DNA from: Candidatus Falkowbacteria bacterium
GTDB lineage: Bacteria; Patescibacteriota; Patescibacteriia; UBA11705; JABHMO01
Reading direction: 5' to 3'
Assembly (NCBI GenBank): GCA_016214755.1
Contig: JACRNX010000019.1
Span: forward strand, 1-55,539
Length of the DNA stretch: 55,539 nucleotides
The position numbers were made by a program, and so were the translations under genes. Numbering within the stretch: position 1 is the first letter of the stretch; each line of letters begins with the position of its first letter. The notes below the pieces were generated by a model that saw only the letters and a list, made by a program, of their open reading frames with translations, searched no databases and was not told where the DNA came from. Below, in pieces: positions 1 to 55,539 of the stretch.

Positions 1-148
1 ACCTTAAAAAACAACACCGACAACAAATAGCCGCGCAGCAAAAGGTCGAAAAATTCAAAAAAATAATCCCTCGTTTGGGAACATTCTTAATTGCAGAGCC
101 GAGAAGAGTTCGGCAACATTCCTTAATTGCTTGACACGTAGCTGACAT
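1..148 (-). CDS. Possible 5' part of a gene running off the window edge
   Basis: ATG at 146-148 on the minus strand opens a frame (MSATCQAIKE...LLRGYLLSVLFFK) with no stop before position 1; too short to identify. Confidence 0.3.
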   Translation of the reverse strand, partial: MSATCQAIKECCRTLLGSAIKNVPKRGIIFLNFSTFCCAAICCRCCFLR

Positions 149-253
149 TATAGCGTTGTTGTTTCGCGTAAAACGTTATCAATAATTTACATTGTAATTT
201 GCGCTAGATTTAGTCCTTTTTAAGTTAATCGGAAATAAATTTGTTAATGACTA

Positions 254-282
254 TTGACAAGAATTGAAGGATTTGCTATAAT
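254..282 (+). promoter_or_regulatory. Consensus sigma-70 promoter
   Basis: TTGACA-17 bp-TATAAT. Confidence 0.8.
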
Positions 283-375
283 GCTTTGTTCATTGGCCAG
301 AATGCTTGTCTAGCTGATGAAAATAAGCAATTAGTTTATTGGCTTTAATGCGCGTAATAACCAAGGGGGGAAAAG

Positions 376-528
376 ATGAGAAGGCAGAAGCAATGGGACA
401 GGGAACGCGTTTATCGCGGCATCGCGCGGAAAATCATTGGTCCGGTGCCAGCGACGAAGCCACATTCGACAAAAAAGGGAAAGAAGGGTTATCAGCGGTG
501 CAGCGGCAAAGCGGTGCTCGTTGAATAG
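376..528 (+). CDS. 50-aa basic protein, ArfA-like candidate (absent from the ORF track)
   Basis: MRRQKQWDRERVYRGIARKIIGPVPATKPHSTKKGKKGYQRCSGKAVLVE; G-rich SD upstream, perfect promoter, downstream hairpin; KKGKxGYxR resembles ArfA KKGKGSYxR. Confidence 0.6.
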   Translation: MRRQKQWDRERVYRGIARKIIGPVPATKPHSTKKGKKGYQRCSGKAVLVE

Positions 529-551
529 AAAGGGAAAAATGCGAACAAACG

Positions 552-585
552 AAAAACGAGGGAATCCGAATGATCTCCTCGTTTT
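552..585 (+). terminator. Probable intrinsic terminator hairpin
   Basis: aaaacgaggga...tctcctcgtttt inverted repeat followed by a T-rich tract. Confidence 0.5.
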
Positions 586-642
586 AGTTTGCTTTTATTT
601 TTAGAGATATTTTGCTCCGCAGTTCTATTTTTGTCTTTTTTA

Positions 643-666
643 ACTACCAACTACCACCTACAACCT
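643..666. repeat. CTAC-type heptamer tandem array
   Basis: actaccaactaccacctacaacct, same unit family as 18711-18807, 23058-23544, 32213-32372 and 39667-39820. Confidence 0.6.
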
Positions 667-703
667 CAAGTCAAAACGACGTTCGGAATTCTTAGATTTT
701 AAA

Positions 704-2686
704 TTATGGCTTCACGGTTCCGTCGCCGGGCGCGAATTTATCTTGCTCGAGCGCGGTCGTTAAAATATTTTTCGTCCGCGTGATGATGGCGTCGGTCAGC
801 GCGTCTTTGGCGATTAACGTAGCGGTGCCAGTCAGTTCCAGTAATTTACCGACGTCTTCATTTTTAGGATAGACGACGAGGCTGAAATTGGCATGCGCTT
901 CTTTGATTGATTCTGGCAGGCGATTAATTTTCCAAGTTACTTTTCGCGTTATTTCGTCGAAGAAAATATCGCCGGCGCCCGCTTTTTTTTCTTCCATCCA
1001 GCTAACGTAATTTGGCAAGCTGGCGGAAACGCTAATATCTTTGATTTCGTGGATGTCGTTGGATAAATCCCAAAAAATTTTCAATTTAGTGGGTTGTTCC
1101 GCTTGGAAAGGCAAGGGTCCGCTGCCAATCGGCGTGCCGTCGTCGAAATAGTAAAGCGCCTTGACTCCGAGATTGGCGCTTGAGCTTAAAGTTAAGATCA
1201 CCGGACTACTTTTTATCGCCGGCACGCTTTCCGTGCTGGTGGAAATATCAAGTTCCGAGCGCGCCTCGATTATCGTCTGATTCAAATCAGGCAGATTGGT
1301 CAGTTCTGAATACGTTTTGAGCGGCAGGGAAAAATCAATCGAGACGTCCCGCCCGGCGTTTAATTTTTTCAGTTCCGCGATTTGCGTTTCGTCCCAGAAT
1401 ATTTCCTTGCCCGTTTCAGTTTTTTTTATTTTTCCAAAATGTTTATCGTCAATTTTATTCCAATTGAAAATGTCCGCGCCGCTTATTTGCAACACTGTTT
1501 TCGCTTTCAGATTTTCAAAAACCGTCTGGCCGTTGTTTTTAATCACCAAAGAAAAAGTCAATTGGTCTCCCAAATTTATATTTCTGTTTTCCGTCGCTCC
1601 GTTTATGATAAGAAAAGTATTGAGCGGCTGGTCATTGATTTTGATTGAAAATTTTTCTTCTTTGATGATTATGTATTGCCCGGCCGCGTCGCTGGCGAGC
1701 AGTTGAACCAGAAAATTCTGCTCGCGTTCACTGTCCTTTGCGAAGCTGGTGGCCGCGGGAAAGACGCCTTCGATATTGATTTCTTTATTTTCCTCTCCGC
1801 CGGCCAGTTGATTAATGAGCCAGCCGCGATTATCTTCCGCGGCCGCCGGCTGAGCGAACGCGAATTGAAAATTTTTTGGATAAGTGAAAAGGATTTTTAT
1901 GTTTTTTAATATTTCGCTTTCTTCATTTTTTAATTTCGTCTTTATGTTGACTTTTTGTCCGAGAACGACATTAGCGGAAAAATGAAAAGCGAGATTCAGC
2001 CGCGGCGCTTCAAGCAGAACGCTGTACGTTGTTTCCTTGGAAAATTCGGAATTAAAATTTTCCGGCTTGAATATTAATTTGGCGGTCAGCGTTTGCGCGT
2101 CGCCCGGCGCGTCAATGATCCGGCCGGTGATTTTTAAAATTCCTTCTTGACCGGCTGCCAGTTCTCCGATCGAAAAACTGTGATTTTGAAGCGTTGGTTC
2201 AGCTTTTTCAATTATCAGGCCTTTGGGATATTGCAGGGACAAACGCGCGTTGGACAGTTTGAGCGCGCCTTGGTTTTTGTACGATATTTGATAATCAAAG
2301 GGTTCATTGACGCTGATTTTCTCCGGCGCCTGAATTTCAAGAAGCAGTTTCTCGCTTTGAAACGGCCTTTCACCCTGAAAATACAAAAAGCCGGCGGCCG
2401 CGGCGGCCAGCAGTAAAATGGAGAGGCCGAGCGCGAGAGCGAGCAGATATTGGCGATGGCGCGTCCGGCTTTTTTCAATCAAAATTTTTAAGGAAGAATT
2501 TTCGTCTTCCTTTTTTTTAGCGCCATCGGCGCTGATTTCCTGATTTTGATTTTCAGATTCCGTTTCCTCGTACAGCGTTATCAATTCTTGAATGGGATTT
2601 TCTGCCGGGGCCTTGATTTTATGCCGGCGGAATCGCAAAGAAAATCGCCGCTTATTTTGCATATGGGGCCTGTCGTCAAATGTCAT
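704..2686 (-). CDS. Membrane-anchored hypothetical protein with tandem Ig-like (DUF11-like) domains
   Basis: 660 aa; single TM helix (YLLALALGLSILLLAAAAAGFLYF) followed by repeated beta-rich YxNxG modules. Confidence 0.7.
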   Translation of the reverse strand: MTFDDRPHMQNKRRFSLRFRRHKIKAPAENPIQELITLYEETESENQNQEISADGAKKKEDENSSLKILIEKSRTRHRQYLLALALGLSILLLAAAAAGFLYFQGERPFQSEKLLLEIQAPEKISVNEPFDYQISYKNQGALKLSNARLSLQYPKGLIIEKAEPTLQNHSFSIGELAAGQEGILKITGRIIDAPGDAQTLTAKLIFKPENFNSEFSKETTYSVLLEAPRLNLAFHFSANVVLGQKVNIKTKLKNEESEILKNIKILFTYPKNFQFAFAQPAAAEDNRGWLINQLAGGEENKEINIEGVFPAATSFAKDSEREQNFLVQLLASDAAGQYIIIKEEKFSIKINDQPLNTFLIINGATENRNINLGDQLTFSLVIKNNGQTVFENLKAKTVLQISGADIFNWNKIDDKHFGKIKKTETGKEIFWDETQIAELKKLNAGRDVSIDFSLPLKTYSELTNLPDLNQTIIEARSELDISTSTESVPAIKSSPVILTLSSSANLGVKALYYFDDGTPIGSGPLPFQAEQPTKLKIFWDLSNDIHEIKDISVSASLPNYVSWMEEKKAGAGDIFFDEITRKVTWKINRLPESIKEAHANFSLVVYPKNEDVGKLLELTGTATLIAKDALTDAIITRTKNILTTALEQDKFAPGDGTVKP

Positions 2687-5220
2687 TCAGCGATGAAAGC
2701 GAGCAAAGCGTCGTCCGCGAGAGATGACTCGAGTTTTATTTGGTCAAAATGGTTTATGGCCGCGTGGCCGAAGGTTTTTGTCGCGCTATATCCTGTCGGC
2801 AAATTGATGGTAATATTGAATTTCGTGTTTTGAACGCCGGATTGTTTTTGCAGGAGAAAGGAATAAAATTCTGGATGTTTTTCGTTCGAGAAAATCGTTA
2901 ATTTTGATTTTTGGGCGGCGCTGAAGCGAAAAGGCAGGCGATATTTTATTATCAATTGTCGCTCTTCGCCAGAGTCAACCTGCAACCAGTTGCCGAAGAC
3001 GGTTTTATCGAATTCATTGTTTATTTGCGTCCCTGAAGTCGGATCAATCCATATCTTGCCTTGAATTCCGGCGAGCCATTCGTCTTCTTGCCAAGCGGTC
3101 TCGGGTTTTTCGAATTTGTTCGCCGGCACCGAGCTGTGGCCGGTAATTTCCAAAAGTTCGCTACCGGCCGGAGTGTAAATCCTCACGAAAGACAGGTTTG
3201 ATATTTTGCCGAATTGGTCGTTCGCGCTGCCCGTGTGTTTCCGGGAAATGGCGAGCGTGTTGATGATCGTTCCGTCGTCCGCGATATTGGAAACAAGATT
3301 AATGTTTTGCTCGATGAACGCATCGGTCTTTCCACCACCGATATTTGAACTTACGACGGCTAAGTAATCCCGTGAGCTATTAAGCATTTTCCCCGCCCAG
3401 CCGTAGCTGGCGATTTTTTCTTCAATCGCTTGATTGGCGAAATAGAGCTGAATGTCTTTTTCTGCCAGCCCTTTTTTCACGGCTTGAGCGATGGTGATGA
3501 TTGTTTTTTTGTCGGCGCCAAACAGTTTTTTCAAAAATTCAGGCGCTAAGTCGGCTAAAAGCTGTTTGGGTTTGGCCGTGTTTTTCAGCGCGCTGGTGGA
3601 TTTTTGAAGTTCGATGATGAAATTTTTCGCGTTCAGCGATTGGCCGTAGTCAGGCAAATTAATCGGGCCGATTATTTCCAAAATGGCGGGAATCAATGAC
3701 GCGTTCACGCTGATGACGCCGTCAACAGTCGGTCCGCCGGCGTTTTCGTAGAACCATTTAATTTTTTGGGCGGAAGAAGGGAAATCCGGCAGCCAGTTCG
3801 CGTCCTGCATTTCCCAAAGCGGATTAATGACGGTTAGGGGATAAGGCGCTTTCCGTTTCGCCAGCAAAGAACCTTGCAGGTCGTAACTGCCGCCGCTGGG
3901 AATTTCTATATTTTTTATTTCGCCGCGGTCAATGTCAACCAAGGCGAAACTGCCGATAAATCCGCCGGTGGCGCGGATTTCATTGTTGTTTTGAAAAACG
4001 AAAAGATACCGCCGTAAGTAGTCCGCCCCAAGGATTTCATTGATTGTTTTCGAGAGTTCGGAAAATTCCGTTAAATCATTCGCCAGGGACGAAAGATAAT
4101 TTTTAATTTGGCTGAATTGCGCGCGCTTGTTTTCCGGTAGCGCCTCTGGCCGGATTTTGTTCATAAGCGAATTGACGCTATTTACTTTTCCGGCGATTGA
4201 CGAAATGTCGCTTTCCGCGTTCGCTAAACGTTCAGTTAGTTTTTTATCCGACGATTTCAGCGCTTCGAACGCGTTGGTGATTTGCTGGCCAATGTCCGCC
4301 GCCGCCGCGCCGGCGTCAAGTAGGTACTCGGCGTCAGCTAAATTTGGTCCGGTTCGCGGAATGAGATTGATGAGAATTTTAAGTCCGGCGTTAATTTTAT
4401 CTAGTTCGTTTTCCGCTTCAAATAAATTTTTTTCAGCGGCCGCGAATTGTTCGCGCGCTTCGCCGGTCTTTTCGTCAAGAAGATTTTGGCTGGCGATTTT
4501 TATGTCGGCATACGCTTCGGTCGCGTAATTCACGATTTTTGCCTGTGAATTTTTCAATTCATGATAATAGCCAAAGGCCTTGATCGGCGCGATGCATAGG
4601 AGGAAACCAAACGTGTAAATAACGATTTTTTTTGGCCAATCGTATGGTAAATTTAAATGATAAAACCAAGGCGCCTTGGTGAATTGTTCGCCATGCTCGT
4701 CATAATGTCGTTTTGACGGAAGATGATTTAAAACAGCGATTCGCTCTTCGTGTCTGAAAATAACCGTCGGCCCCAGCTCTCCAGCGGCTTTGTGTTTCGG
4801 CTTTTCGTTCGCCATGGACTTGGACGAAGTGGGTAGTTCGCGGCCGCGCCGTCTGAGCAGTGAAAGGATTCTTTTCTTCTCTGCTTTTTCTTTCTGTTTT
4901 TTGGCGAGTTCGGTTAAATCCAAAACAAAAGAGGAATGGCTGGAGCGCGCGGTCGTTGGTTTGACGATAATGTCAGTGTGATGATGAGGATGTTTGACGC
5001 CGATGGTTTCGCCGGCCGGCAGGAGTTTCGCCAATTCCTTCATGACTGATTGCTCAAGTTCGCGATTGGTGTCTTTTTGATGATGGGCGAGGATGCCGTC
5101 TATTTCATGCTGGAGCAAACCAAAGGTGAGCGGCTCGTTCGGTTTTTGGTTTTCGCCGCTTCGCGCGTCGCGTTTATTGAGGCGGATGTTAGGCGTGGTT
5201 TTTTTTATTTTTTTATTCAT
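2683..5220 (-). CDS. DUF4012 domain-containing membrane protein
   Basis: YLFVFQNNNEIRATGGFIGS, DANWLPDFPSSA, NIGGGKTD motifs; lies beside glycosyltransferases. Confidence 0.85.
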   Translation of the reverse strand: MNKKIKKTTPNIRLNKRDARSGENQKPNEPLTFGLLQHEIDGILAHHQKDTNRELEQSVMKELAKLLPAGETIGVKHPHHHTDIIVKPTTARSSHSSFVLDLTELAKKQKEKAEKKRILSLLRRRGRELPTSSKSMANEKPKHKAAGELGPTVIFRHEERIAVLNHLPSKRHYDEHGEQFTKAPWFYHLNLPYDWPKKIVIYTFGFLLCIAPIKAFGYYHELKNSQAKIVNYATEAYADIKIASQNLLDEKTGEAREQFAAAEKNLFEAENELDKINAGLKILINLIPRTGPNLADAEYLLDAGAAAADIGQQITNAFEALKSSDKKLTERLANAESDISSIAGKVNSVNSLMNKIRPEALPENKRAQFSQIKNYLSSLANDLTEFSELSKTINEILGADYLRRYLFVFQNNNEIRATGGFIGSFALVDIDRGEIKNIEIPSGGSYDLQGSLLAKRKAPYPLTVINPLWEMQDANWLPDFPSSAQKIKWFYENAGGPTVDGVISVNASLIPAILEIIGPINLPDYGQSLNAKNFIIELQKSTSALKNTAKPKQLLADLAPEFLKKLFGADKKTIITIAQAVKKGLAEKDIQLYFANQAIEEKIASYGWAGKMLNSSRDYLAVVSSNIGGGKTDAFIEQNINLVSNIADDGTIINTLAISRKHTGSANDQFGKISNLSFVRIYTPAGSELLEITGHSSVPANKFEKPETAWQEDEWLAGIQGKIWIDPTSGTQINNEFDKTVFGNWLQVDSGEERQLIIKYRLPFRFSAAQKSKLTIFSNEKHPEFYSFLLQKQSGVQNTKFNITINLPTGYSATKTFGHAAINHFDQIKLESSLADDALLAFIAE

Positions 5221-5293
5221 TTTGTTTTCGTATTTGAAATCAAGGGTTGTTTGCAGACGGTTTTCTCCGAAGGATAGCGAGAGGAGCGTTTTT

Positions 5294-5387
5294 TGTCATG
5301 CTGAGGTTCTCGAAGTATGACAGATGAAGAGTTTTTGTCGCCCTTCGAGAGCACTTCGACAAGCTCAGTGCATGCCTCAGGGTGACA
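5294..5387. repeat. GTCA-type REP-like palindrome cluster
   Basis: gtcatgctgagg-tctcgaag-atgac and gtcgcccttcgaga...cctcagggtgac, with a nested cttcgacaagctcag; related copies at 16140-16197 and 24751-24822. Confidence 0.75.
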
Positions 5388-5420
5388 AGTGGCGGGACAA
5401 GTTCGGGCTTAACTTCATTG

Positions 5421-5497
5421 AAGTGCCCCAGACCCCGTGATATGCACATTAGAAGTAAAAAGTACGGCTTAAAGACGGCAAAATTGAGTATTATTGA
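5421..5497. repeat. Dispersed repeat, copy 1 of 3
   Basis: aagtgccccagaccccgtgatatgc...ttaaagac, similar to 50168-50240 and 51363-51430. Confidence 0.6.
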
Positions 5498-5514
5498 TCA
5501 TTGAACGTTGATCA

Positions 5515-6636
5515 TTAATCATTAATTGCATTATATATTTCTAACGTTTGCTCGGCGCAGAGCCGCCAGTTAAATCTTTTCGCGTTTTTCAGCCCTTTTT
5601 CGATTATATTTTGTTTTAATTCTTTATCAGTTAAAACTTGGAATATTTTGTCAGCCATTTCAGCGCAATCACTCGGGTTGAAGAACAGTGCGGAATCTCC
5701 TAGTACTTCGGGCATTGACGTTGTATTCGTGGAGATAACCGGACAGCCGCATGCCTGCGCTTCAATGGCGATTAGGCCAAATCCTTCGATGAACGATGGC
5801 AGAACGAACGCATCCGCGGCGTTGTAAAGGATTGGCAGTTCGTCATTGCTGACATAACCAGTGGTGATAATGTCGTTTTTATACGGCGAAGCGTTGATTT
5901 CCGCTCGGACGTTGGTGTAGTGCAGGTCTTCGCGGCCGGCGAGCACGAGCTGATGCTCGATTTTGTGTTTGGTTTTCAGTAAATTAAACGCTTTGACCAA
6001 GCCCTCAATGTTTTTATGGCCGCGCCAGACGCCGAGGAAAAAAATGAATGGTTTCGCGATGTTAAACTTATTTTTTACTTTGTTAATTATACCACAATCA
6101 TTGATAATTTTAAAATTTTCGTCCACACCTTCGTAAATAATCGTGATTTTATCGGGGTTTATCGAAAAATGTTTGAGTAACGCGTCTTTTGTGCTTTGCG
6201 AGACAGCGATGATTTTCGACGCCTTATGTAGAGTGGAAGCGAAAACCGCGCGATACGCCAGCCGGCGGAATAGTGAATTCATCTTGTGTCCGGGAAAGAA
6301 AAGGGGAGTCAAATCATGAATGGTGCAAACGGACTTCTTCGGAAAAAAAATCGGCGAGTTAAAATGAGGATAATGGATTAAATCAAAGTCCTCCTTCATA
6401 AATTGAGAAGGCAGAAGGGTTTGTTCAGCATAACTGTACCATCTTGGAGTGACGAGACATTTATTAACGTGAGAAGTTGGAGGTTGGAAGTTGGAATAAG
6501 CAGGTTCGCGCAAAAACAAAACATACTCATTAACTTTGTCAATTTCAAATAAATTGTCCGTCAAATTTTTTATGTAGGTGCCGATGCCGGTGCATTCTTC
6601 GTTGCCGTACATGCGGGCGTCAATGGCGATGTTCAT
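5515..6636 (-). CDS. Glycosyltransferase family 4
   Basis: MNIAIDAR start, TIHDL, PSFIEGFGLIAIEAQACGCPV. Confidence 0.9.
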   Translation of the reverse strand: MNIAIDARMYGNEECTGIGTYIKNLTDNLFEIDKVNEYVLFLREPAYSNFQPPTSHVNKCLVTPRWYSYAEQTLLPSQFMKEDFDLIHYPHFNSPIFFPKKSVCTIHDLTPLFFPGHKMNSLFRRLAYRAVFASTLHKASKIIAVSQSTKDALLKHFSINPDKITIIYEGVDENFKIINDCGIINKVKNKFNIAKPFIFFLGVWRGHKNIEGLVKAFNLLKTKHKIEHQLVLAGREDLHYTNVRAEINASPYKNDIITTGYVSNDELPILYNAADAFVLPSFIEGFGLIAIEAQACGCPVISTNTTSMPEVLGDSALFFNPSDCAEMADKIFQVLTDKELKQNIIEKGLKNAKRFNWRLCAEQTLEIYNAIND

Positions 6637-6654
6637 AAATAACGAATAGTAATG

Positions 6655-6894
6655 TTAAAAAGCATATGTGATGTCTGTCCGCCTTTCTATCGTCAGGATT
6701 CTTATTGTCTCGCCGTTTTTATAAAAAATGATTCTTAAGCTTCCTTGGTGAACGCGGTAAATATCATCGCGGCCTTTTAATTTGGTAATATCAATATGGC
6801 TAAAATCGCCGCGCAAAATTTTTTCTAATAGAATCTTAATTTTCGTTTTCTCTTTCGGCCGCAATCGTCGCAGGGCTTTTGAAATTTTATCCAT
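6655..6894 (-). CDS. RelE/ParE-family toxin
   Basis: 79 aa, basic; KLKGRDDIYRVHQGSLRIIFY pattern; directly downstream of the antitoxin. Confidence 0.75.
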   Translation of the reverse strand: MDKISKALRRLRPKEKTKIKILLEKILRGDFSHIDITKLKGRDDIYRVHQGSLRIIFYKNGETIRILTIERRTDITYAF

Positions 6895-6895
6895 A

Positions 6896-7105
6896 TTAGA
6901 GCCGCTTTAATATTTCTTTAACGTCAACTCCGCCTTTTTTGATTTTCGTGAAATCAATTACTTCTTCCCACGCGCCTTCGTTCACAGGGGAGATTTTAAA
7001 GATTGGTTCAGAGCGCCGAATGACGATGAAGGATTGTCCGGTTTTTACTTTTTGACAGTACTCTCCCAGATTTTCCCGCAGTTCTTTTAGTTTGATGGTA
7101 GTCAT
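6896..7105 (-). CDS. Phd/YefM-family antitoxin
   Basis: MTTIKLKELRENLGEYCQKVKTGQSFIVIRRSEPIFKISP fits the Phd N-terminal pattern. Confidence 0.8.
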   Translation of the reverse strand: MTTIKLKELRENLGEYCQKVKTGQSFIVIRRSEPIFKISPVNEGAWEEVIDFTKIKKGGVDVKEILKRL

Positions 7106-7122
7106 ATTTTTTTACTCTACTT

Positions 7123-7175
7123 TAAGTTAAACTTAAGTTCATCCTTAGTTTAACTTAGTTATTTTATAATGTCAA
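7123..7175 (-). promoter_or_regulatory. TA promoter with overlapping palindromic operator
   Basis: TTGACA-17-TAAACT on the minus strand; 11-bp inverted repeat taagttaaact (7123-7133) / agtttaactta (7147-7157) overlaps the -10 box. Confidence 0.65.
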
Positions 7176-7262
7176 ATAACGTCGTATTATGGCGTATTTA
7201 CTGTCGAATTTAAAATGAAAAACCGTCCCTGTCGTGGACAGAAACGGTCGAGTGATCATTGT

Positions 7263-7643
7263 CTAATTACTTCGGCTTTTCATTTTGAAAAAGACGAAAT
7301 AGCCCAATGGTTGATAACTTTGTGCGCTATTCAAGTCTGGAGAGATTGTAACTACTTCCAGCTCGGAATGGTTTCGTAAAAACAAAGTCAATTCTTCAGT
7401 GAATCGTTTGCCAAATCCAGGAAAATAGTAGAATCCCTTGCCGTAGTCGCGCGGCGGAATCAGCGTTGTTTCGTCAGTATTCAAGATACTTTTTCCTGAA
7501 TTGTAACATTCGTAATTCCATGGATTCCCTTTTTCGATTTCCGGACAGGGGTCTTTGCAAGTGTTTCCTTGATTGCTTGTTTCCTCTTTTGGTAGGCACG
7601 CGGAGACAGCGATTATCAGAATGATGGCGGCGATTCGTTCCAT
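7263..7643 (-). CDS. Putative lipoprotein, paralog 3 of a tandem trio
   Basis: Lipobox-like VSAC; aaggagg SD; shared PxDYGxGxYYFP...FLxxHxELxVxxI...GYFV domain. Confidence 0.75.
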   Translation of the reverse strand: MERIAAIILIIAVSACLPKEETSNQGNTCKDPCPEIEKGNPWNYECYNSGKSILNTDETTLIPPRDYGKGFYYFPGFGKRFTEELTLFLRNHSELEVVTISPDLNSAQSYQPLGYFVFFKMKSRSN

Positions 7644-7664
7644 TTTTTACCTCCTTCAGATTTT

Positions 7665-7727
7665 CCCCCCTTAGAATAAGGGGGGTGGGGGGGTTATTCT
7701 CGAGGTCCCCCCTTTTTCCTCCCCTTA
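7665..7727. repeat. CCCC/GGGG-type palindromic repeat doublet
   Basis: ccccccttagaataagggggg; a related copy lies at 27797-27828. Confidence 0.55.
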
Positions 7728-8049
7728 TGGCAAAAAGTCATCGCCGATTTTTTTGCGTTTACAGACGACGAAGTAGCCGCTGATATAGCCACCGTTTTGC
7801 ATTTTTCGCTCGCCTTTATCATCTGGAGCAATAGACGTTATTTCCAATTCAGGATGTTGTTTGATGAATGTGGCCAATGAATTCGCGAATTCAGCGGCCA
7901 CGCAAGGAAAGTAGTAAACACCTTGGCCGTATTCTACTGGCAGAAGGATATTAGTTTTGCCAATGTTCTCGGGATTAGCGGCTGGTGATTTTTTCGCAAG
8001 CAAGTGAAAACAGTGAAAGCAACACAATCAAGATTGCGCGTTTGTCCAT
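7725..8049 (-). pseudogene. Putative lipoprotein, paralog 2, frameshifted in an A6 run
   Basis: ATG at 8049 gives signal MDKRAILIVLLSLFSLAC; removing one A from the run at 7989-7994 joins it to the shared domain in ORF 7725..8027. Confidence 0.7.
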
Positions 8050-8050
8050 T

Positions 8051-8515
8051 TTATTTCTCCTCTGTTGTGCTTGTTAGTTGTGTCTCGAAAACCACGAAAT
8101 AACCATTGCGTTCGCTGACTGAATCTTCGGCGATAGTGACGACGCGCAGTTCTGGATGCGCTTTCAGAAACATGGCCAGCGCTTTGGCGAAGTCCTGTTT
8201 GATAATCGGGAAAAAGTAGATTCCATGGCCAAAGTCGCGCGGCGGCAAAGGGATGTCTCTGTCCGGCGTTTTGCCCGCGTAATAGCATTTCGTATTCCAC
8301 GGGTTTTGCTTTTCGTCCTCAGAACACTGGTCGGCGGAGCAAGGCGGACAAGCTGGGCAGATAATTTTCCCTGTCTCTTGGTCAACTCTCGGAACAGCCG
8401 GGTTTGGAGGCAGGGGTTTGAATTGTATCGGCTCCCTTGATTTTCTTGATTGCGGTTCGCAGTTTGTCATTATCAGCGCGAGAAAAACTGTTGTGATTTT
8501 AAGGAACTTATTCAT
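8051..8515 (-). CDS. Putative lipoprotein/secreted protein, paralog 1
   Basis: Signal ending MTNC; aaaggagg SD; NPWNxxCY and PPRDFGHGIYFFP shared with paralog 3. Confidence 0.75.
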   Translation of the reverse strand: MNKFLKITTVFLALIMTNCEPQSRKSREPIQFKPLPPNPAVPRVDQETGKIICPACPPCSADQCSEDEKQNPWNTKCYYAGKTPDRDIPLPPRDFGHGIYFFPIIKQDFAKALAMFLKAHPELRVVTIAEDSVSERNGYFVVFETQLTSTTEEK

Positions 8516-8670
8516 CGCTAACCTCCTTTTTGGAGTTCAAATAAGCTTACATTATAGAAATAACTTTGTCAATAGCACAGAGACAAAAAAACAAGAAAAC
8601 AAAAAAACAAGAAATCAATGAAGAAAGGGCGCGTAATGCGTAAATGTGTCAGAACATTATTTAAAAAAGA

Positions 8671-8701
8671 ACGCCGCAGTTGGTTTGACCAACTGCGGCG
8701 T
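8671..8701. terminator. Intrinsic terminator hairpin
   Basis: acgccgcagttggt-ttg-accaactgcggcgt perfect stem, with a T-rich tail on the minus strand. Confidence 0.7.
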
Positions 8702-8706
8702 AAGCG

Positions 8707-8835
8707 TCAATGGACGCCCAAGAGCCATTTGAGCCCGCCGGCCGCGATGAAGCAGCCGATTATGACCAGAATCCCGACAGCGCAGAAGAACAACGTGTTC
8801 TTCCGTCTCCCCTCCTTCCCGTCTCCCGCGTTCAT
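8707..8835 (-). CDS. 42-aa single-TM small protein (absent from the ORF track)
   Basis: MNAGDGKEGRRKNTLFFCAVGILVIIGCFIAAGGLKWLLGVH; SD gaaaggag; followed by the terminator. Confidence 0.65.
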   Translation of the reverse strand: MNAGDGKEGRRKNTLFFCAVGILVIIGCFIAAGGLKWLLGVH

Positions 8836-8959
8836 TTCTTCTCCTTTCAGTTTGTTGAACTTTTCGCTACTGGGTTTACCATGAACCCGACCCCGCCATT
8901 ACGGGGGAGTGGTTCGTTGGTTTACCATGAACCCGAGGCACAAAGTGCCGAGTGATTCA

Positions 8960-9034
8960 TGGCTGGGGCGGCAGGATTCGAACCTGCGATAAGTGGATCC
9001 AAAGTCCACTGCCTTTCCACTTGGCGACGCCCCA
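8960..9034 (-). tRNA. tRNA-Gln(TTG)
   Basis: Cloverleaf; anticodon arm GTGGA-CTTTGGA-TCCAC; encoded CCA. Confidence 0.95.
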
Positions 9035-9104
9035 AACTTTCGCCAAAGGCGGAAGAAGATCCAAGTTTCAAGTTCAAAGTTTAAAAATCAAAGGTTAGAT
9101 CAAG

Positions 9105-9178
9105 TCGGAGCGGTAGGACTCGAACCTACGGCATCTTGCTCCCAAAGCAAGCGCGCTGCCGGACTGCGCCACGCTCCG
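9105..9178 (-). tRNA. tRNA-Pro(TGG)
   Basis: Arm CTTGC-TTTGGGA-GCAAG; GGTTCGAGTCC T-arm. Confidence 0.95.
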
Positions 9179-9227
9179 ATTGTTCGACTTCCAACTTCCT
9201 AGCTCCCATTTCCAACTTCCATTTTTG

Positions 9228-9300
9228 TGCCCCTAGGGGGAATCGAACCCGCCTCCTCCAGCTTGAAAGGCTGGCGACCTTGCCGTTAGTCTACAGGGGC
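9228..9300 (-). tRNA. tRNA-Glu(TTC)
   Basis: Arm CCAGC-CTTTCAA-GCTGG. Confidence 0.92.
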
Positions 9301-9343
9301 TACTTCCAATCTCCAACCTCCAACTTCTAACTTCTAATAATTG

Positions 9344-9417
9344 TGGACCCGCCGGGACTTGAACCCAGAACCTCTCGCGTATCAGACGAGCGCTCTATCC
9401 AATTGAGCTACGGATCC
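9344..9417 (-). tRNA. tRNA-Ile(GAT)
   Basis: Arm CTCGT-CTGATAC-GCGAG. Confidence 0.9.
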
Positions 9418-9430
9418 GACTGAATTTAAG

Positions 9431-9515
9431 AGGAAGGAGTGGGATTTGAACCCACGGAGGATTTCTCCCCAGTGGTTTTCAGGACCACCGCCTTAAGCCG
9501 CTCGGCCATCCTTCC
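9431..9515 (-). tRNA. tRNA-Ser(TGA)
   Basis: Long variable arm; arm GTGGT-CCTGAAA-ACCAC (C at position 33). Confidence 0.85.
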
Positions 9516-9537
9516 TTTTTCCTGAATAGAGCATTTG

Positions 9538-9622
9538 AGGAGAGGGTGGGATTTGAACCCACGGGAGCTTGCGCCCCGGCGATTTAGTAGACCGCCGTCA
9601 TAAGCCACTCGACCACCTCTCC
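9538..9622 (-). tRNA. tRNA-Ser(ACT)
   Basis: GGAGAGG acceptor, long variable arm; arm GCGGT-CTACTAA-ATCGC. Confidence 0.85.
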
Positions 9623-9677
9623 TTTGTGAAAAACGTACTCTAACCTCCAATCTCCAACCCCCCAACTTCCATTATTG

Positions 9678-9750
9678 TGCGTCTGGCGGGAATCGAACCC
9701 GCGGCCAACGGATTAAAAGTCCGCTGCTCTCCCAACTGAGCTACAGGCGC
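9678..9750 (-). tRNA. tRNA-Lys(TTT)
   Basis: Arm GCGGA-CTTTTAA-TCCGT. Confidence 0.95.
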
Positions 9751-9782
9751 TTCGAACAAATTTGAATGAACAAAGTTAAGTA

Positions 9783-9811
9783 ATTATAGCATTTTTTAAA
9801 TTAGAAGTCAA
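9783..9811 (-). promoter_or_regulatory. Promoter of the tRNA operon
   Basis: TTGACT-17-TATAAT on the minus strand, just upstream of tRNA-Lys. Confidence 0.75.
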
Positions 9812-9856
9812 TCATTAGCTAATATTTTATTTTAATTTAGCAAAAATTGAAAAATT

Positions 9857-9884
9857 AAAAGGAAGCGATGTAGCTTCCTTTTTC
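9857..9884. terminator. Terminator hairpin after the GT4 gene
   Basis: aaaaggaagc-gatgta-gcttcctttt. Confidence 0.55.
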
Positions 9885-9901
9885 AGCTGTGTTTTTGATT
9901 G

Positions 9902-11053
9902 TCAACACAATTCCTCTTTTATGGCATTAAAGACATTTAACAATTTCTGCGCCGTGGTATACCAGTTAAATTGCCGCGCGCGTTCAATGCCTTTCGCGCG
10001 ATAGGATTGGGCTACTTCTGGGATAAGCATTTCGTTCATTGCGCGGACTAAATCATTAACGTCAAATGGATTAATTAATAATGCGGCGGAGCCGCAGATT
10101 TCGGTCAGCGACGAATTGTTTGAAATAATCGTCGGACAGCCGCAGGCCATGGCTTCAAGCGGCGGAAATCCGAAACCTTCGTAATATGATGGATAGATGA
10201 ACATTGTGGCCGCGTTGTAAAAGTATCGTTTTTCGGCGTCTTTAATAAAATGGACGCAGAGGACGTTCGGCGTTCGCGCGATATCTTTTTCTATTTCAGC
10301 GCATTTCCAGCCGCGCTTGCCGGCGATGACTAAATTGTATTCAGGATGTTGCCGGTAAAACAACTGAAAAGCGGCAATTAATGTTTCCAGATTTTTTCGC
10401 GGCTCCAACGTTCCTAAAAATAGAATGAATTTGTCCGGCAGGCAATATCTTTTTTTGATTTCTTTAAAACGCCAGTCGTCCGTCTTGATAATTTTATAAT
10501 TATTGGCGACGCCGGAAAGGATGGTGATAATCTGTTTCGGGTTCAGCCCGTACGCGCTTGCCAAATCCTCACGGGTGTTGTTCGAAACAGCGATAATTTT
10601 AGCCGCCCTTTGAAACAATTTTTTCGGCTGAATTATTTTATGCCAAAGCCGGCGCTTCCAGTCAAGAAATTCCGGAAAAAATTTAAAGCTTATGTCGTGC
10701 GCAGTAATAACAAAAGGACAACGCGCCGCGAAAAAGGACAAATTCGGAAAGAAAAATAAGTCAATCGCTGGCGTTCCATGTTTTCGCTGAAGCCATAAAT
10801 CCAATCTCGGGCGATTAAATAAAATTAATGACAGATTCAGCAATTTATTCGGCCATTTAAATTCGCAATAATGGACATTGTCTTTCGGGAATTTGGGAAT
10901 ATATGGCCGGACGTTTTGGCGCGAATTATAAAAAAGGTAATATTGATTTTTATTGTCAATTTCAAAAAGGTGTTTCAGTAAATGAAAAGTGTACTCGCCA
11001 ACGCCGGTGAGTTCTTTCTCCATCAGGCAACGGATGTCAATGGCGATACGCAT
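9902..11053 (-). CDS. Glycosyltransferase family 4
   Basis: LGTLEPRKN, PSYYEGFGFPPLEAMACGCP. Confidence 0.9.
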   Translation of the reverse strand: MRIAIDIRCLMEKELTGVGEYTFHLLKHLFEIDNKNQYYLFYNSRQNVRPYIPKFPKDNVHYCEFKWPNKLLNLSLILFNRPRLDLWLQRKHGTPAIDLFFFPNLSFFAARCPFVITAHDISFKFFPEFLDWKRRLWHKIIQPKKLFQRAAKIIAVSNNTREDLASAYGLNPKQIITILSGVANNYKIIKTDDWRFKEIKKRYCLPDKFILFLGTLEPRKNLETLIAAFQLFYRQHPEYNLVIAGKRGWKCAEIEKDIARTPNVLCVHFIKDAEKRYFYNAATMFIYPSYYEGFGFPPLEAMACGCPTIISNNSSLTEICGSAALLINPFDVNDLVRAMNEMLIPEVAQSYRAKGIERARQFNWYTTAQKLLNVFNAIKEELC

Positions 11054-11149
11054 GGATTTAGAAAATAGAATCTAGAAAATAAAAAATAGAATTTGGAAAG
11101 AGAGCGCGAATTAATGAGTTCGAGGCAGGGAACCAAAAATTTTTGTTCC

Positions 11150-12235
11150 CTACTGCATCTTGGCGATAATAAATTCCTTGATTTTCCGTTTGAAAATTTC
11201 GATGTCGAATTGAAGAGAATGTTCGCGAATTTGATTTGGATTATAATCAGTCGGATTGAATCGTAAAATTTTATCCGCCAAATCTTCCCACGTTTGCTCT
11301 TCAAAAAAGACGCCGGTTTTGCTCTCGACGACTGTTTCAAGCGCGCCGCCGGCGCGATAGGCGATCACCGGCCGGCCAGAAGCCATCGCCTCTACCGCCG
11401 TGATGCCGAAATCCTCTAATTGCGGATTGAGAAACGCCAAACAATGGCTGTACAGTTCAGCGCGTTTTTTATCCGTTACCTTGCCGAGGAATTGAATGTT
11501 GCTTTTCGCGCTGGCTTTTAATCTTTTTAATAATGGGCCGTCGCCGAAGATTTTCAGCGCTATGTTTAAGCGATTGAAAGCGCTGACGGCGAGGTCGAAT
11601 CGTTTATAGCCGACGAGCCGGCCGCCGGCCAGAAAATAATTTTCCGTCCGGCCGGCGACATGAAATTTCCGCGTTTCCACCGGCGGGTGGATGATTTCAC
11701 TGTCGCGGTTATAGTATTTTTTAATCCGTTTTTGCACTTCTCGCGAATTGGCGATAAAGTGGTCAACGCGCTCGGCGGCGACCTTGTCCCATTGTCGCAA
11801 TTTGGTCAGAATGAGAGGCAGGAATTTTTTGATTAAAAAATTTTGTTGGAGTTCTTTCAGATAATTATGGCTGTCGGTCCAGAGAAAGCGCGGCGGCGTG
11901 TGACAATAACAAATGTGGGTGGCGTTTGGCGGCGGAATAATGCCTTTGGAAAAAATAGACGAGCTGGAGAAAATCAATTTATAATTATTGAGATTGTGGT
12001 GCTCGGTGGCGGCAGGCATGAGAGGCAAGAACCATTGATATTTTTTCACGCCGAAGGGAAACGCTTGAATAAAGGAAGGAATGATGTTTTTGTCATGAAA
12101 AAAAGAGTCCACATTTTGTTTGTCGAAGACAATGGTGTAAACAGGGCTTTGCGGAAAAATGTCAATCAGCGCTTTGACGACTTCTTCCGCGCCGCCGTCT
12201 TGCGTCAAATGGTCGTGCACTAAGGCGACGTTCAT
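11150..12235 (-). CDS. Glycosyltransferase family 4
   Basis: VHDHLTQDGGAE, CYCHTPPR, EDFGITAVEAMASGRPV. Confidence 0.9.
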   Translation of the reverse strand: MNVALVHDHLTQDGGAEEVVKALIDIFPQSPVYTIVFDKQNVDSFFHDKNIIPSFIQAFPFGVKKYQWFLPLMPAATEHHNLNNYKLIFSSSSIFSKGIIPPPNATHICYCHTPPRFLWTDSHNYLKELQQNFLIKKFLPLILTKLRQWDKVAAERVDHFIANSREVQKRIKKYYNRDSEIIHPPVETRKFHVAGRTENYFLAGGRLVGYKRFDLAVSAFNRLNIALKIFGDGPLLKRLKASAKSNIQFLGKVTDKKRAELYSHCLAFLNPQLEDFGITAVEAMASGRPVIAYRAGGALETVVESKTGVFFEEQTWEDLADKILRFNPTDYNPNQIREHSLQFDIEIFKRKIKEFIIAKMQ

Positions 12236-12422
12236 AAATAATGGAAGTTAGAGGTTGGAGATTGGAGGTTAGATTAGAAATTGGAGATTAGAGTTGAATT
12301 GATTTAATATCTAATTAAATTTTCATTTTTCAAATCTCTAAAATTTTGACATTCAATCATTAGTCATTGGGCATTTATTAGGTTAATTAGATCAATTATG
12401 GACATCACATTATGAAAACGCA

Positions 12423-12548
12423 CTAAGAAATAAGAAAAAATCGATGAGCTGCGAAGTTTTGGAGCGTGAAAAAATTTGAGTCGTAGCCATAGCTACGATG
12501 AAAATTTTTTCCGCGAAAAACAAGCGGATCGCGATTAGAGTTCTTCAG
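12423..12548. repeat. ~125-bp imperfect palindromic element
   Basis: Central tcgtagc-cata-gctacga flanked by gaaaaaattt/aaattttttc and aatcg/cgatt. Confidence 0.55.
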
Positions 12549-12595
12549 AAAATAAAAGTAGGGGCAGGATTAAATTCCGTCCCTACTTTTTGCCT

Positions 12596-14029
12596 CTATA
12601 CTTTTGATTTTCTTGTCAGCACGCCCCAAGGGGTTTTCAGCAAAATCCAAAAGTCCAATTTCAGCGACCAATTTTCAATGTAATAAGTGTCAAGTTTGAC
12701 TTCTTCTTCAAAATCCAAGTCGCTGCGGCCGGAAATTTGCGCCAGTCCGGTTACGCCGGGTTTTATATCAAACACGCGGCGATGATGCTTCTCGTATTTT
12801 TCCACTTCCCGCGGCTGGTGCGGCCTCGGACCGACCAAACTCATCTGGCCGAGCCAGACATTGAACAATTGCGGCAATTCGTCCAAAGAAGTGCATTCCA
12901 AAAAACGTCCGATTATCGTCCGGCGTGGGTCATGCAAAATTTTATAAACCGGACCGTGCCGCTCAGATTGTTTTTTAATTAACGCTTGTTCGAATTCTAA
13001 CGCCTTCTTTTGGTCAGTTTGTTTTTCAAATTGCTGGCCGGTGCAATATTTCACGTACATTGAACGGAATTTGTAAACATTGAAAGTGCCGCGCGTCGTG
13101 ACCCGTTCGTTTTTATAAATCGCCGGCCCCCAGTTCTCTAGTCGCACCAGAATAGCGATTAAAACTAAAAGCGGACTTAAGATGACAATCAAAATAGTGC
13201 TGAAAATAAAATCAATCACCCGTTTAATGATTTTTTCCCAGCCGTCCAGTTTGGTTTTTTTGATTTCCACCAGCGGCACGCCGGCGATCATGTGGACCTC
13301 GACGTTCGTGGTTCTTGATTCGAATTGGCCGGCGGCGTATTTGAAAATAATATTGTGTTCATAAGTGAAATCAAGGAGCGCGCTCGAAACGCGTCGAGGC
13401 AAACTCGAATCGGTCTGAATGATTTCATCAATGCCTTTTTCCTCGTGCGATTTTAAAAGTTTTTCTTTATCGTCTTCGTCAAATTTTTCCAAATGAGCAA
13501 TGACTTTATAGCCGAGTTGCGGCTGTTCTCTGAATGTTTTTATAATTTCCTCAGTATTTTTATCATTGCCGACAATCACCACGTGATGGTTGCCCCAGCC
13601 ATGTTTCAGCGTCAAATTCTGAAATTTTCTGACTACTCCGCGTTCGATGATGATAAAAATAATGCTAAAAATCCAAGCGGCAAGCACGATGAAACGCGAA
13701 GAAAAAAGTTCGCGCACGAAAAACATGTAAATGATGATGGCGGTCATTCCAGTCGAGCAGGCGAGAATGATTTTCGCGAGTTCGTCGGTGATTTTTCGTT
13801 TGGCGAACGAGTAAAGTCCCGCCCAGGCGAAAAATACTAACCAAATGGCGGCGATCAAAAGGACAAAGGATAGATAATTTTTTGTCGGCAGATCAAAAAT
13901 TACCGGCCGGATTTCTTGCACTGGTTGAAAATGGCGGATGGAGTAGGCGATGATAGCTGCCAGGATTAAAGTTAAATAATCAAGCGGGATTTTTAAAAAA
14001 GTAAAAAAAAGTTCTGCTTGTTTTTTCAT
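12596..14029 (-). CDS. Polyprenyl glycosylphosphotransferase (sugar transferase, WcaJ/WbaP-like)
   Basis: N-terminal TMs; KFRSM, SLDELPQLFNV, GQMSLVGPRP, PGVTGLAQISGR; start set at MKKQ. Confidence 0.92.
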   Translation of the reverse strand: MKKQAELFFTFLKIPLDYLTLILAAIIAYSIRHFQPVQEIRPVIFDLPTKNYLSFVLLIAAIWLVFFAWAGLYSFAKRKITDELAKIILACSTGMTAIIIYMFFVRELFSSRFIVLAAWIFSIIFIIIERGVVRKFQNLTLKHGWGNHHVVIVGNDKNTEEIIKTFREQPQLGYKVIAHLEKFDEDDKEKLLKSHEEKGIDEIIQTDSSLPRRVSSALLDFTYEHNIIFKYAAGQFESRTTNVEVHMIAGVPLVEIKKTKLDGWEKIIKRVIDFIFSTILIVILSPLLVLIAILVRLENWGPAIYKNERVTTRGTFNVYKFRSMYVKYCTGQQFEKQTDQKKALEFEQALIKKQSERHGPVYKILHDPRRTIIGRFLECTSLDELPQLFNVWLGQMSLVGPRPHQPREVEKYEKHHRRVFDIKPGVTGLAQISGRSDLDFEEEVKLDTYYIENWSLKLDFWILLKTPWGVLTRKSKV

Positions 14030-14070
14030 ATATTTTGTCCATCGCAATTATTGTAGCATTTTTTTAACAA

Positions 14071-14099
14071 TTGACAAAATAATGGATTTTGGCTATAAT
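14071..14099 (+). promoter_or_regulatory. rnpB promoter
   Basis: TTGACA-17-TATAAT immediately before the RNase P RNA. Confidence 0.85.
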
Positions 14100-14105
14100 C
14101 TTTGG

Positions 14106-14447
14106 GCCTTAAACAAGCAGCACTGCCGCTCTGCTTCGACTAATGTCGAGGCGGGGAGGAAAGTCCGGACATTCAGCCATTAAATTGACACGGGTAGCAG
14201 GTAATCCCTGTCGATCGTGAGATAGAGTTGCGAACAGTGACGCCGCGAGAAGCGATTCGCGCGGGACCCTTCGGGGTTAATCGCTATGGAAACATAGCGG
14301 GTGAAACGGCTAAATACTTACCTGAATGCAAGGGCAAGTTTGGTAGCCCGCATGAGCCCCGCCGCGAGGCGGGGTCCAGATAGATGGCAGTTAAAACCCC
14401 GCATTTTGCGGGGTAAACAGAATCCGGCTTACTCGCTTGTTTAGGGC
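14106..14447 (+). ncRNA. rnpB: RNase P RNA
   Basis: GAGGAAAGTCCGG, GGGTGAAACGG, CAGATAGATGG and ACAGAATCCGGCTTA; P1 gccttaaacaagc/gcttgtttagggc; P2 actgcc/ggcagt. Confidence 0.93.
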
Positions 14448-14520
14448 TTTTTTTATTGACTTTGTTGCCGAGTTGATTTATTATTTGATTGTTCCTGCCC
14501 TCTGGCAGGCGGAGGTTGGC

Positions 14521-14709
14521 ATGGATAAAGACGAAGAGGTCGTCGGCGCCGAGGATAATTCGTTAAAGAAAAAGAAACCGAAAAGGGAAGACAAGGTTAC
14601 GGCCAGTATAACGGCTGCCGACGTCGCCGAAGGTATTGTTGAAACTGTTGGTAATGTCGCTAGCGCTGTTGCTGAAGCAATTTTTGATGTTGACCTTCCT
14701 GATTTTTAA
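14521..14709 (+). CDS. 62-aa acidic hypothetical protein
   Basis: ggagg SD before ATG 14521; TTGACT-17-TATTAT upstream; hairpin at about 14716-14745 downstream. Confidence 0.6.
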   Translation: MDKDEEVVGAEDNSLKKKKPKREDKVTASITAADVAEGIVETVGNVASAVAEAIFDVDLPDF

Positions 14710-14750
14710 AAAGTGAAACCGCAGATTCACAATCTGGCGGTTTTTATTTT

Positions 14751-14990
14751 TTAAATATTATTGCGATCGCGGCGCCAATTTCGCGGATTATTTTGAATAT
14801 ACCAACGGGCGTGCTCCAATTCGTCATCATCGCGCAAAACGCGATCAAAATATGATTTTTGCCATTGAAAAGAAATATGGCGATGTTTATTGATTATTCT
14901 TGTTACCGCGGATTTAAATTGTTGGATGAATTGTGAGATGCCGCAATTTTTTATCGGTAGGGAACGCATATATGCGTTCCCTACCGTCAT
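14751..14990 (-). pseudogene. C-terminal remnant of a REP-associated tyrosine transposase (RAYT, Y1_Tnp)
   Basis: IQQFKS...WQKSYFDRVLRDDDEL...YIQNNPRNW; no HUH motif; the 5' end is a GTAG REP. Confidence 0.8.
14957..14984. repeat. GTAG-type REP palindrome (representative of about 10 copies)
   Basis: gtagggaacgcatatatgcgttccctac, identical at 34670 and 41662; variants at 11125, 12558, 16815, 31762, 42703, 54337 and 55367. Confidence 0.9.
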
Positions 14991-14999
14991 TATTATTAT

Positions 15000-15971
15000 T
15001 TACAACCCAACGGCGTCCTTGATTTGCTCCATCTTTTGTCCGGCGATTTTTCGCGCCCGCTCGGCGCCGTCGGATAATATTTTTTCCGCTTGATCGTCGG
15101 AGACGGCCTGGAATTTCTTTTGAATCGGCTGGGTGAATTTAACGATTTGTTCCGCTAAGTCCGACTTGAAATCAGCATAGCCCTTACCATTGAATTTTTT
15201 TTCGATTTGGCTGAAGTCCAAGCCCGTTGTCAACGAGTAAATCGTCATCAGATTAGAAATTGCCGGACGGTCAGCGCCATATTTTATTTCTGAACCAGAA
15301 TCAGTGACTGCTTTTTTTATTTTTTTACGAATTAAGTCAGCAGAGTCGGTTAGAGCGATGTAATTATATTCAGAAGCAGCGCTCTTGCTCATTTTCTTTT
15401 CCGGATTATCCAGCCCTTTGAGCCGCGCGCTGATTTTATTTATTTTCGCTTGCGGCAATTTCAAAATGTCAGCGTAAAGGTTGTTAAATTTTTGCGCGAT
15501 GGCGCGCGTCAGCTCAACGTGCTGAACCTGGTCTTCGCCAACTGGGACAAAGTCCGTATCGTAAAGCAGAATATCCGCCGCCATCAGGCAGGGGTAAGTG
15601 AATAATCCAGCATTGATATTCTCTTTATGCTGTTTGGATTTATCTTTGAATTGAGTCATTCGTTCAAGTTCAGCGATCGGCGTCACGCAATTCAAAATCC
15701 AACCCAGTTCAATGTGCTCTTGAACGTCCGATTGTCTGAAAATAATGTGTTTGTCCGGATTCAGTCCCGAGGCGAGATAAATTTTCAAAAGATTAAGCGT
15801 GTTACGCCGCAATTCTTCTGGTTTTTGATAAACAGTTAAAGCGTGCAGGTCGGCGATGAAAAAAACGCAATCAAATTTTTTTTGCAAGGCGAGCCAGTTA
15901 TGAATGGCGCCGAAATAATTGCCGAGATGGATGATGCCGGTCGGCTGGATGCCGGAGAGGATGCGTTTCAT
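15000..15971 (-). CDS. trpS: Tryptophan--tRNA ligase
   Basis: SGIQPTG, HLGN, VPVGEDQ, KMSKS. Confidence 0.97.
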   Translation of the reverse strand: MKRILSGIQPTGIIHLGNYFGAIHNWLALQKKFDCVFFIADLHALTVYQKPEELRRNTLNLLKIYLASGLNPDKHIIFRQSDVQEHIELGWILNCVTPIAELERMTQFKDKSKQHKENINAGLFTYPCLMAADILLYDTDFVPVGEDQVQHVELTRAIAQKFNNLYADILKLPQAKINKISARLKGLDNPEKKMSKSAASEYNYIALTDSADLIRKKIKKAVTDSGSEIKYGADRPAISNLMTIYSLTTGLDFSQIEKKFNGKGYADFKSDLAEQIVKFTQPIQKKFQAVSDDQAEKILSDGAERARKIAGQKMEQIKDAVGL

Positions 15972-16027
15972 AAAATTAAAAATATAAAAAATTAAGAAAT
16001 TAAAAAATGAAAATTGCTACAAATTAC

Positions 16028-16262
16028 CCTTCGACGGGTTCGACAAGCTCACCGCAGGCAAGCTCAGGGCAAGCTTATCACTACGAATGTTACAAATAAA
16101 AACCTTTGACCATCTGTCTCAAAAATCCGTACCAGAGTGTCATGGTGAGGCTCTCAAACCACGACACTGTCACCCTTCGAGAGCCTCAGGGTGACAGAAA
16201 GAACGCAATTGTCATCCTGAGGTGCGAGTCCCGACGTAAAGTCGGGACGAGCCTCGAAGGAC
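16028..16262. repeat. Cluster of GTCA-type REP-like palindromes
   Basis: cccttcgac...gctcaggg, gtcacccttcgagagcctcagggtgac, gtcatcctgaggtgcgagtcccgacgtaaagtcgggacgagcctcgaagg. Confidence 0.8.
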
Positions 16263-16372
16263 GTAATCCGTATTTAAATTATAGCAAACAGCCATGAAAA
16301 CGCCAGTATTGACATTTGGATTTAAGTTGATTATGCTCAAATGAGCAGGTGGACCTTAACAAGGAGGAAAGC

Positions 16373-16735
16373 ATGAAAGCAAAGATTCAGGCGTCGTTGA
16401 AAAAGTTGTTTCCGTATGGGACGATTAATAAAGAGCGAGACGTTTTCAAAATTTTGAATGGGTTTTACCGCCTGGCCGTGGAATTTGAAACCGGCCCAGT
16501 GAGAGTTTATTATGGCCCTATTGTCGGCGTTGAAATTCATGAGCTCGGAGGAGTGATTAGGTTTAATGTAAAAATCCAAAATGCTTTTGGCAAGGATGGA
16601 GAGTTTGTCGCGTGCGTTGATTATGACTGGACGGATGGCGATTGCCGTGTTTATTATGAAAAAGAGAAAGGTATTTCGCGGACTGTTAAATGTTTCAAAT
16701 TCAGTGTTTTCTCTTCGGATGGCAAATTGATTTAA
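16373..16735 (+). CDS. Hypothetical protein
   Basis: aaggagg SD, TTGACA-17-TATGCT promoter upstream, hairpin downstream. Confidence 0.65.
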   Translation: MKAKIQASLKKLFPYGTINKERDVFKILNGFYRLAVEFETGPVRVYYGPIVGVEIHELGGVIRFNVKIQNAFGKDGEFVACVDYDWTDGDCRVYYEKEKGISRTVKCFKFSVFSSDGKLI

Positions 16736-16861
16736 AAATCACAGCGCCCCGACGCAACATCGGGGCGCTATTTAATTTGTCTAATTAAAGATGGGTTCTC
16801 CGAAATTTTTTGAAGTAGGGACAGGGCAGTGCTCTGTCCCTACGGTCCTTTAAAATATTTT

Positions 16862-18634
16862 TTACACCTCAATCACCACCGGCAAAACCATCGGCCGGCG
16901 CTTGGTGCGTTGATACAGGAATTGACCTAAGCTGTCGCGCAATTTATTTTTAAGCTCCATCGCGTCGAAAGCAGTGTTCAGCTTTTTGCCGCAAATTTTC
17001 CGCACCAGCGTCCGCGCTTCTTCAATCAGTTTTTTGCTTTCTTTCATGTAAACGAATCCGCGCGAGATTATGTCCGGACTGCCGATCAGTTCGCCGCCGC
17101 GTTTTTTAACCGTAGCGATGATGACGAACATGCCGTCTTCGGACATCATCCGCCGGTCGCGGAGCACGATGTTGGAAACATCGCCGACGCCGAGCCCGTC
17201 CACCATGATATATTCAGTCGGCACTTTTTCTTCGGTCAAGCGGCCGGTTGTTTCTTTTTGATTATCGCCTTTGACGAATTCCATCACTTGCCCGTTCATG
17301 GCGATGAAAATGTTTTCTTTGGGAATGCCGACGCTTTCAGCCAATTCGCCGTGGATGCGGAGCATATAGTGATTGGCGGAAATGGGAATAAAATATTTCG
17401 GCATCAGCAAGCGGATAATCAGTTTTAAGTCCTCTTGCTTGGCGTGGCCGCCGGCGTGAATGTCCATCATTTGATAATGATAAACCTTCGCGCCTTGCCG
17501 GTAAAAAGTGTCTTTCAAATTTTGGATGGTCCGTTCATTTCCCGGAATGACGGAAGAAGAAAAAACAATGGAATCGCCTGGTTTGACGCTAAGGAATTTA
17601 TGCTCTCGGTTGGCGATGCGTTTCAAAACCGCGGATTTCTCGCCTTGGGCGCCGGTGCCGAGAATCACTATTTTCTCGTCCGGTAGCCGTTTAACATCGC
17701 CTTCTTCAACCAGCGTGCCGGGTTTGATTTTTAGATAACCGAGCTGACGGGCGATTTCAATATTTGCATTCATGCTGCGGCCGTCGAGATACACTTTGCG
17801 ATTATATTTTTCCGCGATGGAAATTATTTGCTGGATGCGATTGATGAGCGAGGCGAAGGTGCCGACGATAATTCGTCCCGTCGCTTGCTGAAAAATCGTT
17901 TCAATCGAACTGGTGATTTCGCCTTCGGAGATTTGATGTCCGCGGTGCTCCGCGTCCGTGCTGTCCGCCATCAGCGCGAGCACGCCGCGGCCGCCGATTT
18001 GGGCGAGACGGTTTAAATCAATCGGCTTGTCGTTAATCGGGCTCAAATCAATTTTGAAGTCGCCGGTATGCACGACCGTGCCGACCGGAGTATGTAAAAC
18101 CACGCCAAAACTGTCGGGGATGCTATGGTTGACGCGGAAAAATTCCACTTCGAATTTTCCGAGCCGCAAGCGGTCTTTATCCGGATCAACCACGCCGATT
18201 TTGAGCGGCGTTTTGTTAAATTCCTCGTGCCGTTTTTTAATCAGTCCGGCGGTGAGTTTCGCGGTTAGAACAGGCGGGTCGCCTAATTCCGGAATTAGAT
18301 GGGAAATCGCGCCGATGTGGTCGTAATGGCCGTGCGTGATAATCACGCCGCGGATGTTTTTCGCCTTGGATTTGAGATAAGTAATGTCCGGAATAATGTA
18401 ATCAATGCCCGGCATGTCTTCCTCGGGAAACTGGAGCCCCATGTCAATGATGACGATGTCGTCGCCATATTCCAAGACCGTCATGTTGCGGCCAACTTCT
18501 TCCAGCCCGCCGAGAACCATAATGCGCAAGGCGTTGGCGCTGCCGATTTTTTTGCGCTGAAAAAAGGTTCCGCGGTTAAACGTCGGCCTTGGCCGGCGCG
18601 GATAATTTGGCCGTTGTCGTTTGTGTTGAATCAT
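16862..18634 (-). CDS. rnj: Ribonuclease J
   Basis: LGGLEEVGRNM, THGHYDHIG, NHSIPD, HTGDFK, PMVLPVVIEV. Confidence 0.96.
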   Translation of the reverse strand: MIQHKRQRPNYPRRPRPTFNRGTFFQRKKIGSANALRIMVLGGLEEVGRNMTVLEYGDDIVIIDMGLQFPEEDMPGIDYIIPDITYLKSKAKNIRGVIITHGHYDHIGAISHLIPELGDPPVLTAKLTAGLIKKRHEEFNKTPLKIGVVDPDKDRLRLGKFEVEFFRVNHSIPDSFGVVLHTPVGTVVHTGDFKIDLSPINDKPIDLNRLAQIGGRGVLALMADSTDAEHRGHQISEGEITSSIETIFQQATGRIIVGTFASLINRIQQIISIAEKYNRKVYLDGRSMNANIEIARQLGYLKIKPGTLVEEGDVKRLPDEKIVILGTGAQGEKSAVLKRIANREHKFLSVKPGDSIVFSSSVIPGNERTIQNLKDTFYRQGAKVYHYQMMDIHAGGHAKQEDLKLIIRLLMPKYFIPISANHYMLRIHGELAESVGIPKENIFIAMNGQVMEFVKGDNQKETTGRLTEEKVPTEYIMVDGLGVGDVSNIVLRDRRMMSEDGMFVIIATVKKRGGELIGSPDIISRGFVYMKESKKLIEEARTLVRKICGKKLNTAFDAMELKNKLRDSLGQFLYQRTKRRPMVLPVVIEV

Positions 18635-18710
18635 AAGAATTAAAAATATAAAAATATAAAATTATAAAAATAGAAAAATAGAAATCACCATTTTAAAATA
18701 TAATTAAGAT

Positions 18711-18807
18711 TAGTTAGGTGGTAGGTGGTAGGTTGTAGGGTGTAGAGATTTTTTGTAATCAAAATGTTCCGAGATTCTACTCACTACCCACTACCACCTA
18801 CACCCTG
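18711..18807. repeat. Inverted GTAG/CTAC heptamer pair around a short core
   Basis: (gtaggtg/gtaggtt/gtagggt)n-agattttttg...ttccgagat-(ctacNNN)n. Confidence 0.8.
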
Positions 18808-18810
18808 CTT

Positions 18811-20688
18811 TTATTTCCACTCCCTCTTTGTTTTAATGTACCATTCATTGATTTGGTTGAAGCGGTTGGCGGGAACAATAATTTCTTTTATATTGAAGCC
18901 CTTGATTTTTTTATTTTGCGGATAAGTATAAGTGGGATTAAAAAGGAAAATCGCTGGCACGGATTCGGCGATCAGGGCCTGGAACTTTTTGTATTTTTCC
19001 GCCCGCGCCTTGTCGTCGCCGATTTTCCGCGCGTCTTCCAGCAATTTATCAACATCCGGATGGTTCAGCGAAGTGAAATTCAACCCCGGATACGTCTTTT
19101 GCGAGGAATGCCAAAATGGGAATGGATCAGGGTCATAGCCGAGAATTTGGCCATAGAGCAAGGTCTCATATTCGCGTTCATTGATAATGTTTTGCGCGGT
19201 CTCTGTATTAATTAAATTTAAATTAACTTTGGCGCCGATTTGCTGCCAGTCCTTTTGCAGTTCTTTGGCGATTTTCACGCTTTCCGGCTGATTAACCGCC
19301 GTTAAGCTGAATTCTAAATAACGGTTTTTCAGTTGGCGCACGGGATAAGGAAAGGCCTCTGTTTCAGTCAGTTTTTCTGATTTATCTTCTTCCTTTTTTT
19401 CCGGTTTGTATTCCGTCAGTTTCCAGCCGAGTTTTTCCAACTCGTTTCTCGCGTGCTCCGCGTTGAACGGGAATTTGACCGTCTCGGCGTTGTAGCCAAG
19501 CGCCCCCGGCAATATCGGGCCGTCAATGATTTGCGCTTCGGCGTTTAAAATTTCGTTCACGATTTTTTCTTTATTGACGGCGTGCGATAAAATTTTTCGC
19601 AGGGTCAAGTCCTTCAGAATCGGATTCTTGTCATAATTGAAAAACACGGCGGTGTATTGTGGCAATTGCAATAAGTTGAAATTCAAATTGCGATTGTTAA
19701 TGATGCGGCCGCGGATTTCTTTCGGCAAATAGCTCAAACCGTCAACTTTTTTGTTGTTCAGGGATTCCACCGCTTGTTCGAAATTATCGTGAAATTTAAA
19801 TGTCAGCTCTTCGATGTGCGCGACGCCGGCGTAATATTTTTCGTTCCGGACGAGCTGGTAGCTTTTAATTTTTCCGTTTTTATTTTTTAAAAACGATTGG
19901 AATTCGTACGGTCCGCTGCCGATGGGTTTTAAATTATATTCGGCTAGCATCATGTTTTCCGGCAAAATGTTTTTCCAAACGTGTTCCGGCAAAATTCCGA
20001 CCGTCAAACTTTCCAGAAACGGCGCGAACATCGTTTTTAACGTGAAGCGGATGGCGTAGTCATCAACTTTTTCCACGTTAATTCCTTGGAAATTAAAATA
20101 TAGCGGCGTTTTTGATTTATTATTGGTGACGCGGGCGAAGGTGAAGATAACGTCGTCAGCCGTCAATTTTTCACCGTCATGCCAAAGCGCGTCTTGGCGG
20201 AGGCGCAGGGTATAGGTTAATTGGTCGTTGCTGACTTCGTAGTTTTCCACCAAATTTTTTTCCAGCCCTTTGTTAGTGAATTTAAAAAGTCCGGCAAACA
20301 TCAGAGTCGTCAAATCCAAATCAACGTCATTGCCTTGGGCGTAGAGGGGATTCAAATATCGCGGTGAGCCGACTAGCGCCTCGGTGTAACTGCCGCCGTT
20401 TTTAGGCAGCAGCTCCGAATGTGTCCAATAAAAATTTATCAGAAATGAAGCGAGAGCGATGATAATTAGCCCGCTTAATATGCGGATGATTATTTTTTCG
20501 AGCGGTGAAAGCAAGAGGGCCGTCAATTTTAATTGAGGCCAAGACGGCAATCTTTTTTTCATTCGCAGTTTCCGCACCAGGTATTCGTCGTGGCTATGAA
20601 ATCGTTTTGTTTTCCGTTTCGCCAGCCGGGCTTTGATTTTTAATTGAAAAGACAAAAATTTGTCCAAAATGAATTTTAGAGAAATCAC
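18811..20688 (-). CDS. Peptide/nickel ABC transporter substrate-binding protein (family 5)
   Basis: WHDGEKLTADDVIFTF, PIGSGPY, DPDPFPFWHSSQ; N-terminal TM. Confidence 0.9.
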   Translation of the reverse strand: MISLKFILDKFLSFQLKIKARLAKRKTKRFHSHDEYLVRKLRMKKRLPSWPQLKLTALLLSPLEKIIIRILSGLIIIALASFLINFYWTHSELLPKNGGSYTEALVGSPRYLNPLYAQGNDVDLDLTTLMFAGLFKFTNKGLEKNLVENYEVSNDQLTYTLRLRQDALWHDGEKLTADDVIFTFARVTNNKSKTPLYFNFQGINVEKVDDYAIRFTLKTMFAPFLESLTVGILPEHVWKNILPENMMLAEYNLKPIGSGPYEFQSFLKNKNGKIKSYQLVRNEKYYAGVAHIEELTFKFHDNFEQAVESLNNKKVDGLSYLPKEIRGRIINNRNLNFNLLQLPQYTAVFFNYDKNPILKDLTLRKILSHAVNKEKIVNEILNAEAQIIDGPILPGALGYNAETVKFPFNAEHARNELEKLGWKLTEYKPEKKEEDKSEKLTETEAFPYPVRQLKNRYLEFSLTAVNQPESVKIAKELQKDWQQIGAKVNLNLINTETAQNIINEREYETLLYGQILGYDPDPFPFWHSSQKTYPGLNFTSLNHPDVDKLLEDARKIGDDKARAEKYKKFQALIAESVPAIFLFNPTYTYPQNKKIKGFNIKEIIVPANRFNQINEWYIKTKREWK

Positions 20689-20769
20689 AATTTAAATTAT
20701 CGCGTTAATATTTCGCCAAAGGGCCGTCAGGCGCGGGGCAATGCCTCCGCCAGCGCTGATGATGAGAAA

Positions 20770-20997
20770 TTAAGCCCTCACCAAGATGTTAGCCAGAGAA
20801 GAGCTTAAAAATAATATGGAGAAGATAATAGTTAAAATAAAGATGCCGCGCTCAACGCCTCGTTTGGTCCGATAGACATTGGCGATTTCACTGCCGCCAA
20901 AAATGCCGCTCAAGCCGCCGCCGCGGTTTTGCAGTAAAATTAGCGCGATTAACAACACAGCGCAAGATACTTGAATGATGGTAAAGATGTTTGCCAT
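20770..20997 (-). CDS. secG: Preprotein translocase subunit SecG
   Basis: Two TMs; ILLQNRGGGLSGIFGG...TKRGVE. Confidence 0.9.
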   Translation of the reverse strand: MANIFTIIQVSCAVLLIALILLQNRGGGLSGIFGGSEIANVYRTKRGVERGIFILTIIFSILFLSSSLANILVRA

Positions 20998-21060
20998 AGT
21001 TTTAAGTCTGATGTCAGTAGGCAGTATATCAAAGGGGAAAGGGAATGTCAATTATGAGGG

Positions 21061-21195
21061 AGTAGGTGGTAGGTTGTAGCTTGTTAGCTTCTTAGGCAAT
21101 TTAGACGAGGTAGCTTCTTAGGTGGTAGCTTATTAGGCAACTTAGACAGGAAAAATACTAATAAGCAAAAAGCTAAGAAGCTAAGAAGCTTTTTA
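21061..21195. repeat. Nested heptamer/octamer inverted array
   Basis: gtaggtggtaggttgtag, then tagcttct units and their reverse complement agaagcta. Confidence 0.65.
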
Positions 21196-21254
21196 AGTTT
21201 TTTCGTTTTTTGGTTTTTCTGTTTTTTTTGTTTTATGTTATAATTAAATCACTT

Positions 21255-21983
21255 ATGCCGAAGCAGAAGATAGATTTGTTAAAAAAAACGCGGCCATGGT
21301 ACGTTGAATGGTGGGGAAAAATCATCCTCGCGTTTTTGGCGCTGTTTCTCGTTTTTTTGCCGTTTTATTTTTTCCAATTGTATAAAGTTTACAAGCAATT
21401 TAAATCCGGCGAATTTATCAGCGCGGAGGCGCTGGAAAAACAAGCGCCGTATAAAATGGCGTATTTCGTTGATTCAATGAGTCCATCTATAGGGGCGGAA
21501 GATGCGAAAATTACGATTGTCGAGTTTGGTGATTTTAATTGCTCGCGCACGAAAGAAGAAGCTGCGGTTCTAAAGCAAGTAGCCGCTGAATACAAGGATA
21601 AGATAAAAGTGTATTGGCGAAATTATCCTGTTTTCGCGGAAAGTTCCGCGGACCTGGCGCTGGCGTCAATTTGTGCGCATAAGCAAGGGATGTTTTGGCT
21701 GTTTCATGATTATTTGTTTCAGAATCAAGGCGATATCTCTGTCGAAAAGTTGAAGTCAGCGCCGACAGAGCTTGGCTTGGATAAAAAAAAGTTTGAATCA
21801 TGTCTGTCGAACCCGCTGACGCAGGCGCAAATCAAAAAAGATTATTACGCGGCGAAAGACGGCGAAGTGGCCGGCACACCGACGTTTTTTGTCAATGGAT
21901 TTAAACTCCAAGGCGCGATTCCAATCGAAACCTGGCGCGAAATAATTGATAAATTTATTCGGATCTACGAAAAAGATTTATGA
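21255..21983 (+). CDS. Membrane-anchored DsbA/thioredoxin-like protein
   Basis: ITIVEFGDFNCSRT and GVAGTPTFFVNG-like cis-Pro loop; N-terminal TM. Confidence 0.85.
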   Translation: MPKQKIDLLKKTRPWYVEWWGKIILAFLALFLVFLPFYFFQLYKVYKQFKSGEFISAEALEKQAPYKMAYFVDSMSPSIGAEDAKITIVEFGDFNCSRTKEEAAVLKQVAAEYKDKIKVYWRNYPVFAESSADLALASICAHKQGMFWLFHDYLFQNQGDISVEKLKSAPTELGLDKKKFESCLSNPLTQAQIKKDYYAAKDGEVAGTPTFFVNGFKLQGAIPIETWREIIDKFIRIYEKDL

Positions 21984-22537
21984 AAAAGATGATGGAAATT
22001 AGGATCCACGGACGGGGCGGCCAGGGAGCGGTGACGGCGGCGGAACTTTTGGCCATCGCCGCTTTTTGCGATGGGAAATTTTCCCAAGCGTTTCCTTCTT
22101 TCGGCGTGGAGCGGCGCGGCGCGCCGGTAATGGCGTTCTGTCGGATCGCCGAAACCCCGATTCGTCTGCGGGAGCAGATTTATTCGCCGGAATACGTGAT
22201 TATTCAGGACGCGAGTTTGGTCGTCTTCGATCCGCAAGTGCTGATTGGCATTGAGAAGTGCTACGCCGTGTTGATTAATTCGGAAAAAACGAACTGGCCG
22301 GAGATTAAAAATAAAAATATCGTTAACATACCGGCGACAAAAATCGCCATTGAAAAAATCGGCAAACCGTTTATCAATACTGCTTTAATCGGCGCGTTCG
22401 CGGGCATGACCGGGGCAGTCAGTTTAGCCGGGCTCACCCGCGCGGTAACGGAAAAATTCGGCGGCAAAGATAATAAAGTGGCAGAAAGCAACGTGGCGGC
22501 GATGGAGGAGGCGTATCGTCTGGTGAAAAAATCCTAA
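21980..22537 (+). CDS. porC: Pyruvate:ferredoxin oxidoreductase gamma subunit
   Basis: EIRIHGRGGQGAVT, FPSFGVERRGAPV. Confidence 0.93.
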   Translation: MKKMMEIRIHGRGGQGAVTAAELLAIAAFCDGKFSQAFPSFGVERRGAPVMAFCRIAETPIRLREQIYSPEYVIIQDASLVVFDPQVLIGIEKCYAVLINSEKTNWPEIKNKNIVNIPATKIAIEKIGKPFINTALIGAFAGMTGAVSLAGLTRAVTEKFGGKDNKVAESNVAAMEEAYRLVKKS

Positions 22538-22762
22538 ATTCGAGATCCTAATTTCTTGACAAATTCGAAATCCGAAATCCTAATTTCTAAACAAATCCTA
22601 AATTCTAAATTCGAAATCCTAAACAAATTCCAATTCCAAAATTATAATTTTACAAAGCATTCTATAAACTGTTTAAAATTTAGATATTGAAGAATTGAGA
22701 TTTGTTTAGAATTTCGATATTCGGATTTTTCCTAAAAATAGATATTGGAATTTAGAATTCTA
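22533..22762. repeat. Inverted heptamer array (CTAAATT/CGAAATC vs AATTTAG/GATATTG)
   Basis: Starts at the porC stop codon; related arrays at 28702-28842 and 37262-37366. Confidence 0.8.
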
Positions 22763-22790
22763 AGCTATATATTTTTACTTGAATTTATTT

Positions 22791-23060
22791 ATGAAAATAA
22801 ACCTCGCCGTCTCTCCCGGCACAACCAAAGATTGCAAAACCGGCAACTGGCGCGTGTATTATCCTTTGATTGACCATGAAAAATGCATTGCCTGCGGAAC
22901 TTGCGCTCGTGTTTGTCCGGAAGGTTGTGTTTTTCCCGTCAAAGACGAGAAGTCAAAAAAAATATATTTTGAAAAAGATTTAGATTATTGCAAAGGATGC
23001 GGCATCTGCGCGGAAGAATGTCTAGTTAAGGCGATTACTATGGAATTGGAGAGAAGATAG
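22791..23060 (+). CDS. porD: Pyruvate:ferredoxin oxidoreductase delta subunit
   Basis: KTGNWR followed by two CxxCxxCxxxC motifs. Confidence 0.9.
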   Translation: MKINLAVSPGTTKDCKTGNWRVYYPLIDHEKCIACGTCARVCPEGCVFPVKDEKSKKIYFEKDLDYCKGCGICAEECLVKAITMELERR

Positions 23061-23544
23061 GTTGTAGTGAGTAGGTTGTAGTGAGTAGATTAATTGAGAA
23101 GAACATTAATAATATGGAATTTAAGAGTGCTATCAATTCATATAAAGATTTGATAGTTTGGCAAAAATCCATGGAACTGATAGCAGAAGTTTATAAATTA
23201 ACAAAGCAATATCCTCGTGAGGAGTTGTACATTTTAGCTCGCGAAACCAAACGGTCCGCCATATCCATACCGTCTAATATCGCAGAGGGAAGCCGGCGAA
23301 GCACTAAAAAAGATTACAGGCAGTTTCTATTAATGGCATATGCTTCGGATGCGGAGCTGGAGACTCAAATTGAAATTGCGAAGCGTGTTTTAAATGATTG
23401 CGTTTTGGATTTTACAAAAATTGATTCTTTATTGAAAGAAGTTATGCGAATGTTGAATAAGTTGACGCATGAATTGGAGCAATATTAAAGTGAGTAGTGG
23501 TAGTCTTATATAACTACAACCTACTCACTACAAACTACCACCTA
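23058..23544. mobile_element. Heptamer-inverted-repeat-bounded cassette carrying a four-helix-bundle gene
   Basis: 21-bp perfect inverted repeat ttgtagtgagtaggttgtagt (23062-23082) / actacaacctactcactacaa (23513-23533), between porD and porA; mobility is inferred. Confidence 0.6.
23114..23488 (+). CDS. Four helix bundle protein (23S rRNA IVP family)
   Basis: SYKDLIVWQKSM, YPREELY, RSAISIPSNIAEG, ELETQIEIA. Confidence 0.92.
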   Translation: MEFKSAINSYKDLIVWQKSMELIAEVYKLTKQYPREELYILARETKRSAISIPSNIAEGSRRSTKKDYRQFLLMAYASDAELETQIEIAKRVLNDCVLDFTKIDSLLKEVMRMLNKLTHELEQY

Positions 23545-23583
23545 AAATTAGATTTTGCGCTTTAAACTTGTAACTTTGAGTTT

Positions 23584-24720
23584 ATGAGAAAGTGCATCGA
23601 GGGATCATTAGCAGTCGCGGAGGCGATAAAATTATGTCGTCCGGCGGTGGTGGCGGCTTATCCGATTACCCCGCAGACGCATATCGTTGAAGAACTCGCC
23701 AAGTTTAAAGCAGAAGGCGAAGCGGATTTTGAATTTGTCCGCGCGGAAAGCGAATTTAGCGCCGCGTCCATTGTTCTCGGCGCTTCCGCGTCCGGCGTTC
23801 GAACATACACCGCGTCCAGCTCGCAAGGATTGTTGTTAATGACCGAAGTTTTATTCACCATCGCCGGCCTGCGTCTGCCCGTGGTTTTGACTTGCGCCAA
23901 CCGCGCGGTGTCAGCGCCAATCAACATTTGGAATGACCAGCAGGACGCGATGACAATTCGCGACGCCGGCTGGATAATGCTATTCGCGGAAGACAATCAG
24001 GAAGCAGTGGATTTTCATTTGCTGGCGTACAAAATCAGCGAGCAAGTAAAAATTCCGGTTATGGTTAACATGGATGGCTTTGTTTTGACGCACACTTTTG
24101 AGCCGGTTGATATTCCATCGGAAAAAGAGGTAGCGTGTTTTTTGCCGAATTACGCGCCAGCGGCCGGCCAGATTTTAAACGTGAAAAGTCCAGTCAGTTT
24201 GGGTTGTTTCGCCACGCCGGCCGATTACTTAGAGATTCGGCAAGATTTATTTAATGATTTAGTCAGTTCAATGGAAATAATAAAAAAAGAATTGGGAAAC
24301 TTTAAAAAAACTTTCAAACGCGGCAATTCAGAGTTAGTTGAATATTATGGTGATAAAGACGCCGAGATTGTTTTCGCGGCCATGGGTTCAATCGTGGGAA
24401 CAATCAAAGACGCGGTGGATGAACTGAACGCGGCCGGACAAAAAGCAGGGGTGATAAAGATAAAATGTTTTCGGCCGTTTCCGAAAGAAGAAGTAGTGAG
24501 TCAATTATCAAAAGCAAAATACGCGGCGGTGATTGATAAAAATATTTCGTTGGGACAAGAGGGGATTTTAGCGACAGAGATTAAAGCATTAGTTAGAAAC
24601 GACAAAAAAGTCCAGTCGTTTATCGTCGGTCTCGGCGGACGCGACGTGACACGTCAGCATATTTTCGATATATATAAAAAAGTTCAGGATAATAAGGACG
24701 GCGTTTTGTTCGTTGGATAG
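23584..24720 (+). CDS. porA: Pyruvate:ferredoxin oxidoreductase alpha subunit
   Basis: AYPITPQT, ESEFSA, SSQGLLLM, NRAVSAPINIWNDQQD. Confidence 0.95.
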   Translation: MRKCIEGSLAVAEAIKLCRPAVVAAYPITPQTHIVEELAKFKAEGEADFEFVRAESEFSAASIVLGASASGVRTYTASSSQGLLLMTEVLFTIAGLRLPVVLTCANRAVSAPINIWNDQQDAMTIRDAGWIMLFAEDNQEAVDFHLLAYKISEQVKIPVMVNMDGFVLTHTFEPVDIPSEKEVACFLPNYAPAAGQILNVKSPVSLGCFATPADYLEIRQDLFNDLVSSMEIIKKELGNFKKTFKRGNSELVEYYGDKDAEIVFAAMGSIVGTIKDAVDELNAAGQKAGVIKIKCFRPFPKEEVVSQLSKAKYAAVIDKNISLGQEGILATEIKALVRNDKKVQSFIVGLGGRDVTRQHIFDIYKKVQDNKDGVLFVG

Positions 24721-24750
24721 AAGAATATACGGCCAAGATAAAAAATAAAT

Positions 24751-24822
24751 TTGTCACCCTTCGAGAACCTCAGGGTGACAAAAAGACGGCCTTTGTCATG
24801 CTGAGGCTCTCGAAGCATGACA
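24751..24822. repeat. GTCA-type REP doublet
   Basis: gtcacccttcgagaacctcagggtgac and gtcatgctgaggctctcgaagcatgac. Confidence 0.8.
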
Positions 24823-24838
24823 GGCAATAAACATCATT

Positions 24839-26692
24839 ATGAAATTATCAATAAAAAAAGTATTTATCATTTGTTCCGCGCTTGTTGTTTTGTCGCAGAT
24901 TTTTAGTTTAAGCTATTTTGTTTTAGTTCCAGCAGTATTCGCGGCGGACGAGGGCGCGCCTGATATTACCGGCGCTATTATTCGCGTACCGTTTTGGGAT
25001 TTGCCGGCAGAATTAAAAACATTTAGTTTCGAGCCATGCCCGGAAGAGTGTAAAGCAACTGATCCGTCGGATGTCTGTCAAACGAAACAAAGCAAGACTT
25101 GTTTGAACATTCCTTGGATCGCGATGTACATCGGCGCCGCTTATCGTTATGCGGTTGTCTTGGGTTCGATTTTAGCCGTGTTTATGATTATGCTCGGCGG
25201 AGTGGTATATTCACTCGCCGGCATAAATCAGAATATGGTAAAAACCGGCCGAGATTTTATCAGCGGCGCGGTCATTGGTTTGATTTTACTTTTGGGCTCG
25301 TATATTCTTTTAAATACCATTAATCCGAATTTCATCTCGTTGAAGCCGGTTAAAATTGAAGTGGTGAAGGAGCAAGGAATGATCAAAGAACTGACTTGCG
25401 ATGAAGCGGAGAAGCAGGGCTATACCGTGGATACACCGAATTGGAAAACAAATAATACTTGCGGTCAGGAATTTGATTTAAAGTACGCTGGCTCTGATAC
25501 TACCAAGCAAGTCGCGGGTCAAAAATGCACGAGTACAAGTTGCGGCAACACCGGACTCGCGTGCATTAAAATGGTTGAGACAGGAGATTATCAATGCAAA
25601 TCAGTGCTGATGTACGGAGAAATTATTTATCCGGGTTTTTCTACGCTTCTTGGTTGCGGGCAATTAAAAGAAGCAGTAGCTACAAAGGGGTTTTATGTTG
25701 ATGAATTAATGTTAAAGAGATTTGATATTGAAGGTGATTCGATCGGTATGACTTCTATAATTCCCATCGGACAAAATAAATTCTCATATTATATTGAGAA
25801 AAAAGACATTGTTGACATGACGGGTCCTAATGTGTCCAAATTACAGCCGAGCGATAGGGTTTATCTTTGGATTTCAGTTAATGATGCTGATTTTGGCTGG
25901 CTGGTAGCGACGATAGACGATGATTTTATCGCGGCGCCGTCAATAAAAAATTATACTGGTAAAAATGAAGTTGGGCCAATCGCGATTTGCAATGGAAATA
26001 TGTACAGCGCTTCCTTGGACGCAAGTAATAAAAAGTTGACCTATTTTTCAATTTCAGCATTGACGTGGGACCAATTGAAATCAGCTCCGAACGGTATTCA
26101 CTGGGATATTAATATCACGAAAGATTTTTTTGATTGTGAGGGAGGGGCAACTAAGGATGCTTTGAAAGTTGATTGTGACATTGCCAAGAATGCTGGCACT
26201 GGAAGCAAGGGAGAGAAAGGCGATGTTTGTAAAACAAATTCTGATTGCAAAACAGAATCAGGATTGATTTGCAACAGCGTGACAGGAGTTTGCAGTGTAA
26301 AAGGGCAAACGGATGCTCTATGTTCAATAAACGGTGATTGTGAAGTGGGTTATTATTGCGATAAAACAGGTTCAAAAAATGTTTGCGAATTAGCTGGTCT
26401 TGAAAAAATGAAGTGTGATCCTAGTAACGATAGCTCATGCGGCGCCGAGTTAATATGCACTGATGAGGATGATTTTGCTGATCAACCAATTTGTGTTCAA
26501 GCACCAAAAGCTTGTACTGATGAAGAAGATAATAGCGACTGCAAAAATGTAGATGGATGGTTGGATGGTGATTGTGATGGCGGTTCCTGTGACTGTGATT
26601 TGGATAGTGACTGCGATGAAACTAAGGGATATATCTGCGCGGGTAATCCAACAAGTTTGTACAATAAAAATGCTTCTTGCGTACTAAAATGA
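24839..26692 (+). CDS. CPR pilin-like (TrbC/VirB2-type) protein with a Cys-rich C-terminal extension
   Basis: Signal peptide; IPWIAMYI...LAVFMIMLGG...GAVIGLILLLGSYILLNTINP; many CxxxxDC modules. Confidence 0.7.
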   Translation: MKLSIKKVFIICSALVVLSQIFSLSYFVLVPAVFAADEGAPDITGAIIRVPFWDLPAELKTFSFEPCPEECKATDPSDVCQTKQSKTCLNIPWIAMYIGAAYRYAVVLGSILAVFMIMLGGVVYSLAGINQNMVKTGRDFISGAVIGLILLLGSYILLNTINPNFISLKPVKIEVVKEQGMIKELTCDEAEKQGYTVDTPNWKTNNTCGQEFDLKYAGSDTTKQVAGQKCTSTSCGNTGLACIKMVETGDYQCKSVLMYGEIIYPGFSTLLGCGQLKEAVATKGFYVDELMLKRFDIEGDSIGMTSIIPIGQNKFSYYIEKKDIVDMTGPNVSKLQPSDRVYLWISVNDADFGWLVATIDDDFIAAPSIKNYTGKNEVGPIAICNGNMYSASLDASNKKLTYFSISALTWDQLKSAPNGIHWDINITKDFFDCEGGATKDALKVDCDIAKNAGTGSKGEKGDVCKTNSDCKTESGLICNSVTGVCSVKGQTDALCSINGDCEVGYYCDKTGSKNVCELAGLEKMKCDPSNDSSCGAELICTDEDDFADQPICVQAPKACTDEEDNSDCKNVDGWLDGDCDGGSCDCDLDSDCDETKGYICAGNPTSLYNKNASCVLK

Positions 26693-26693
26693 T

Positions 26694-27668
26694 ATGACCG
26701 ATAAAATGCTATTTAATAGTTTACTTAATCCCGGCCATTCGTCGTGCGCGGGTTGCGGCGAGATTTTGGCGATGCGCCATGTTTTGGACGCGGCTGGTTC
26801 AAACACCATCATCGTCAACGCCACTGGTTGTTCGGAGGTAACGACCTCGAAGTTTCCGACTAGTTCGTTCAAAGTGCCGTGGATTCACGCGAACTTCGAG
26901 AACGCCTCGGCCGTGGCGGCGGGAGTTTGGGCGGCGCTGAAAACAAAAAGGAAGATCCTTCGAGGCTCGTCTCGATTTACATCGGGACTCGCACCTCAGG
27001 ATGACAAACAAAAACAAGCGCAGGATGACAAGGCGGGCAAAATTAATGTTATGGCGTGGGGCGGAGACGGCGCGTTTTTCGATATTGGCTTTGGTTTGCT
27101 CTCCGGCAGTTGGGAGCGCGGAGAAAACATTTTGCATGTTTGTTTCGACAACGAGGCCTATATGAATACTGGCGTGCAAGCGAGCGGCGCCACGCCTTTC
27201 AGCGCGAACACGACGACAACGCCGCCGGACACGAATTCATTTGGTAATGAATTGATGAAAAAAGACATGATTGCTATCGCGCTCGCGCATCGTTGCGTTT
27301 ACGCCGGGACGGCGACAATCGCTAACGTCGTTGACATTGAAAATAAAGTTAAAAAAGCGCTGACACTCGCCGGCCCTAAGTATTTGCAGATTTTAGTCAC
27401 CTGCGTCCCTGGCTGGTACACGGACGCGAAAGACACGATTAAAATCGCGCGCTTGGCGCAGCAAACCGGTGTTTATCCTGTCGTTGAGTTCGTCAATGGC
27501 GAATTATTGGACGCGGTCAAATGTCCGGTCCCGCGGCCAAAAGTCGAAGAATATCTGAAATTGCAAGGCCGTTATAAGCATTTATTTAAATCAGATAAAG
27601 GGCAAGTGATAATTAAAAAAATCCAATCCATGGCTGATGAGAACATGGAAAAGTATAATTTGCAATAA
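26694..27668 (+). CDS. porB: Pyruvate:ferredoxin oxidoreductase beta subunit, with an in-frame repeat insertion
   Basis: GHSSCAGCG, ATGC, FENA, GGDG...DNEAYMNTG TPP motif. Confidence 0.93.
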   Translation: MTDKMLFNSLLNPGHSSCAGCGEILAMRHVLDAAGSNTIIVNATGCSEVTTSKFPTSSFKVPWIHANFENASAVAAGVWAALKTKRKILRGSSRFTSGLAPQDDKQKQAQDDKAGKINVMAWGGDGAFFDIGFGLLSGSWERGENILHVCFDNEAYMNTGVQASGATPFSANTTTTPPDTNSFGNELMKKDMIAIALAHRCVYAGTATIANVVDIENKVKKALTLAGPKYLQILVTCVPGWYTDAKDTIKIARLAQQTGVYPVVEFVNGELLDAVKCPVPRPKVEEYLKLQGRYKHLFKSDKGQVIIKKIQSMADENMEKYNLQ

Positions 27669-27884
27669 TCAAAAGCATCGTTTATAATATATTTGGAGGA
27701 CGGCAAATTGCGTTTGCTCGTGGAAAAACTTCATCAGCGTCGGATTTTATCCGATGAAGACAAGAAAGAAATCCTTAAATACGAACCGTCTTAATAACCC
27801 CCTTTTTCCCCTTATTTTAAGGGGGAAAGTAAATGGAACCGTTTCCGCAGTTGTATATTTAATTTAATATTTAATTTTAAATTT

Positions 27885-28589
27885 ATGCCAAAATTTTCAT
27901 GGGAGGCATTAAGTAACAAGCAAGAAGACAAGCCGAAAAAAGCAAATTTTAAGTTAAAAGAAAAAGTTGAAAAAAAAGAAGAATCATCGCCAGTGGAAAG
28001 CGCATCCGCGGAATTGCGAAGATTAATAGAGCCGGCGAAAGCGGCAAAGCGTGAGCTTCTTAACAGAATACAGGCGCGCGAAGCGCAGGATAGTGAGACG
28101 ATGCACAAACAAAGATTCGTTGAAATTGAAAAGGCATATGGCGAAGCGGTTGGATTATTGGAGAAATTATTGACAGAGGGCGAGTGGATAGACGCGGATG
28201 AATTGCGCGATGTCGCGTCTCAGATTCGAGGAGAAGCAGAAAATTTTAGGTTTCTTGTAAGAGAAATGAGAGTGCATGATAAAGACGCCGCGGAAGGGGA
28301 AGGATTGCCGCCAAAAATAATTCAAATAAAAAGGGTTCCAGTTGAATATTTAGCGAAATTGGAAAAGATAACTGCGTTGGTAAATATGATTCAACGATTC
28401 ACGGGAGACGAATTAGAGCGGTATGATTTGGAGGAAGTCGCCGCGAGAAGAACCGCTCCAACCGTAAAAACATTTATTGATGGAAGGTATAATTCAGAAA
28501 CAGTTTCTGCCAAAGATAGAGAAAAGATTGATTTAACAATAGACGATGTCAATTTGCGAATAATGAAAGGCGGAGAGATTTTAGGATAA
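27885..28589 (+). CDS. Hypothetical helical/charged protein
   Basis: 234-aa ORF followed by a hairpin at about 28609-28637. Confidence 0.6.
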   Translation: MPKFSWEALSNKQEDKPKKANFKLKEKVEKKEESSPVESASAELRRLIEPAKAAKRELLNRIQAREAQDSETMHKQRFVEIEKAYGEAVGLLEKLLTEGEWIDADELRDVASQIRGEAENFRFLVREMRVHDKDAAEGEGLPPKIIQIKRVPVEYLAKLEKITALVNMIQRFTGDELERYDLEEVAARRTAPTVKTFIDGRYNSETVSAKDREKIDLTIDDVNLRIMKGGEILG

Positions 28590-28851
28590 TTATCAGTAGC
28601 TTATTATAAAGAGGCGGCTGGCTGGCGCGCCTCTTTTGTATTTTTCATTCGCTCTTTACAATGCTTTTTATAAATGATATAATAGACCGCAAATGATGAA
28701 GTTCTAAATTCTAAATTCCAAATCCTAAATAAATTTAAATTTCTAATGATTAAAAGTTCAGAGAGTTCAGAAGATAAAAATTTATGATTTGAGATTTGGA
28801 TTTTGACTTTATTCTGGACTTAGGATTTTGAGTTTGGAATTTTAATTATTT

Positions 28852-31725
28852 ATGTCCGACAAAATTTCCATTCGCGGAGCGAAAGTCAACAATTTGAAAA
28901 ATATCAATGTTGACATTCCGCGGAATAAATTGGTGGTGATAACCGGTTTGTCCGGTTCCGGCAAATCGTCATTGGCGTTCGACACAATTTACGCCGAGGG
29001 ACAGCGCCGTTACGTGGAAAGTCTGTCTTCCTACGCGCGGCAATTTTTGGATGTCAAAGAAAAGCCGGACGTTGACCAGATTATCGGCTTGTCGCCGGCC
29101 GTGGCCATTGACCAGCGCTATAGCCCGCAGAATCCGCGGTCAACCGTGGGCACCATCACGGAGATTTATGATTTGCTTCGTTTGTTATTCAGCCGCGTCG
29201 GCCATCCGCATTGCCCAAATTGCGGCCGCGAGGTTTCGCGTCAAACAGTGGACGAGATTGTTGATAAAATTTGGAAGATTGACCGCGGAGTGAACGTGAC
29301 GATTTTAGCGCCGGTGGTGCGCGAACAAAAAGGAACGCACGTGAAAATTTTTGATGAATTGCGAAAAGCGAATTATTATCAAGTGCGTTTTGACGGAATT
29401 GTTTATAACATCGAGGAAGTTGAACAGTTGGAAGTGAATAAAGAAAAGCGCCACACGATTGAAGTAGTAGTGGACAGGATTTTGCTTGACCGTGAAAAAG
29501 AAACCAAAGCGCAACTGACTGAATCAATTAAAACCGCGGCTGATTTGGGCGACGGATTGGTCGTTATTTTGCGTTCAGACGAGACAAAGGACACGATGTT
29601 TAGCCGATATTACACTTGTCCTAAATGCGATATTGATTTGCCGGAAATTGAACTCCGCAGTTTCTCGTTCAATTCTCCGTTCGGCGCCTGTCCGACGTGC
29701 AGTGGACTTGGCGTCAAGCAGGAAGTTGACCCGGAATTAGTCATCAGCAATCCGCGCTTGACGCTCGCTCAAGGCGCGATCAAGCCGTGGACGAAAATTT
29801 TTTCCAATCAGCCGATGGTTTGGCAGCTGCTGGCGCTGGTGGCGAAGCGACATCGTTTTTCCGTTGACTTGGCGGTGGAAAAATTGAACAAGCGGGCGTT
29901 GAAATGCGTTCTTAGCGGCACCGGCGAAGAAGAATACGAGATCGTCGGCAAGAAAATGACGTTTGAAGGCGTGATTCCTGGATTAGAAAAAAAATATATT
30001 GAAACAGACTCGGATTACATCCGCAAAGAAATTGAAAAGTACATGCGAGCGCATGTTTGTCCATCCTGTCAGGGCAAGAAATTAAAAAAAGAAAGTTTGG
30101 CCGTGACGGTCGCCGGGCTGTCAATCGTGGAGTTTAACGGAGTGCCAGTATTGGATTTAAAAATTTTAATTTCCGAACTGCAAGAAAGCGTTAAATATGA
30201 AGGTAAAAAATTACCGAAAAAAGAATTTAATTATCTAAAAGAGCCATTGAGCAGAATTGAAACGAAAATCGCGAGCGCCGTGATTAAAGAGATTGAAAGG
30301 CGGATCCGCTTTCTGGAAAATGTCGGATTGGGTTATCTAACTCTTGGCCGAAACGCGATTTCGCTTTCCGGCGGCGAAGCGCAGAGAATACGGCTGGCGA
30401 CGCAACTCGGTTCGTCTTTGTCGGAAGTGATTTATGTTTTAGACGAGCCCTCGATCGGTCTTCATCCGGCGGACAATAATAAACTAATTGAAACGCTGAA
30501 AACATTGCGCGACAAAGGAAATTCAGTAATTGTCGTTGAGCACGACGCGGATATGATGCGGGCGGCCGACCATATCATTGACATCGGGCCTGGCGCCGGC
30601 GTTTACGGCGGCGAGATAGTGGCGCAGGGCAATTTGAATGAAATTAAAAGATCGGAAAAATCATTGACCGGCAAATACCTGTCGGGCAGAGAAAAAATTG
30701 AAATTATCAAACGGGAAAAGCGCGGCGGCGACAAATTTTTGGAAATAAAAGGCGCGAAAGCGTTTAATCTAAAAAATATAGACGTCAAAATTCCGCTCGG
30801 CAAGTTAGTGGCGATTACCGGCGTGTCCGGCTCGGGCAAATCAACGTTGATGACCGAGATTTTATCAAAGGCGCTGGCGCGTTATTTTTACCGTTCAAAG
30901 GATTTGCCGGCCGAGCACAAAGCGGTTGTTGGTTTGGAAAATATTGATAAAGTAATTACCATTGACCAATCGCCGATTGGCCGCACCCCGCGTTCCAATC
31001 CGGCAACCTACACTGGCGTTTTTACTTACATTCGCGATTTGTTCACCGAAGTGTCGGAGGCGAAAATCAAAGGATATGACGCCGGCCAATTCAGCTTTAA
31101 CGTGAAAGGCGGCCGGTGCGAGGCCTGCGCTGGCGACGGCTTGATTAAAATTGAAATGCAGTTTTTGCCCGATGTTTACGTCGAGTGCGCGGAATGCAAG
31201 GGCCGGCGGTATGACAAAAAAACATTGGAAATACATTATCGCGGAAAAAATATCGCTGATGTTTTGGACATGACCGTGGCGGAAGCGAAAATTTTTTTCG
31301 GCGACACGCCGATCTTGAATGAAAAATTGACGATTTTGGAAGAAGTGGGTTTAGGTTATTTGCGCTTGGGCCAATCGGCGACAACTCTTTCCGGCGGCGA
31401 GGCGCAAAGAATTAAGCTGGCGACAGAATTGTCGCGTTACGCCACGGGCAAGACCTTGTATATTCTCGACGAGCCGACGACCGGACTGCATTTCGACGAC
31501 ATCAAGCGGCTATTGTTTATTTTGAATCGCTTGGTCGTCAAAGGAAATTCGGTCTTGATTGTCGAGCACAATCTTGATGTGATAAAAAATTGCGATTGGA
31601 TTATTGACCTCGGGCCCGAGGGCGGCGACAAAGGCGGGTATTTGATGGCCGAGGGCGCGCCGGAGCAAATCGTCCGCGTTGAAAAATCCATTACCGGTCA
31701 GTATTTGAAAAAGGCGTTAAGATGA
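28852..31725 (+). CDS. uvrA: Excinuclease ABC subunit A
   Basis: Two Walker A motifs ([16 protein letters not shown]), LSGGEAQRI twice, zinc fingers. Confidence 0.98.
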
Positions 31726-31823
31726 ATTTTTAATGCTGGATTGCCAATATATTTAAAGAGAGTAGGGAACAAAAATTTTTGTTCCCTACTCTTGATTATC
31801 TTGTTTATCCTGTTTATCCTATT

Positions 31824-32174
31824 TTATTTTATCTCCCTCATCCGTCTCTGCTGTCCTTTCAAAAATCCGAGCTTCGCCCGCCGGACTTTGAATTTTTTTA
31901 CCACTTCAATGCTTTTAATCGTCGGCAGATAAAGCGGGAATATTTTTTCCACCGCCACGTTGTCGGAAAATTTCTGAACCGTGATGGTGGCGTTAATGCC
32001 TTGGCCGTGTTTGCGGGCCAAAACAATTCCTTCAAATGTCTGTATTCTTTTTTTCTCTTCGCCTTTGGGCGTGGTTTCCGTTATTTCCTGGTTGACGCGC
32101 GCGACAACGCCCGGCCGCACTTCGGGAAACGTGCGGTCGGTTGTTTGTTCGATGATTTTTTTCGCGGAAGTCAT
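31824..32174 (-). CDS. rplS: 50S ribosomal protein L19
   Basis: KRIQTFEGIV, ATITV, VEKIFPL, KVRRAKL. Confidence 0.95.
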   Translation of the reverse strand: MTSAKKIIEQTTDRTFPEVRPGVVARVNQEITETTPKGEEKKRIQTFEGIVLARKHGQGINATITVQKFSDNVAVEKIFPLYLPTIKSIEVVKKFKVRRAKLGFLKGQQRRMREIK

Positions 32175-32212
32175 AAGATAAAAAATTAAGAAAATAAGAA
32201 AGTAAAAAATAA

Positions 32213-32411
32213 GTTAGCAGGTTGTAGTGAGTAGGTTGTAGTGGGTAGGTTGTAGTGAGTAGGTTGTAGAGATTTTTTGACGTAAAAAATAACCCTTTCA
32301 AGACAGCTCGCTTCACAGTTCCAATTTTTGTCGTCTCTATAAAACTACTCACTACCCCCTACCACCTACAAACTGTTTCGTTTTTTCATATATATGTTAA
32401 TCTGTACATCT
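32213..32411. repeat. Heptamer-bounded element, copy 1 (rplS leader)
   Basis: 75-bp core 32270-32344 is 69/75 identical to 39696-39770. Confidence 0.85.
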
Positions 32412-32422
32412 GTACCCTGAAA

Positions 32423-32451
32423 AGTATAGCGGAAAGTTTACGAAAGGTCAA
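32423..32451 (-). promoter_or_regulatory. Probable rplS promoter
   Basis: TTGACC-17-TATACT on the minus strand. Confidence 0.65.
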
Positions 32452-32501
32452 GCGTAAATAAAACAGCTTTGGAATTTGATTCCAAAGCCGTTATTTTCCG
32501 T

Positions 32502-32993
32502 TTAGAACAGATAACTGATATTGACTCCTGGCACGAATGTCCAACCAGGCACGTTCAATCCGCGAAAGAAGCAGAATGACGGCGAGATTGTCCATTGCCC
32601 GAGAAAGATAGAAGCGCCTGGACCGAATCCAAGCAGAAACACCGCCTCGTCCCACTTGTTTCCTTCCTGGTCGTGCGTAAGCGCCAGATTCAAGTCCAGT
32701 CCGATTCTGTCGTTTAGCGGTCTGTCTAAAACGAGATTGGCGACAAACCCCCAGCGATTGAATTCCGGCGACCATTCAACGCTCAAGCCCGGGACCAGCG
32801 TTACTTCTTTCGTCGGAATGACGAGCGAGCCGCCGAGATATGGATAAGCGCCCAAATGTATCTCGTCCGGAATCGCCATTACTTCGATCGCGCCGGCGTT
32901 CACCGCCAAATCCTGCGCGCCTGCTGTTCCTGCCCAAAAAAGTGTCAAAGCGATTACCATTCCTGCCAGCGATTTCCTGCCGATGTTTTTCAC
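32502..32993 (-). CDS. Secreted beta-strand-rich protein, outer-membrane beta-barrel-like
   Basis: GTG start after gaggag; signal ending AGA-Q; amphipathic strands; C-terminus VNISYLF. Confidence 0.7.
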   Translation of the reverse strand: MKNIGRKSLAGMVIALTLFWAGTAGAQDLAVNAGAIEVMAIPDEIHLGAYPYLGGSLVIPTKEVTLVPGLSVEWSPEFNRWGFVANLVLDRPLNDRIGLDLNLALTHDQEGNKWDEAVFLLGFGPGASIFLGQWTISPSFCFFRGLNVPGWTFVPGVNISYLF

Positions 32994-33079
32994 TATGGTC
33001 TCCTCTCCCTTCTGTTTCGAATATATGCGAGGCCCTCCTCGCAAACATTTTTAATAAACTGGCAAGCGCGTTCGAACAT
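32993..33079 (-). CDS. 28-aa upstream peptide (absent from the ORF track)
   Basis: MFERACQFIKNVCEEGLAYIRNRRERRP; strong aaggagg SD; its TAG overlaps the next GTG. Confidence 0.55.
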   Translation of the reverse strand: MFERACQFIKNVCEEGLAYIRNRRERRP

Positions 33080-33214
33080 TGTTTACCTCCTTTTTCAAAG
33101 TACAAAGCCGGATTCAATCAGATATTAAAGCATAGCGGTTTGATTAAAAAAGTCAAGAGGCTGTTATAAATTCAGAAAATCGCCCCGACTTTGCGTCGGG
33201 GCTTTCTTTTTCGT

Positions 33215-33766
33215 TCAGCCGCGGCTGATGATTGTTTTTACTTTTATCACGGTCTCGTCCATTTTTCCTTCTTCATTGATGACTTGAAAATCGCAATTCT
33301 CGGCTTCGGCGAGTTCCTGTTCAACTTTTTGCAAGCGTTTTTCAAAATCCTCGTCGCTCATCGGCCGCGCGCGGATGCGTTTTTTAAGATTCTCCAGCGT
33401 GTCGGGAAAAAGAAAAATAGAAATCGCTTCTGGAATTATTTTTTCGATTGTTCTAACGCCCTGAATGTCAAGCACCATCAGCGCGATTTTTTCATTATCC
33501 CAAATTTGTTTTAATTTTTGACGGCAGTTGCCGTACAAATGGCCATAGACCTCGGCGTGCTCAAAAAAATCGCCAGCATCCAGTTTCGCCTGATATTTTT
33601 CAGCGCTGACAAAGTGGTAATCAACGTCGTTTTTTTCATTCGGCCGCGGCGCGCGCGTGGTGTAGGTTACGAGCCGTTGTAAGTTTGGCATCGCGGCCAG
33701 CAACGCAAGCGCGACAGTCGTCTTACCCACGCCAGACGGACCGGTGAGGAGGATTAGTTTGTTCAT
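33215..33766 (-). CDS. gmk: Guanylate kinase
   Basis: GPSGVGKTT, YTTRAPRPNE, DYHFVS, EHAEVYGHLYG; start set at MNKL. Confidence 0.93.
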   Translation of the reverse strand: MNKLILLTGPSGVGKTTVALALLAAMPNLQRLVTYTTRAPRPNEKNDVDYHFVSAEKYQAKLDAGDFFEHAEVYGHLYGNCRQKLKQIWDNEKIALMVLDIQGVRTIEKIIPEAISIFLFPDTLENLKKRIRARPMSDEDFEKRLQKVEQELAEAENCDFQVINEEGKMDETVIKVKTIISRG

Positions 33767-33768
33767 AG

Positions 33769-33860
33769 GTAGAGAATCTAGAAAGTAGAAAATAGAATCT
33801 AGAATTTTTAAAAGCACCCTCTAACATACTTCTACATTCTACATTCTACTTTCTATTTTC
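33769..33860. repeat. TAGAAAA/TAGAATC inverted heptamer array
   Basis: Includes the RluA-family gene stop codon; same family at 11058-11098 and 46085-46180. Confidence 0.75.
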
Positions 33861-34905
33861 TGGTTGTTAATTTTGAAATAAAGTCAAAAAATTTTTCGGG
33901 CATGGCTGATTCGTATGTCTTTTCGACACCATTGGAATCAATAAAACTTAATTTCGTCGCGTGCAGCAATATCCTTTTAACTTTGGTTTTGAGTTTAAAG
34001 TCGCGCGTCGAATAGAGCGAATCGCCGACAATCGGATGATTGATGGCGAAAAAATGGACGCGGATTTGGTTTGTCCTGCCGGTCAATGGTCGTGCCCGCA
34101 CTAAGGTGTAATTGATAAATCGCCGTTCGACTTCGTATTCTGTTACCGCCGGCTTTCCCTTGCCCGAACCCTTTGGATGGCTGGCCATTTGCCCTTCTCC
34201 GCTCTTCCGGCTGATTTCGAATTCAATCGCGCCGGCGTCACGTTCTAATTCTCCGTGGATAAGCGCGGCGTATTCTTTTTTAACTTGTTTGGTTTGGAAT
34301 TGTTTTTTAAAATAATCGAACGCCGCTTGATTTCGAGCGATGAGCATTACGCCGGAAACATCTCTGTCGAGGCGATGCACAATGCCCGGCCGAAAAGTTA
34401 AATCAGCGCGCGCCAATGATTCGCTGTCAGCGATTTTTTTTATTTCCGGAAATTTTTTCGCTAACCAATCAGCCAGCGTCGGCGCGGTTGAATTTTCAGT
34501 GGCGTGCACTAAAAGTCCGGCTGGTTTTTCTACGATAAGATAGGCGGCCGTTTTCGCGATTATTTTCGGCGTTCGTTCGTCCGATTTGACGAACAATTTA
34601 ATTAGAAAATTAAGAACGCGCGCGAACCAATTTATTTTTTGTTGATTATCCGCGGCGTTTTTCTGTTCCGTAGGGAACGCATATATGCGTTCCCTACTCG
34701 GCGATTGGGCGCTGATTTTTTCAATTTCAACATTATCGCCGATTTTCAAAAAGCGATGCGTTTTCGGCTTTTCCGCGTTGACTGTCACCAATCCGGCTTT
34801 AATCATTTTTTGAATTTGACTGCGCGATTGGCCCATCTGTTCAACTAGAAATTTATCCAGCCGCTGGCCATTATTTTTTTCTTCAACTTTAAAACAGTTT
34901 GTCAT
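33853..34905 (-). CDS. RluA/RluD-family pseudouridine synthase
   Basis: S4 domain RLDKFL; PGIVHRLDRDVSG, TGRTNQIRVH, HPIVGDSLY. Confidence 0.93.
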   Translation of the reverse strand: MTNCFKVEEKNNGQRLDKFLVEQMGQSRSQIQKMIKAGLVTVNAEKPKTHRFLKIGDNVEIEKISAQSPSRERIYAFPTEQKNAADNQQKINWFARVLNFLIKLFVKSDERTPKIIAKTAAYLIVEKPAGLLVHATENSTAPTLADWLAKKFPEIKKIADSESLARADLTFRPGIVHRLDRDVSGVMLIARNQAAFDYFKKQFQTKQVKKEYAALIHGELERDAGAIEFEISRKSGEGQMASHPKGSGKGKPAVTEYEVERRFINYTLVRARPLTGRTNQIRVHFFAINHPIVGDSLYSTRDFKLKTKVKRILLHATKLSFIDSNGVEKTYESAMPEKFFDFISKLTTRK

Positions 34906-35023
34906 ATATTGTATTTTAACAAAATTCAGATAAAATGCAATTTTGTAAAAATCCCATTGACAAAAAGATAGCGCGCCGGTAAGATGAAATCTTTGGAGGG
35001 GTGTCCTCTACAATTAGAAGGAG

Positions 35024-37179
35024 ATGACAATGGCTGAAGAGCGTTTTGTGGAAGTAATGCCTGGCTGTTTGGTCGTTCATACCACTGCTGGCGACGTGAT
35101 GTTCGGTTGCCCGGCCGAGGTGCTGAAAGTTTTCAAAAAGAAAAATTTGGCTGTGCCGAAGCAGATTGTCCTGCCGTCTTATTTCTACAACAACGGCTTG
35201 GTGCAGGCGGCGCTGGAATTTATTCTTTACAACTTTCTGTTCGTTCAGCAAGGATTTTTCCGCGGAGAAAAACTGACAGTTGTCGGCACGGCCGCGCAGG
35301 TTGAACGCATGCGAAAGATTCTGCGGCTGACCTTGCTCGGGCCGACGGAAGAGCAGATGCTGGCTTGGCGGATTGACCGCCGGACAAGGGAGCGCGCGCT
35401 CGCGCTTTCGCGCCATTTTGCTTTGAAGAAAGTCGGCACGCGGGAAGTGGCGGAGATTGATGATTTCATTGAATTCAAAGTTTTTGACGGCGACGCTGAA
35501 GTTAATCTCGCGGGAGTAAAAATCTGTCAAAAAGAATTGAACTTGTTCGCGATTATTGACACGGAAGATGAAATTCCCGTGGACATTAATTTGTTCACCA
35601 TTCAAAAGCCGCCAATTCCGCTCGAGCCGAATGAAGCTCTGCCGCCGCGTCCGATTCTCGGCGCCACGGCGTTAAGCAAGTGCACTAGCGGTTTGACCCG
35701 TCCGGCTATACCACCGGCCTTGTGCTTTGGCTGAATTATATCGGCGTTTCTGTTGACGGCGTGGCTTGGGAAAAAGACCATTTGCGCGCGCTCGGCATCA
35801 ATCCCGAAGAGCTTCGCGCGCATATCATTACCCATGTCCATGACGACCACGCGAATATCTTCGACTTGCTTATCAATGGCAAGCGGCCGGTGATAATCGC
35901 CGACCATTTGGGCTTTGAATGTCTGGTGGAAAAAGCCAGTTTGGTGCTTGATTTGGATCGCGAGTCAGTTAAGAAAATGGTTGAATGGCAAAAAGTGATT
36001 TTTGGCAAACTATTCCATTGGCTGGGCGCGGAATTCGAATTCTGGCCGACCGCTCATCCCATTCCCACGGTCGGATTTCGGGCGACGGTTGGCAATCAGT
36101 CAATCGTCTTTTCCGGCGACACGCTTTGGGGCGAGCGGTTAACGCAGTTGTTCAATGCCGACGTGGTTGACAGCGAACTGTACGACGCGACGATGAGTGC
36201 GCCATATCGCGCTTCGGATTTGACTTTTCACGACGCCGGCGGCGGACTGATTCATCCTGAATTAGCGGAACTCGCTGGTTTGCCGGAGCAGGCGCGCCGG
36301 CATATCGTGCCCACGCATCTGGCGTCAATTCCGCCGGAATTCAGCGATAAATTCGAAGTGATTCGGCCCGGCCAAACATGGATTATCCAAGGAGACCGGA
36401 AGCAAAGCGTGAGCGATATGCTTGTTCTGTCCAATTCGCCAATCGTTCACTGGGTGGATGAAGAATGGCGCAAGGTGCTTTTGGCGCAGGGACGGGTAAG
36501 GGAGCATGTTTCAGGCGCGACAATTTTGAATTTCGGGCAGACAAACAAGGACTTCTTTATTATCCTCGGCGGTACGGTTAAAGTAATGGACGCCAATCAA
36601 GAGGAATTGGCGCGGCTTTCCACCGGCGATTTCTTCGGCGAGATTTCCATTATGTACAACGTGCCGGTCACGGCCACGGTTAAGGCGGCGTCGGCGGTCA
36701 GGTTGTTCGCGCTTGATGGCGTCATTTTCAAGCAGATGATTGGTTGCGACGGCGTGGCGCGCCGGTTGCGCAAGATTCACGCAGTGCGTCCGATTCTGAT
36801 GCATTTCGGCATCATGCAAAGTTTGACGCCCAGCCGGCTGAACGAGCTCGCGCAAATCGTGGAACTTGACCGGATATACAACGCTGGTGAATTCATCATC
36901 AAGGAGGGAGCGCCGGCGGATAAATTTTTCGGCATCATCCGCGGCCGGGCGCGCGTGCAGGTGCAGGGCCGGCCGGTCGCCACTTTGTACGAGAACCAAG
37001 TGTTCGGCGAAGTGGCGCTGATCAAGAACACGGCGCGCACCGCCGACGTAATCGCGGAAACGCCAGTCGAGGTGTTTTCCGTTTCCAAGCGCCACTTCGA
37101 GCGCTTCGTCGGCCAAGTGCCGATGTTGTACTATTATTTGGGCGTGCTGGCTGAAAGCCGCCAGCCGCGAAAGCGTTAG
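35024..37179 (+). CDS. Metallo-beta-lactamase fold + two cNMP-binding domains (cyclic nucleotide phosphodiesterase-like), split by a 1-nt frameshift
   Basis: THVHDDH, HPIPT, SGDT, GDFFGEISI, FGEVALI...RTA; adding one T at 35692-35694 fuses the ORFs as SGFDPSGYTTGLVLWLN; TTGACA-17-TAAGAT upstream. Confidence 0.8.
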
Positions 37180-37368
37180 GTCATCTAAAATGATGTTTTG
37201 AAAAAAAGTAAAGCCCGAGCAACAATGTTTGCCAGGGCTTTTTATTTTACCAACATAACCTTTTTTGAATTTTTAATTTCGAATTTTGAATAAATTTTTA
37301 ATGATGTAATTTCAAAATTCAGAAATTCGAGTTTGATTCGAAATTCAAAATTGGAAATTCAGAATTTA

Positions 37369-38475
37369 TCATGGCTTGACGATTACAGTGCAGAGGTAGC
37401 CGTCGTGGACTTTTGTTTTGGGCTTGTCAATGAATTTGATATTCGCGCGAACTGATTCGACCAGCGCGAGGGTTTCGGATTTTTCCGGTTCGTTTTGAAA
37501 ATACGGGCAATAGTCATCAGGCAATGAAAGCTGGCCGCTATGCAAGACCGCCCGCGAGGCGCAGCCGCCGCGGCATGTCTCCAGCGCCTCGCAGCCGCTT
37601 TGAACGCAGAAATTCGGCAAGCGTTCGCGTAAAGCGCGGAACGGCTCGCTTTCGTACAGTTCGGCCAGCGTTTTGTCTTTGATAGAACCGCCCGCCCACG
37701 CGCCTTTTAGAAACACGCATGGTGTCACGCGCAAGTCGGTCTGAATGCGGCAAGATAACTTGCCGCAGACGCAACCTGGCGATGGATTTTTTTCCGGCCG
37801 GCTGACGAGCGGAGCGAAGAGCGGGTCAGACAGCGATTCGAACAACACGTTTTCATCAGTCAGCAATTTCAGAATTTGCCACGCTCTTTTCGCGCTGATG
37901 CGCAGATACTCTTTGCCGCGGCCAGTATTTCTGAACCAGTTGATTCTCCACGCCGCGCCAAAGCGCTTCGCCAGTTCAAGAAATTCTTTCACATGATGGT
38001 CTTTTGTTTCGCTGGTGACGCAGGTGACGATCGAGCGCTCCATTCCGATTTCAGTCAAAATTCTTAAACTGCGTTCGACGAATGACCAGGCCATTGGGTG
38101 CTGGCGAAAACGATTGTGTTCTTCGGGATTGGGAAAATCAATGGAAATGTCAATGTCATTGAAAAGCCGCGCGATTTCTATCGGTTCAAGCAGGATAATG
38201 GTGGCGCCATTGGTTGTGACCGCTTGGCGTATAAGCGGATATTGTTCCTTCAAATAGCGCGCGAGCGCCAGCGCGTTGGCGTTGAAAATAAATTCGCCGG
38301 TGCCATAGTTGATTTCTTTCACTCCGTCCGCCGCCAGTTTGTCGGCAATGGTTTTTAGCGTGGCGAAATCGTGCTGTTCGCTTTGCAAAACGCTCGCGTT
38401 ATAGCATTGTTTGCAACGCATGTCACAGCCGCCGAAGCCCCAGCCAACCCGTTCAATCTTGTGTTCTTGTTCCAT
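37369..38475 (-). CDS. Radical SAM/SPASM domain protein
   Basis: CDMRCKQC; C-terminal CxC...PCVF...C...C..C.GGC...C; aaggagg SD. Confidence 0.9.
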   Translation of the reverse strand: MEQEHKIERVGWGFGGCDMRCKQCYNASVLQSEQHDFATLKTIADKLAADGVKEINYGTGEFIFNANALALARYLKEQYPLIRQAVTTNGATIILLEPIEIARLFNDIDISIDFPNPEEHNRFRQHPMAWSFVERSLRILTEIGMERSIVTCVTSETKDHHVKEFLELAKRFGAAWRINWFRNTGRGKEYLRISAKRAWQILKLLTDENVLFESLSDPLFAPLVSRPEKNPSPGCVCGKLSCRIQTDLRVTPCVFLKGAWAGGSIKDKTLAELYESEPFRALRERLPNFCVQSGCEALETCRGGCASRAVLHSGQLSLPDDYCPYFQNEPEKSETLALVESVRANIKFIDKPKTKVHDGYLCTVIVKP

Positions 38476-38527
38476 TGGTTCCTCCTTTTTGTCAAGAGTT
38501 AATTTTCAATGTTCTATGTCCAATTAT

Positions 38528-39499
38528 TTAATTGATAATAAATTTTCTGCTCGGGCAAACGAATTTATACGTTCCGTCTTTAACTAAATTTTTGAAACAA
38601 TAATCAACACATCCTTCATTGGTTTGAAACAGCGGCAGAATTTGCTCCTGCCAATAGTTTCCGCCTGCTGGATTTTTGTTTTTCCAAAATTCGGTTAAAG
38701 AAGTCTGCCTTAAATTGATTAATGGTTTCGCTTGGCTGGCCATTATCGCGCACGGATAGGCGTCGCCATTGGGAAAAATTTGCAAAAAGGATAAATCCTT
38801 GGCCAAACAGCTCTCCGCCGCTTGGGCGGACTCAATGATTGGAATTGCTGTCACAATTTTTATCTGCTTGGCGTATTGCGGCAGAACGTTCCTCGTGATT
38901 TTTAACCAGTCAGTCGGCGAGGCGACTAAATGCTGACACTCTTTGCCGCGGCCGAGCGGCGAGAAAAAGCAAAAGCGGATTTCCTGAACGCTGAGTTCAA
39001 TCGCTTGTTTGACAATATTTTCAATGTCGTTAATATTATTTTGAAAAATGACGGTGTTGATTTTTGTGAATAATCCAAGGCCGACGCAATCGCGGATATT
39101 TTTGATGACGCGTTCGTATGTCTCGCGGCTGACCGGCCGAATTTGGTTGAATGTCTCATAAGAAGCGCCATCAACGCTGATTGAAACGCCGTTTAGTCCA
39201 GCGGCTTTGAGCGCCAGTAATTTTTCTTTATTCAATTGTCCGGCGTTGGTAACGATTTTTGTCCGCAAGCCAAGCCGCGCGGCGTAGCCAATCAGTTCGT
39301 CAAGGCCAGCGTAGAGCAATGGTTCGCCGCCGGTGAAGTCCACTTTTTCTCCGCCTAGCATTTTAAAGTCATCAAGAATTTTTTTGACGAAAGACAAGTC
39401 CATTTCTTGCATTTTTAAATTGCCAGAATCAAAGCCGCAGTGCGGGCAATGGAAATCGCAATTATTAGTCACGTTGAGGTCAATTTGAATCGGCGTCAT
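38528..39499 (-). CDS. Radical SAM protein with a Twitch/SPASM-like tail
   Basis: CDFHCPHC, FTGGEPL, C...IFPNGDAYPC; TTGACG-17-TAATGT ends 9 nt before the ATG (near-leaderless). Confidence 0.9.
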   Translation of the reverse strand: MTPIQIDLNVTNNCDFHCPHCGFDSGNLKMQEMDLSFVKKILDDFKMLGGEKVDFTGGEPLLYAGLDELIGYAARLGLRTKIVTNAGQLNKEKLLALKAAGLNGVSISVDGASYETFNQIRPVSRETYERVIKNIRDCVGLGLFTKINTVIFQNNINDIENIVKQAIELSVQEIRFCFFSPLGRGKECQHLVASPTDWLKITRNVLPQYAKQIKIVTAIPIIESAQAAESCLAKDLSFLQIFPNGDAYPCAIMASQAKPLINLRQTSLTEFWKNKNPAGGNYWQEQILPLFQTNEGCVDYCFKNLVKDGTYKFVCPSRKFIIN

Positions 39500-39628
39500 A
39501 TCTGATTTACATTAGCAAAAATTAACGGCGGCGTCAATGTCAGCGGCGGTTTGTTTTATTTCGTTGGTTCGGGTATAATTAATTTAAGATACGGATTACG
39601 GATTATGTACGGATATGCGGATAATACA

Positions 39629-39820
39629 AGATGTACGGATTAACATACATACGAAAAAACGAAACAGGTTGTAGGTTGTAGTGAGTAGGTTGTAGAGATT
39701 TTTTGACGTAAAAAGTAACCCTTCCGAGATAGCTCGCTTCACAATTCCAATTTTTGTCGTCTCTATGAAACTACCCCCTACCCCCTACCCCCTACCCCCT
39801 ACCCCCTACAACCTACCATC
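39629..39820. repeat. Heptamer-bounded element, copy 2
   Basis: Flank + GTAG heptamers + 75-bp core + (ctacccc)n. Confidence 0.85.
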
Positions 39821-39848
39821 TGCCACATAATTTATATTTTTTCATTAT

Positions 39849-41432
39849 ATGACGAAAAAAATTTGTTTTGTTCTCGGAGCATTGTTAGTTGTCAGTTTGT
39901 TAATTGGCGCTGGATTCGTTCACGCCAAATCAATTCAGGAAAGTTTGAAAGGCAAGATTCTGCTGCAAGTGGAGGAAAACGGTGAAGCGTGGTACGTGCA
40001 TTCGACGACGCTTTTGCGCTATTATCTCGGCCGGCCGGCGGACGCGTTCCAAATCATGAAGGATTTGGGATTGGGCGTTACGCACGCGTATATTTCGTCG
40101 CACGTAACTTTTCCGGCCAGCGTGGTTGGAAAAATTCTGATTGACGTGGAAGAATCGGGCAAGGCGTATTACATTTATCCAAAAGACAAAAAAGCGTATT
40201 ATCTCGGTAAGCCGGATGACGCGTTTCAGGTGATGCGCGACCTTGGGTTGGGCATTTCCAACGACAACTTGAATTTAATCGTCATCGCGCCAAAATCGAA
40301 AGTGCCCGGAGTGATTCAAAGCAAGTATTCCTGCGGCGCCTGCGCCAAGGATGAAAAATGCGGCGCTGGCAAGTGCCAAAAATTAATTTTAAGCAATCAA
40401 AATTTTTGCGGCAATTATTCTTGCGAGGCAGGCGAGTCATACAATGGTTTGGCGGAGGAAACGTTTCAGCAATGTTCATTAGACTGTCCGGCGCCGGCCA
40501 GCGGGGGTTACTCCAACGAATACGTGAAAGTTGAATGCGGCTGCGCGGAATACAATGTTTTGTCAAAGCGCCATGGTTGCGTTAAAGATGCGAAAAAGTG
40601 CGATGATTGCGGTCCGCAGGAAGCTCTGTTTAGCGAAGTTCAGAAAATTCAAACTGATGTCGTAAAATGTCTGTCCGATTATTTTCAATTCAAGCCGAAT
40701 CGGCTGGTTTACAAAGTTTTTTATAACCCGGATTTAGAAAAATGCAGTCAGAAAAATGGTTGTACTGGAATCGAGGGCGGCGTGGGCGGACCTGATTACG
40801 TCATGTTTCATAATTTGAACGGCTTCCGCGCCTATGGCCAGGTTGTTCCGACAAAAGTCGAGTATTTGACGTCCGATGTCCACGAAACAACGCATTATTT
40901 CATTTACCAAATGTTGCACGCCCCGCCGAGCTGGTTTCAGGAAGCGTTGGCGATTCAAACCAACGAACGTTTGAATTGCTCGAATAAACAGACAAGCGAC
41001 GGCGACGCTTATTTGCAAGAAAAAGGCAATACGAGCGGCGGAATTAATATGAGCGCCGGCGTGAATTTGAATTCTGATTTTTATAAAAAATTCAAAGCAG
41101 GAAAAGTTAGTTTGAATAGCGCGGAGAAAAAAGACCATTACATCGTCGCCTCATTATTTTTAATGGGATTGAAGCAGGATTATAATTGCTCCGCGGATTG
41201 CGTCAAAGACGCGGTGATAAAATTGCGCGAATTTGAACAGAACGCGTGCATGTCTGGTTCTGGCGCGAATTGTTCAATCGTCAATGCTGGCAAGAATTGG
41301 CTGTTGATGGGGCTGAACGGTTCGACCGGCGAGGACATTACCAAAGCGAATGCGCTCATCAAGCAGAAATTTGAAGAAGTGATCGGTAAGGATATTTCAG
41401 CGTTGTTTGATTTGGTTGGGTTGGTGTATTAA
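39849..41432 (+). CDS. Secreted protein with two CPR-type repeats, a Cys-rich region and a zincin-like motif
   Basis: Signal peptide; IL(L/I)xVEExGxA(W/Y)Y...YYLG(R/K)PxDAF twice; HETTH...WFQEALA. Confidence 0.7.
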   Translation: MTKKICFVLGALLVVSLLIGAGFVHAKSIQESLKGKILLQVEENGEAWYVHSTTLLRYYLGRPADAFQIMKDLGLGVTHAYISSHVTFPASVVGKILIDVEESGKAYYIYPKDKKAYYLGKPDDAFQVMRDLGLGISNDNLNLIVIAPKSKVPGVIQSKYSCGACAKDEKCGAGKCQKLILSNQNFCGNYSCEAGESYNGLAEETFQQCSLDCPAPASGGYSNEYVKVECGCAEYNVLSKRHGCVKDAKKCDDCGPQEALFSEVQKIQTDVVKCLSDYFQFKPNRLVYKVFYNPDLEKCSQKNGCTGIEGGVGGPDYVMFHNLNGFRAYGQVVPTKVEYLTSDVHETTHYFIYQMLHAPPSWFQEALAIQTNERLNCSNKQTSDGDAYLQEKGNTSGGINMSAGVNLNSDFYKKFKAGKVSLNSAEKKDHYIVASLFLMGLKQDYNCSADCVKDAVIKLREFEQNACMSGSGANCSIVNAGKNWLLMGLNGSTGEDITKANALIKQKFEEVIGKDISALFDLVGLVY

Positions 41433-41596
41433 TACGGATAAATACGGATTACGGATTATTTACGGATATACGGATAATACAAGATGTACAGATTATTACA
41501 GATGTACAGATGAGATCTAAATTTTGAATTTCGATTTATTGTAACTCGTCTCACAAATTACGATTTACGAATTACGATTTACGAATTACGGATTAT
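41433..41596. repeat. ACGGATT/GATGTACA and TTACGAA tandem arrays
   Basis: The first part matches 39589-39640; the TTACGA(A/T) family also occurs at 44017-44078 and 47440-47470. Confidence 0.7.
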
Positions 41597-41685
41597 TTAA
41601 AATGAAAAGCCCGCCCTGACGTTTGTCGGAGCGGGTTTTTGTGTTGGTTTGTTTTGTGGCGGTAGGGAACGCATATATGCGTTCC

Positions 41686-42566
41686 CTACGCAGAAATTTT
41701 GATTCTGATTTTATCAGCCAATGTTTCAACCACTGGCTTAATGTACATTTTATTTAGAACGCCGAACGCGCCGCCGGCGATGGAGAAGACGGCGAGATGG
41801 ACGAGCACCGAGCCGGCCAGCCAACTGTTTCCGAGCGCGCCGGCGCCATACGCCAGCATGGCGAAGAGAAACGCGTCCACCGCGCAAATCAGGCGGTCAG
41901 TGGTGTGGATGAGTCGGAAGCAGTTCACAACGAACAAGGCGAGGAACAATAGAATTGTCGGTATAGCGCGAATAATTTCCTTTCCGCCAGTGTAGACCAT
42001 CATGGCAACCGCAAACAAGAAAACACAAATTAGAACCGGCGGAAGCATGACGATAGCGAATTCCCTGTCATTAGGGGTTGGTATAGGAATGAATAGAGCG
42101 GTGACAAAAAGTGCAATAGCTGGCACGGCTATGACATAGAAGCCAAGTATGGTAATGTACGTTTCTTGTGTCAGCGCAGAAGGCTGAGACGGACCATATG
42201 CAATTACAATAAGAATAATGAAAGCGCAGGGATAAAATAGCAAATCGGCAATTGTTAGGGCGTTCCACGCGACGCTGTTCCAGCTGTTGATTTGCTTTTT
42301 GCAAATGAAGCGCAGGGCTTGGCGCAATGCGTCTGCGATGATTGGCATTGCCGCGGCCGTCATTTTCCATGCTTTGGGGACAGCGGCGAGTGCGCCGCGC
42401 CAGTCGTTCAAGACGTAGGCGCTGAAAGCGCGATGGCGCCGCCAACGAGCGAAAGCCAGGCAGATATTGGCGCGAGATATTCTTTAATCAGCAGAAATCC
42501 GATGGCAATGCCCAAAACCGTGGCGAAAAAGATGTTATAGAGCTTTTGCTTGTCAACCTTTTCCAT
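41686..42566 (-). pseudogene. Polytopic membrane protein split by a 1-nt frameshift
   Basis: ATG 42566 with ggagg SD; one added base near 42430 gives ...LVGGAIxAFSAYVLNDWRGAL... Confidence 0.65.
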
Positions 42567-42732
42567 TGAACTTTTCCTCCTGCGTCCAAAGGCGCTGTTT
42601 GTTGTCAATGACCCGATTACGACAGTATATGTTAAATAACAAAAAATGTCAAGGCGAATCACGCCCGTTGTTTGCCATCTCCGCTAATTTACTTTATAAT
42701 AGGTAAGGAACGCATATATGCGTTCCCTGCTT

Positions 42733-44022
42733 ATGGCGATAAAAATGGTTTCAATAAATGATTTTAAGGCGTATCTCGGACAAGAGGTCTTAATCAAGGG
42801 CTGGGTTTATAATTTCCGCTCATCGGGAAAAATCGCGTTTCTGCAAATTCGCGATGGTTCTGGTTTTGTTCAGGCGGTTGCCGCTAAAGATTTAGTTGAC
42901 GAAAAAAGTTGGCAAATGATTGAGGAAATGACGATTGAAAGTTCAGTTGAGATTGTCGGAACAGTGTCCAAGCATCCGAAAAAAGAGGAATATGAATTGC
43001 AGGTCAAAACATTGCAGTTCGTCCAAAAGGCCGAGGAGTATCCGATTGGCAAAAAAGAGCATGGCCCGGATTTTTTGATGGAACATCGCCATTTATGGCT
43101 GCGCGCGCCAAAACAGTGGGCAATTCAGCGCGTGCGGAATACGATTATCAACGCGATGTATGAGTTTTTTAACGCCGAAGGATTCACAAAAATTGATTCG
43201 CCGATTTTAACGCCCAGCGCTTGCGAGGGCACGACTGAACTTTTTGAGATGGACTATTTTGATATCGGCAAAGCGTATCTGACGCAGAGCGGACAATTAT
43301 ATCTTGAAGCGGCGATTGCTTCGTTCGGCAAGGTGTTTGACTTCGGACCGGTTTTTCGCGCGGAGAAATCAAAGACGCGGCGACATCTGACCGAGTTTTG
43401 GATGCTCGACGCGGAAATGGCCCTTTTTGACCATAAAATGAATTTGGATTTGCAGGAGCGTTTAATTGAGTTTGTCGTTGGAAAAGTTTTATCGTTAAAT
43501 CAAAATGAATTAATGCTTTTAGAGCGCGACATTGAGCCGCTGAAAAAAATAAAAGCGCCGTTTTCGCGTTTGACATACAAAGAAGCGATAGAAAAATTGC
43601 GTCAGCTTGGGTCAGATATCAAAGAAGGGGAGGATTTGGGCAATGATGATGAGACGTTGATTATGCGGGACGAAGCAAAGCCGCTGTTCGTTGAAATGTG
43701 GCCGCTAAAGATAAAAGCGTTTTACATGAAACGCGAGAATGATTTGGCGTTGTGCGCGGACTTGATCGCGCCAGAGGGTCATGGCGAAATTATCGGCGGC
43801 AGTCAGCGCGAAGATGATTTCAGCGAGTTGATCAAACGGCTGGAAGAAAAGAATTTAGCGCGCGAGCCGCTGGAATGGTATTTGGATTTGCGGAAATACG
43901 GCAGCGCGCCGCATTCTGGTTTCGGCGTCGGACTGGAGCGATTGGTCGGCTGGCTCTGCGGGGTGCACCATGTGCGCGAAACGATTCCGTTTCCGAGGAC
44001 GTTGAATAGAATTTATCCGTAA
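42733..44022 (+). CDS. asnS: Asparagine--tRNA ligase
   Basis: YLTQSGQLYLE, FRAEKSKTRRHLTEFWM, EIIGGSQRE, PHSGFGVGLER. Confidence 0.95.
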   Translation: MAIKMVSINDFKAYLGQEVLIKGWVYNFRSSGKIAFLQIRDGSGFVQAVAAKDLVDEKSWQMIEEMTIESSVEIVGTVSKHPKKEEYELQVKTLQFVQKAEEYPIGKKEHGPDFLMEHRHLWLRAPKQWAIQRVRNTIINAMYEFFNAEGFTKIDSPILTPSACEGTTELFEMDYFDIGKAYLTQSGQLYLEAAIASFGKVFDFGPVFRAEKSKTRRHLTEFWMLDAEMALFDHKMNLDLQERLIEFVVGKVLSLNQNELMLLERDIEPLKKIKAPFSRLTYKEAIEKLRQLGSDIKEGEDLGNDDETLIMRDEAKPLFVEMWPLKIKAFYMKRENDLALCADLIAPEGHGEIIGGSQREDDFSELIKRLEEKNLAREPLEWYLDLRKYGSAPHSGFGVGLERLVGWLCGVHHVRETIPFPRTLNRIYP

Positions 44023-44078
44023 AAAATTCGTAAATCGTAACTTGTAACTCGTAACTTGTAACTTGTAACTTGTAAATT

Positions 44079-44302
44079 GTCATTCCGACCGAGACGATAC
44101 TGCTTTAGCGAGAGAGGCGAGTGGAGGAATCTGTGACTAAAATGGATGAGAGATCCCTCGACTCCGTTTCGCTCCGCTCGGGATGATAAAAAAGGGAGTT
44201 TATCCTGAGCTCGCCCCGCCATGGCGGGGTGAAGCAATCTCAGATTCTATAGTCTCGAGATTGCTTCGTCGCCCGACGTGCGTCGGGGCTCCTCGCAATG
44301 AC
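44079..44302. repeat. GTCA-type REP-like cluster
   Basis: gtcattccgaccgag...gaggaatct / agatccctcgact...gggatga and gaagcaatctc / gagattgcttcgtcgc...ctcctcgcaatgac; related at 50036-50132 and 53410-53450. Confidence 0.8.
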
Positions 44303-44367
44303 GTTTAGACGGGATTTAGAAACTGAACATTAAGAATTTTATTTTATGTTTTTATATTTTTAATTTT

Positions 44368-45726
44368 ATGAAGCGAACATTAATCATTGAAACAATAAGA
44401 AAAGTCGGACAAGCCGTGACAGTCAAGGGCTGGGTTAACGCGCGGCGCGACATGGGCAAAATTGTTTTTGTTGATTTGCGCGACCGGAGCGGCTTGGCGC
44501 AAATTGTTTTAGTGCCAAGCGAGCTGGACGCTAGATCAGACGAATTATTGGACGGTTTGCGGCCAGAGTTCGTCTTAGAAATTAAGGGCATTGTCAACGA
44601 ACGCGGAGAAAAGCAGAGGAATCCGAATTTAGCAACTGGAAACATTGAAATTCTGGCGAAAGAAATAAAAATTTTGGCGCGAGCGGAAACATTGCCTTAT
44701 GAGCTGGATTCAGAATTAAATATTGAGGCGTACTTGGATAATTTGCCGTTCAACTTGCGGGCGGAAAAACAGCGGGCGATTTTTAAAGTCCAGGCGGCTT
44801 TAATTGAAGGATTCAGAAAGATTTTGTTGAAGAAAAATTTTGTCGAATTCGCTTGTCCGAAAATCGTCGCCGGCGCCACAGAAGGCGGAGCGAATGTGTT
44901 CAAAATTGATTACTTCGGCCATCAGGCGTATCTGGCGCAGAGCCCGCAGTTTTACAAACAAATCATGGTCGGCGTTTACGAACGGGTGTTTTCAATCGGC
45001 AATGTTTATCGCGCGGAAGAGCATGACACCAGTCGGCACATCAATGAATACACTAGTTTGGATTTTGAAATGGGTTTTATCAAAGACCATCGTGAGGTGA
45101 TGAAAATGGTTGACGCGGTCGCGCGCGCGATGATGTTAGAAGTTGAAAAAAAATGCGGCGCAGAGTTAAAGTTGTTGCAGGCGACTTTACCAGCCATGCC
45201 AAAAAAATTGCCAACGCTGAAATTAAGGCAGGCGCAGAAAATTTTAGAAGAGCAATTCGGCGAAAAGGATTGTTCGAAGGAACCGGATTTAGAGCCGCAT
45301 CAAGAACGTCTAATCGGCGAATACGCCAAACGGCAGTTTAATTCTGATTTTATTTTCATCACTCATTACCCTGTCGAAAAACGGCCGATGTACACTTTTG
45401 AAGACCCCAAGGACAAAGGATTCACCCGCAGTTTTGATTTGCTTTTCCGCGGAGCGGAGATTGTCACCGGCGGCCAGCGCATCCACGAGTATGAAAAATT
45501 AAAAAGCAACATGATAAAGTTCGGATTGAATCCGGATAATTTCCAATTTTATCTGCAAGCGTTTAAATACGGCATGCCGCCAGAAGGCGGCATCGGCATG
45601 GGGCTTGAGCGGGTGACTTGGCAGTTGCTCGGTTTAGACAATATCAAGCGGGCGACGCTTTTCCCGCGCGACAAGTCGAGGATTGACGAACCGTTGAACA
45701 AGCAAGACGAGCGAGACAAGCGTTGA
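44368..45726 (+). CDS. aspS: Aspartate--tRNA ligase (short, archaeal-type catalytic domain)
   Basis: AYLAQSPQFYKQ, YRAEEHDTSRHINE, EIVTGGQRIH, GMPPEGGIGMGLER; no GAD insertion. Confidence 0.9.
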   Translation: MKRTLIIETIRKVGQAVTVKGWVNARRDMGKIVFVDLRDRSGLAQIVLVPSELDARSDELLDGLRPEFVLEIKGIVNERGEKQRNPNLATGNIEILAKEIKILARAETLPYELDSELNIEAYLDNLPFNLRAEKQRAIFKVQAALIEGFRKILLKKNFVEFACPKIVAGATEGGANVFKIDYFGHQAYLAQSPQFYKQIMVGVYERVFSIGNVYRAEEHDTSRHINEYTSLDFEMGFIKDHREVMKMVDAVARAMMLEVEKKCGAELKLLQATLPAMPKKLPTLKLRQAQKILEEQFGEKDCSKEPDLEPHQERLIGEYAKRQFNSDFIFITHYPVEKRPMYTFEDPKDKGFTRSFDLLFRGAEIVTGGQRIHEYEKLKSNMIKFGLNPDNFQFYLQAFKYGMPPEGGIGMGLERVTWQLLGLDNIKRATLFPRDKSRIDEPLNKQDERDKR

Positions 45727-45795
45727 CAAGCGAGACGAGGAATAAACTTGTCTTGCTTGTCTCGCTGATATTGTCTCGTTGATTATTTAAAAATT

Positions 45796-46095
45796 ATGCG
45801 ATTGTCGAGTTTGCAAAAATATATTTTACTTCAATGCTACCATCGCATCGGCGCGCGGATGGGCCGCGATGGTTTAGTTAAGTTTTACGAGGACAAAAGA
45901 ATTCCGCGAAAAGCGCTGCGGCAAAAAATCATCACCCGGAGCATCGAAAGTTTGATTGATAAAGAATTATTGGTCGGCTACGGACTAAGGACGCCGCACA
46001 AATGGTTTATCAAAGAAATCCGCTTGACCGGCAAAGGCGAAAAGATGGGCAGAAAACTGCTGGGCGAGCAGATGCGGCTACCGTTTAGAAAGTAG
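45796..46095 (+). CDS. Small basic hypothetical protein, winged-helix-like
   Basis: LSSLQKYIL...ITRSIESLIDKELL...IRLTGKG. Confidence 0.6.
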   Translation: MRLSSLQKYILLQCYHRIGARMGRDGLVKFYEDKRIPRKALRQKIITRSIESLIDKELLVGYGLRTPHKWFIKEIRLTGKGEKMGRKLLGEQMRLPFRK

Positions 46096-46208
46096 AAAGT
46101 AGAAAATAGAAGTTTGTTAGACGAATCGTCTATATCCTGATTTTCACATTCTAGATTCTATTTTCTATTTTCTAGATTCTGCTAAGTTATTCATTTTTAA
46201 TTAACTAA

Positions 46209-46898
46209 ATGATGTATCAAATAAAAACAGAAAAATTTAACGGGCCGCTGGATTTGCTGCTGCAGCTCATTGACGAAGATAAATTGGAAATAACTGAGGT
46301 CTCTTTGGCGCAAGTGACCGACCAGTATTTAGTCCACTTGGAAAAAATGATAGAAAAAGATCCGGAGGAGCTGGCGGATTTTTTAGTGGTGGCGGCGCGC
46401 CTTCTGTTGTTAAAATCAAAAGCGCTTCTGCCGGAAATTGAAGAGGAAGAAGTAGATGATTTGGCCGGGCAGTTAAAATTATATAAAGAATTTATTGAAG
46501 CGTCTAAAAAAATAAAAACGATTATCGCCGAAGGTAAATTCACCTTTTCCCGCGAACAGTCGCCGTTAAAAACCGAAGTGGAATTTTCACCGCCCGCCAA
46601 GTTGAAATTGGCGGAAATGAAAAACGCGTTTTTACTCGTCCTGCGCCGGCTTGACCCTTTGGTGAGAATGCCGAAGCAGATGATTGAAAAAACAATCAGC
46701 TTACAGCAGAAAATTTTTGAAATCCATAATTTATTAAAACAGGAAAAAAGATTTTCTTTCGGGCAGTTAGTCGAAACGGCAAAAAGTAAAACAGAAATTA
46801 TTGTCAACTTTTTGGCCTTGCTTGAACTTTTGAGACAGCAGGAACTGCGGGTGAAGCAGGGGAAATTATTCGAGGATATTGTGGTGGAAAAAATATGA
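46209..46898 (+). CDS. scpA: Segregation and condensation protein A
   Basis: FNGPLDLLLQLI, FLVVAARLLLLKSKALLP, FLALLELL. Confidence 0.95.
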   Translation: MMYQIKTEKFNGPLDLLLQLIDEDKLEITEVSLAQVTDQYLVHLEKMIEKDPEELADFLVVAARLLLLKSKALLPEIEEEEVDDLAGQLKLYKEFIEASKKIKTIIAEGKFTFSREQSPLKTEVEFSPPAKLKLAEMKNAFLLVLRRLDPLVRMPKQMIEKTISLQQKIFEIHNLLKQEKRFSFGQLVETAKSKTEIIVNFLALLELLRQQELRVKQGKLFEDIVVEKI

Positions 46899-47452
46899 AG
46901 ACGAAAATAGAAAGTTTATTATTCATCTCCAACAAGCCATTATCAATCAAATGGTTAGTTAATTTTTTAAGTCGGACAGTCGGAAAAGTCGAACAAAAGG
47001 AAGTCGAGCGGGCGATTGACGAACTTAAAAAAAAGTATAATATCGAAGAAAGCGGCGCGCGCGTGATTCAAACCGGTGAGGATGTCCAAATGGTTACCGC
47101 GCCTTCGTCGGCTGATATCGTCAAAACATTTCTGAAAGACGATATGACGGGCGAACTGACGCCGGCGTCTTTAGAAACATTAACCGTGATTGCTTATCGC
47201 GGCCCGATTACTAAAATAGAATTGGAACAGATTCGCGGAGTCAACTGCAGTTTGATTATTCGCAACTTGCTTATTCGCGGCTTGATTGACGTTTATGAAG
47301 AGCGCGGCCAAAATTATTATCAAGTAACCACGGATTTTTTGAAGTATTTGGGGCTGGACGGCGTCGAACAATTGCCTGATTATGAGAAATTGCATCAAGC
47401 GAAGGATTTGGAGCAATATCTGCAAAGTACTGAACAAAATCGTGATTCGTGA
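46895..47452 (+). CDS. scpB: Segregation and condensation protein B
   Basis: IESLLF, LETLTVIAYRGPIT, IRGVN. Confidence 0.95.
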   Translation: MKTKIESLLFISNKPLSIKWLVNFLSRTVGKVEQKEVERAIDELKKKYNIEESGARVIQTGEDVQMVTAPSSADIVKTFLKDDMTGELTPASLETLTVIAYRGPITKIELEQIRGVNCSLIIRNLLIRGLIDVYEERGQNYYQVTTDFLKYLGLDGVEQLPDYEKLHQAKDLEQYLQSTEQNRDS

Positions 47453-47553
47453 TTCGTAAATTGTAATTTGTATTTTTTATCTTTAATCTTTTCTGCCGAA
47501 GGATTTTGCGCCAGTCAGAGGCTGGTCCGCCTTTGGCGGAAATCATCAATCTT

Positions 47554-47946
47554 ATGACAATGGAACAATCCCAAGCCAAACAAGAAAAAGTCGAAGGAGG
47601 GAAGAGAGTATTTATCAGCGCGGAGGCGATTAGGAGCAAAGCGCAAAAAACGCCGGAAGAGGAGGCCTATTTACGCGCTTACGATAAGTCGCAGGCAGAA
47701 CGTCAGCAGTACGAAGCAAGAGTACGAGAAAAAACGCGCGCAGACATCGCCAGCGTAAGAGAAAACATTGATAACGCAAAAACTCAGCCGCCGCATATTA
47801 CAGAACATCCGGTGCAAACTTTTCGCGCGGCAGACATCGAAGCGGCGGTAGCGGCGAAAAAAGGGGAAGAAGAAAAAAAGGCGGCAGAAGGGAAGTTAAA
47901 GCGGAGAATAAAGATGTTGGGACAATTTTTTAGAAGCAGTAGATAA
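47554..47946 (+). CDS. Hypothetical charged protein
   Basis: Start set at MTMEQ; its stop overlaps the next ATG. Confidence 0.55.
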   Translation: MTMEQSQAKQEKVEGGKRVFISAEAIRSKAQKTPEEEAYLRAYDKSQAERQQYEARVREKTRADIASVRENIDNAKTQPPHITEHPVQTFRAADIEAAVAAKKGEEEKKAAEGKLKRRIKMLGQFFRSSR

Positions 47947-48839
47947 TGCTGTTAAACATAATTTTAACATTATTGTTGGTTAATCCAATAGGCAATGTTT
48001 ATTTTACCAATAAGCCAGTTTTTAATGTTAATGAAAAAATTACCGCGCCGATTCGAATCAATCCGGAGAACATTGGCGTAAAAGTGACGGCCAAAAGGTG
48101 GGCAGTGATTGACGAAGCGAGCGGCGCCTTGCTTTATCAGCGGGACAGCAATTTGCGCCAGCCGATCGCCAGCATCACGAAGCTGATGACCGCGATCGTG
48201 ATTTTGGAAATGAAGCCCGATTGGCAGAAATTAGTTACCATGCAAGAAACAGATGAAACCATTGGCGCGTATCCGCACCTTTACCGCGGCGAGCAAGTTC
48301 GTTTCATTGATTTATGGAAAGCAGGGTTAATCAGTTCTGATAACAATGCCATCAAAGCGATGATCCGTTCTTTGGATTTGGAAGCAGATGAGTTTGTCGC
48401 TCTGATGAATGTAAAAGCGAGGACATTAAACATGAATAATACTTTTTTTTCCGACGCGATCGGACTCGATGAAAAGAATTTGTCAACGCCGATTGACGTC
48501 GCGTTATTGGTTCAATCAGGAATGCGGGAAAATGAAATTCGGGAATCAGTGCTGGAGCCGCAGTATGAATTTAAAATCAATAACACGAATAAAAAGCGGA
48601 AGATTTTTAACACTGATATTTTGGTTGACAGTTTTCTCAATCGAAAACAATATGGATATGAGCTTATCGGCGGCAAAACAGGCTATCTCGAAGAAGCGGG
48701 TTATTGTTTGACGGCGATAATCAGCCGCGAAAATCATCCGCTTATCATCGTCGTTTTGAACAGCGCGACGATGGCCGAAAGATTTGCAGACGTCAAAGCG
48801 CTCGCTGATTGGACGTACGGAAATTATCAATGGCAATGA
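47946..48839 (+). CDS. D-alanyl-D-alanine carboxypeptidase/endopeptidase (peptidase S11)
   Basis: ASITKLMT, SDN, GKTGY. Confidence 0.92.
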   Translation: MLLNIILTLLLVNPIGNVYFTNKPVFNVNEKITAPIRINPENIGVKVTAKRWAVIDEASGALLYQRDSNLRQPIASITKLMTAIVILEMKPDWQKLVTMQETDETIGAYPHLYRGEQVRFIDLWKAGLISSDNNAIKAMIRSLDLEADEFVALMNVKARTLNMNNTFFSDAIGLDEKNLSTPIDVALLVQSGMRENEIRESVLEPQYEFKINNTNKKRKIFNTDILVDSFLNRKQYGYELIGGKTGYLEEAGYCLTAIISRENHPLIIVVLNSATMAERFADVKALADWTYGNYQWQ

Positions 48840-48851
48840 AATTGACGCAAT

Positions 48852-49994
48852 ATGAAAATTGGAATTGATTGTCGAAATTTTTATGACGCGTATCGCAACG
48901 AAGGCGCGGGGATTGAGCGATACGCGTATCATTTAACGAAAAGTTTAATCGCCAGGGACAAAGTCAATGACTACGTCCTGTTTTTTTACAGCGATTTAAG
49001 TCCCGAGGCCATCCACCGCGTTCGCACCGGCAACCCGCGCGTCAAAATCGTCAAAGTCCTTCGTCGAAATTCGCGCCTGCCGTTTTGGGACAGTCATATC
49101 AAGTTTTCTGCTTTGCTGAAAAAGGAAAAATTGGACTTAACGATTTTTCCCGCTAATACGATTCCGCTTTTTTATCGCCAACGTTCGATTTTAGTTATTC
49201 ATGATTTGGCGATTTTTCTTCATCCAGAATGGTTTCCTGATCGCCAATGGTTTTCCAGGCGGATCGTCGTGCCGCGCAGCATTCGAACAGCGACGAAAAT
49301 CGTCGCTGTTTCCGAAAGCACGAAGCTGGACTTGTGCCGGCTGTTTAAAACAGCCGAGAAAAAAACGCGGGTCATATATCCCGGCGTGGCGGTCAAAGAA
49401 GATTATTCAGCAAGCGAGTCGGAAAAAGTAAAGATTAAATTCGGCATTGGCGCTGATTATGTTTTGTTTATTGGGACGATGGAGCCGCGGAAAAACGCCG
49501 TTAATTTGTTAAAAGCGTTTTTCAATTATATTTTTGAAAACGAAGCCAGCCATGTTTCTTTGGTGCTGGCGGGAATAAAGGGCTGGAAGTTTCAAAATTT
49601 TTTTGGCGAACTTAGCCGCGTCAATCAGCAGTTGGTCGGGCAAAGAGTGAAATACATCGGCAAAATCAGCAACCGCGAACGCAACATTTTAATTAAAAAT
49701 TGTCGGGCATTTGTTTTTCCGTCGCTTTATGAAGGATTTGGTTTCCCTGTCGCCGAAGCGCTCGCGCTTGGCGCGCCGGTGGTGACCAGCGATAATTCTT
49801 CGCTGAAAGAAATCGGCGAAGGGTGCGCGATTTTAATCAATCCGGAAGATGCAAATGACATCCGGCGCGGAATAAAAAAAGCGCTGGAAGATAAGGTTCT
49901 GCGCTTTCAATTAATCAGCCGCGGGCAAGAGCGGGCGCGACAATTTTCTTGGATTCGGACGGCGGAAAAATTTGTTGAGCTTTTTTCGGATTAA
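48852..49994 (+). CDS. Glycosyltransferase family 4
   Basis: IGTMEPRKN, PSLYEGFGFPVAEA. Confidence 0.9.
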   Translation: MKIGIDCRNFYDAYRNEGAGIERYAYHLTKSLIARDKVNDYVLFFYSDLSPEAIHRVRTGNPRVKIVKVLRRNSRLPFWDSHIKFSALLKKEKLDLTIFPANTIPLFYRQRSILVIHDLAIFLHPEWFPDRQWFSRRIVVPRSIRTATKIVAVSESTKLDLCRLFKTAEKKTRVIYPGVAVKEDYSASESEKVKIKFGIGADYVLFIGTMEPRKNAVNLLKAFFNYIFENEASHVSLVLAGIKGWKFQNFFGELSRVNQQLVGQRVKYIGKISNRERNILIKNCRAFVFPSLYEGFGFPVAEALALGAPVVTSDNSSLKEIGEGCAILINPEDANDIRRGIKKALEDKVLRFQLISRGQERARQFSWIRTAEKFVELFSD

Positions 49995-50287
49995 ACGCAA
50001 AGAAAGCAAGTGTTGATTAAAAGTAGAGCGACACCGTCATTGCGAGGAGCCTCGACGTATGTCGAGGTGACGAAGCAATCTCGAGATTATAGACGATGAG
50101 ATTGCTTCGTCGCCGCGGCTCCTCGCAATGACAAAAGGGTGGGCGGAATTTATACTGAGCGGAGCCGAAGTGCCTCAGACGCCGTGGTATGCATGATATA
50201 CAGTTAAGAACAAGAGATTAAAGACAGAAATAAAAAATGATAGAAAAGCAAACGTTGATTGTAAATAACGCTGATTATTTGTATCGA

Positions 50288-51209
50288 TTAAAGGTTAATT
50301 TTTAACACAGTTAATTCTGGTCTATTGAAAAGCCGCGCGCGCGGCCCGGTTTCTCCCAGTCCGGCGGTTATGTAAAGATAACCGTTTTTTAATTTAAATA
50401 AACCGGCGCTGAAAGCGCGGCCCAATTTCGTCGGCATCGAAGGAATGTTGCCAATAAATGGCAGACGAATTTGTCCATTGTGAGTATGTCCGGAAAGAAT
50501 CAAGTCGAAATTTTCCGACTCTTTGTCGAGAATAATGTCCGGATTGTGGCTAAGGAGTATTTTAGGATATCGCGGGTCAATGAAATTATTAATGACATCA
50601 AGGTTCGCCTTGTTTGTCCATAAATCCGGCACGCCGGCGATGTTGATTGTTCCTTCTCCCAGTGTTATTTTTTTTGTCTGATTGTCCAAAATTGAAATTT
50701 CCCATTGATTAAATAATTTTCTTAATGTCGCGGTTTTGTCTTTATAATCCAGATCGCCGGCAAAGGCCAAATCAAATTCATGATTGCCGGTGACCGCGAA
50801 AGTTGGATATTTTTGTCCGATGTCTTTGAGAGGCGAAAGGTATAAGGCGTTTGATTCTCGTCCCAGAATGAAATCGCCGGTCAGCAGGACCAAATCCGGC
50901 GCTTCTTCATCAATTTTGTTCGCGACTTTGCGGACAAAGCCGGATTTTTTATAAGCAACCTTTCCGCTGTGTCTCGTCCAAGGAAACGTCAACTTTCTTT
51001 ACTGTTATCAGCCGCGGTTCGATGAAACCGCCCCAAAAGGCGATGAGAAAAATAATCGCCAGCGCGGACAAAATCGTCAGCCGCGCGATCTTCGTCTTCG
51101 ACTGTTCCGCGTCGTCCTTGTAATAAAAAAAAGAACGGACAATAACCGCTATCCAATAGCCGGACAAGATTAGGATAAAAAAAATGATAAAATCAAAGAC
51201 AATGGTCAT
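50288..51209 (-). pseudogene. YkuE-like membrane metallophosphoesterase with an internal deletion/frameshift
   Basis: TGDF, GNHE, SHNPD and GHTHNGQ present; the first DxH motif is missing at the frame junction near 50960. Confidence 0.75.
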
Positions 51210-51559
51210 AAGAACTGGTTTGTATATTTTTAAGACGGTTTGCTTCGCGGGCAGGTTCTCCGAAGGGTGACTTTTTGACGCCAAAAAGTCACCAAAAAGC
51301 GCTGGGGTTCCGCATTCGCGTGGGGGCGATTGTCGTTCGTAGGAAATGCGTTGGCGAAGCTCCACCCCAAACCCCGTGATATGCGTTTTATATAATTAAG
51401 AACGCGGATTAAAGACAGGAATAAAAAGTAAATACTGAATATAAATAATATTGACTATCCTTAATACAGAATAGCAAATTTTGACGACAAAGTGAATGGC
51501 TTGCGCGAATAATATTTTTGCCGTATAATAAGAACGCGTTTTGTCAAATGTGTAAATGA

Positions 51560-51635
51560 CGCGGGGTAGAGCAGTTGGCAGCTCGTCGGGCTCATAACCC
51601 GAAGGTCGCCGGTTCGAGTCCGGCCCCCGCTACCA
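51560..51635 (+). tRNA. Initiator tRNA-fMet(CAT)
   Basis: CGCGGGG acceptor with unpaired C1; three G-C pairs in the anticodon stem; encoded CCA. Confidence 0.95.
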
Positions 51636-51752
51636 TCCTTCGAGGCTCGTTCTGACTTACGTCAGAACTCGCACCTCAGGATGACAATTAGATATTGGTC
51701 GGACGAGAAGTTTATCCTGAGCGACCCCGCATTTTGCGGGGGAGTCGAAGGA

Positions 51753-51771
51753 AGTCCGGCCCCCGCTACCA
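51753..51771 (+). repeat. Duplicated 19-bp tRNA-fMet 3' end
   Basis: agtccggcccccgctacca, identical to 51617-51635. Confidence 0.85.
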
Positions 51772-51772
51772 A

Positions 51773-51849
51773 GCCAGGGTAGCTCAGTTGGTAAGAGCGA
51801 GGGAATCATAACCCCTAGGTCGGCGGTTCGATCCCGCCCCCTGGTACCA
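51773..51849 (+). tRNA. tRNA-Met(CAT), probably elongator
   Basis: Arm AGGGA-ATCATAA-CCCCT; encoded CCA; followed by a terminator-like hairpin. Confidence 0.88.
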
Positions 51850-51991
51850 AAAACTGCGGAAGCAGTTTTTTATTATTGACAGAATATTGACAAGATAAAA
51901 CTGACATGCTAAGTTGAGTTAAAGTGTATTCGTTCTTTGACAATATTATTGACGCCAACAAGCGCCATCAAGGTGCCATAAAGGAGATAAA

Positions 51992-53395
51992 ATGGGAAAG
52001 TCCAAACGAAAGGAGGACTCAATGGGAGCGATTGAAAATGATGAAGGTTCGCAAACGACGAGATTAGAATTAATTTCTTTGGATTTGATTAGGAGCGACC
52101 CGCGCCAGCCGCGCCAACAGTTTGACGAGGAGAGCATAAAAGGATTGGCGTTTTCCATTGAAAAACAAGGACTGCTTCAGCCGATAGTGGTGAAGCCATC
52201 GCCAGAGCACGAAAAAGACGGTACCTATGTCATCGTGGCCGGCGAGCGCCGCGTGCGCGCTTTCAAGTTAATCGGCCGAACGAAAATTCCAGCCATCATC
52301 CGCGAACAAGGCGACACCTATGTTTTGTCTCTGGTTGAAAATCTGCGGCGCGAGGATTTGAACCCGATTGACGAAGCGAACGCGATCAAGCGGCTGATTA
52401 ATGAATTCGGCTACACGCAGGCGCAAGTTAGTGAACATGTCGGAAAATCAGTGCAGTGGGTTCAGCAACGTTTATTGCTCCTCCGTCTGCCGAAAGAGAT
52501 TCAGGATATGGTCTCCAACGACAAATTGCCAGGAGCGCAGGCGCTAAACTTGGCCCGATACAAAGGGCCGAAAGGAACCATCATCCGCTTGGCGCACGAC
52601 TTGTCGGCGGCGCGGCTTTCGGGCGAGCGGGCTTTGCGCGCCATTCGTTCTGCGTTGGGGGTTAAGGAAGAAGATTTTTCGGACGAAGACCTTCTTCTCG
52701 GAATCCGGGACGTTAAAACTAAAAAGATGGATGAAGATGAAAAAGAATTAGTCGAGGAACAGCGAGGCCAAACGATTAAGGTTTTCTCCAAGTTATGGGA
52801 TTCTTTGAAAAGAACACGGAATAGTCTTGGCTGGCTTGACAAAATTCCTGCCAATGAAAGAGTGGAATATTTTAAAACCATTCCCGAGCGGACGCGGTCA
52901 AAATTGCTGATGACGGCGCTGGAGGTCTGCCAGGACATGGTTTTGCTCTTTGACTTGGCGAAAGAAACAGGCACCGATATTTACGCCGCCACGCAATACG
53001 AATCGCTGGTGAAAAAACTGTCGGCCGCGGATTCAGAAAAAATCGGCAAAGCCGCGCGAAGCGGAGCGACCCAGATGAGGACAGTGCCAGAATGGCTTTT
53101 GGCGCCATGGGCAATGCTTTTGCATCCAAACGGCCCAACCCGTTCAACCAAAGAGCTGGTTAGCCGGACCGCGATAACAGCAAAAAGTTTGCCGGGCTTT
53201 ATGAACGGCGCTCTGACGGTAATCGCCAGCGCTTGGGACGGGAAGGAAAAGGACACGCCAGAAGCGATTGATTTCTGCGCGAAACTGCGCGAGCGGTTTC
53301 CAGAACAGCCGAATTTGCTGGAAATTATCAAAGCAATTCCTGTCGGCGATGACCCGTTGAACATTGAACTGCTGACTGTCGGAGAAGCTGTCTAA
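51992..53395 (+). CDS. ParB/Spo0J-family protein with a long C-terminal extension
   Basis: QPRQQFD, GLLQPIVV, IVAGERRVRA, ENLRREDLNPIDEA, HTH. Confidence 0.88.
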   Translation: MGKSKRKEDSMGAIENDEGSQTTRLELISLDLIRSDPRQPRQQFDEESIKGLAFSIEKQGLLQPIVVKPSPEHEKDGTYVIVAGERRVRAFKLIGRTKIPAIIREQGDTYVLSLVENLRREDLNPIDEANAIKRLINEFGYTQAQVSEHVGKSVQWVQQRLLLLRLPKEIQDMVSNDKLPGAQALNLARYKGPKGTIIRLAHDLSAARLSGERALRAIRSALGVKEEDFSDEDLLLGIRDVKTKKMDEDEKELVEEQRGQTIKVFSKLWDSLKRTRNSLGWLDKIPANERVEYFKTIPERTRSKLLMTALEVCQDMVLLFDLAKETGTDIYAATQYESLVKKLSAADSEKIGKAARSGATQMRTVPEWLLAPWAMLLHPNGPTRSTKELVSRTAITAKSLPGFMNGALTVIASAWDGKEKDTPEAIDFCAKLRERFPEQPNLLEIIKAIPVGDDPLNIELLTVGEAV

Positions 53396-53529
53396 AAAGA
53401 ATAAAATTTGAGATTGCTTCACCTCCGCAGAGCGGAGGGTTCGCAATGACATATCAAAAAAAGGGAGCCACGCTCCCCTTTCTTTTTTATAAAAAATGGT
53501 AGGATAACAAAAGGTAAGAAGGAGGAAAA

Positions 53530-55329
53530 ATGTTTGACGAAAAAGACGGTCTAGAAGGCAGATTCAAAAGATTGATATTGACGGAAAGACAGAAAAAAAT
53601 CGCTACTGTTCTTTTACAAATGGACAAAATTTTTCGCCAATCGCGCGAGGAAATCGTAGCCGCGATTTTTGGCGCAGAAACAGTGAAGGATGGGAAAGCG
53701 ATAACTCGTCATTACGGTAATGTTTGCCTTGAATGGAAACCTGCGGAGAACAAAATTTCCACGGCATTATCTTTGCCTGCGCCAGAATGGGCGATTTTAA
53801 TCAGGATTGATCCGTGGTGGCGCGATTTCAATGAGCAATTCGGCTATTGCGCGATTGAGAATGTGGTTGAACACCGGAAATCATTGATGCCGGGCGCGCG
53901 CCAGGCGCGATATGAATCGTCGCGCAAATATGAAACTGATTTGGAAAGCCAATTGAGACAACTCGCGTTAACTCCATCGCAGGAATTCATCGCGACAAAA
54001 GCGTTTCAATTAGATGAGCAAAGGAAATGGACAATTTATGAGTTGGCTGAAGCGTTGATTAGTTTCCGAGCAACTGATAAGCAGTTGCCTTCGTATAGAG
54101 CAATTAAATTTCGGCAAAGGGGAATTAAATTCATATTGAAAACCGTAAAAGAGAAAATTGAAATCAGCGTTGGATTGCCTGCGCAGGAAAGAAGAATTTT
54201 GGAATCATTGATTCCGTGGTACGGACGTTTATTCAACGCCTATCCGCAACTTTCAAAAGCAGATATTGAAGCTTTGGTCAGAAATTGTTTTGGCGTTTCA
54301 GGGCAGGGAAAGAAAAAAGACAAACAGAAAAGAATGGTAAGGACAGGTCTCGACCTGTCCGTGAAAAAGAAAGAACGAAACAAGAAAAAGAAAGAGGAAA
54401 GAATTGAAAGAGAAGAATTGAACGCCTTGGTGCTTTGGAAGCAAGCGCTCGCGCGCTCAGAAAAATGCGACGATAATAGATTGCTTATTCCGGCGACAGC
54501 ATTGAATCGGCCAATGCTGGAAACCGTGTTTAACCGCGGAATGGTGATTGTGAGCGGGGTGGCGCGAACACTGCGAAAAGTCGGAGAATGCTACGGTTTT
54601 GAACAAATGGATTTGACGCAGGAAGCAGGGCTGGCTTGGTGGGCAATGCTGAAAGAGTGGCCGGGCGGTTCGATAAAAGATTTCAACGCGTTCGCGCGGG
54701 AAACCGCGTACACCGCTATTCGGGCGACCTTCAGCCATCCCGCGCTTATCGGCCCGTCAAGCGCTGTGCCAATCGTGGAATTGAGGGCTTTCGTGAAAGA
54801 GACAGTTGTTCATCGGCTGACATATAACGAAGACCTTTCTCTGGCGCAAATGCGCGAGATGTTTGGCTGGTCAGACGAACAGTTTAAAAATTTCCAGGAT
54901 TTGACGCGGCTGTCGTGGCGGCATTTCACTTTAATTCAAGAATCAGCGTTTAATGATGGAGATAAGAGACAGGGCGGCGAGACAAGAGAAACGAAAATTC
55001 GTTCAGAAGCGCCGAATCCGGAAGAGTTGATAGTCGTTTTCCAACGCGGAATCGCCAGAAATATGATCGCGTCGTGGATAGAAGGGCCGTTGAACGAACT
55101 GTTGGCGCCGCTGGAGCAGTTGATTCTACGTTATCGTTTTGGATTTCATAAGGAAGACATGAAAACGCTTTCCGTGGAAGAAGTGGCGGAAATTCTTGAT
55201 ACGCCGGTTGAGGTGATTGTGCGGCTGGAAGATCAGGCGATCGCCAAACTGCAACACGATGAAGAATTATTAAAACGATATCAAGTAAGCATTAAAATGT
55301 TGAGGCGCGCGGAAGAGCAATGGAGATAG
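53530..55329 (+). CDS. Degenerate sigma-70-like protein
   Basis: Region-4-like EQLILRYRFG...LSVEEVAEILD...RLEDQAIAKLQ; region-2-like DLTQEAG; aaggagg SD. Confidence 0.65.
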   Translation: MFDEKDGLEGRFKRLILTERQKKIATVLLQMDKIFRQSREEIVAAIFGAETVKDGKAITRHYGNVCLEWKPAENKISTALSLPAPEWAILIRIDPWWRDFNEQFGYCAIENVVEHRKSLMPGARQARYESSRKYETDLESQLRQLALTPSQEFIATKAFQLDEQRKWTIYELAEALISFRATDKQLPSYRAIKFRQRGIKFILKTVKEKIEISVGLPAQERRILESLIPWYGRLFNAYPQLSKADIEALVRNCFGVSGQGKKKDKQKRMVRTGLDLSVKKKERNKKKKEERIEREELNALVLWKQALARSEKCDDNRLLIPATALNRPMLETVFNRGMVIVSGVARTLRKVGECYGFEQMDLTQEAGLAWWAMLKEWPGGSIKDFNAFARETAYTAIRATFSHPALIGPSSAVPIVELRAFVKETVVHRLTYNEDLSLAQMREMFGWSDEQFKNFQDLTRLSWRHFTLIQESAFNDGDKRQGGETRETKIRSEAPNPEELIVVFQRGIARNMIASWIEGPLNELLAPLEQLILRYRFGFHKEDMKTLSVEEVAEILDTPVEVIVRLEDQAIAKLQHDEELLKRYQVSIKMLRRAEEQWR

Positions 55330-55417
55330 AACCCTGCTTGTCATTCAAGCGGGGTTTTTTGTTAACGTAGGGACAGGTCGCGACCTGTCCCTACATTGTG
55401 TCGAAAGGAAGTGATAA

Positions 55418-55539
55418 TGTCATAGTGCAGGGAAATAGAAATGTCATACCCGTGTGCTAACATGGTTGGTTAAGAAATAACCAACCAATGTATGACAGGA
55501 CGTATTTCTATGAGCCAACGAGAGTTGAAGCGTTACAGC
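55418..55539 (+). mobile_element. Probable left end of an IS1202/ISNCY-like element with the transposase start
   Basis: TGT start with a repeated aatgtcata; the ORF start reads MTGRISMSQRELKRYS if one base is removed; truncated by the window edge. Confidence 0.5.

Follow-up and report, generated by a model that had tools for sequence, protein, structure and literature searches.

A heptamer-armed gene cassette at the porD–porA junction of a Candidatus Falkowbacteria bacterium: a putative insertable element resembling ORF-bearing rRNA intervening sequences

The protein families PF05635/TIGR02436 and GxxExxY are large and widespread, and to our knowledge neither has a known function. We also know of no explanation, since the 1990s, of the rRNA intervening sequences (IVSs) from which the first family takes its name. 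The STRR repeats of heterocystous cyanobacteria are degenerate 7-nt tandem repeats in intergenic DNA, like the arrays described below, and we are aware of no described link between them and a gene family.

ORF-bearing 23S rRNA IVSs, such as that of Coxiella burnetii, are, in the available text of PMC4990558, ∼430–490 nt long and have terminal inverted repeats that form a stem of ∼25–28 bp, which is cut by RNase III. They carry a single PF05635 (S23p/IVP) ORF in the loop, in sense orientation within the host transcript, and their sporadic distribution suggests horizontal gain. The locus analysed here shares the size, the stem-forming termini, the sense-oriented ORF and the sporadic distribution; however, the Coxiella-type IVS lies in an rRNA helix, whereas our cassette lies between protein genes, has cargo-specific heptamer arms and many gene-less copies, and would be cut by RNase III only by prediction. 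Insertion sequences in the 16S and 23S rRNA genes of CPR bacteria involve the same protein family (23S_rRNA_IVP ORFs) in the same bacterial radiation and likewise include ORF-containing and ORF-less inserts at the same sites; the accessible portion of that source (PMC11270868) concerns rRNA genes only and mentions neither operon cassettes nor heptamer arms nor GxxExxY cargo.

In the REPIN/RAYT system, as presented in the available parts of PMC3116915 and PMC3337134, the single-copy gene has its own repeat on either side, intergenic regions hold many inverted-repeat doublets that lack the gene, and the presence of the gene in a genome goes with that of the repeats. The present arrays resemble it in these respects. 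The RAYT gene is a Y1 transposase and its repeat a single conserved palindrome, whereas here the gene encodes a four-helix-bundle or PD-(D/E)XK-fold protein and the repeats are tandem heptamer words that track IVP genes, not Y1_Tnp. The Avd protein of diversity-generating retroelements (DGRs) has the same fold family as our cargo protein; according to the text at hand of bioRxiv 2023.10.23.563531, it is an RNA-binding pentamer that holds structured RNA, and distal sequences in DGRs pair and loop out the template. Avd genes have a reverse transcriptase and template repeats as neighbours, neither of which lies near the cassette. The Ssn GIY-YIG nucleases with NTS/SRM repeats likewise tie a small nuclease gene to a multicopy cognate repeat around genes, but in the available part of PMC11893778 the nuclease fold and the repeat architecture are different and heptamer arrays do not enclose the gene. 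Literature searches found no published description of operon cassettes of the present kind.

The window (the whole 55,539-nt stretch of DNA that was analysed) contains a cassette of ∼485 nt at 23058–23544, between porD and porA, with the following features:

22791–23060, plus strand: porD, delta/ferredoxin subunit of pyruvate:ferredoxin oxidoreductase (Fer4 families, ORF and sequence)
23058–23088, plus strand: 5′ arm, two and a fraction 14-mers TAGGTTGTAGTGAG, i.e. TAG-phased heptamers, type-A words (TRF, inverted repeat)
23114–23488, plus strand: cargo gene for a 124-aa four-helix-bundle protein (PF05635/TIGR02436, subfamily A), in the orientation of the por operon (profile matches, PDB 2gsc)
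23489–23529, plus strand: local hairpin, in which a short G-type half-arm (23489–23503) is base-paired to the beginning of the 3′ arm (fold of −17.4 kcal/mol, z −3.88)
23513–23540, plus strand: 3′ arm of CTA-phased heptamers, the complement of the 5′ arm and free of stops in all frames (inverted repeat, TRF period 7)
23584–24720, plus strand: porA, alpha subunit, downstream of the cassette (POR_N, PFOR_II)

TRF resolved the 5′ arm as 2.2 copies of a 14-nt period with 100% matches, and an inverted-repeat search paired it with 23513–23537 (25 nt, 96% complementarity, 430 nt between the arms). The sequence has a single mismatch between the arms, leaving a perfect run of 21 nt; the 21-bp inverted repeat around an IVP-family gene noted in the preliminary description is thus confirmed, and the short-period inverted-repeat cassette with a four-helix-bundle cargo that it described is real. 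The porD stop TAG (23058–23060) is the first word of the 5′ arm. TAG occurs in this arm at offsets 0, 7, 14, 21 and 28 and therefore places stops in all three frames, in agreement with what had been claimed for the 7-nt unit. The unit stands in sense orientation exactly at the porD–porA stop–start junction. A long-range 20-bp closing stem is predicted in the minimum free energy fold of 23050–23550 (−126.4 versus −105.2 kcal/mol for shuffles, z −3.24), to which the local hairpin at 23489–23529 is an alternative. Complementary termini that form a long stem around the insert, as in the rRNA IVSs, are therefore present (25 nt at 96% and the predicted 20-bp stem); insertion into a 23S or 16S rRNA helix is not, and an Rfam scan of the window found no rRNA.

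The cassette contains nothing that resembles an intrinsic terminator (a short GC-rich stem with a T run after it), and the region 21900–23700 contains one terminator-like site, inside porD on the minus strand, versus 2.4 expected. Promoter-like sites in the same region are not above chance (7 versus 4.5 ± 1.8). The cassette contains no transposase or recombinase. A comparison of a filled junction (L011) with an empty one (L012) revealed no clear target-site duplication, and the 9-nt direct repeat AGTGAGTAG at 23080–23088 and 23489–23497 is itself part of the array.

The cargo ORF belongs to the ‘23S rRNA IVS protein’ family, with matches above the curated cut-offs to PF05635 (2.8e-31, 108.3 bits against a cut-off of 33.8, positions 1–106 of 106) and TIGR02436 (1e-29, 102.9 bits against 24). 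Its protein sequence also matches the solved chain 2gsc_A at 7.8e-20 and 2rld at 0.0016; each of these PDB entries has five chains, and the oligomeric state is read from these chain counts only. The models for Avd stay below their cut-offs (NF033474, 25.3 versus 80; PF22296, 24.4 versus 40), the neighbours are por genes and no reverse transcriptase or template repeat is nearby; identification as a DGR Avd was therefore rejected.

All five PF05635/TIGR02436 genes of the genome, as well as its sole GxxExxY gene, are enclosed by inverted arrays. Among 1,093 genes (crude longest-ORF calls), the five IVP genes rank 6th to 19th by the complementarity of their flanks, with scores of 35–50 that all exceed the 99th percentile of the null (29). 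The association between IVP genes and flanking arrays that the preliminary description had proposed to check on all such genes of the genome was thus borne out. The assembly (71 contigs, 95% complete) also holds B1-type and some G-type arrays without a matching gene in it. The five IVP genes are divergent (9–57% identity), and no recent copying of a filled cassette was seen among them.

Arrays with a period of 7, 8, 9 or 14 occupy >20 spacers of the window (>15 had been reported initially). As had been stated for a list of left arms, the stop codons of porC, porD, the class-II aaRS genes at 42718–44022 and 44368–45726, scpB, the 45796 ORF and the RluA-type gene at 33853–34905 all lie inside an array or abut one; the array of the porC–porD spacer, for instance, starts at the porC stop (22535–22537). 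The following gene-less units were delineated:

18715–18800, no strand assigned: type-A hairpin without a gene (TAGGTGG ... CTACCCA), flanked by the genes for RNase J and a solute-binding protein (arrays)
22600–22728, plus strand: gene-less hairpin of the porC–porD spacer with type-B1 words (AAATYCT ... AAACAAAT), arms 22600–22636 and 22692–22728, loop of 55 nt (arrays, word typing)
32219–32390, no strand assigned: one copy of a dispersed type-A element that lacks a gene and has a conserved core of ∼85 nt between GTAGGTT arms (nine genome copies)
33773–33861, minus strand: gene-less hairpin (AGTAGAA / AGATTCT) that spans the interval between the RluA-type stop codon and gmk (arrays)
39666–39830, no strand assigned: second copy in the window of the dispersed gene-less type-A element, core 91% identical (genome copies)
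41433–41595, no strand assigned: gene-less arrays of GxxExxY-type words (TACGGAT, TACAGAT, TTACGAA) that begin right after a stop codon (arrays, word typing)
46087–46180, plus strand: gene-less type-A hairpin (TAGAAAG / TTCTATT), the 5′ arm of which holds the stop of the 45796 ORF (arrays)

Genome-wide, 12 of the 49 co-directional hairpins have a 5′ arm that overlaps the stop codon of the upstream gene or directly adjoins it. The abutted stops (n = 20) comprise 9 TAG, 11 TAA and no TGA (188, 479 and 207, respectively, in the whole genome), so the suspected bias toward stop codons was upheld. The further claim that right arms end shortly before an ATG holds for 24 of the 49 co-directional hairpins, where the gap is ≤15 nt, but not for the others, including the porD–porA cassette with its gap of 46 nt. 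We also observed an asymmetry in stop-codon density (59 versus 13 of 74 hairpins), to which a small number of abundant word families may contribute and which we therefore do not count as independent events.

Gene-less hairpins with the same words are approximately ten times more numerous than filled cassettes. They share the cargo-specific words of the latter, and a degraded GxxExxY remnant (L013) was found at the porD–porA junction of a relative, which supports the proposal that empty pairs are cargo-less derivatives. The dispersed type-A element is present in nine copies at 90–95% identity in the genome. Its 85-nt core belongs to no Rfam family (best E-value of 0.12, to an unrelated miRNA model) and has no match in any fetched locus, and an origin as a deletion remnant of an IVP gene is not supported there.

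These arrays are degenerate tandem repeats located mostly in non-coding DNA, as would be expected of microsatellites produced by replication slippage in AT-rich spacers, with small genes nearby only by coincidence. The counts already contradict this explanation, to which we give next to no credence. The genome contains 238 inverted repeats with a score of at least 16, as opposed to 4 in a Markov shuffle, and lag 7 is the best lag in 115 of them. Self-matching of intergenic DNA peaks at lags 7, 14 and 21 (0.326, 0.309 and 0.294 versus ∼0.283), whereas that of coding DNA shows period 3 only. Four phased TAGs occur at 175 loci in the 1.09-Mb genome and at none in the shuffle. Moreover, runs of 3, 4, 5, 6 and 7 TAG words number 32, 82, 70, 13 and 5, respectively, peaking at four to five words instead of decaying steadily. 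Slippage also fails to predict two relationships between arrays and genes: the words track the cargo, and arrays are missing from genomes that lack the genes.

The cargo falls into the four-helix-bundle subfamilies A, B1 and B2 and the GxxExxY nuclease fold, each of which has its own arm vocabulary. In a leave-one-out prediction, the arm words identified the cargo type in 124 of 130 cassettes (mean of 49.5 and maximum of 63 with permuted labels). The core words are kept across class-level divergence, while other positions vary. Part of this word–cargo signal could arise because gene and arms are inherited together. The genome scan was limited to subfamily A, because the joint alignment of A and B was too diverse for it. 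At 79 subfamily-A loci, which were collected by a single peptide pattern, lag 7 was the best lag upstream in 52 and downstream in 35, compared with 13 in the middles of the 79 genes and 15 among 152 distant flanks. Eleven of 25 GxxExxY cassettes exceeded the 99th percentile of the null.

Phased-TAG arrays (at least five matches) were found in 61 of the 104 genomes of the class that have an IVP gene and in 1 of the 46 that do not, counts in which related genomes are treated as independent and which are not type-for-type, because cargo types co-occur across genomes and the TAG pattern also hits B1 right arms. Many gene-less doublets that co-occur with a gene are a hallmark of REPIN/RAYT, with the IVP gene here in the place of the RAYT. 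Could the hairpins instead be moved by the genome's own IS200/IS605-family (RAYT-like) Y1 transposases, with the four-helix-bundle genes as passive passengers? Such an origin would fit with the seven Y1_Tnp matches of this genome, which has the highest array load of the 151 genomes, and with the GTAG in many type-A words, which is the tag of one REP superfamily in the available text of PMC3733652. Among IVP-positive genomes, moreover, arrays occur in 41 of 58 with Y1 and 20 of 46 without. However, the last figure means that arrays reach the five-match level without Y1, and it is reached by none of the 21 IVP-free genomes that encode a Y1 transposase. The repeats also do not flank the Y1 gene: that at C2:59–487 is bracketed by an ordinary 19-nt inverted repeat of non-heptamer type. 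Since arm words in addition vary with the cargo type, we consider transposition by Y1 enzymes highly doubtful.

We compared 96 porD–porA junctions, of which 70 are distinct sequences. The gap between the two genes is ≤24 nt in 40 junctions; other junctions hold gene-less hairpins, five distinct IVP cassettes, or GxxExxY cassettes (two, and one remnant). The five IVP cassettes represent three subfamilies and have inverted-repeat scores of 37–79, whereas nine inserts of other genes at this junction lack arms and score only 11–19. One genus includes both a filled junction (G012) and one with a gap of 4 or 1 nt, depending on the measure (G008). The filled/empty polymorphism at an orthologous junction that the preliminary description had called for was thus found among relatives. 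These comparisons show that, in related genomes, the DNA itself has acquired the cassette, exchanged it for another or lost it.

The alternative that the inserts are old, ancient at each site and vertically inherited, with losses accounting for the differences among relatives and common descent for the similar words, and with no current mobility or protein recognition, gains some support from the divergence of the IVP copies within the genome and from the degraded remnant. The IVPs of this genome (G000) and G012, at the same junction, are 57% identical, and the corresponding PorA proteins 71%. Decay alone is, in contrast, difficult to reconcile with three cargo types at the same junction within one bacterial family, or with the pair L025 and L065, which have arm words in common and whose IVPs are 66% identical against 58% for PorA. 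The nine closely similar copies of the gene-less element and the retention of core words amid variable positions likewise argue against it, and we regard it as quite improbable.

Among the 40 genomes searched there was no same-genus relative, and a metagenome scan yielded no PorA of >78% identity; gain and loss within the species are therefore not observable at this distance. The stretch is present in two DNA runs, both of one study, and no RNA run is listed for 21980–24720; contigs from the two DNA runs contained no clean empty allele. A joint of 23011 to 23650 in the window's numbering was not counted as one (shorter side of 20 letters, depth of 4.9) and probably comes from another organism with a tight porD–porA junction. 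The Logan contigs of both runs end at the arrays, and such arrays are therefore a likely cause of assembly breaks in genomes of this kind.

The preliminary description had envisaged an mRNA-level intervening or mobile cassette family with cargo-less derivatives. The link to IVP genes, the filled and empty junctions and the common words favour the mobile family, whereas no RNA signature emerged: arm mismatches on the sense strand show no preference for G·U over A·C in cargo cassettes (63 versus 57) or in empty hairpins (31 versus 33), and transversions dominate. In addition, the spacers that contain the 66 hairpins are divergent or convergent in 17 cases. From this we take the arms to be, in appearance, arrays of words preserved at the level of DNA or protein recognition rather than an RNA stem with conserved base pairs. 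The same results bear on the possibility that the arrays are a host RNA element, selected as long mRNA stems (RNase III processing sites, stabilisers or insulators between cistrons, as around 16S and 23S rRNA), while the small genes just happen to occupy certain loops and rely on the processed RNA for their expression. The predicted closing stem, which is better than those of shuffles, an RNase III gene in the genome and the RNase III cleavage described for the Coxiella stem would all suit such a role. Of 101 callable cases, 95 have the cargo in the same direction as the gene upstream of it, versus 503 of 729 co-directional spacers in this genome, which is also in line with the cassette reading favoured below. 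Some housekeeping genes, e.g. rpsS, also have one arm on either side. Nevertheless, a general host function would not predict the near-absence of arrays from class genomes without an IVP gene, nor words that track the cargo type, nor mismatches without a wobble signature. This reading therefore appears unlikely to us.

We thus favour, with modest confidence, the interpretation that the porD–porA feature is one instance of a selfish and insertable gene cassette with the architecture of an ORF-bearing 23S rRNA IVS, but placed between protein genes, whose words are the cognate sites of its own protein and which has gene-less derivatives. Co-variation of words and cargo suggests that the heptamers would be binding sites of the encoded protein, and the four-helix-bundle protein may read approximately five words as a pentamer. 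Word recognition might then maintain or spread the cassette and its gene-less derivatives, in parallel to the action of a RAYT on REPINs. The arms may pair in the operon transcript and loop the cargo out, as the predicted stem suggests; by analogy with the rRNA IVSs, cutting by RNase III is plausible and would make the insert tolerable to the operon. A broader and more tentative proposal, which we consider possible without regarding it as the probable outcome, is that four-helix-bundle ‘IVS proteins’ and GxxExxY proteins are sequence-specific readers of heptamer words, with one four-helix-bundle pentamer per approximately five words of single-stranded nucleic acid, each maintaining or spreading its own hairpin-armed cassette and gene-less hairpins.

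If this broader proposal is true, these elements would constitute a new class of mobile element in bacteria, comparable to REPIN/RAYT, and would also explain the 23S rRNA IVSs and why 7-nt repeats are in excess between the genes of bacteria. At this locus and in its relatives, the gene is always accompanied by its specific set of repeat words, the presence of the repeats in a genome depends on that of the gene, and the same junction has been colonised repeatedly. Together with arms of four to five words and five chains per solved entry, these features provide a testable hypothesis of binding and mobility for families annotated as ‘function unknown’. In this reduced genome, to judge from its phased-TAG loci, the cassettes make up a large share of the intergenic DNA.

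The cassette at positions 23058-23544 is real, and it is a member of a cross-lineage family of small cassettes located in operons. The window is contig C1 of a genome of 1.09 Mb (G000; 71 contigs, 44% G+C), and the nearest holders of the cargo protein include Falkowbacteria MAGs. The por operon around it is organized as follows.

Features of the por operon and its cassette in the window
21980-22537: porC (ORF and family match)
22791-23060: porD (ORF and family match)
23058-23088: 5' arm of the cassette, 2.2 tandem copies of TAGGTTGTAGTGAG
23114-23488: cargo ORF of 124 aa (PF05635 and TIGR02436 matches)
23513-23537: 3' arm, complementary to the 5' arm over 25 nt (96%)
23584-24720: porA (ORF and family match)
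24839-26692: cysteine-rich, signal-anchored ORF of 617 aa without a Pfam match, between porA and porB
3' of the 617-aa ORF: porB

The cargo ORF matches PF05635 (2.8e-31, 108.3 bits; cut-off, 33.8) and TIGR02436 (1e-29), the models of the four-helix-bundle proteins referred to here as IVPs, and scored below the cut-offs of the Avd models in a profile search. Its arms contain a perfectly complementary run of 21 nt inside the 25-nt pairing, in agreement with the 21-bp perfect inverted repeat noted in the preliminary description. The porD stop codon doubles as the TAG that opens the 5' arm and, because TAG recurs every 7 nt, this arm contains stops in all three frames, as had also been proposed for its 7-nt unit; the 3' arm contains none in any frame. 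RNA folding of 23050-23550 yielded a 20-bp closing stem (minimum free energy of -126.4 versus -105.2 kcal/mol for shuffles, z -3.24), and an alternative pairing was predicted between the 3' arm and a short half-arm that immediately follows the stop codon of the IVP gene (23489-23529; -17.4 kcal/mol, z -3.88). The 617-aa ORF represents a second interruption of the operon, and at locus L027 of genome G017, an IVP gene is located 3' of porA, where the window contains this ORF.

The flanking inverted 7-mer arrays expected at every IVP gene of the genome were found: all five G000 genes above the PF05635 cut-off are located between inverted arrays, with a different word family for each pair. Among 1093 crude genes ranked by the complementarity of their upstream and downstream flanks, these five are 6th, 7th, 9th, 10th and 19th, each exceeding the null 99th percentile. 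The other high-ranking genes are either IS transposases with ordinary terminal repeats or housekeeping genes with a complete hairpin on each side, both hairpins belonging to the same word family. The sole gene of a second, nuclease-fold cargo family, GxxExxY (PF13366/TIGR04256), which is split over two contig ends, is also arm-packaged, between apt-like and MTAP-like genes. At rpsS (S19; contig C10:1277-1651), a TTACGNA array precedes the gene and the complementary array follows it, neither having a partner nearby, so that this housekeeping gene is looped by words of the GxxExxY type.

We obtained 96 porD-porA junctions (70 distinct sequences) from 106 loci (26 related genomes and 80 metagenome contigs), among which tight, hairpin-only, IVP and GxxExxY states were found, providing the filled and empty forms anticipated in relatives. 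The gap is 24 nt or less at 40 of the 96 junctions. One of these is the junction of G008 (4 nt by one measure and 1 nt by another), and the junction of G012, from the same genus, contains an IVP cassette. Gene-less inverted arrays of 75-130 nt are present at several junctions (e.g. L015, L018, L074 and L075). IVP genes of three subfamilies occupy five distinct junctions (L011, L025, L065, L008 and L051; TIGR02436, 1.7e-16 to 4.2e-34; inverted-repeat scores, 37-79), GxxExxY genes occupy two (L016, score 71; L014, score 40), and L013 retains a degraded GxxExxY remnant. Nine junctions contain other genes (GNAT, two PPIases, an LRR protein and five unknowns), and their inverted-repeat scores of only 11-19 indicate that these inserts are armless. 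Because of these junction states and the armless other inserts, we conclude that the arms go with the IVP and GxxExxY cargo families and that this one junction was colonised more than once. The cassettes of L025 and L065 have arm words in common, and their IVPs are 66% identical, versus only 58% for PorA.

A scan of species-representative genomes for IVP subfamily A yielded 79 usable loci of 80, mostly from Patescibacteria, with some labelled Gammaproteobacteria, Omnitrophota, Planctomycetia or Chromatiaceae. Their flanks had a median inverted-repeat score of 25, compared with 15 when flanks were paired wrongly, and the null 99th percentile was exceeded by 21 of the 79. Lag 7 was best in 52 upstream and 35 downstream flanks of the 79; for gene middles the count was 13 of 79 and for far flanks 15 of 152. 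TAG density was 0.061 per nt upstream versus 0.008 in far flanks. In a sample of 151 genomes of the class, arm packaging was also observed at subfamily-B loci (26 of 29 used) and GxxExxY loci (25 of 30 used, one being dropped for a short flank); 11 of these 25 exceeded the null 99th percentile and 18 the 95th. The four other dropped loci (L231, L232, L235 and L239 of G114, G030, G004 and G125) contain the GxxExxY domain in frame within ORFs of 559-924 codons, which indicates that the cassette or its gene is also embedded in large genes. Subfamily-A matches in open frames of 428-515 aa were found twice in G073 and once in G121.

Throughout G000, 238 inverted repeats score at least 16, versus 4 in a Markov shuffle, and 115 of them match themselves best at lag 7. 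Self-matching of intergenic DNA peaks at lags 7, 14 and 21, that of coding DNA has a period of 3 only, and four TAGs spaced by 7 nt occur at 175 loci versus 0 in the shuffle. Arrays occupy more than 20 spacers of the window (more than 15 had been claimed), and the stops previously named (porC, porD, two class-II aaRS genes, scpB, the 45796 ORF and an RluA-type gene) are indeed located within or next to arrays. Nine tRNA genes at 8963-9750 (minus strand) are separated by GGAAGTT/GGAGATT heptamer arrays in one orientation without a local partner arm; the inverted partner is approximately 3 kb away (12248-12293). A second, unrelated dispersed repeat, GC-rich and palindromic (e.g. GTCATTGCGAGGAGC ... 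GCAATCTC; CCCTTCGA ... CTCAGGGTGACA), is present at 24721-24838, 44238-44367, 49995-50287, 53396-53529 and 51650-51770, and at times inside heptamer hairpins of relatives (L026, L027, L038 and L039).

The 5-mer profiles of the two arms identified the cargo type correctly for 124 of 130 cassettes (A, 79; B1, 14; B2, 12; GxxExxY, 25) by leave-one-out nearest centroid, a figure inflated by cassette relatedness; 200 trials with permuted labels averaged 49.5 and reached at most 63. Host base composition was rejected as the cause of this match, since the B1, B2 and GxxExxY samples come from one set of genomes. Type A arms consist of TAG-phased words, B1 arms of AAATYCT ... AAACAAAT, B2 arms of CAAAAGT-like words, and GxxExxY arms of ACGAAT, CACAGAT or CACTAAT-like words. 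By these words, the hairpin in the porC-porD spacer is a B1-type element without a gene, and the TACGGAT, TACAGAT and TTACGAA arrays of the window are of the GxxExxY type. In the source metagenome, summed word depth over the B1-type array (22532-22715) is 1900-3900 versus approximately 30 over the flanking genes, indicating that near-identical array sequence is common to many other loci or organisms of the community. TAG runs in G000 with exact 7-nt spacing number 32, 82, 70, 13, 5 and 3 for three to eight words, peaking at 4-5 words rather than decaying steadily, and the shuffle contained no run longer than 2. In the 79 type-A cassettes, the longest runs (12, 12, 13, 3 and 1 for three to seven words) drop after five. 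The solved relatives 2gsc and 2rld have five chains each, and Avd is described as a pentamer that binds structured RNA (bioRxiv 2023.10.23.563531); we infer that five arm words may correspond to a protein pentamer.

Among the 150 other genomes of the class, with at least five matches scored as positive, phased-TAG arrays are present in 61 of the 104 that possess an IVP gene (subfamily A or B) versus 1 of the 46 that lack one. They occur in 0 of 21 genomes with a Y1 transposase but no IVP, in 20 of 46 with IVP but no Y1, and in 41 of 58 with both. GAT-phased arrays are present in 20 of the 40 genomes that encode a GxxExxY protein versus 19 of the 110 that do not; cargo types co-occur in genomes, so these counts are not readable as one-to-one pairing, and the p-values are overstated because related genomes are not independent. 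At the genome level, uncorrected for kinship, the arrays depend on the cargo genes. The array load of G000 (318 matches) is the highest of all 151 genomes. G000 also contains seven Y1_Tnp (IS200/IS605-type) matches (C2:98-460, C45:11518-11871 and five more), among the highest numbers of the 151; in many class members, the Y1 proteins are 200-260 aa long and align with no more of the model than its C-terminal two thirds. Nine copies, 90-95% identical, of an element without a gene are present in G000, with copies at 32219-32390 and 39666-39830 of the window and on contigs C63, C35, C25 (two), C29 and C54. The element has GTAGGTT arms around a conserved core of approximately 85 nt, and on one side it usually adjoins a TACGGAT array together with the string ACGAAAAAACGAAAC. 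It has no Rfam match, and its core may be a small RNA, a promoter or a remnant.

The cargo gene has the orientation of the gene upstream in 95 of the 101 callable cases, and that of the gene downstream in 82 of 94 (background in G000, 503 co-directional spacers of 729), suggesting that the cargo gene probably relies on operon transcription. Arm mismatches on the sense strand, among which transversions predominate, exhibit no excess of G.U-compatible over A.C-type pairs, either in cargo cassettes (63 versus 57 in 81 of the 130) or in 43 gene-less hairpins (31 versus 33), and 17 of 66 hairpins lie in divergent or convergent spacers. This lack of wobble excess and these locations argue that the arms behave as inverted word arrays and not as a stem held by compensatory change. 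G000 contains an RNase III gene, and a comparable stem of the Coxiella intervening sequence is cut by RNase III (PMC4990558); by analogy, RNA-level excision of the cassette is plausible. Of 49 co-directional hairpins with period 7, 12 have a 5' arm that overlaps the upstream stop or directly adjoins it, and in 20 the arm is no more than 5 nt away; the 3' arm ends at most 15 nt before the next ATG in 24, so that the described proximity of the right arm to an ATG holds for these 24 and not for the remainder. The 20 abutted stops comprise 9 TAG, 11 TAA and 0 TGA (genome-wide, 188, 479 and 207), which fits the array supplying the upstream stop codon and bears out the suspected stop-codon bias. Stop trinucleotides are richer in the 5' arm in 59 of 74 hairpins and in the 3' arm in 13, a count driven by a few abundant families.

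In the literature searched, as far as the sources consulted extend (PMC4990558, PMC11270868), IVP ORFs are described inside rRNA genes only, and we found no description of operon cassettes, word vocabularies or genome-level dependence on genes. The present family is built like the rRNA intervening sequences but is located in operons. The best-supported reading, which we consider somewhat probable, is that it is a mobile cassette whose arms would serve as cognate sites for the protein it encodes and which would have gene-less derivatives; the nine-copy element (90-95% identity) may be one of these.
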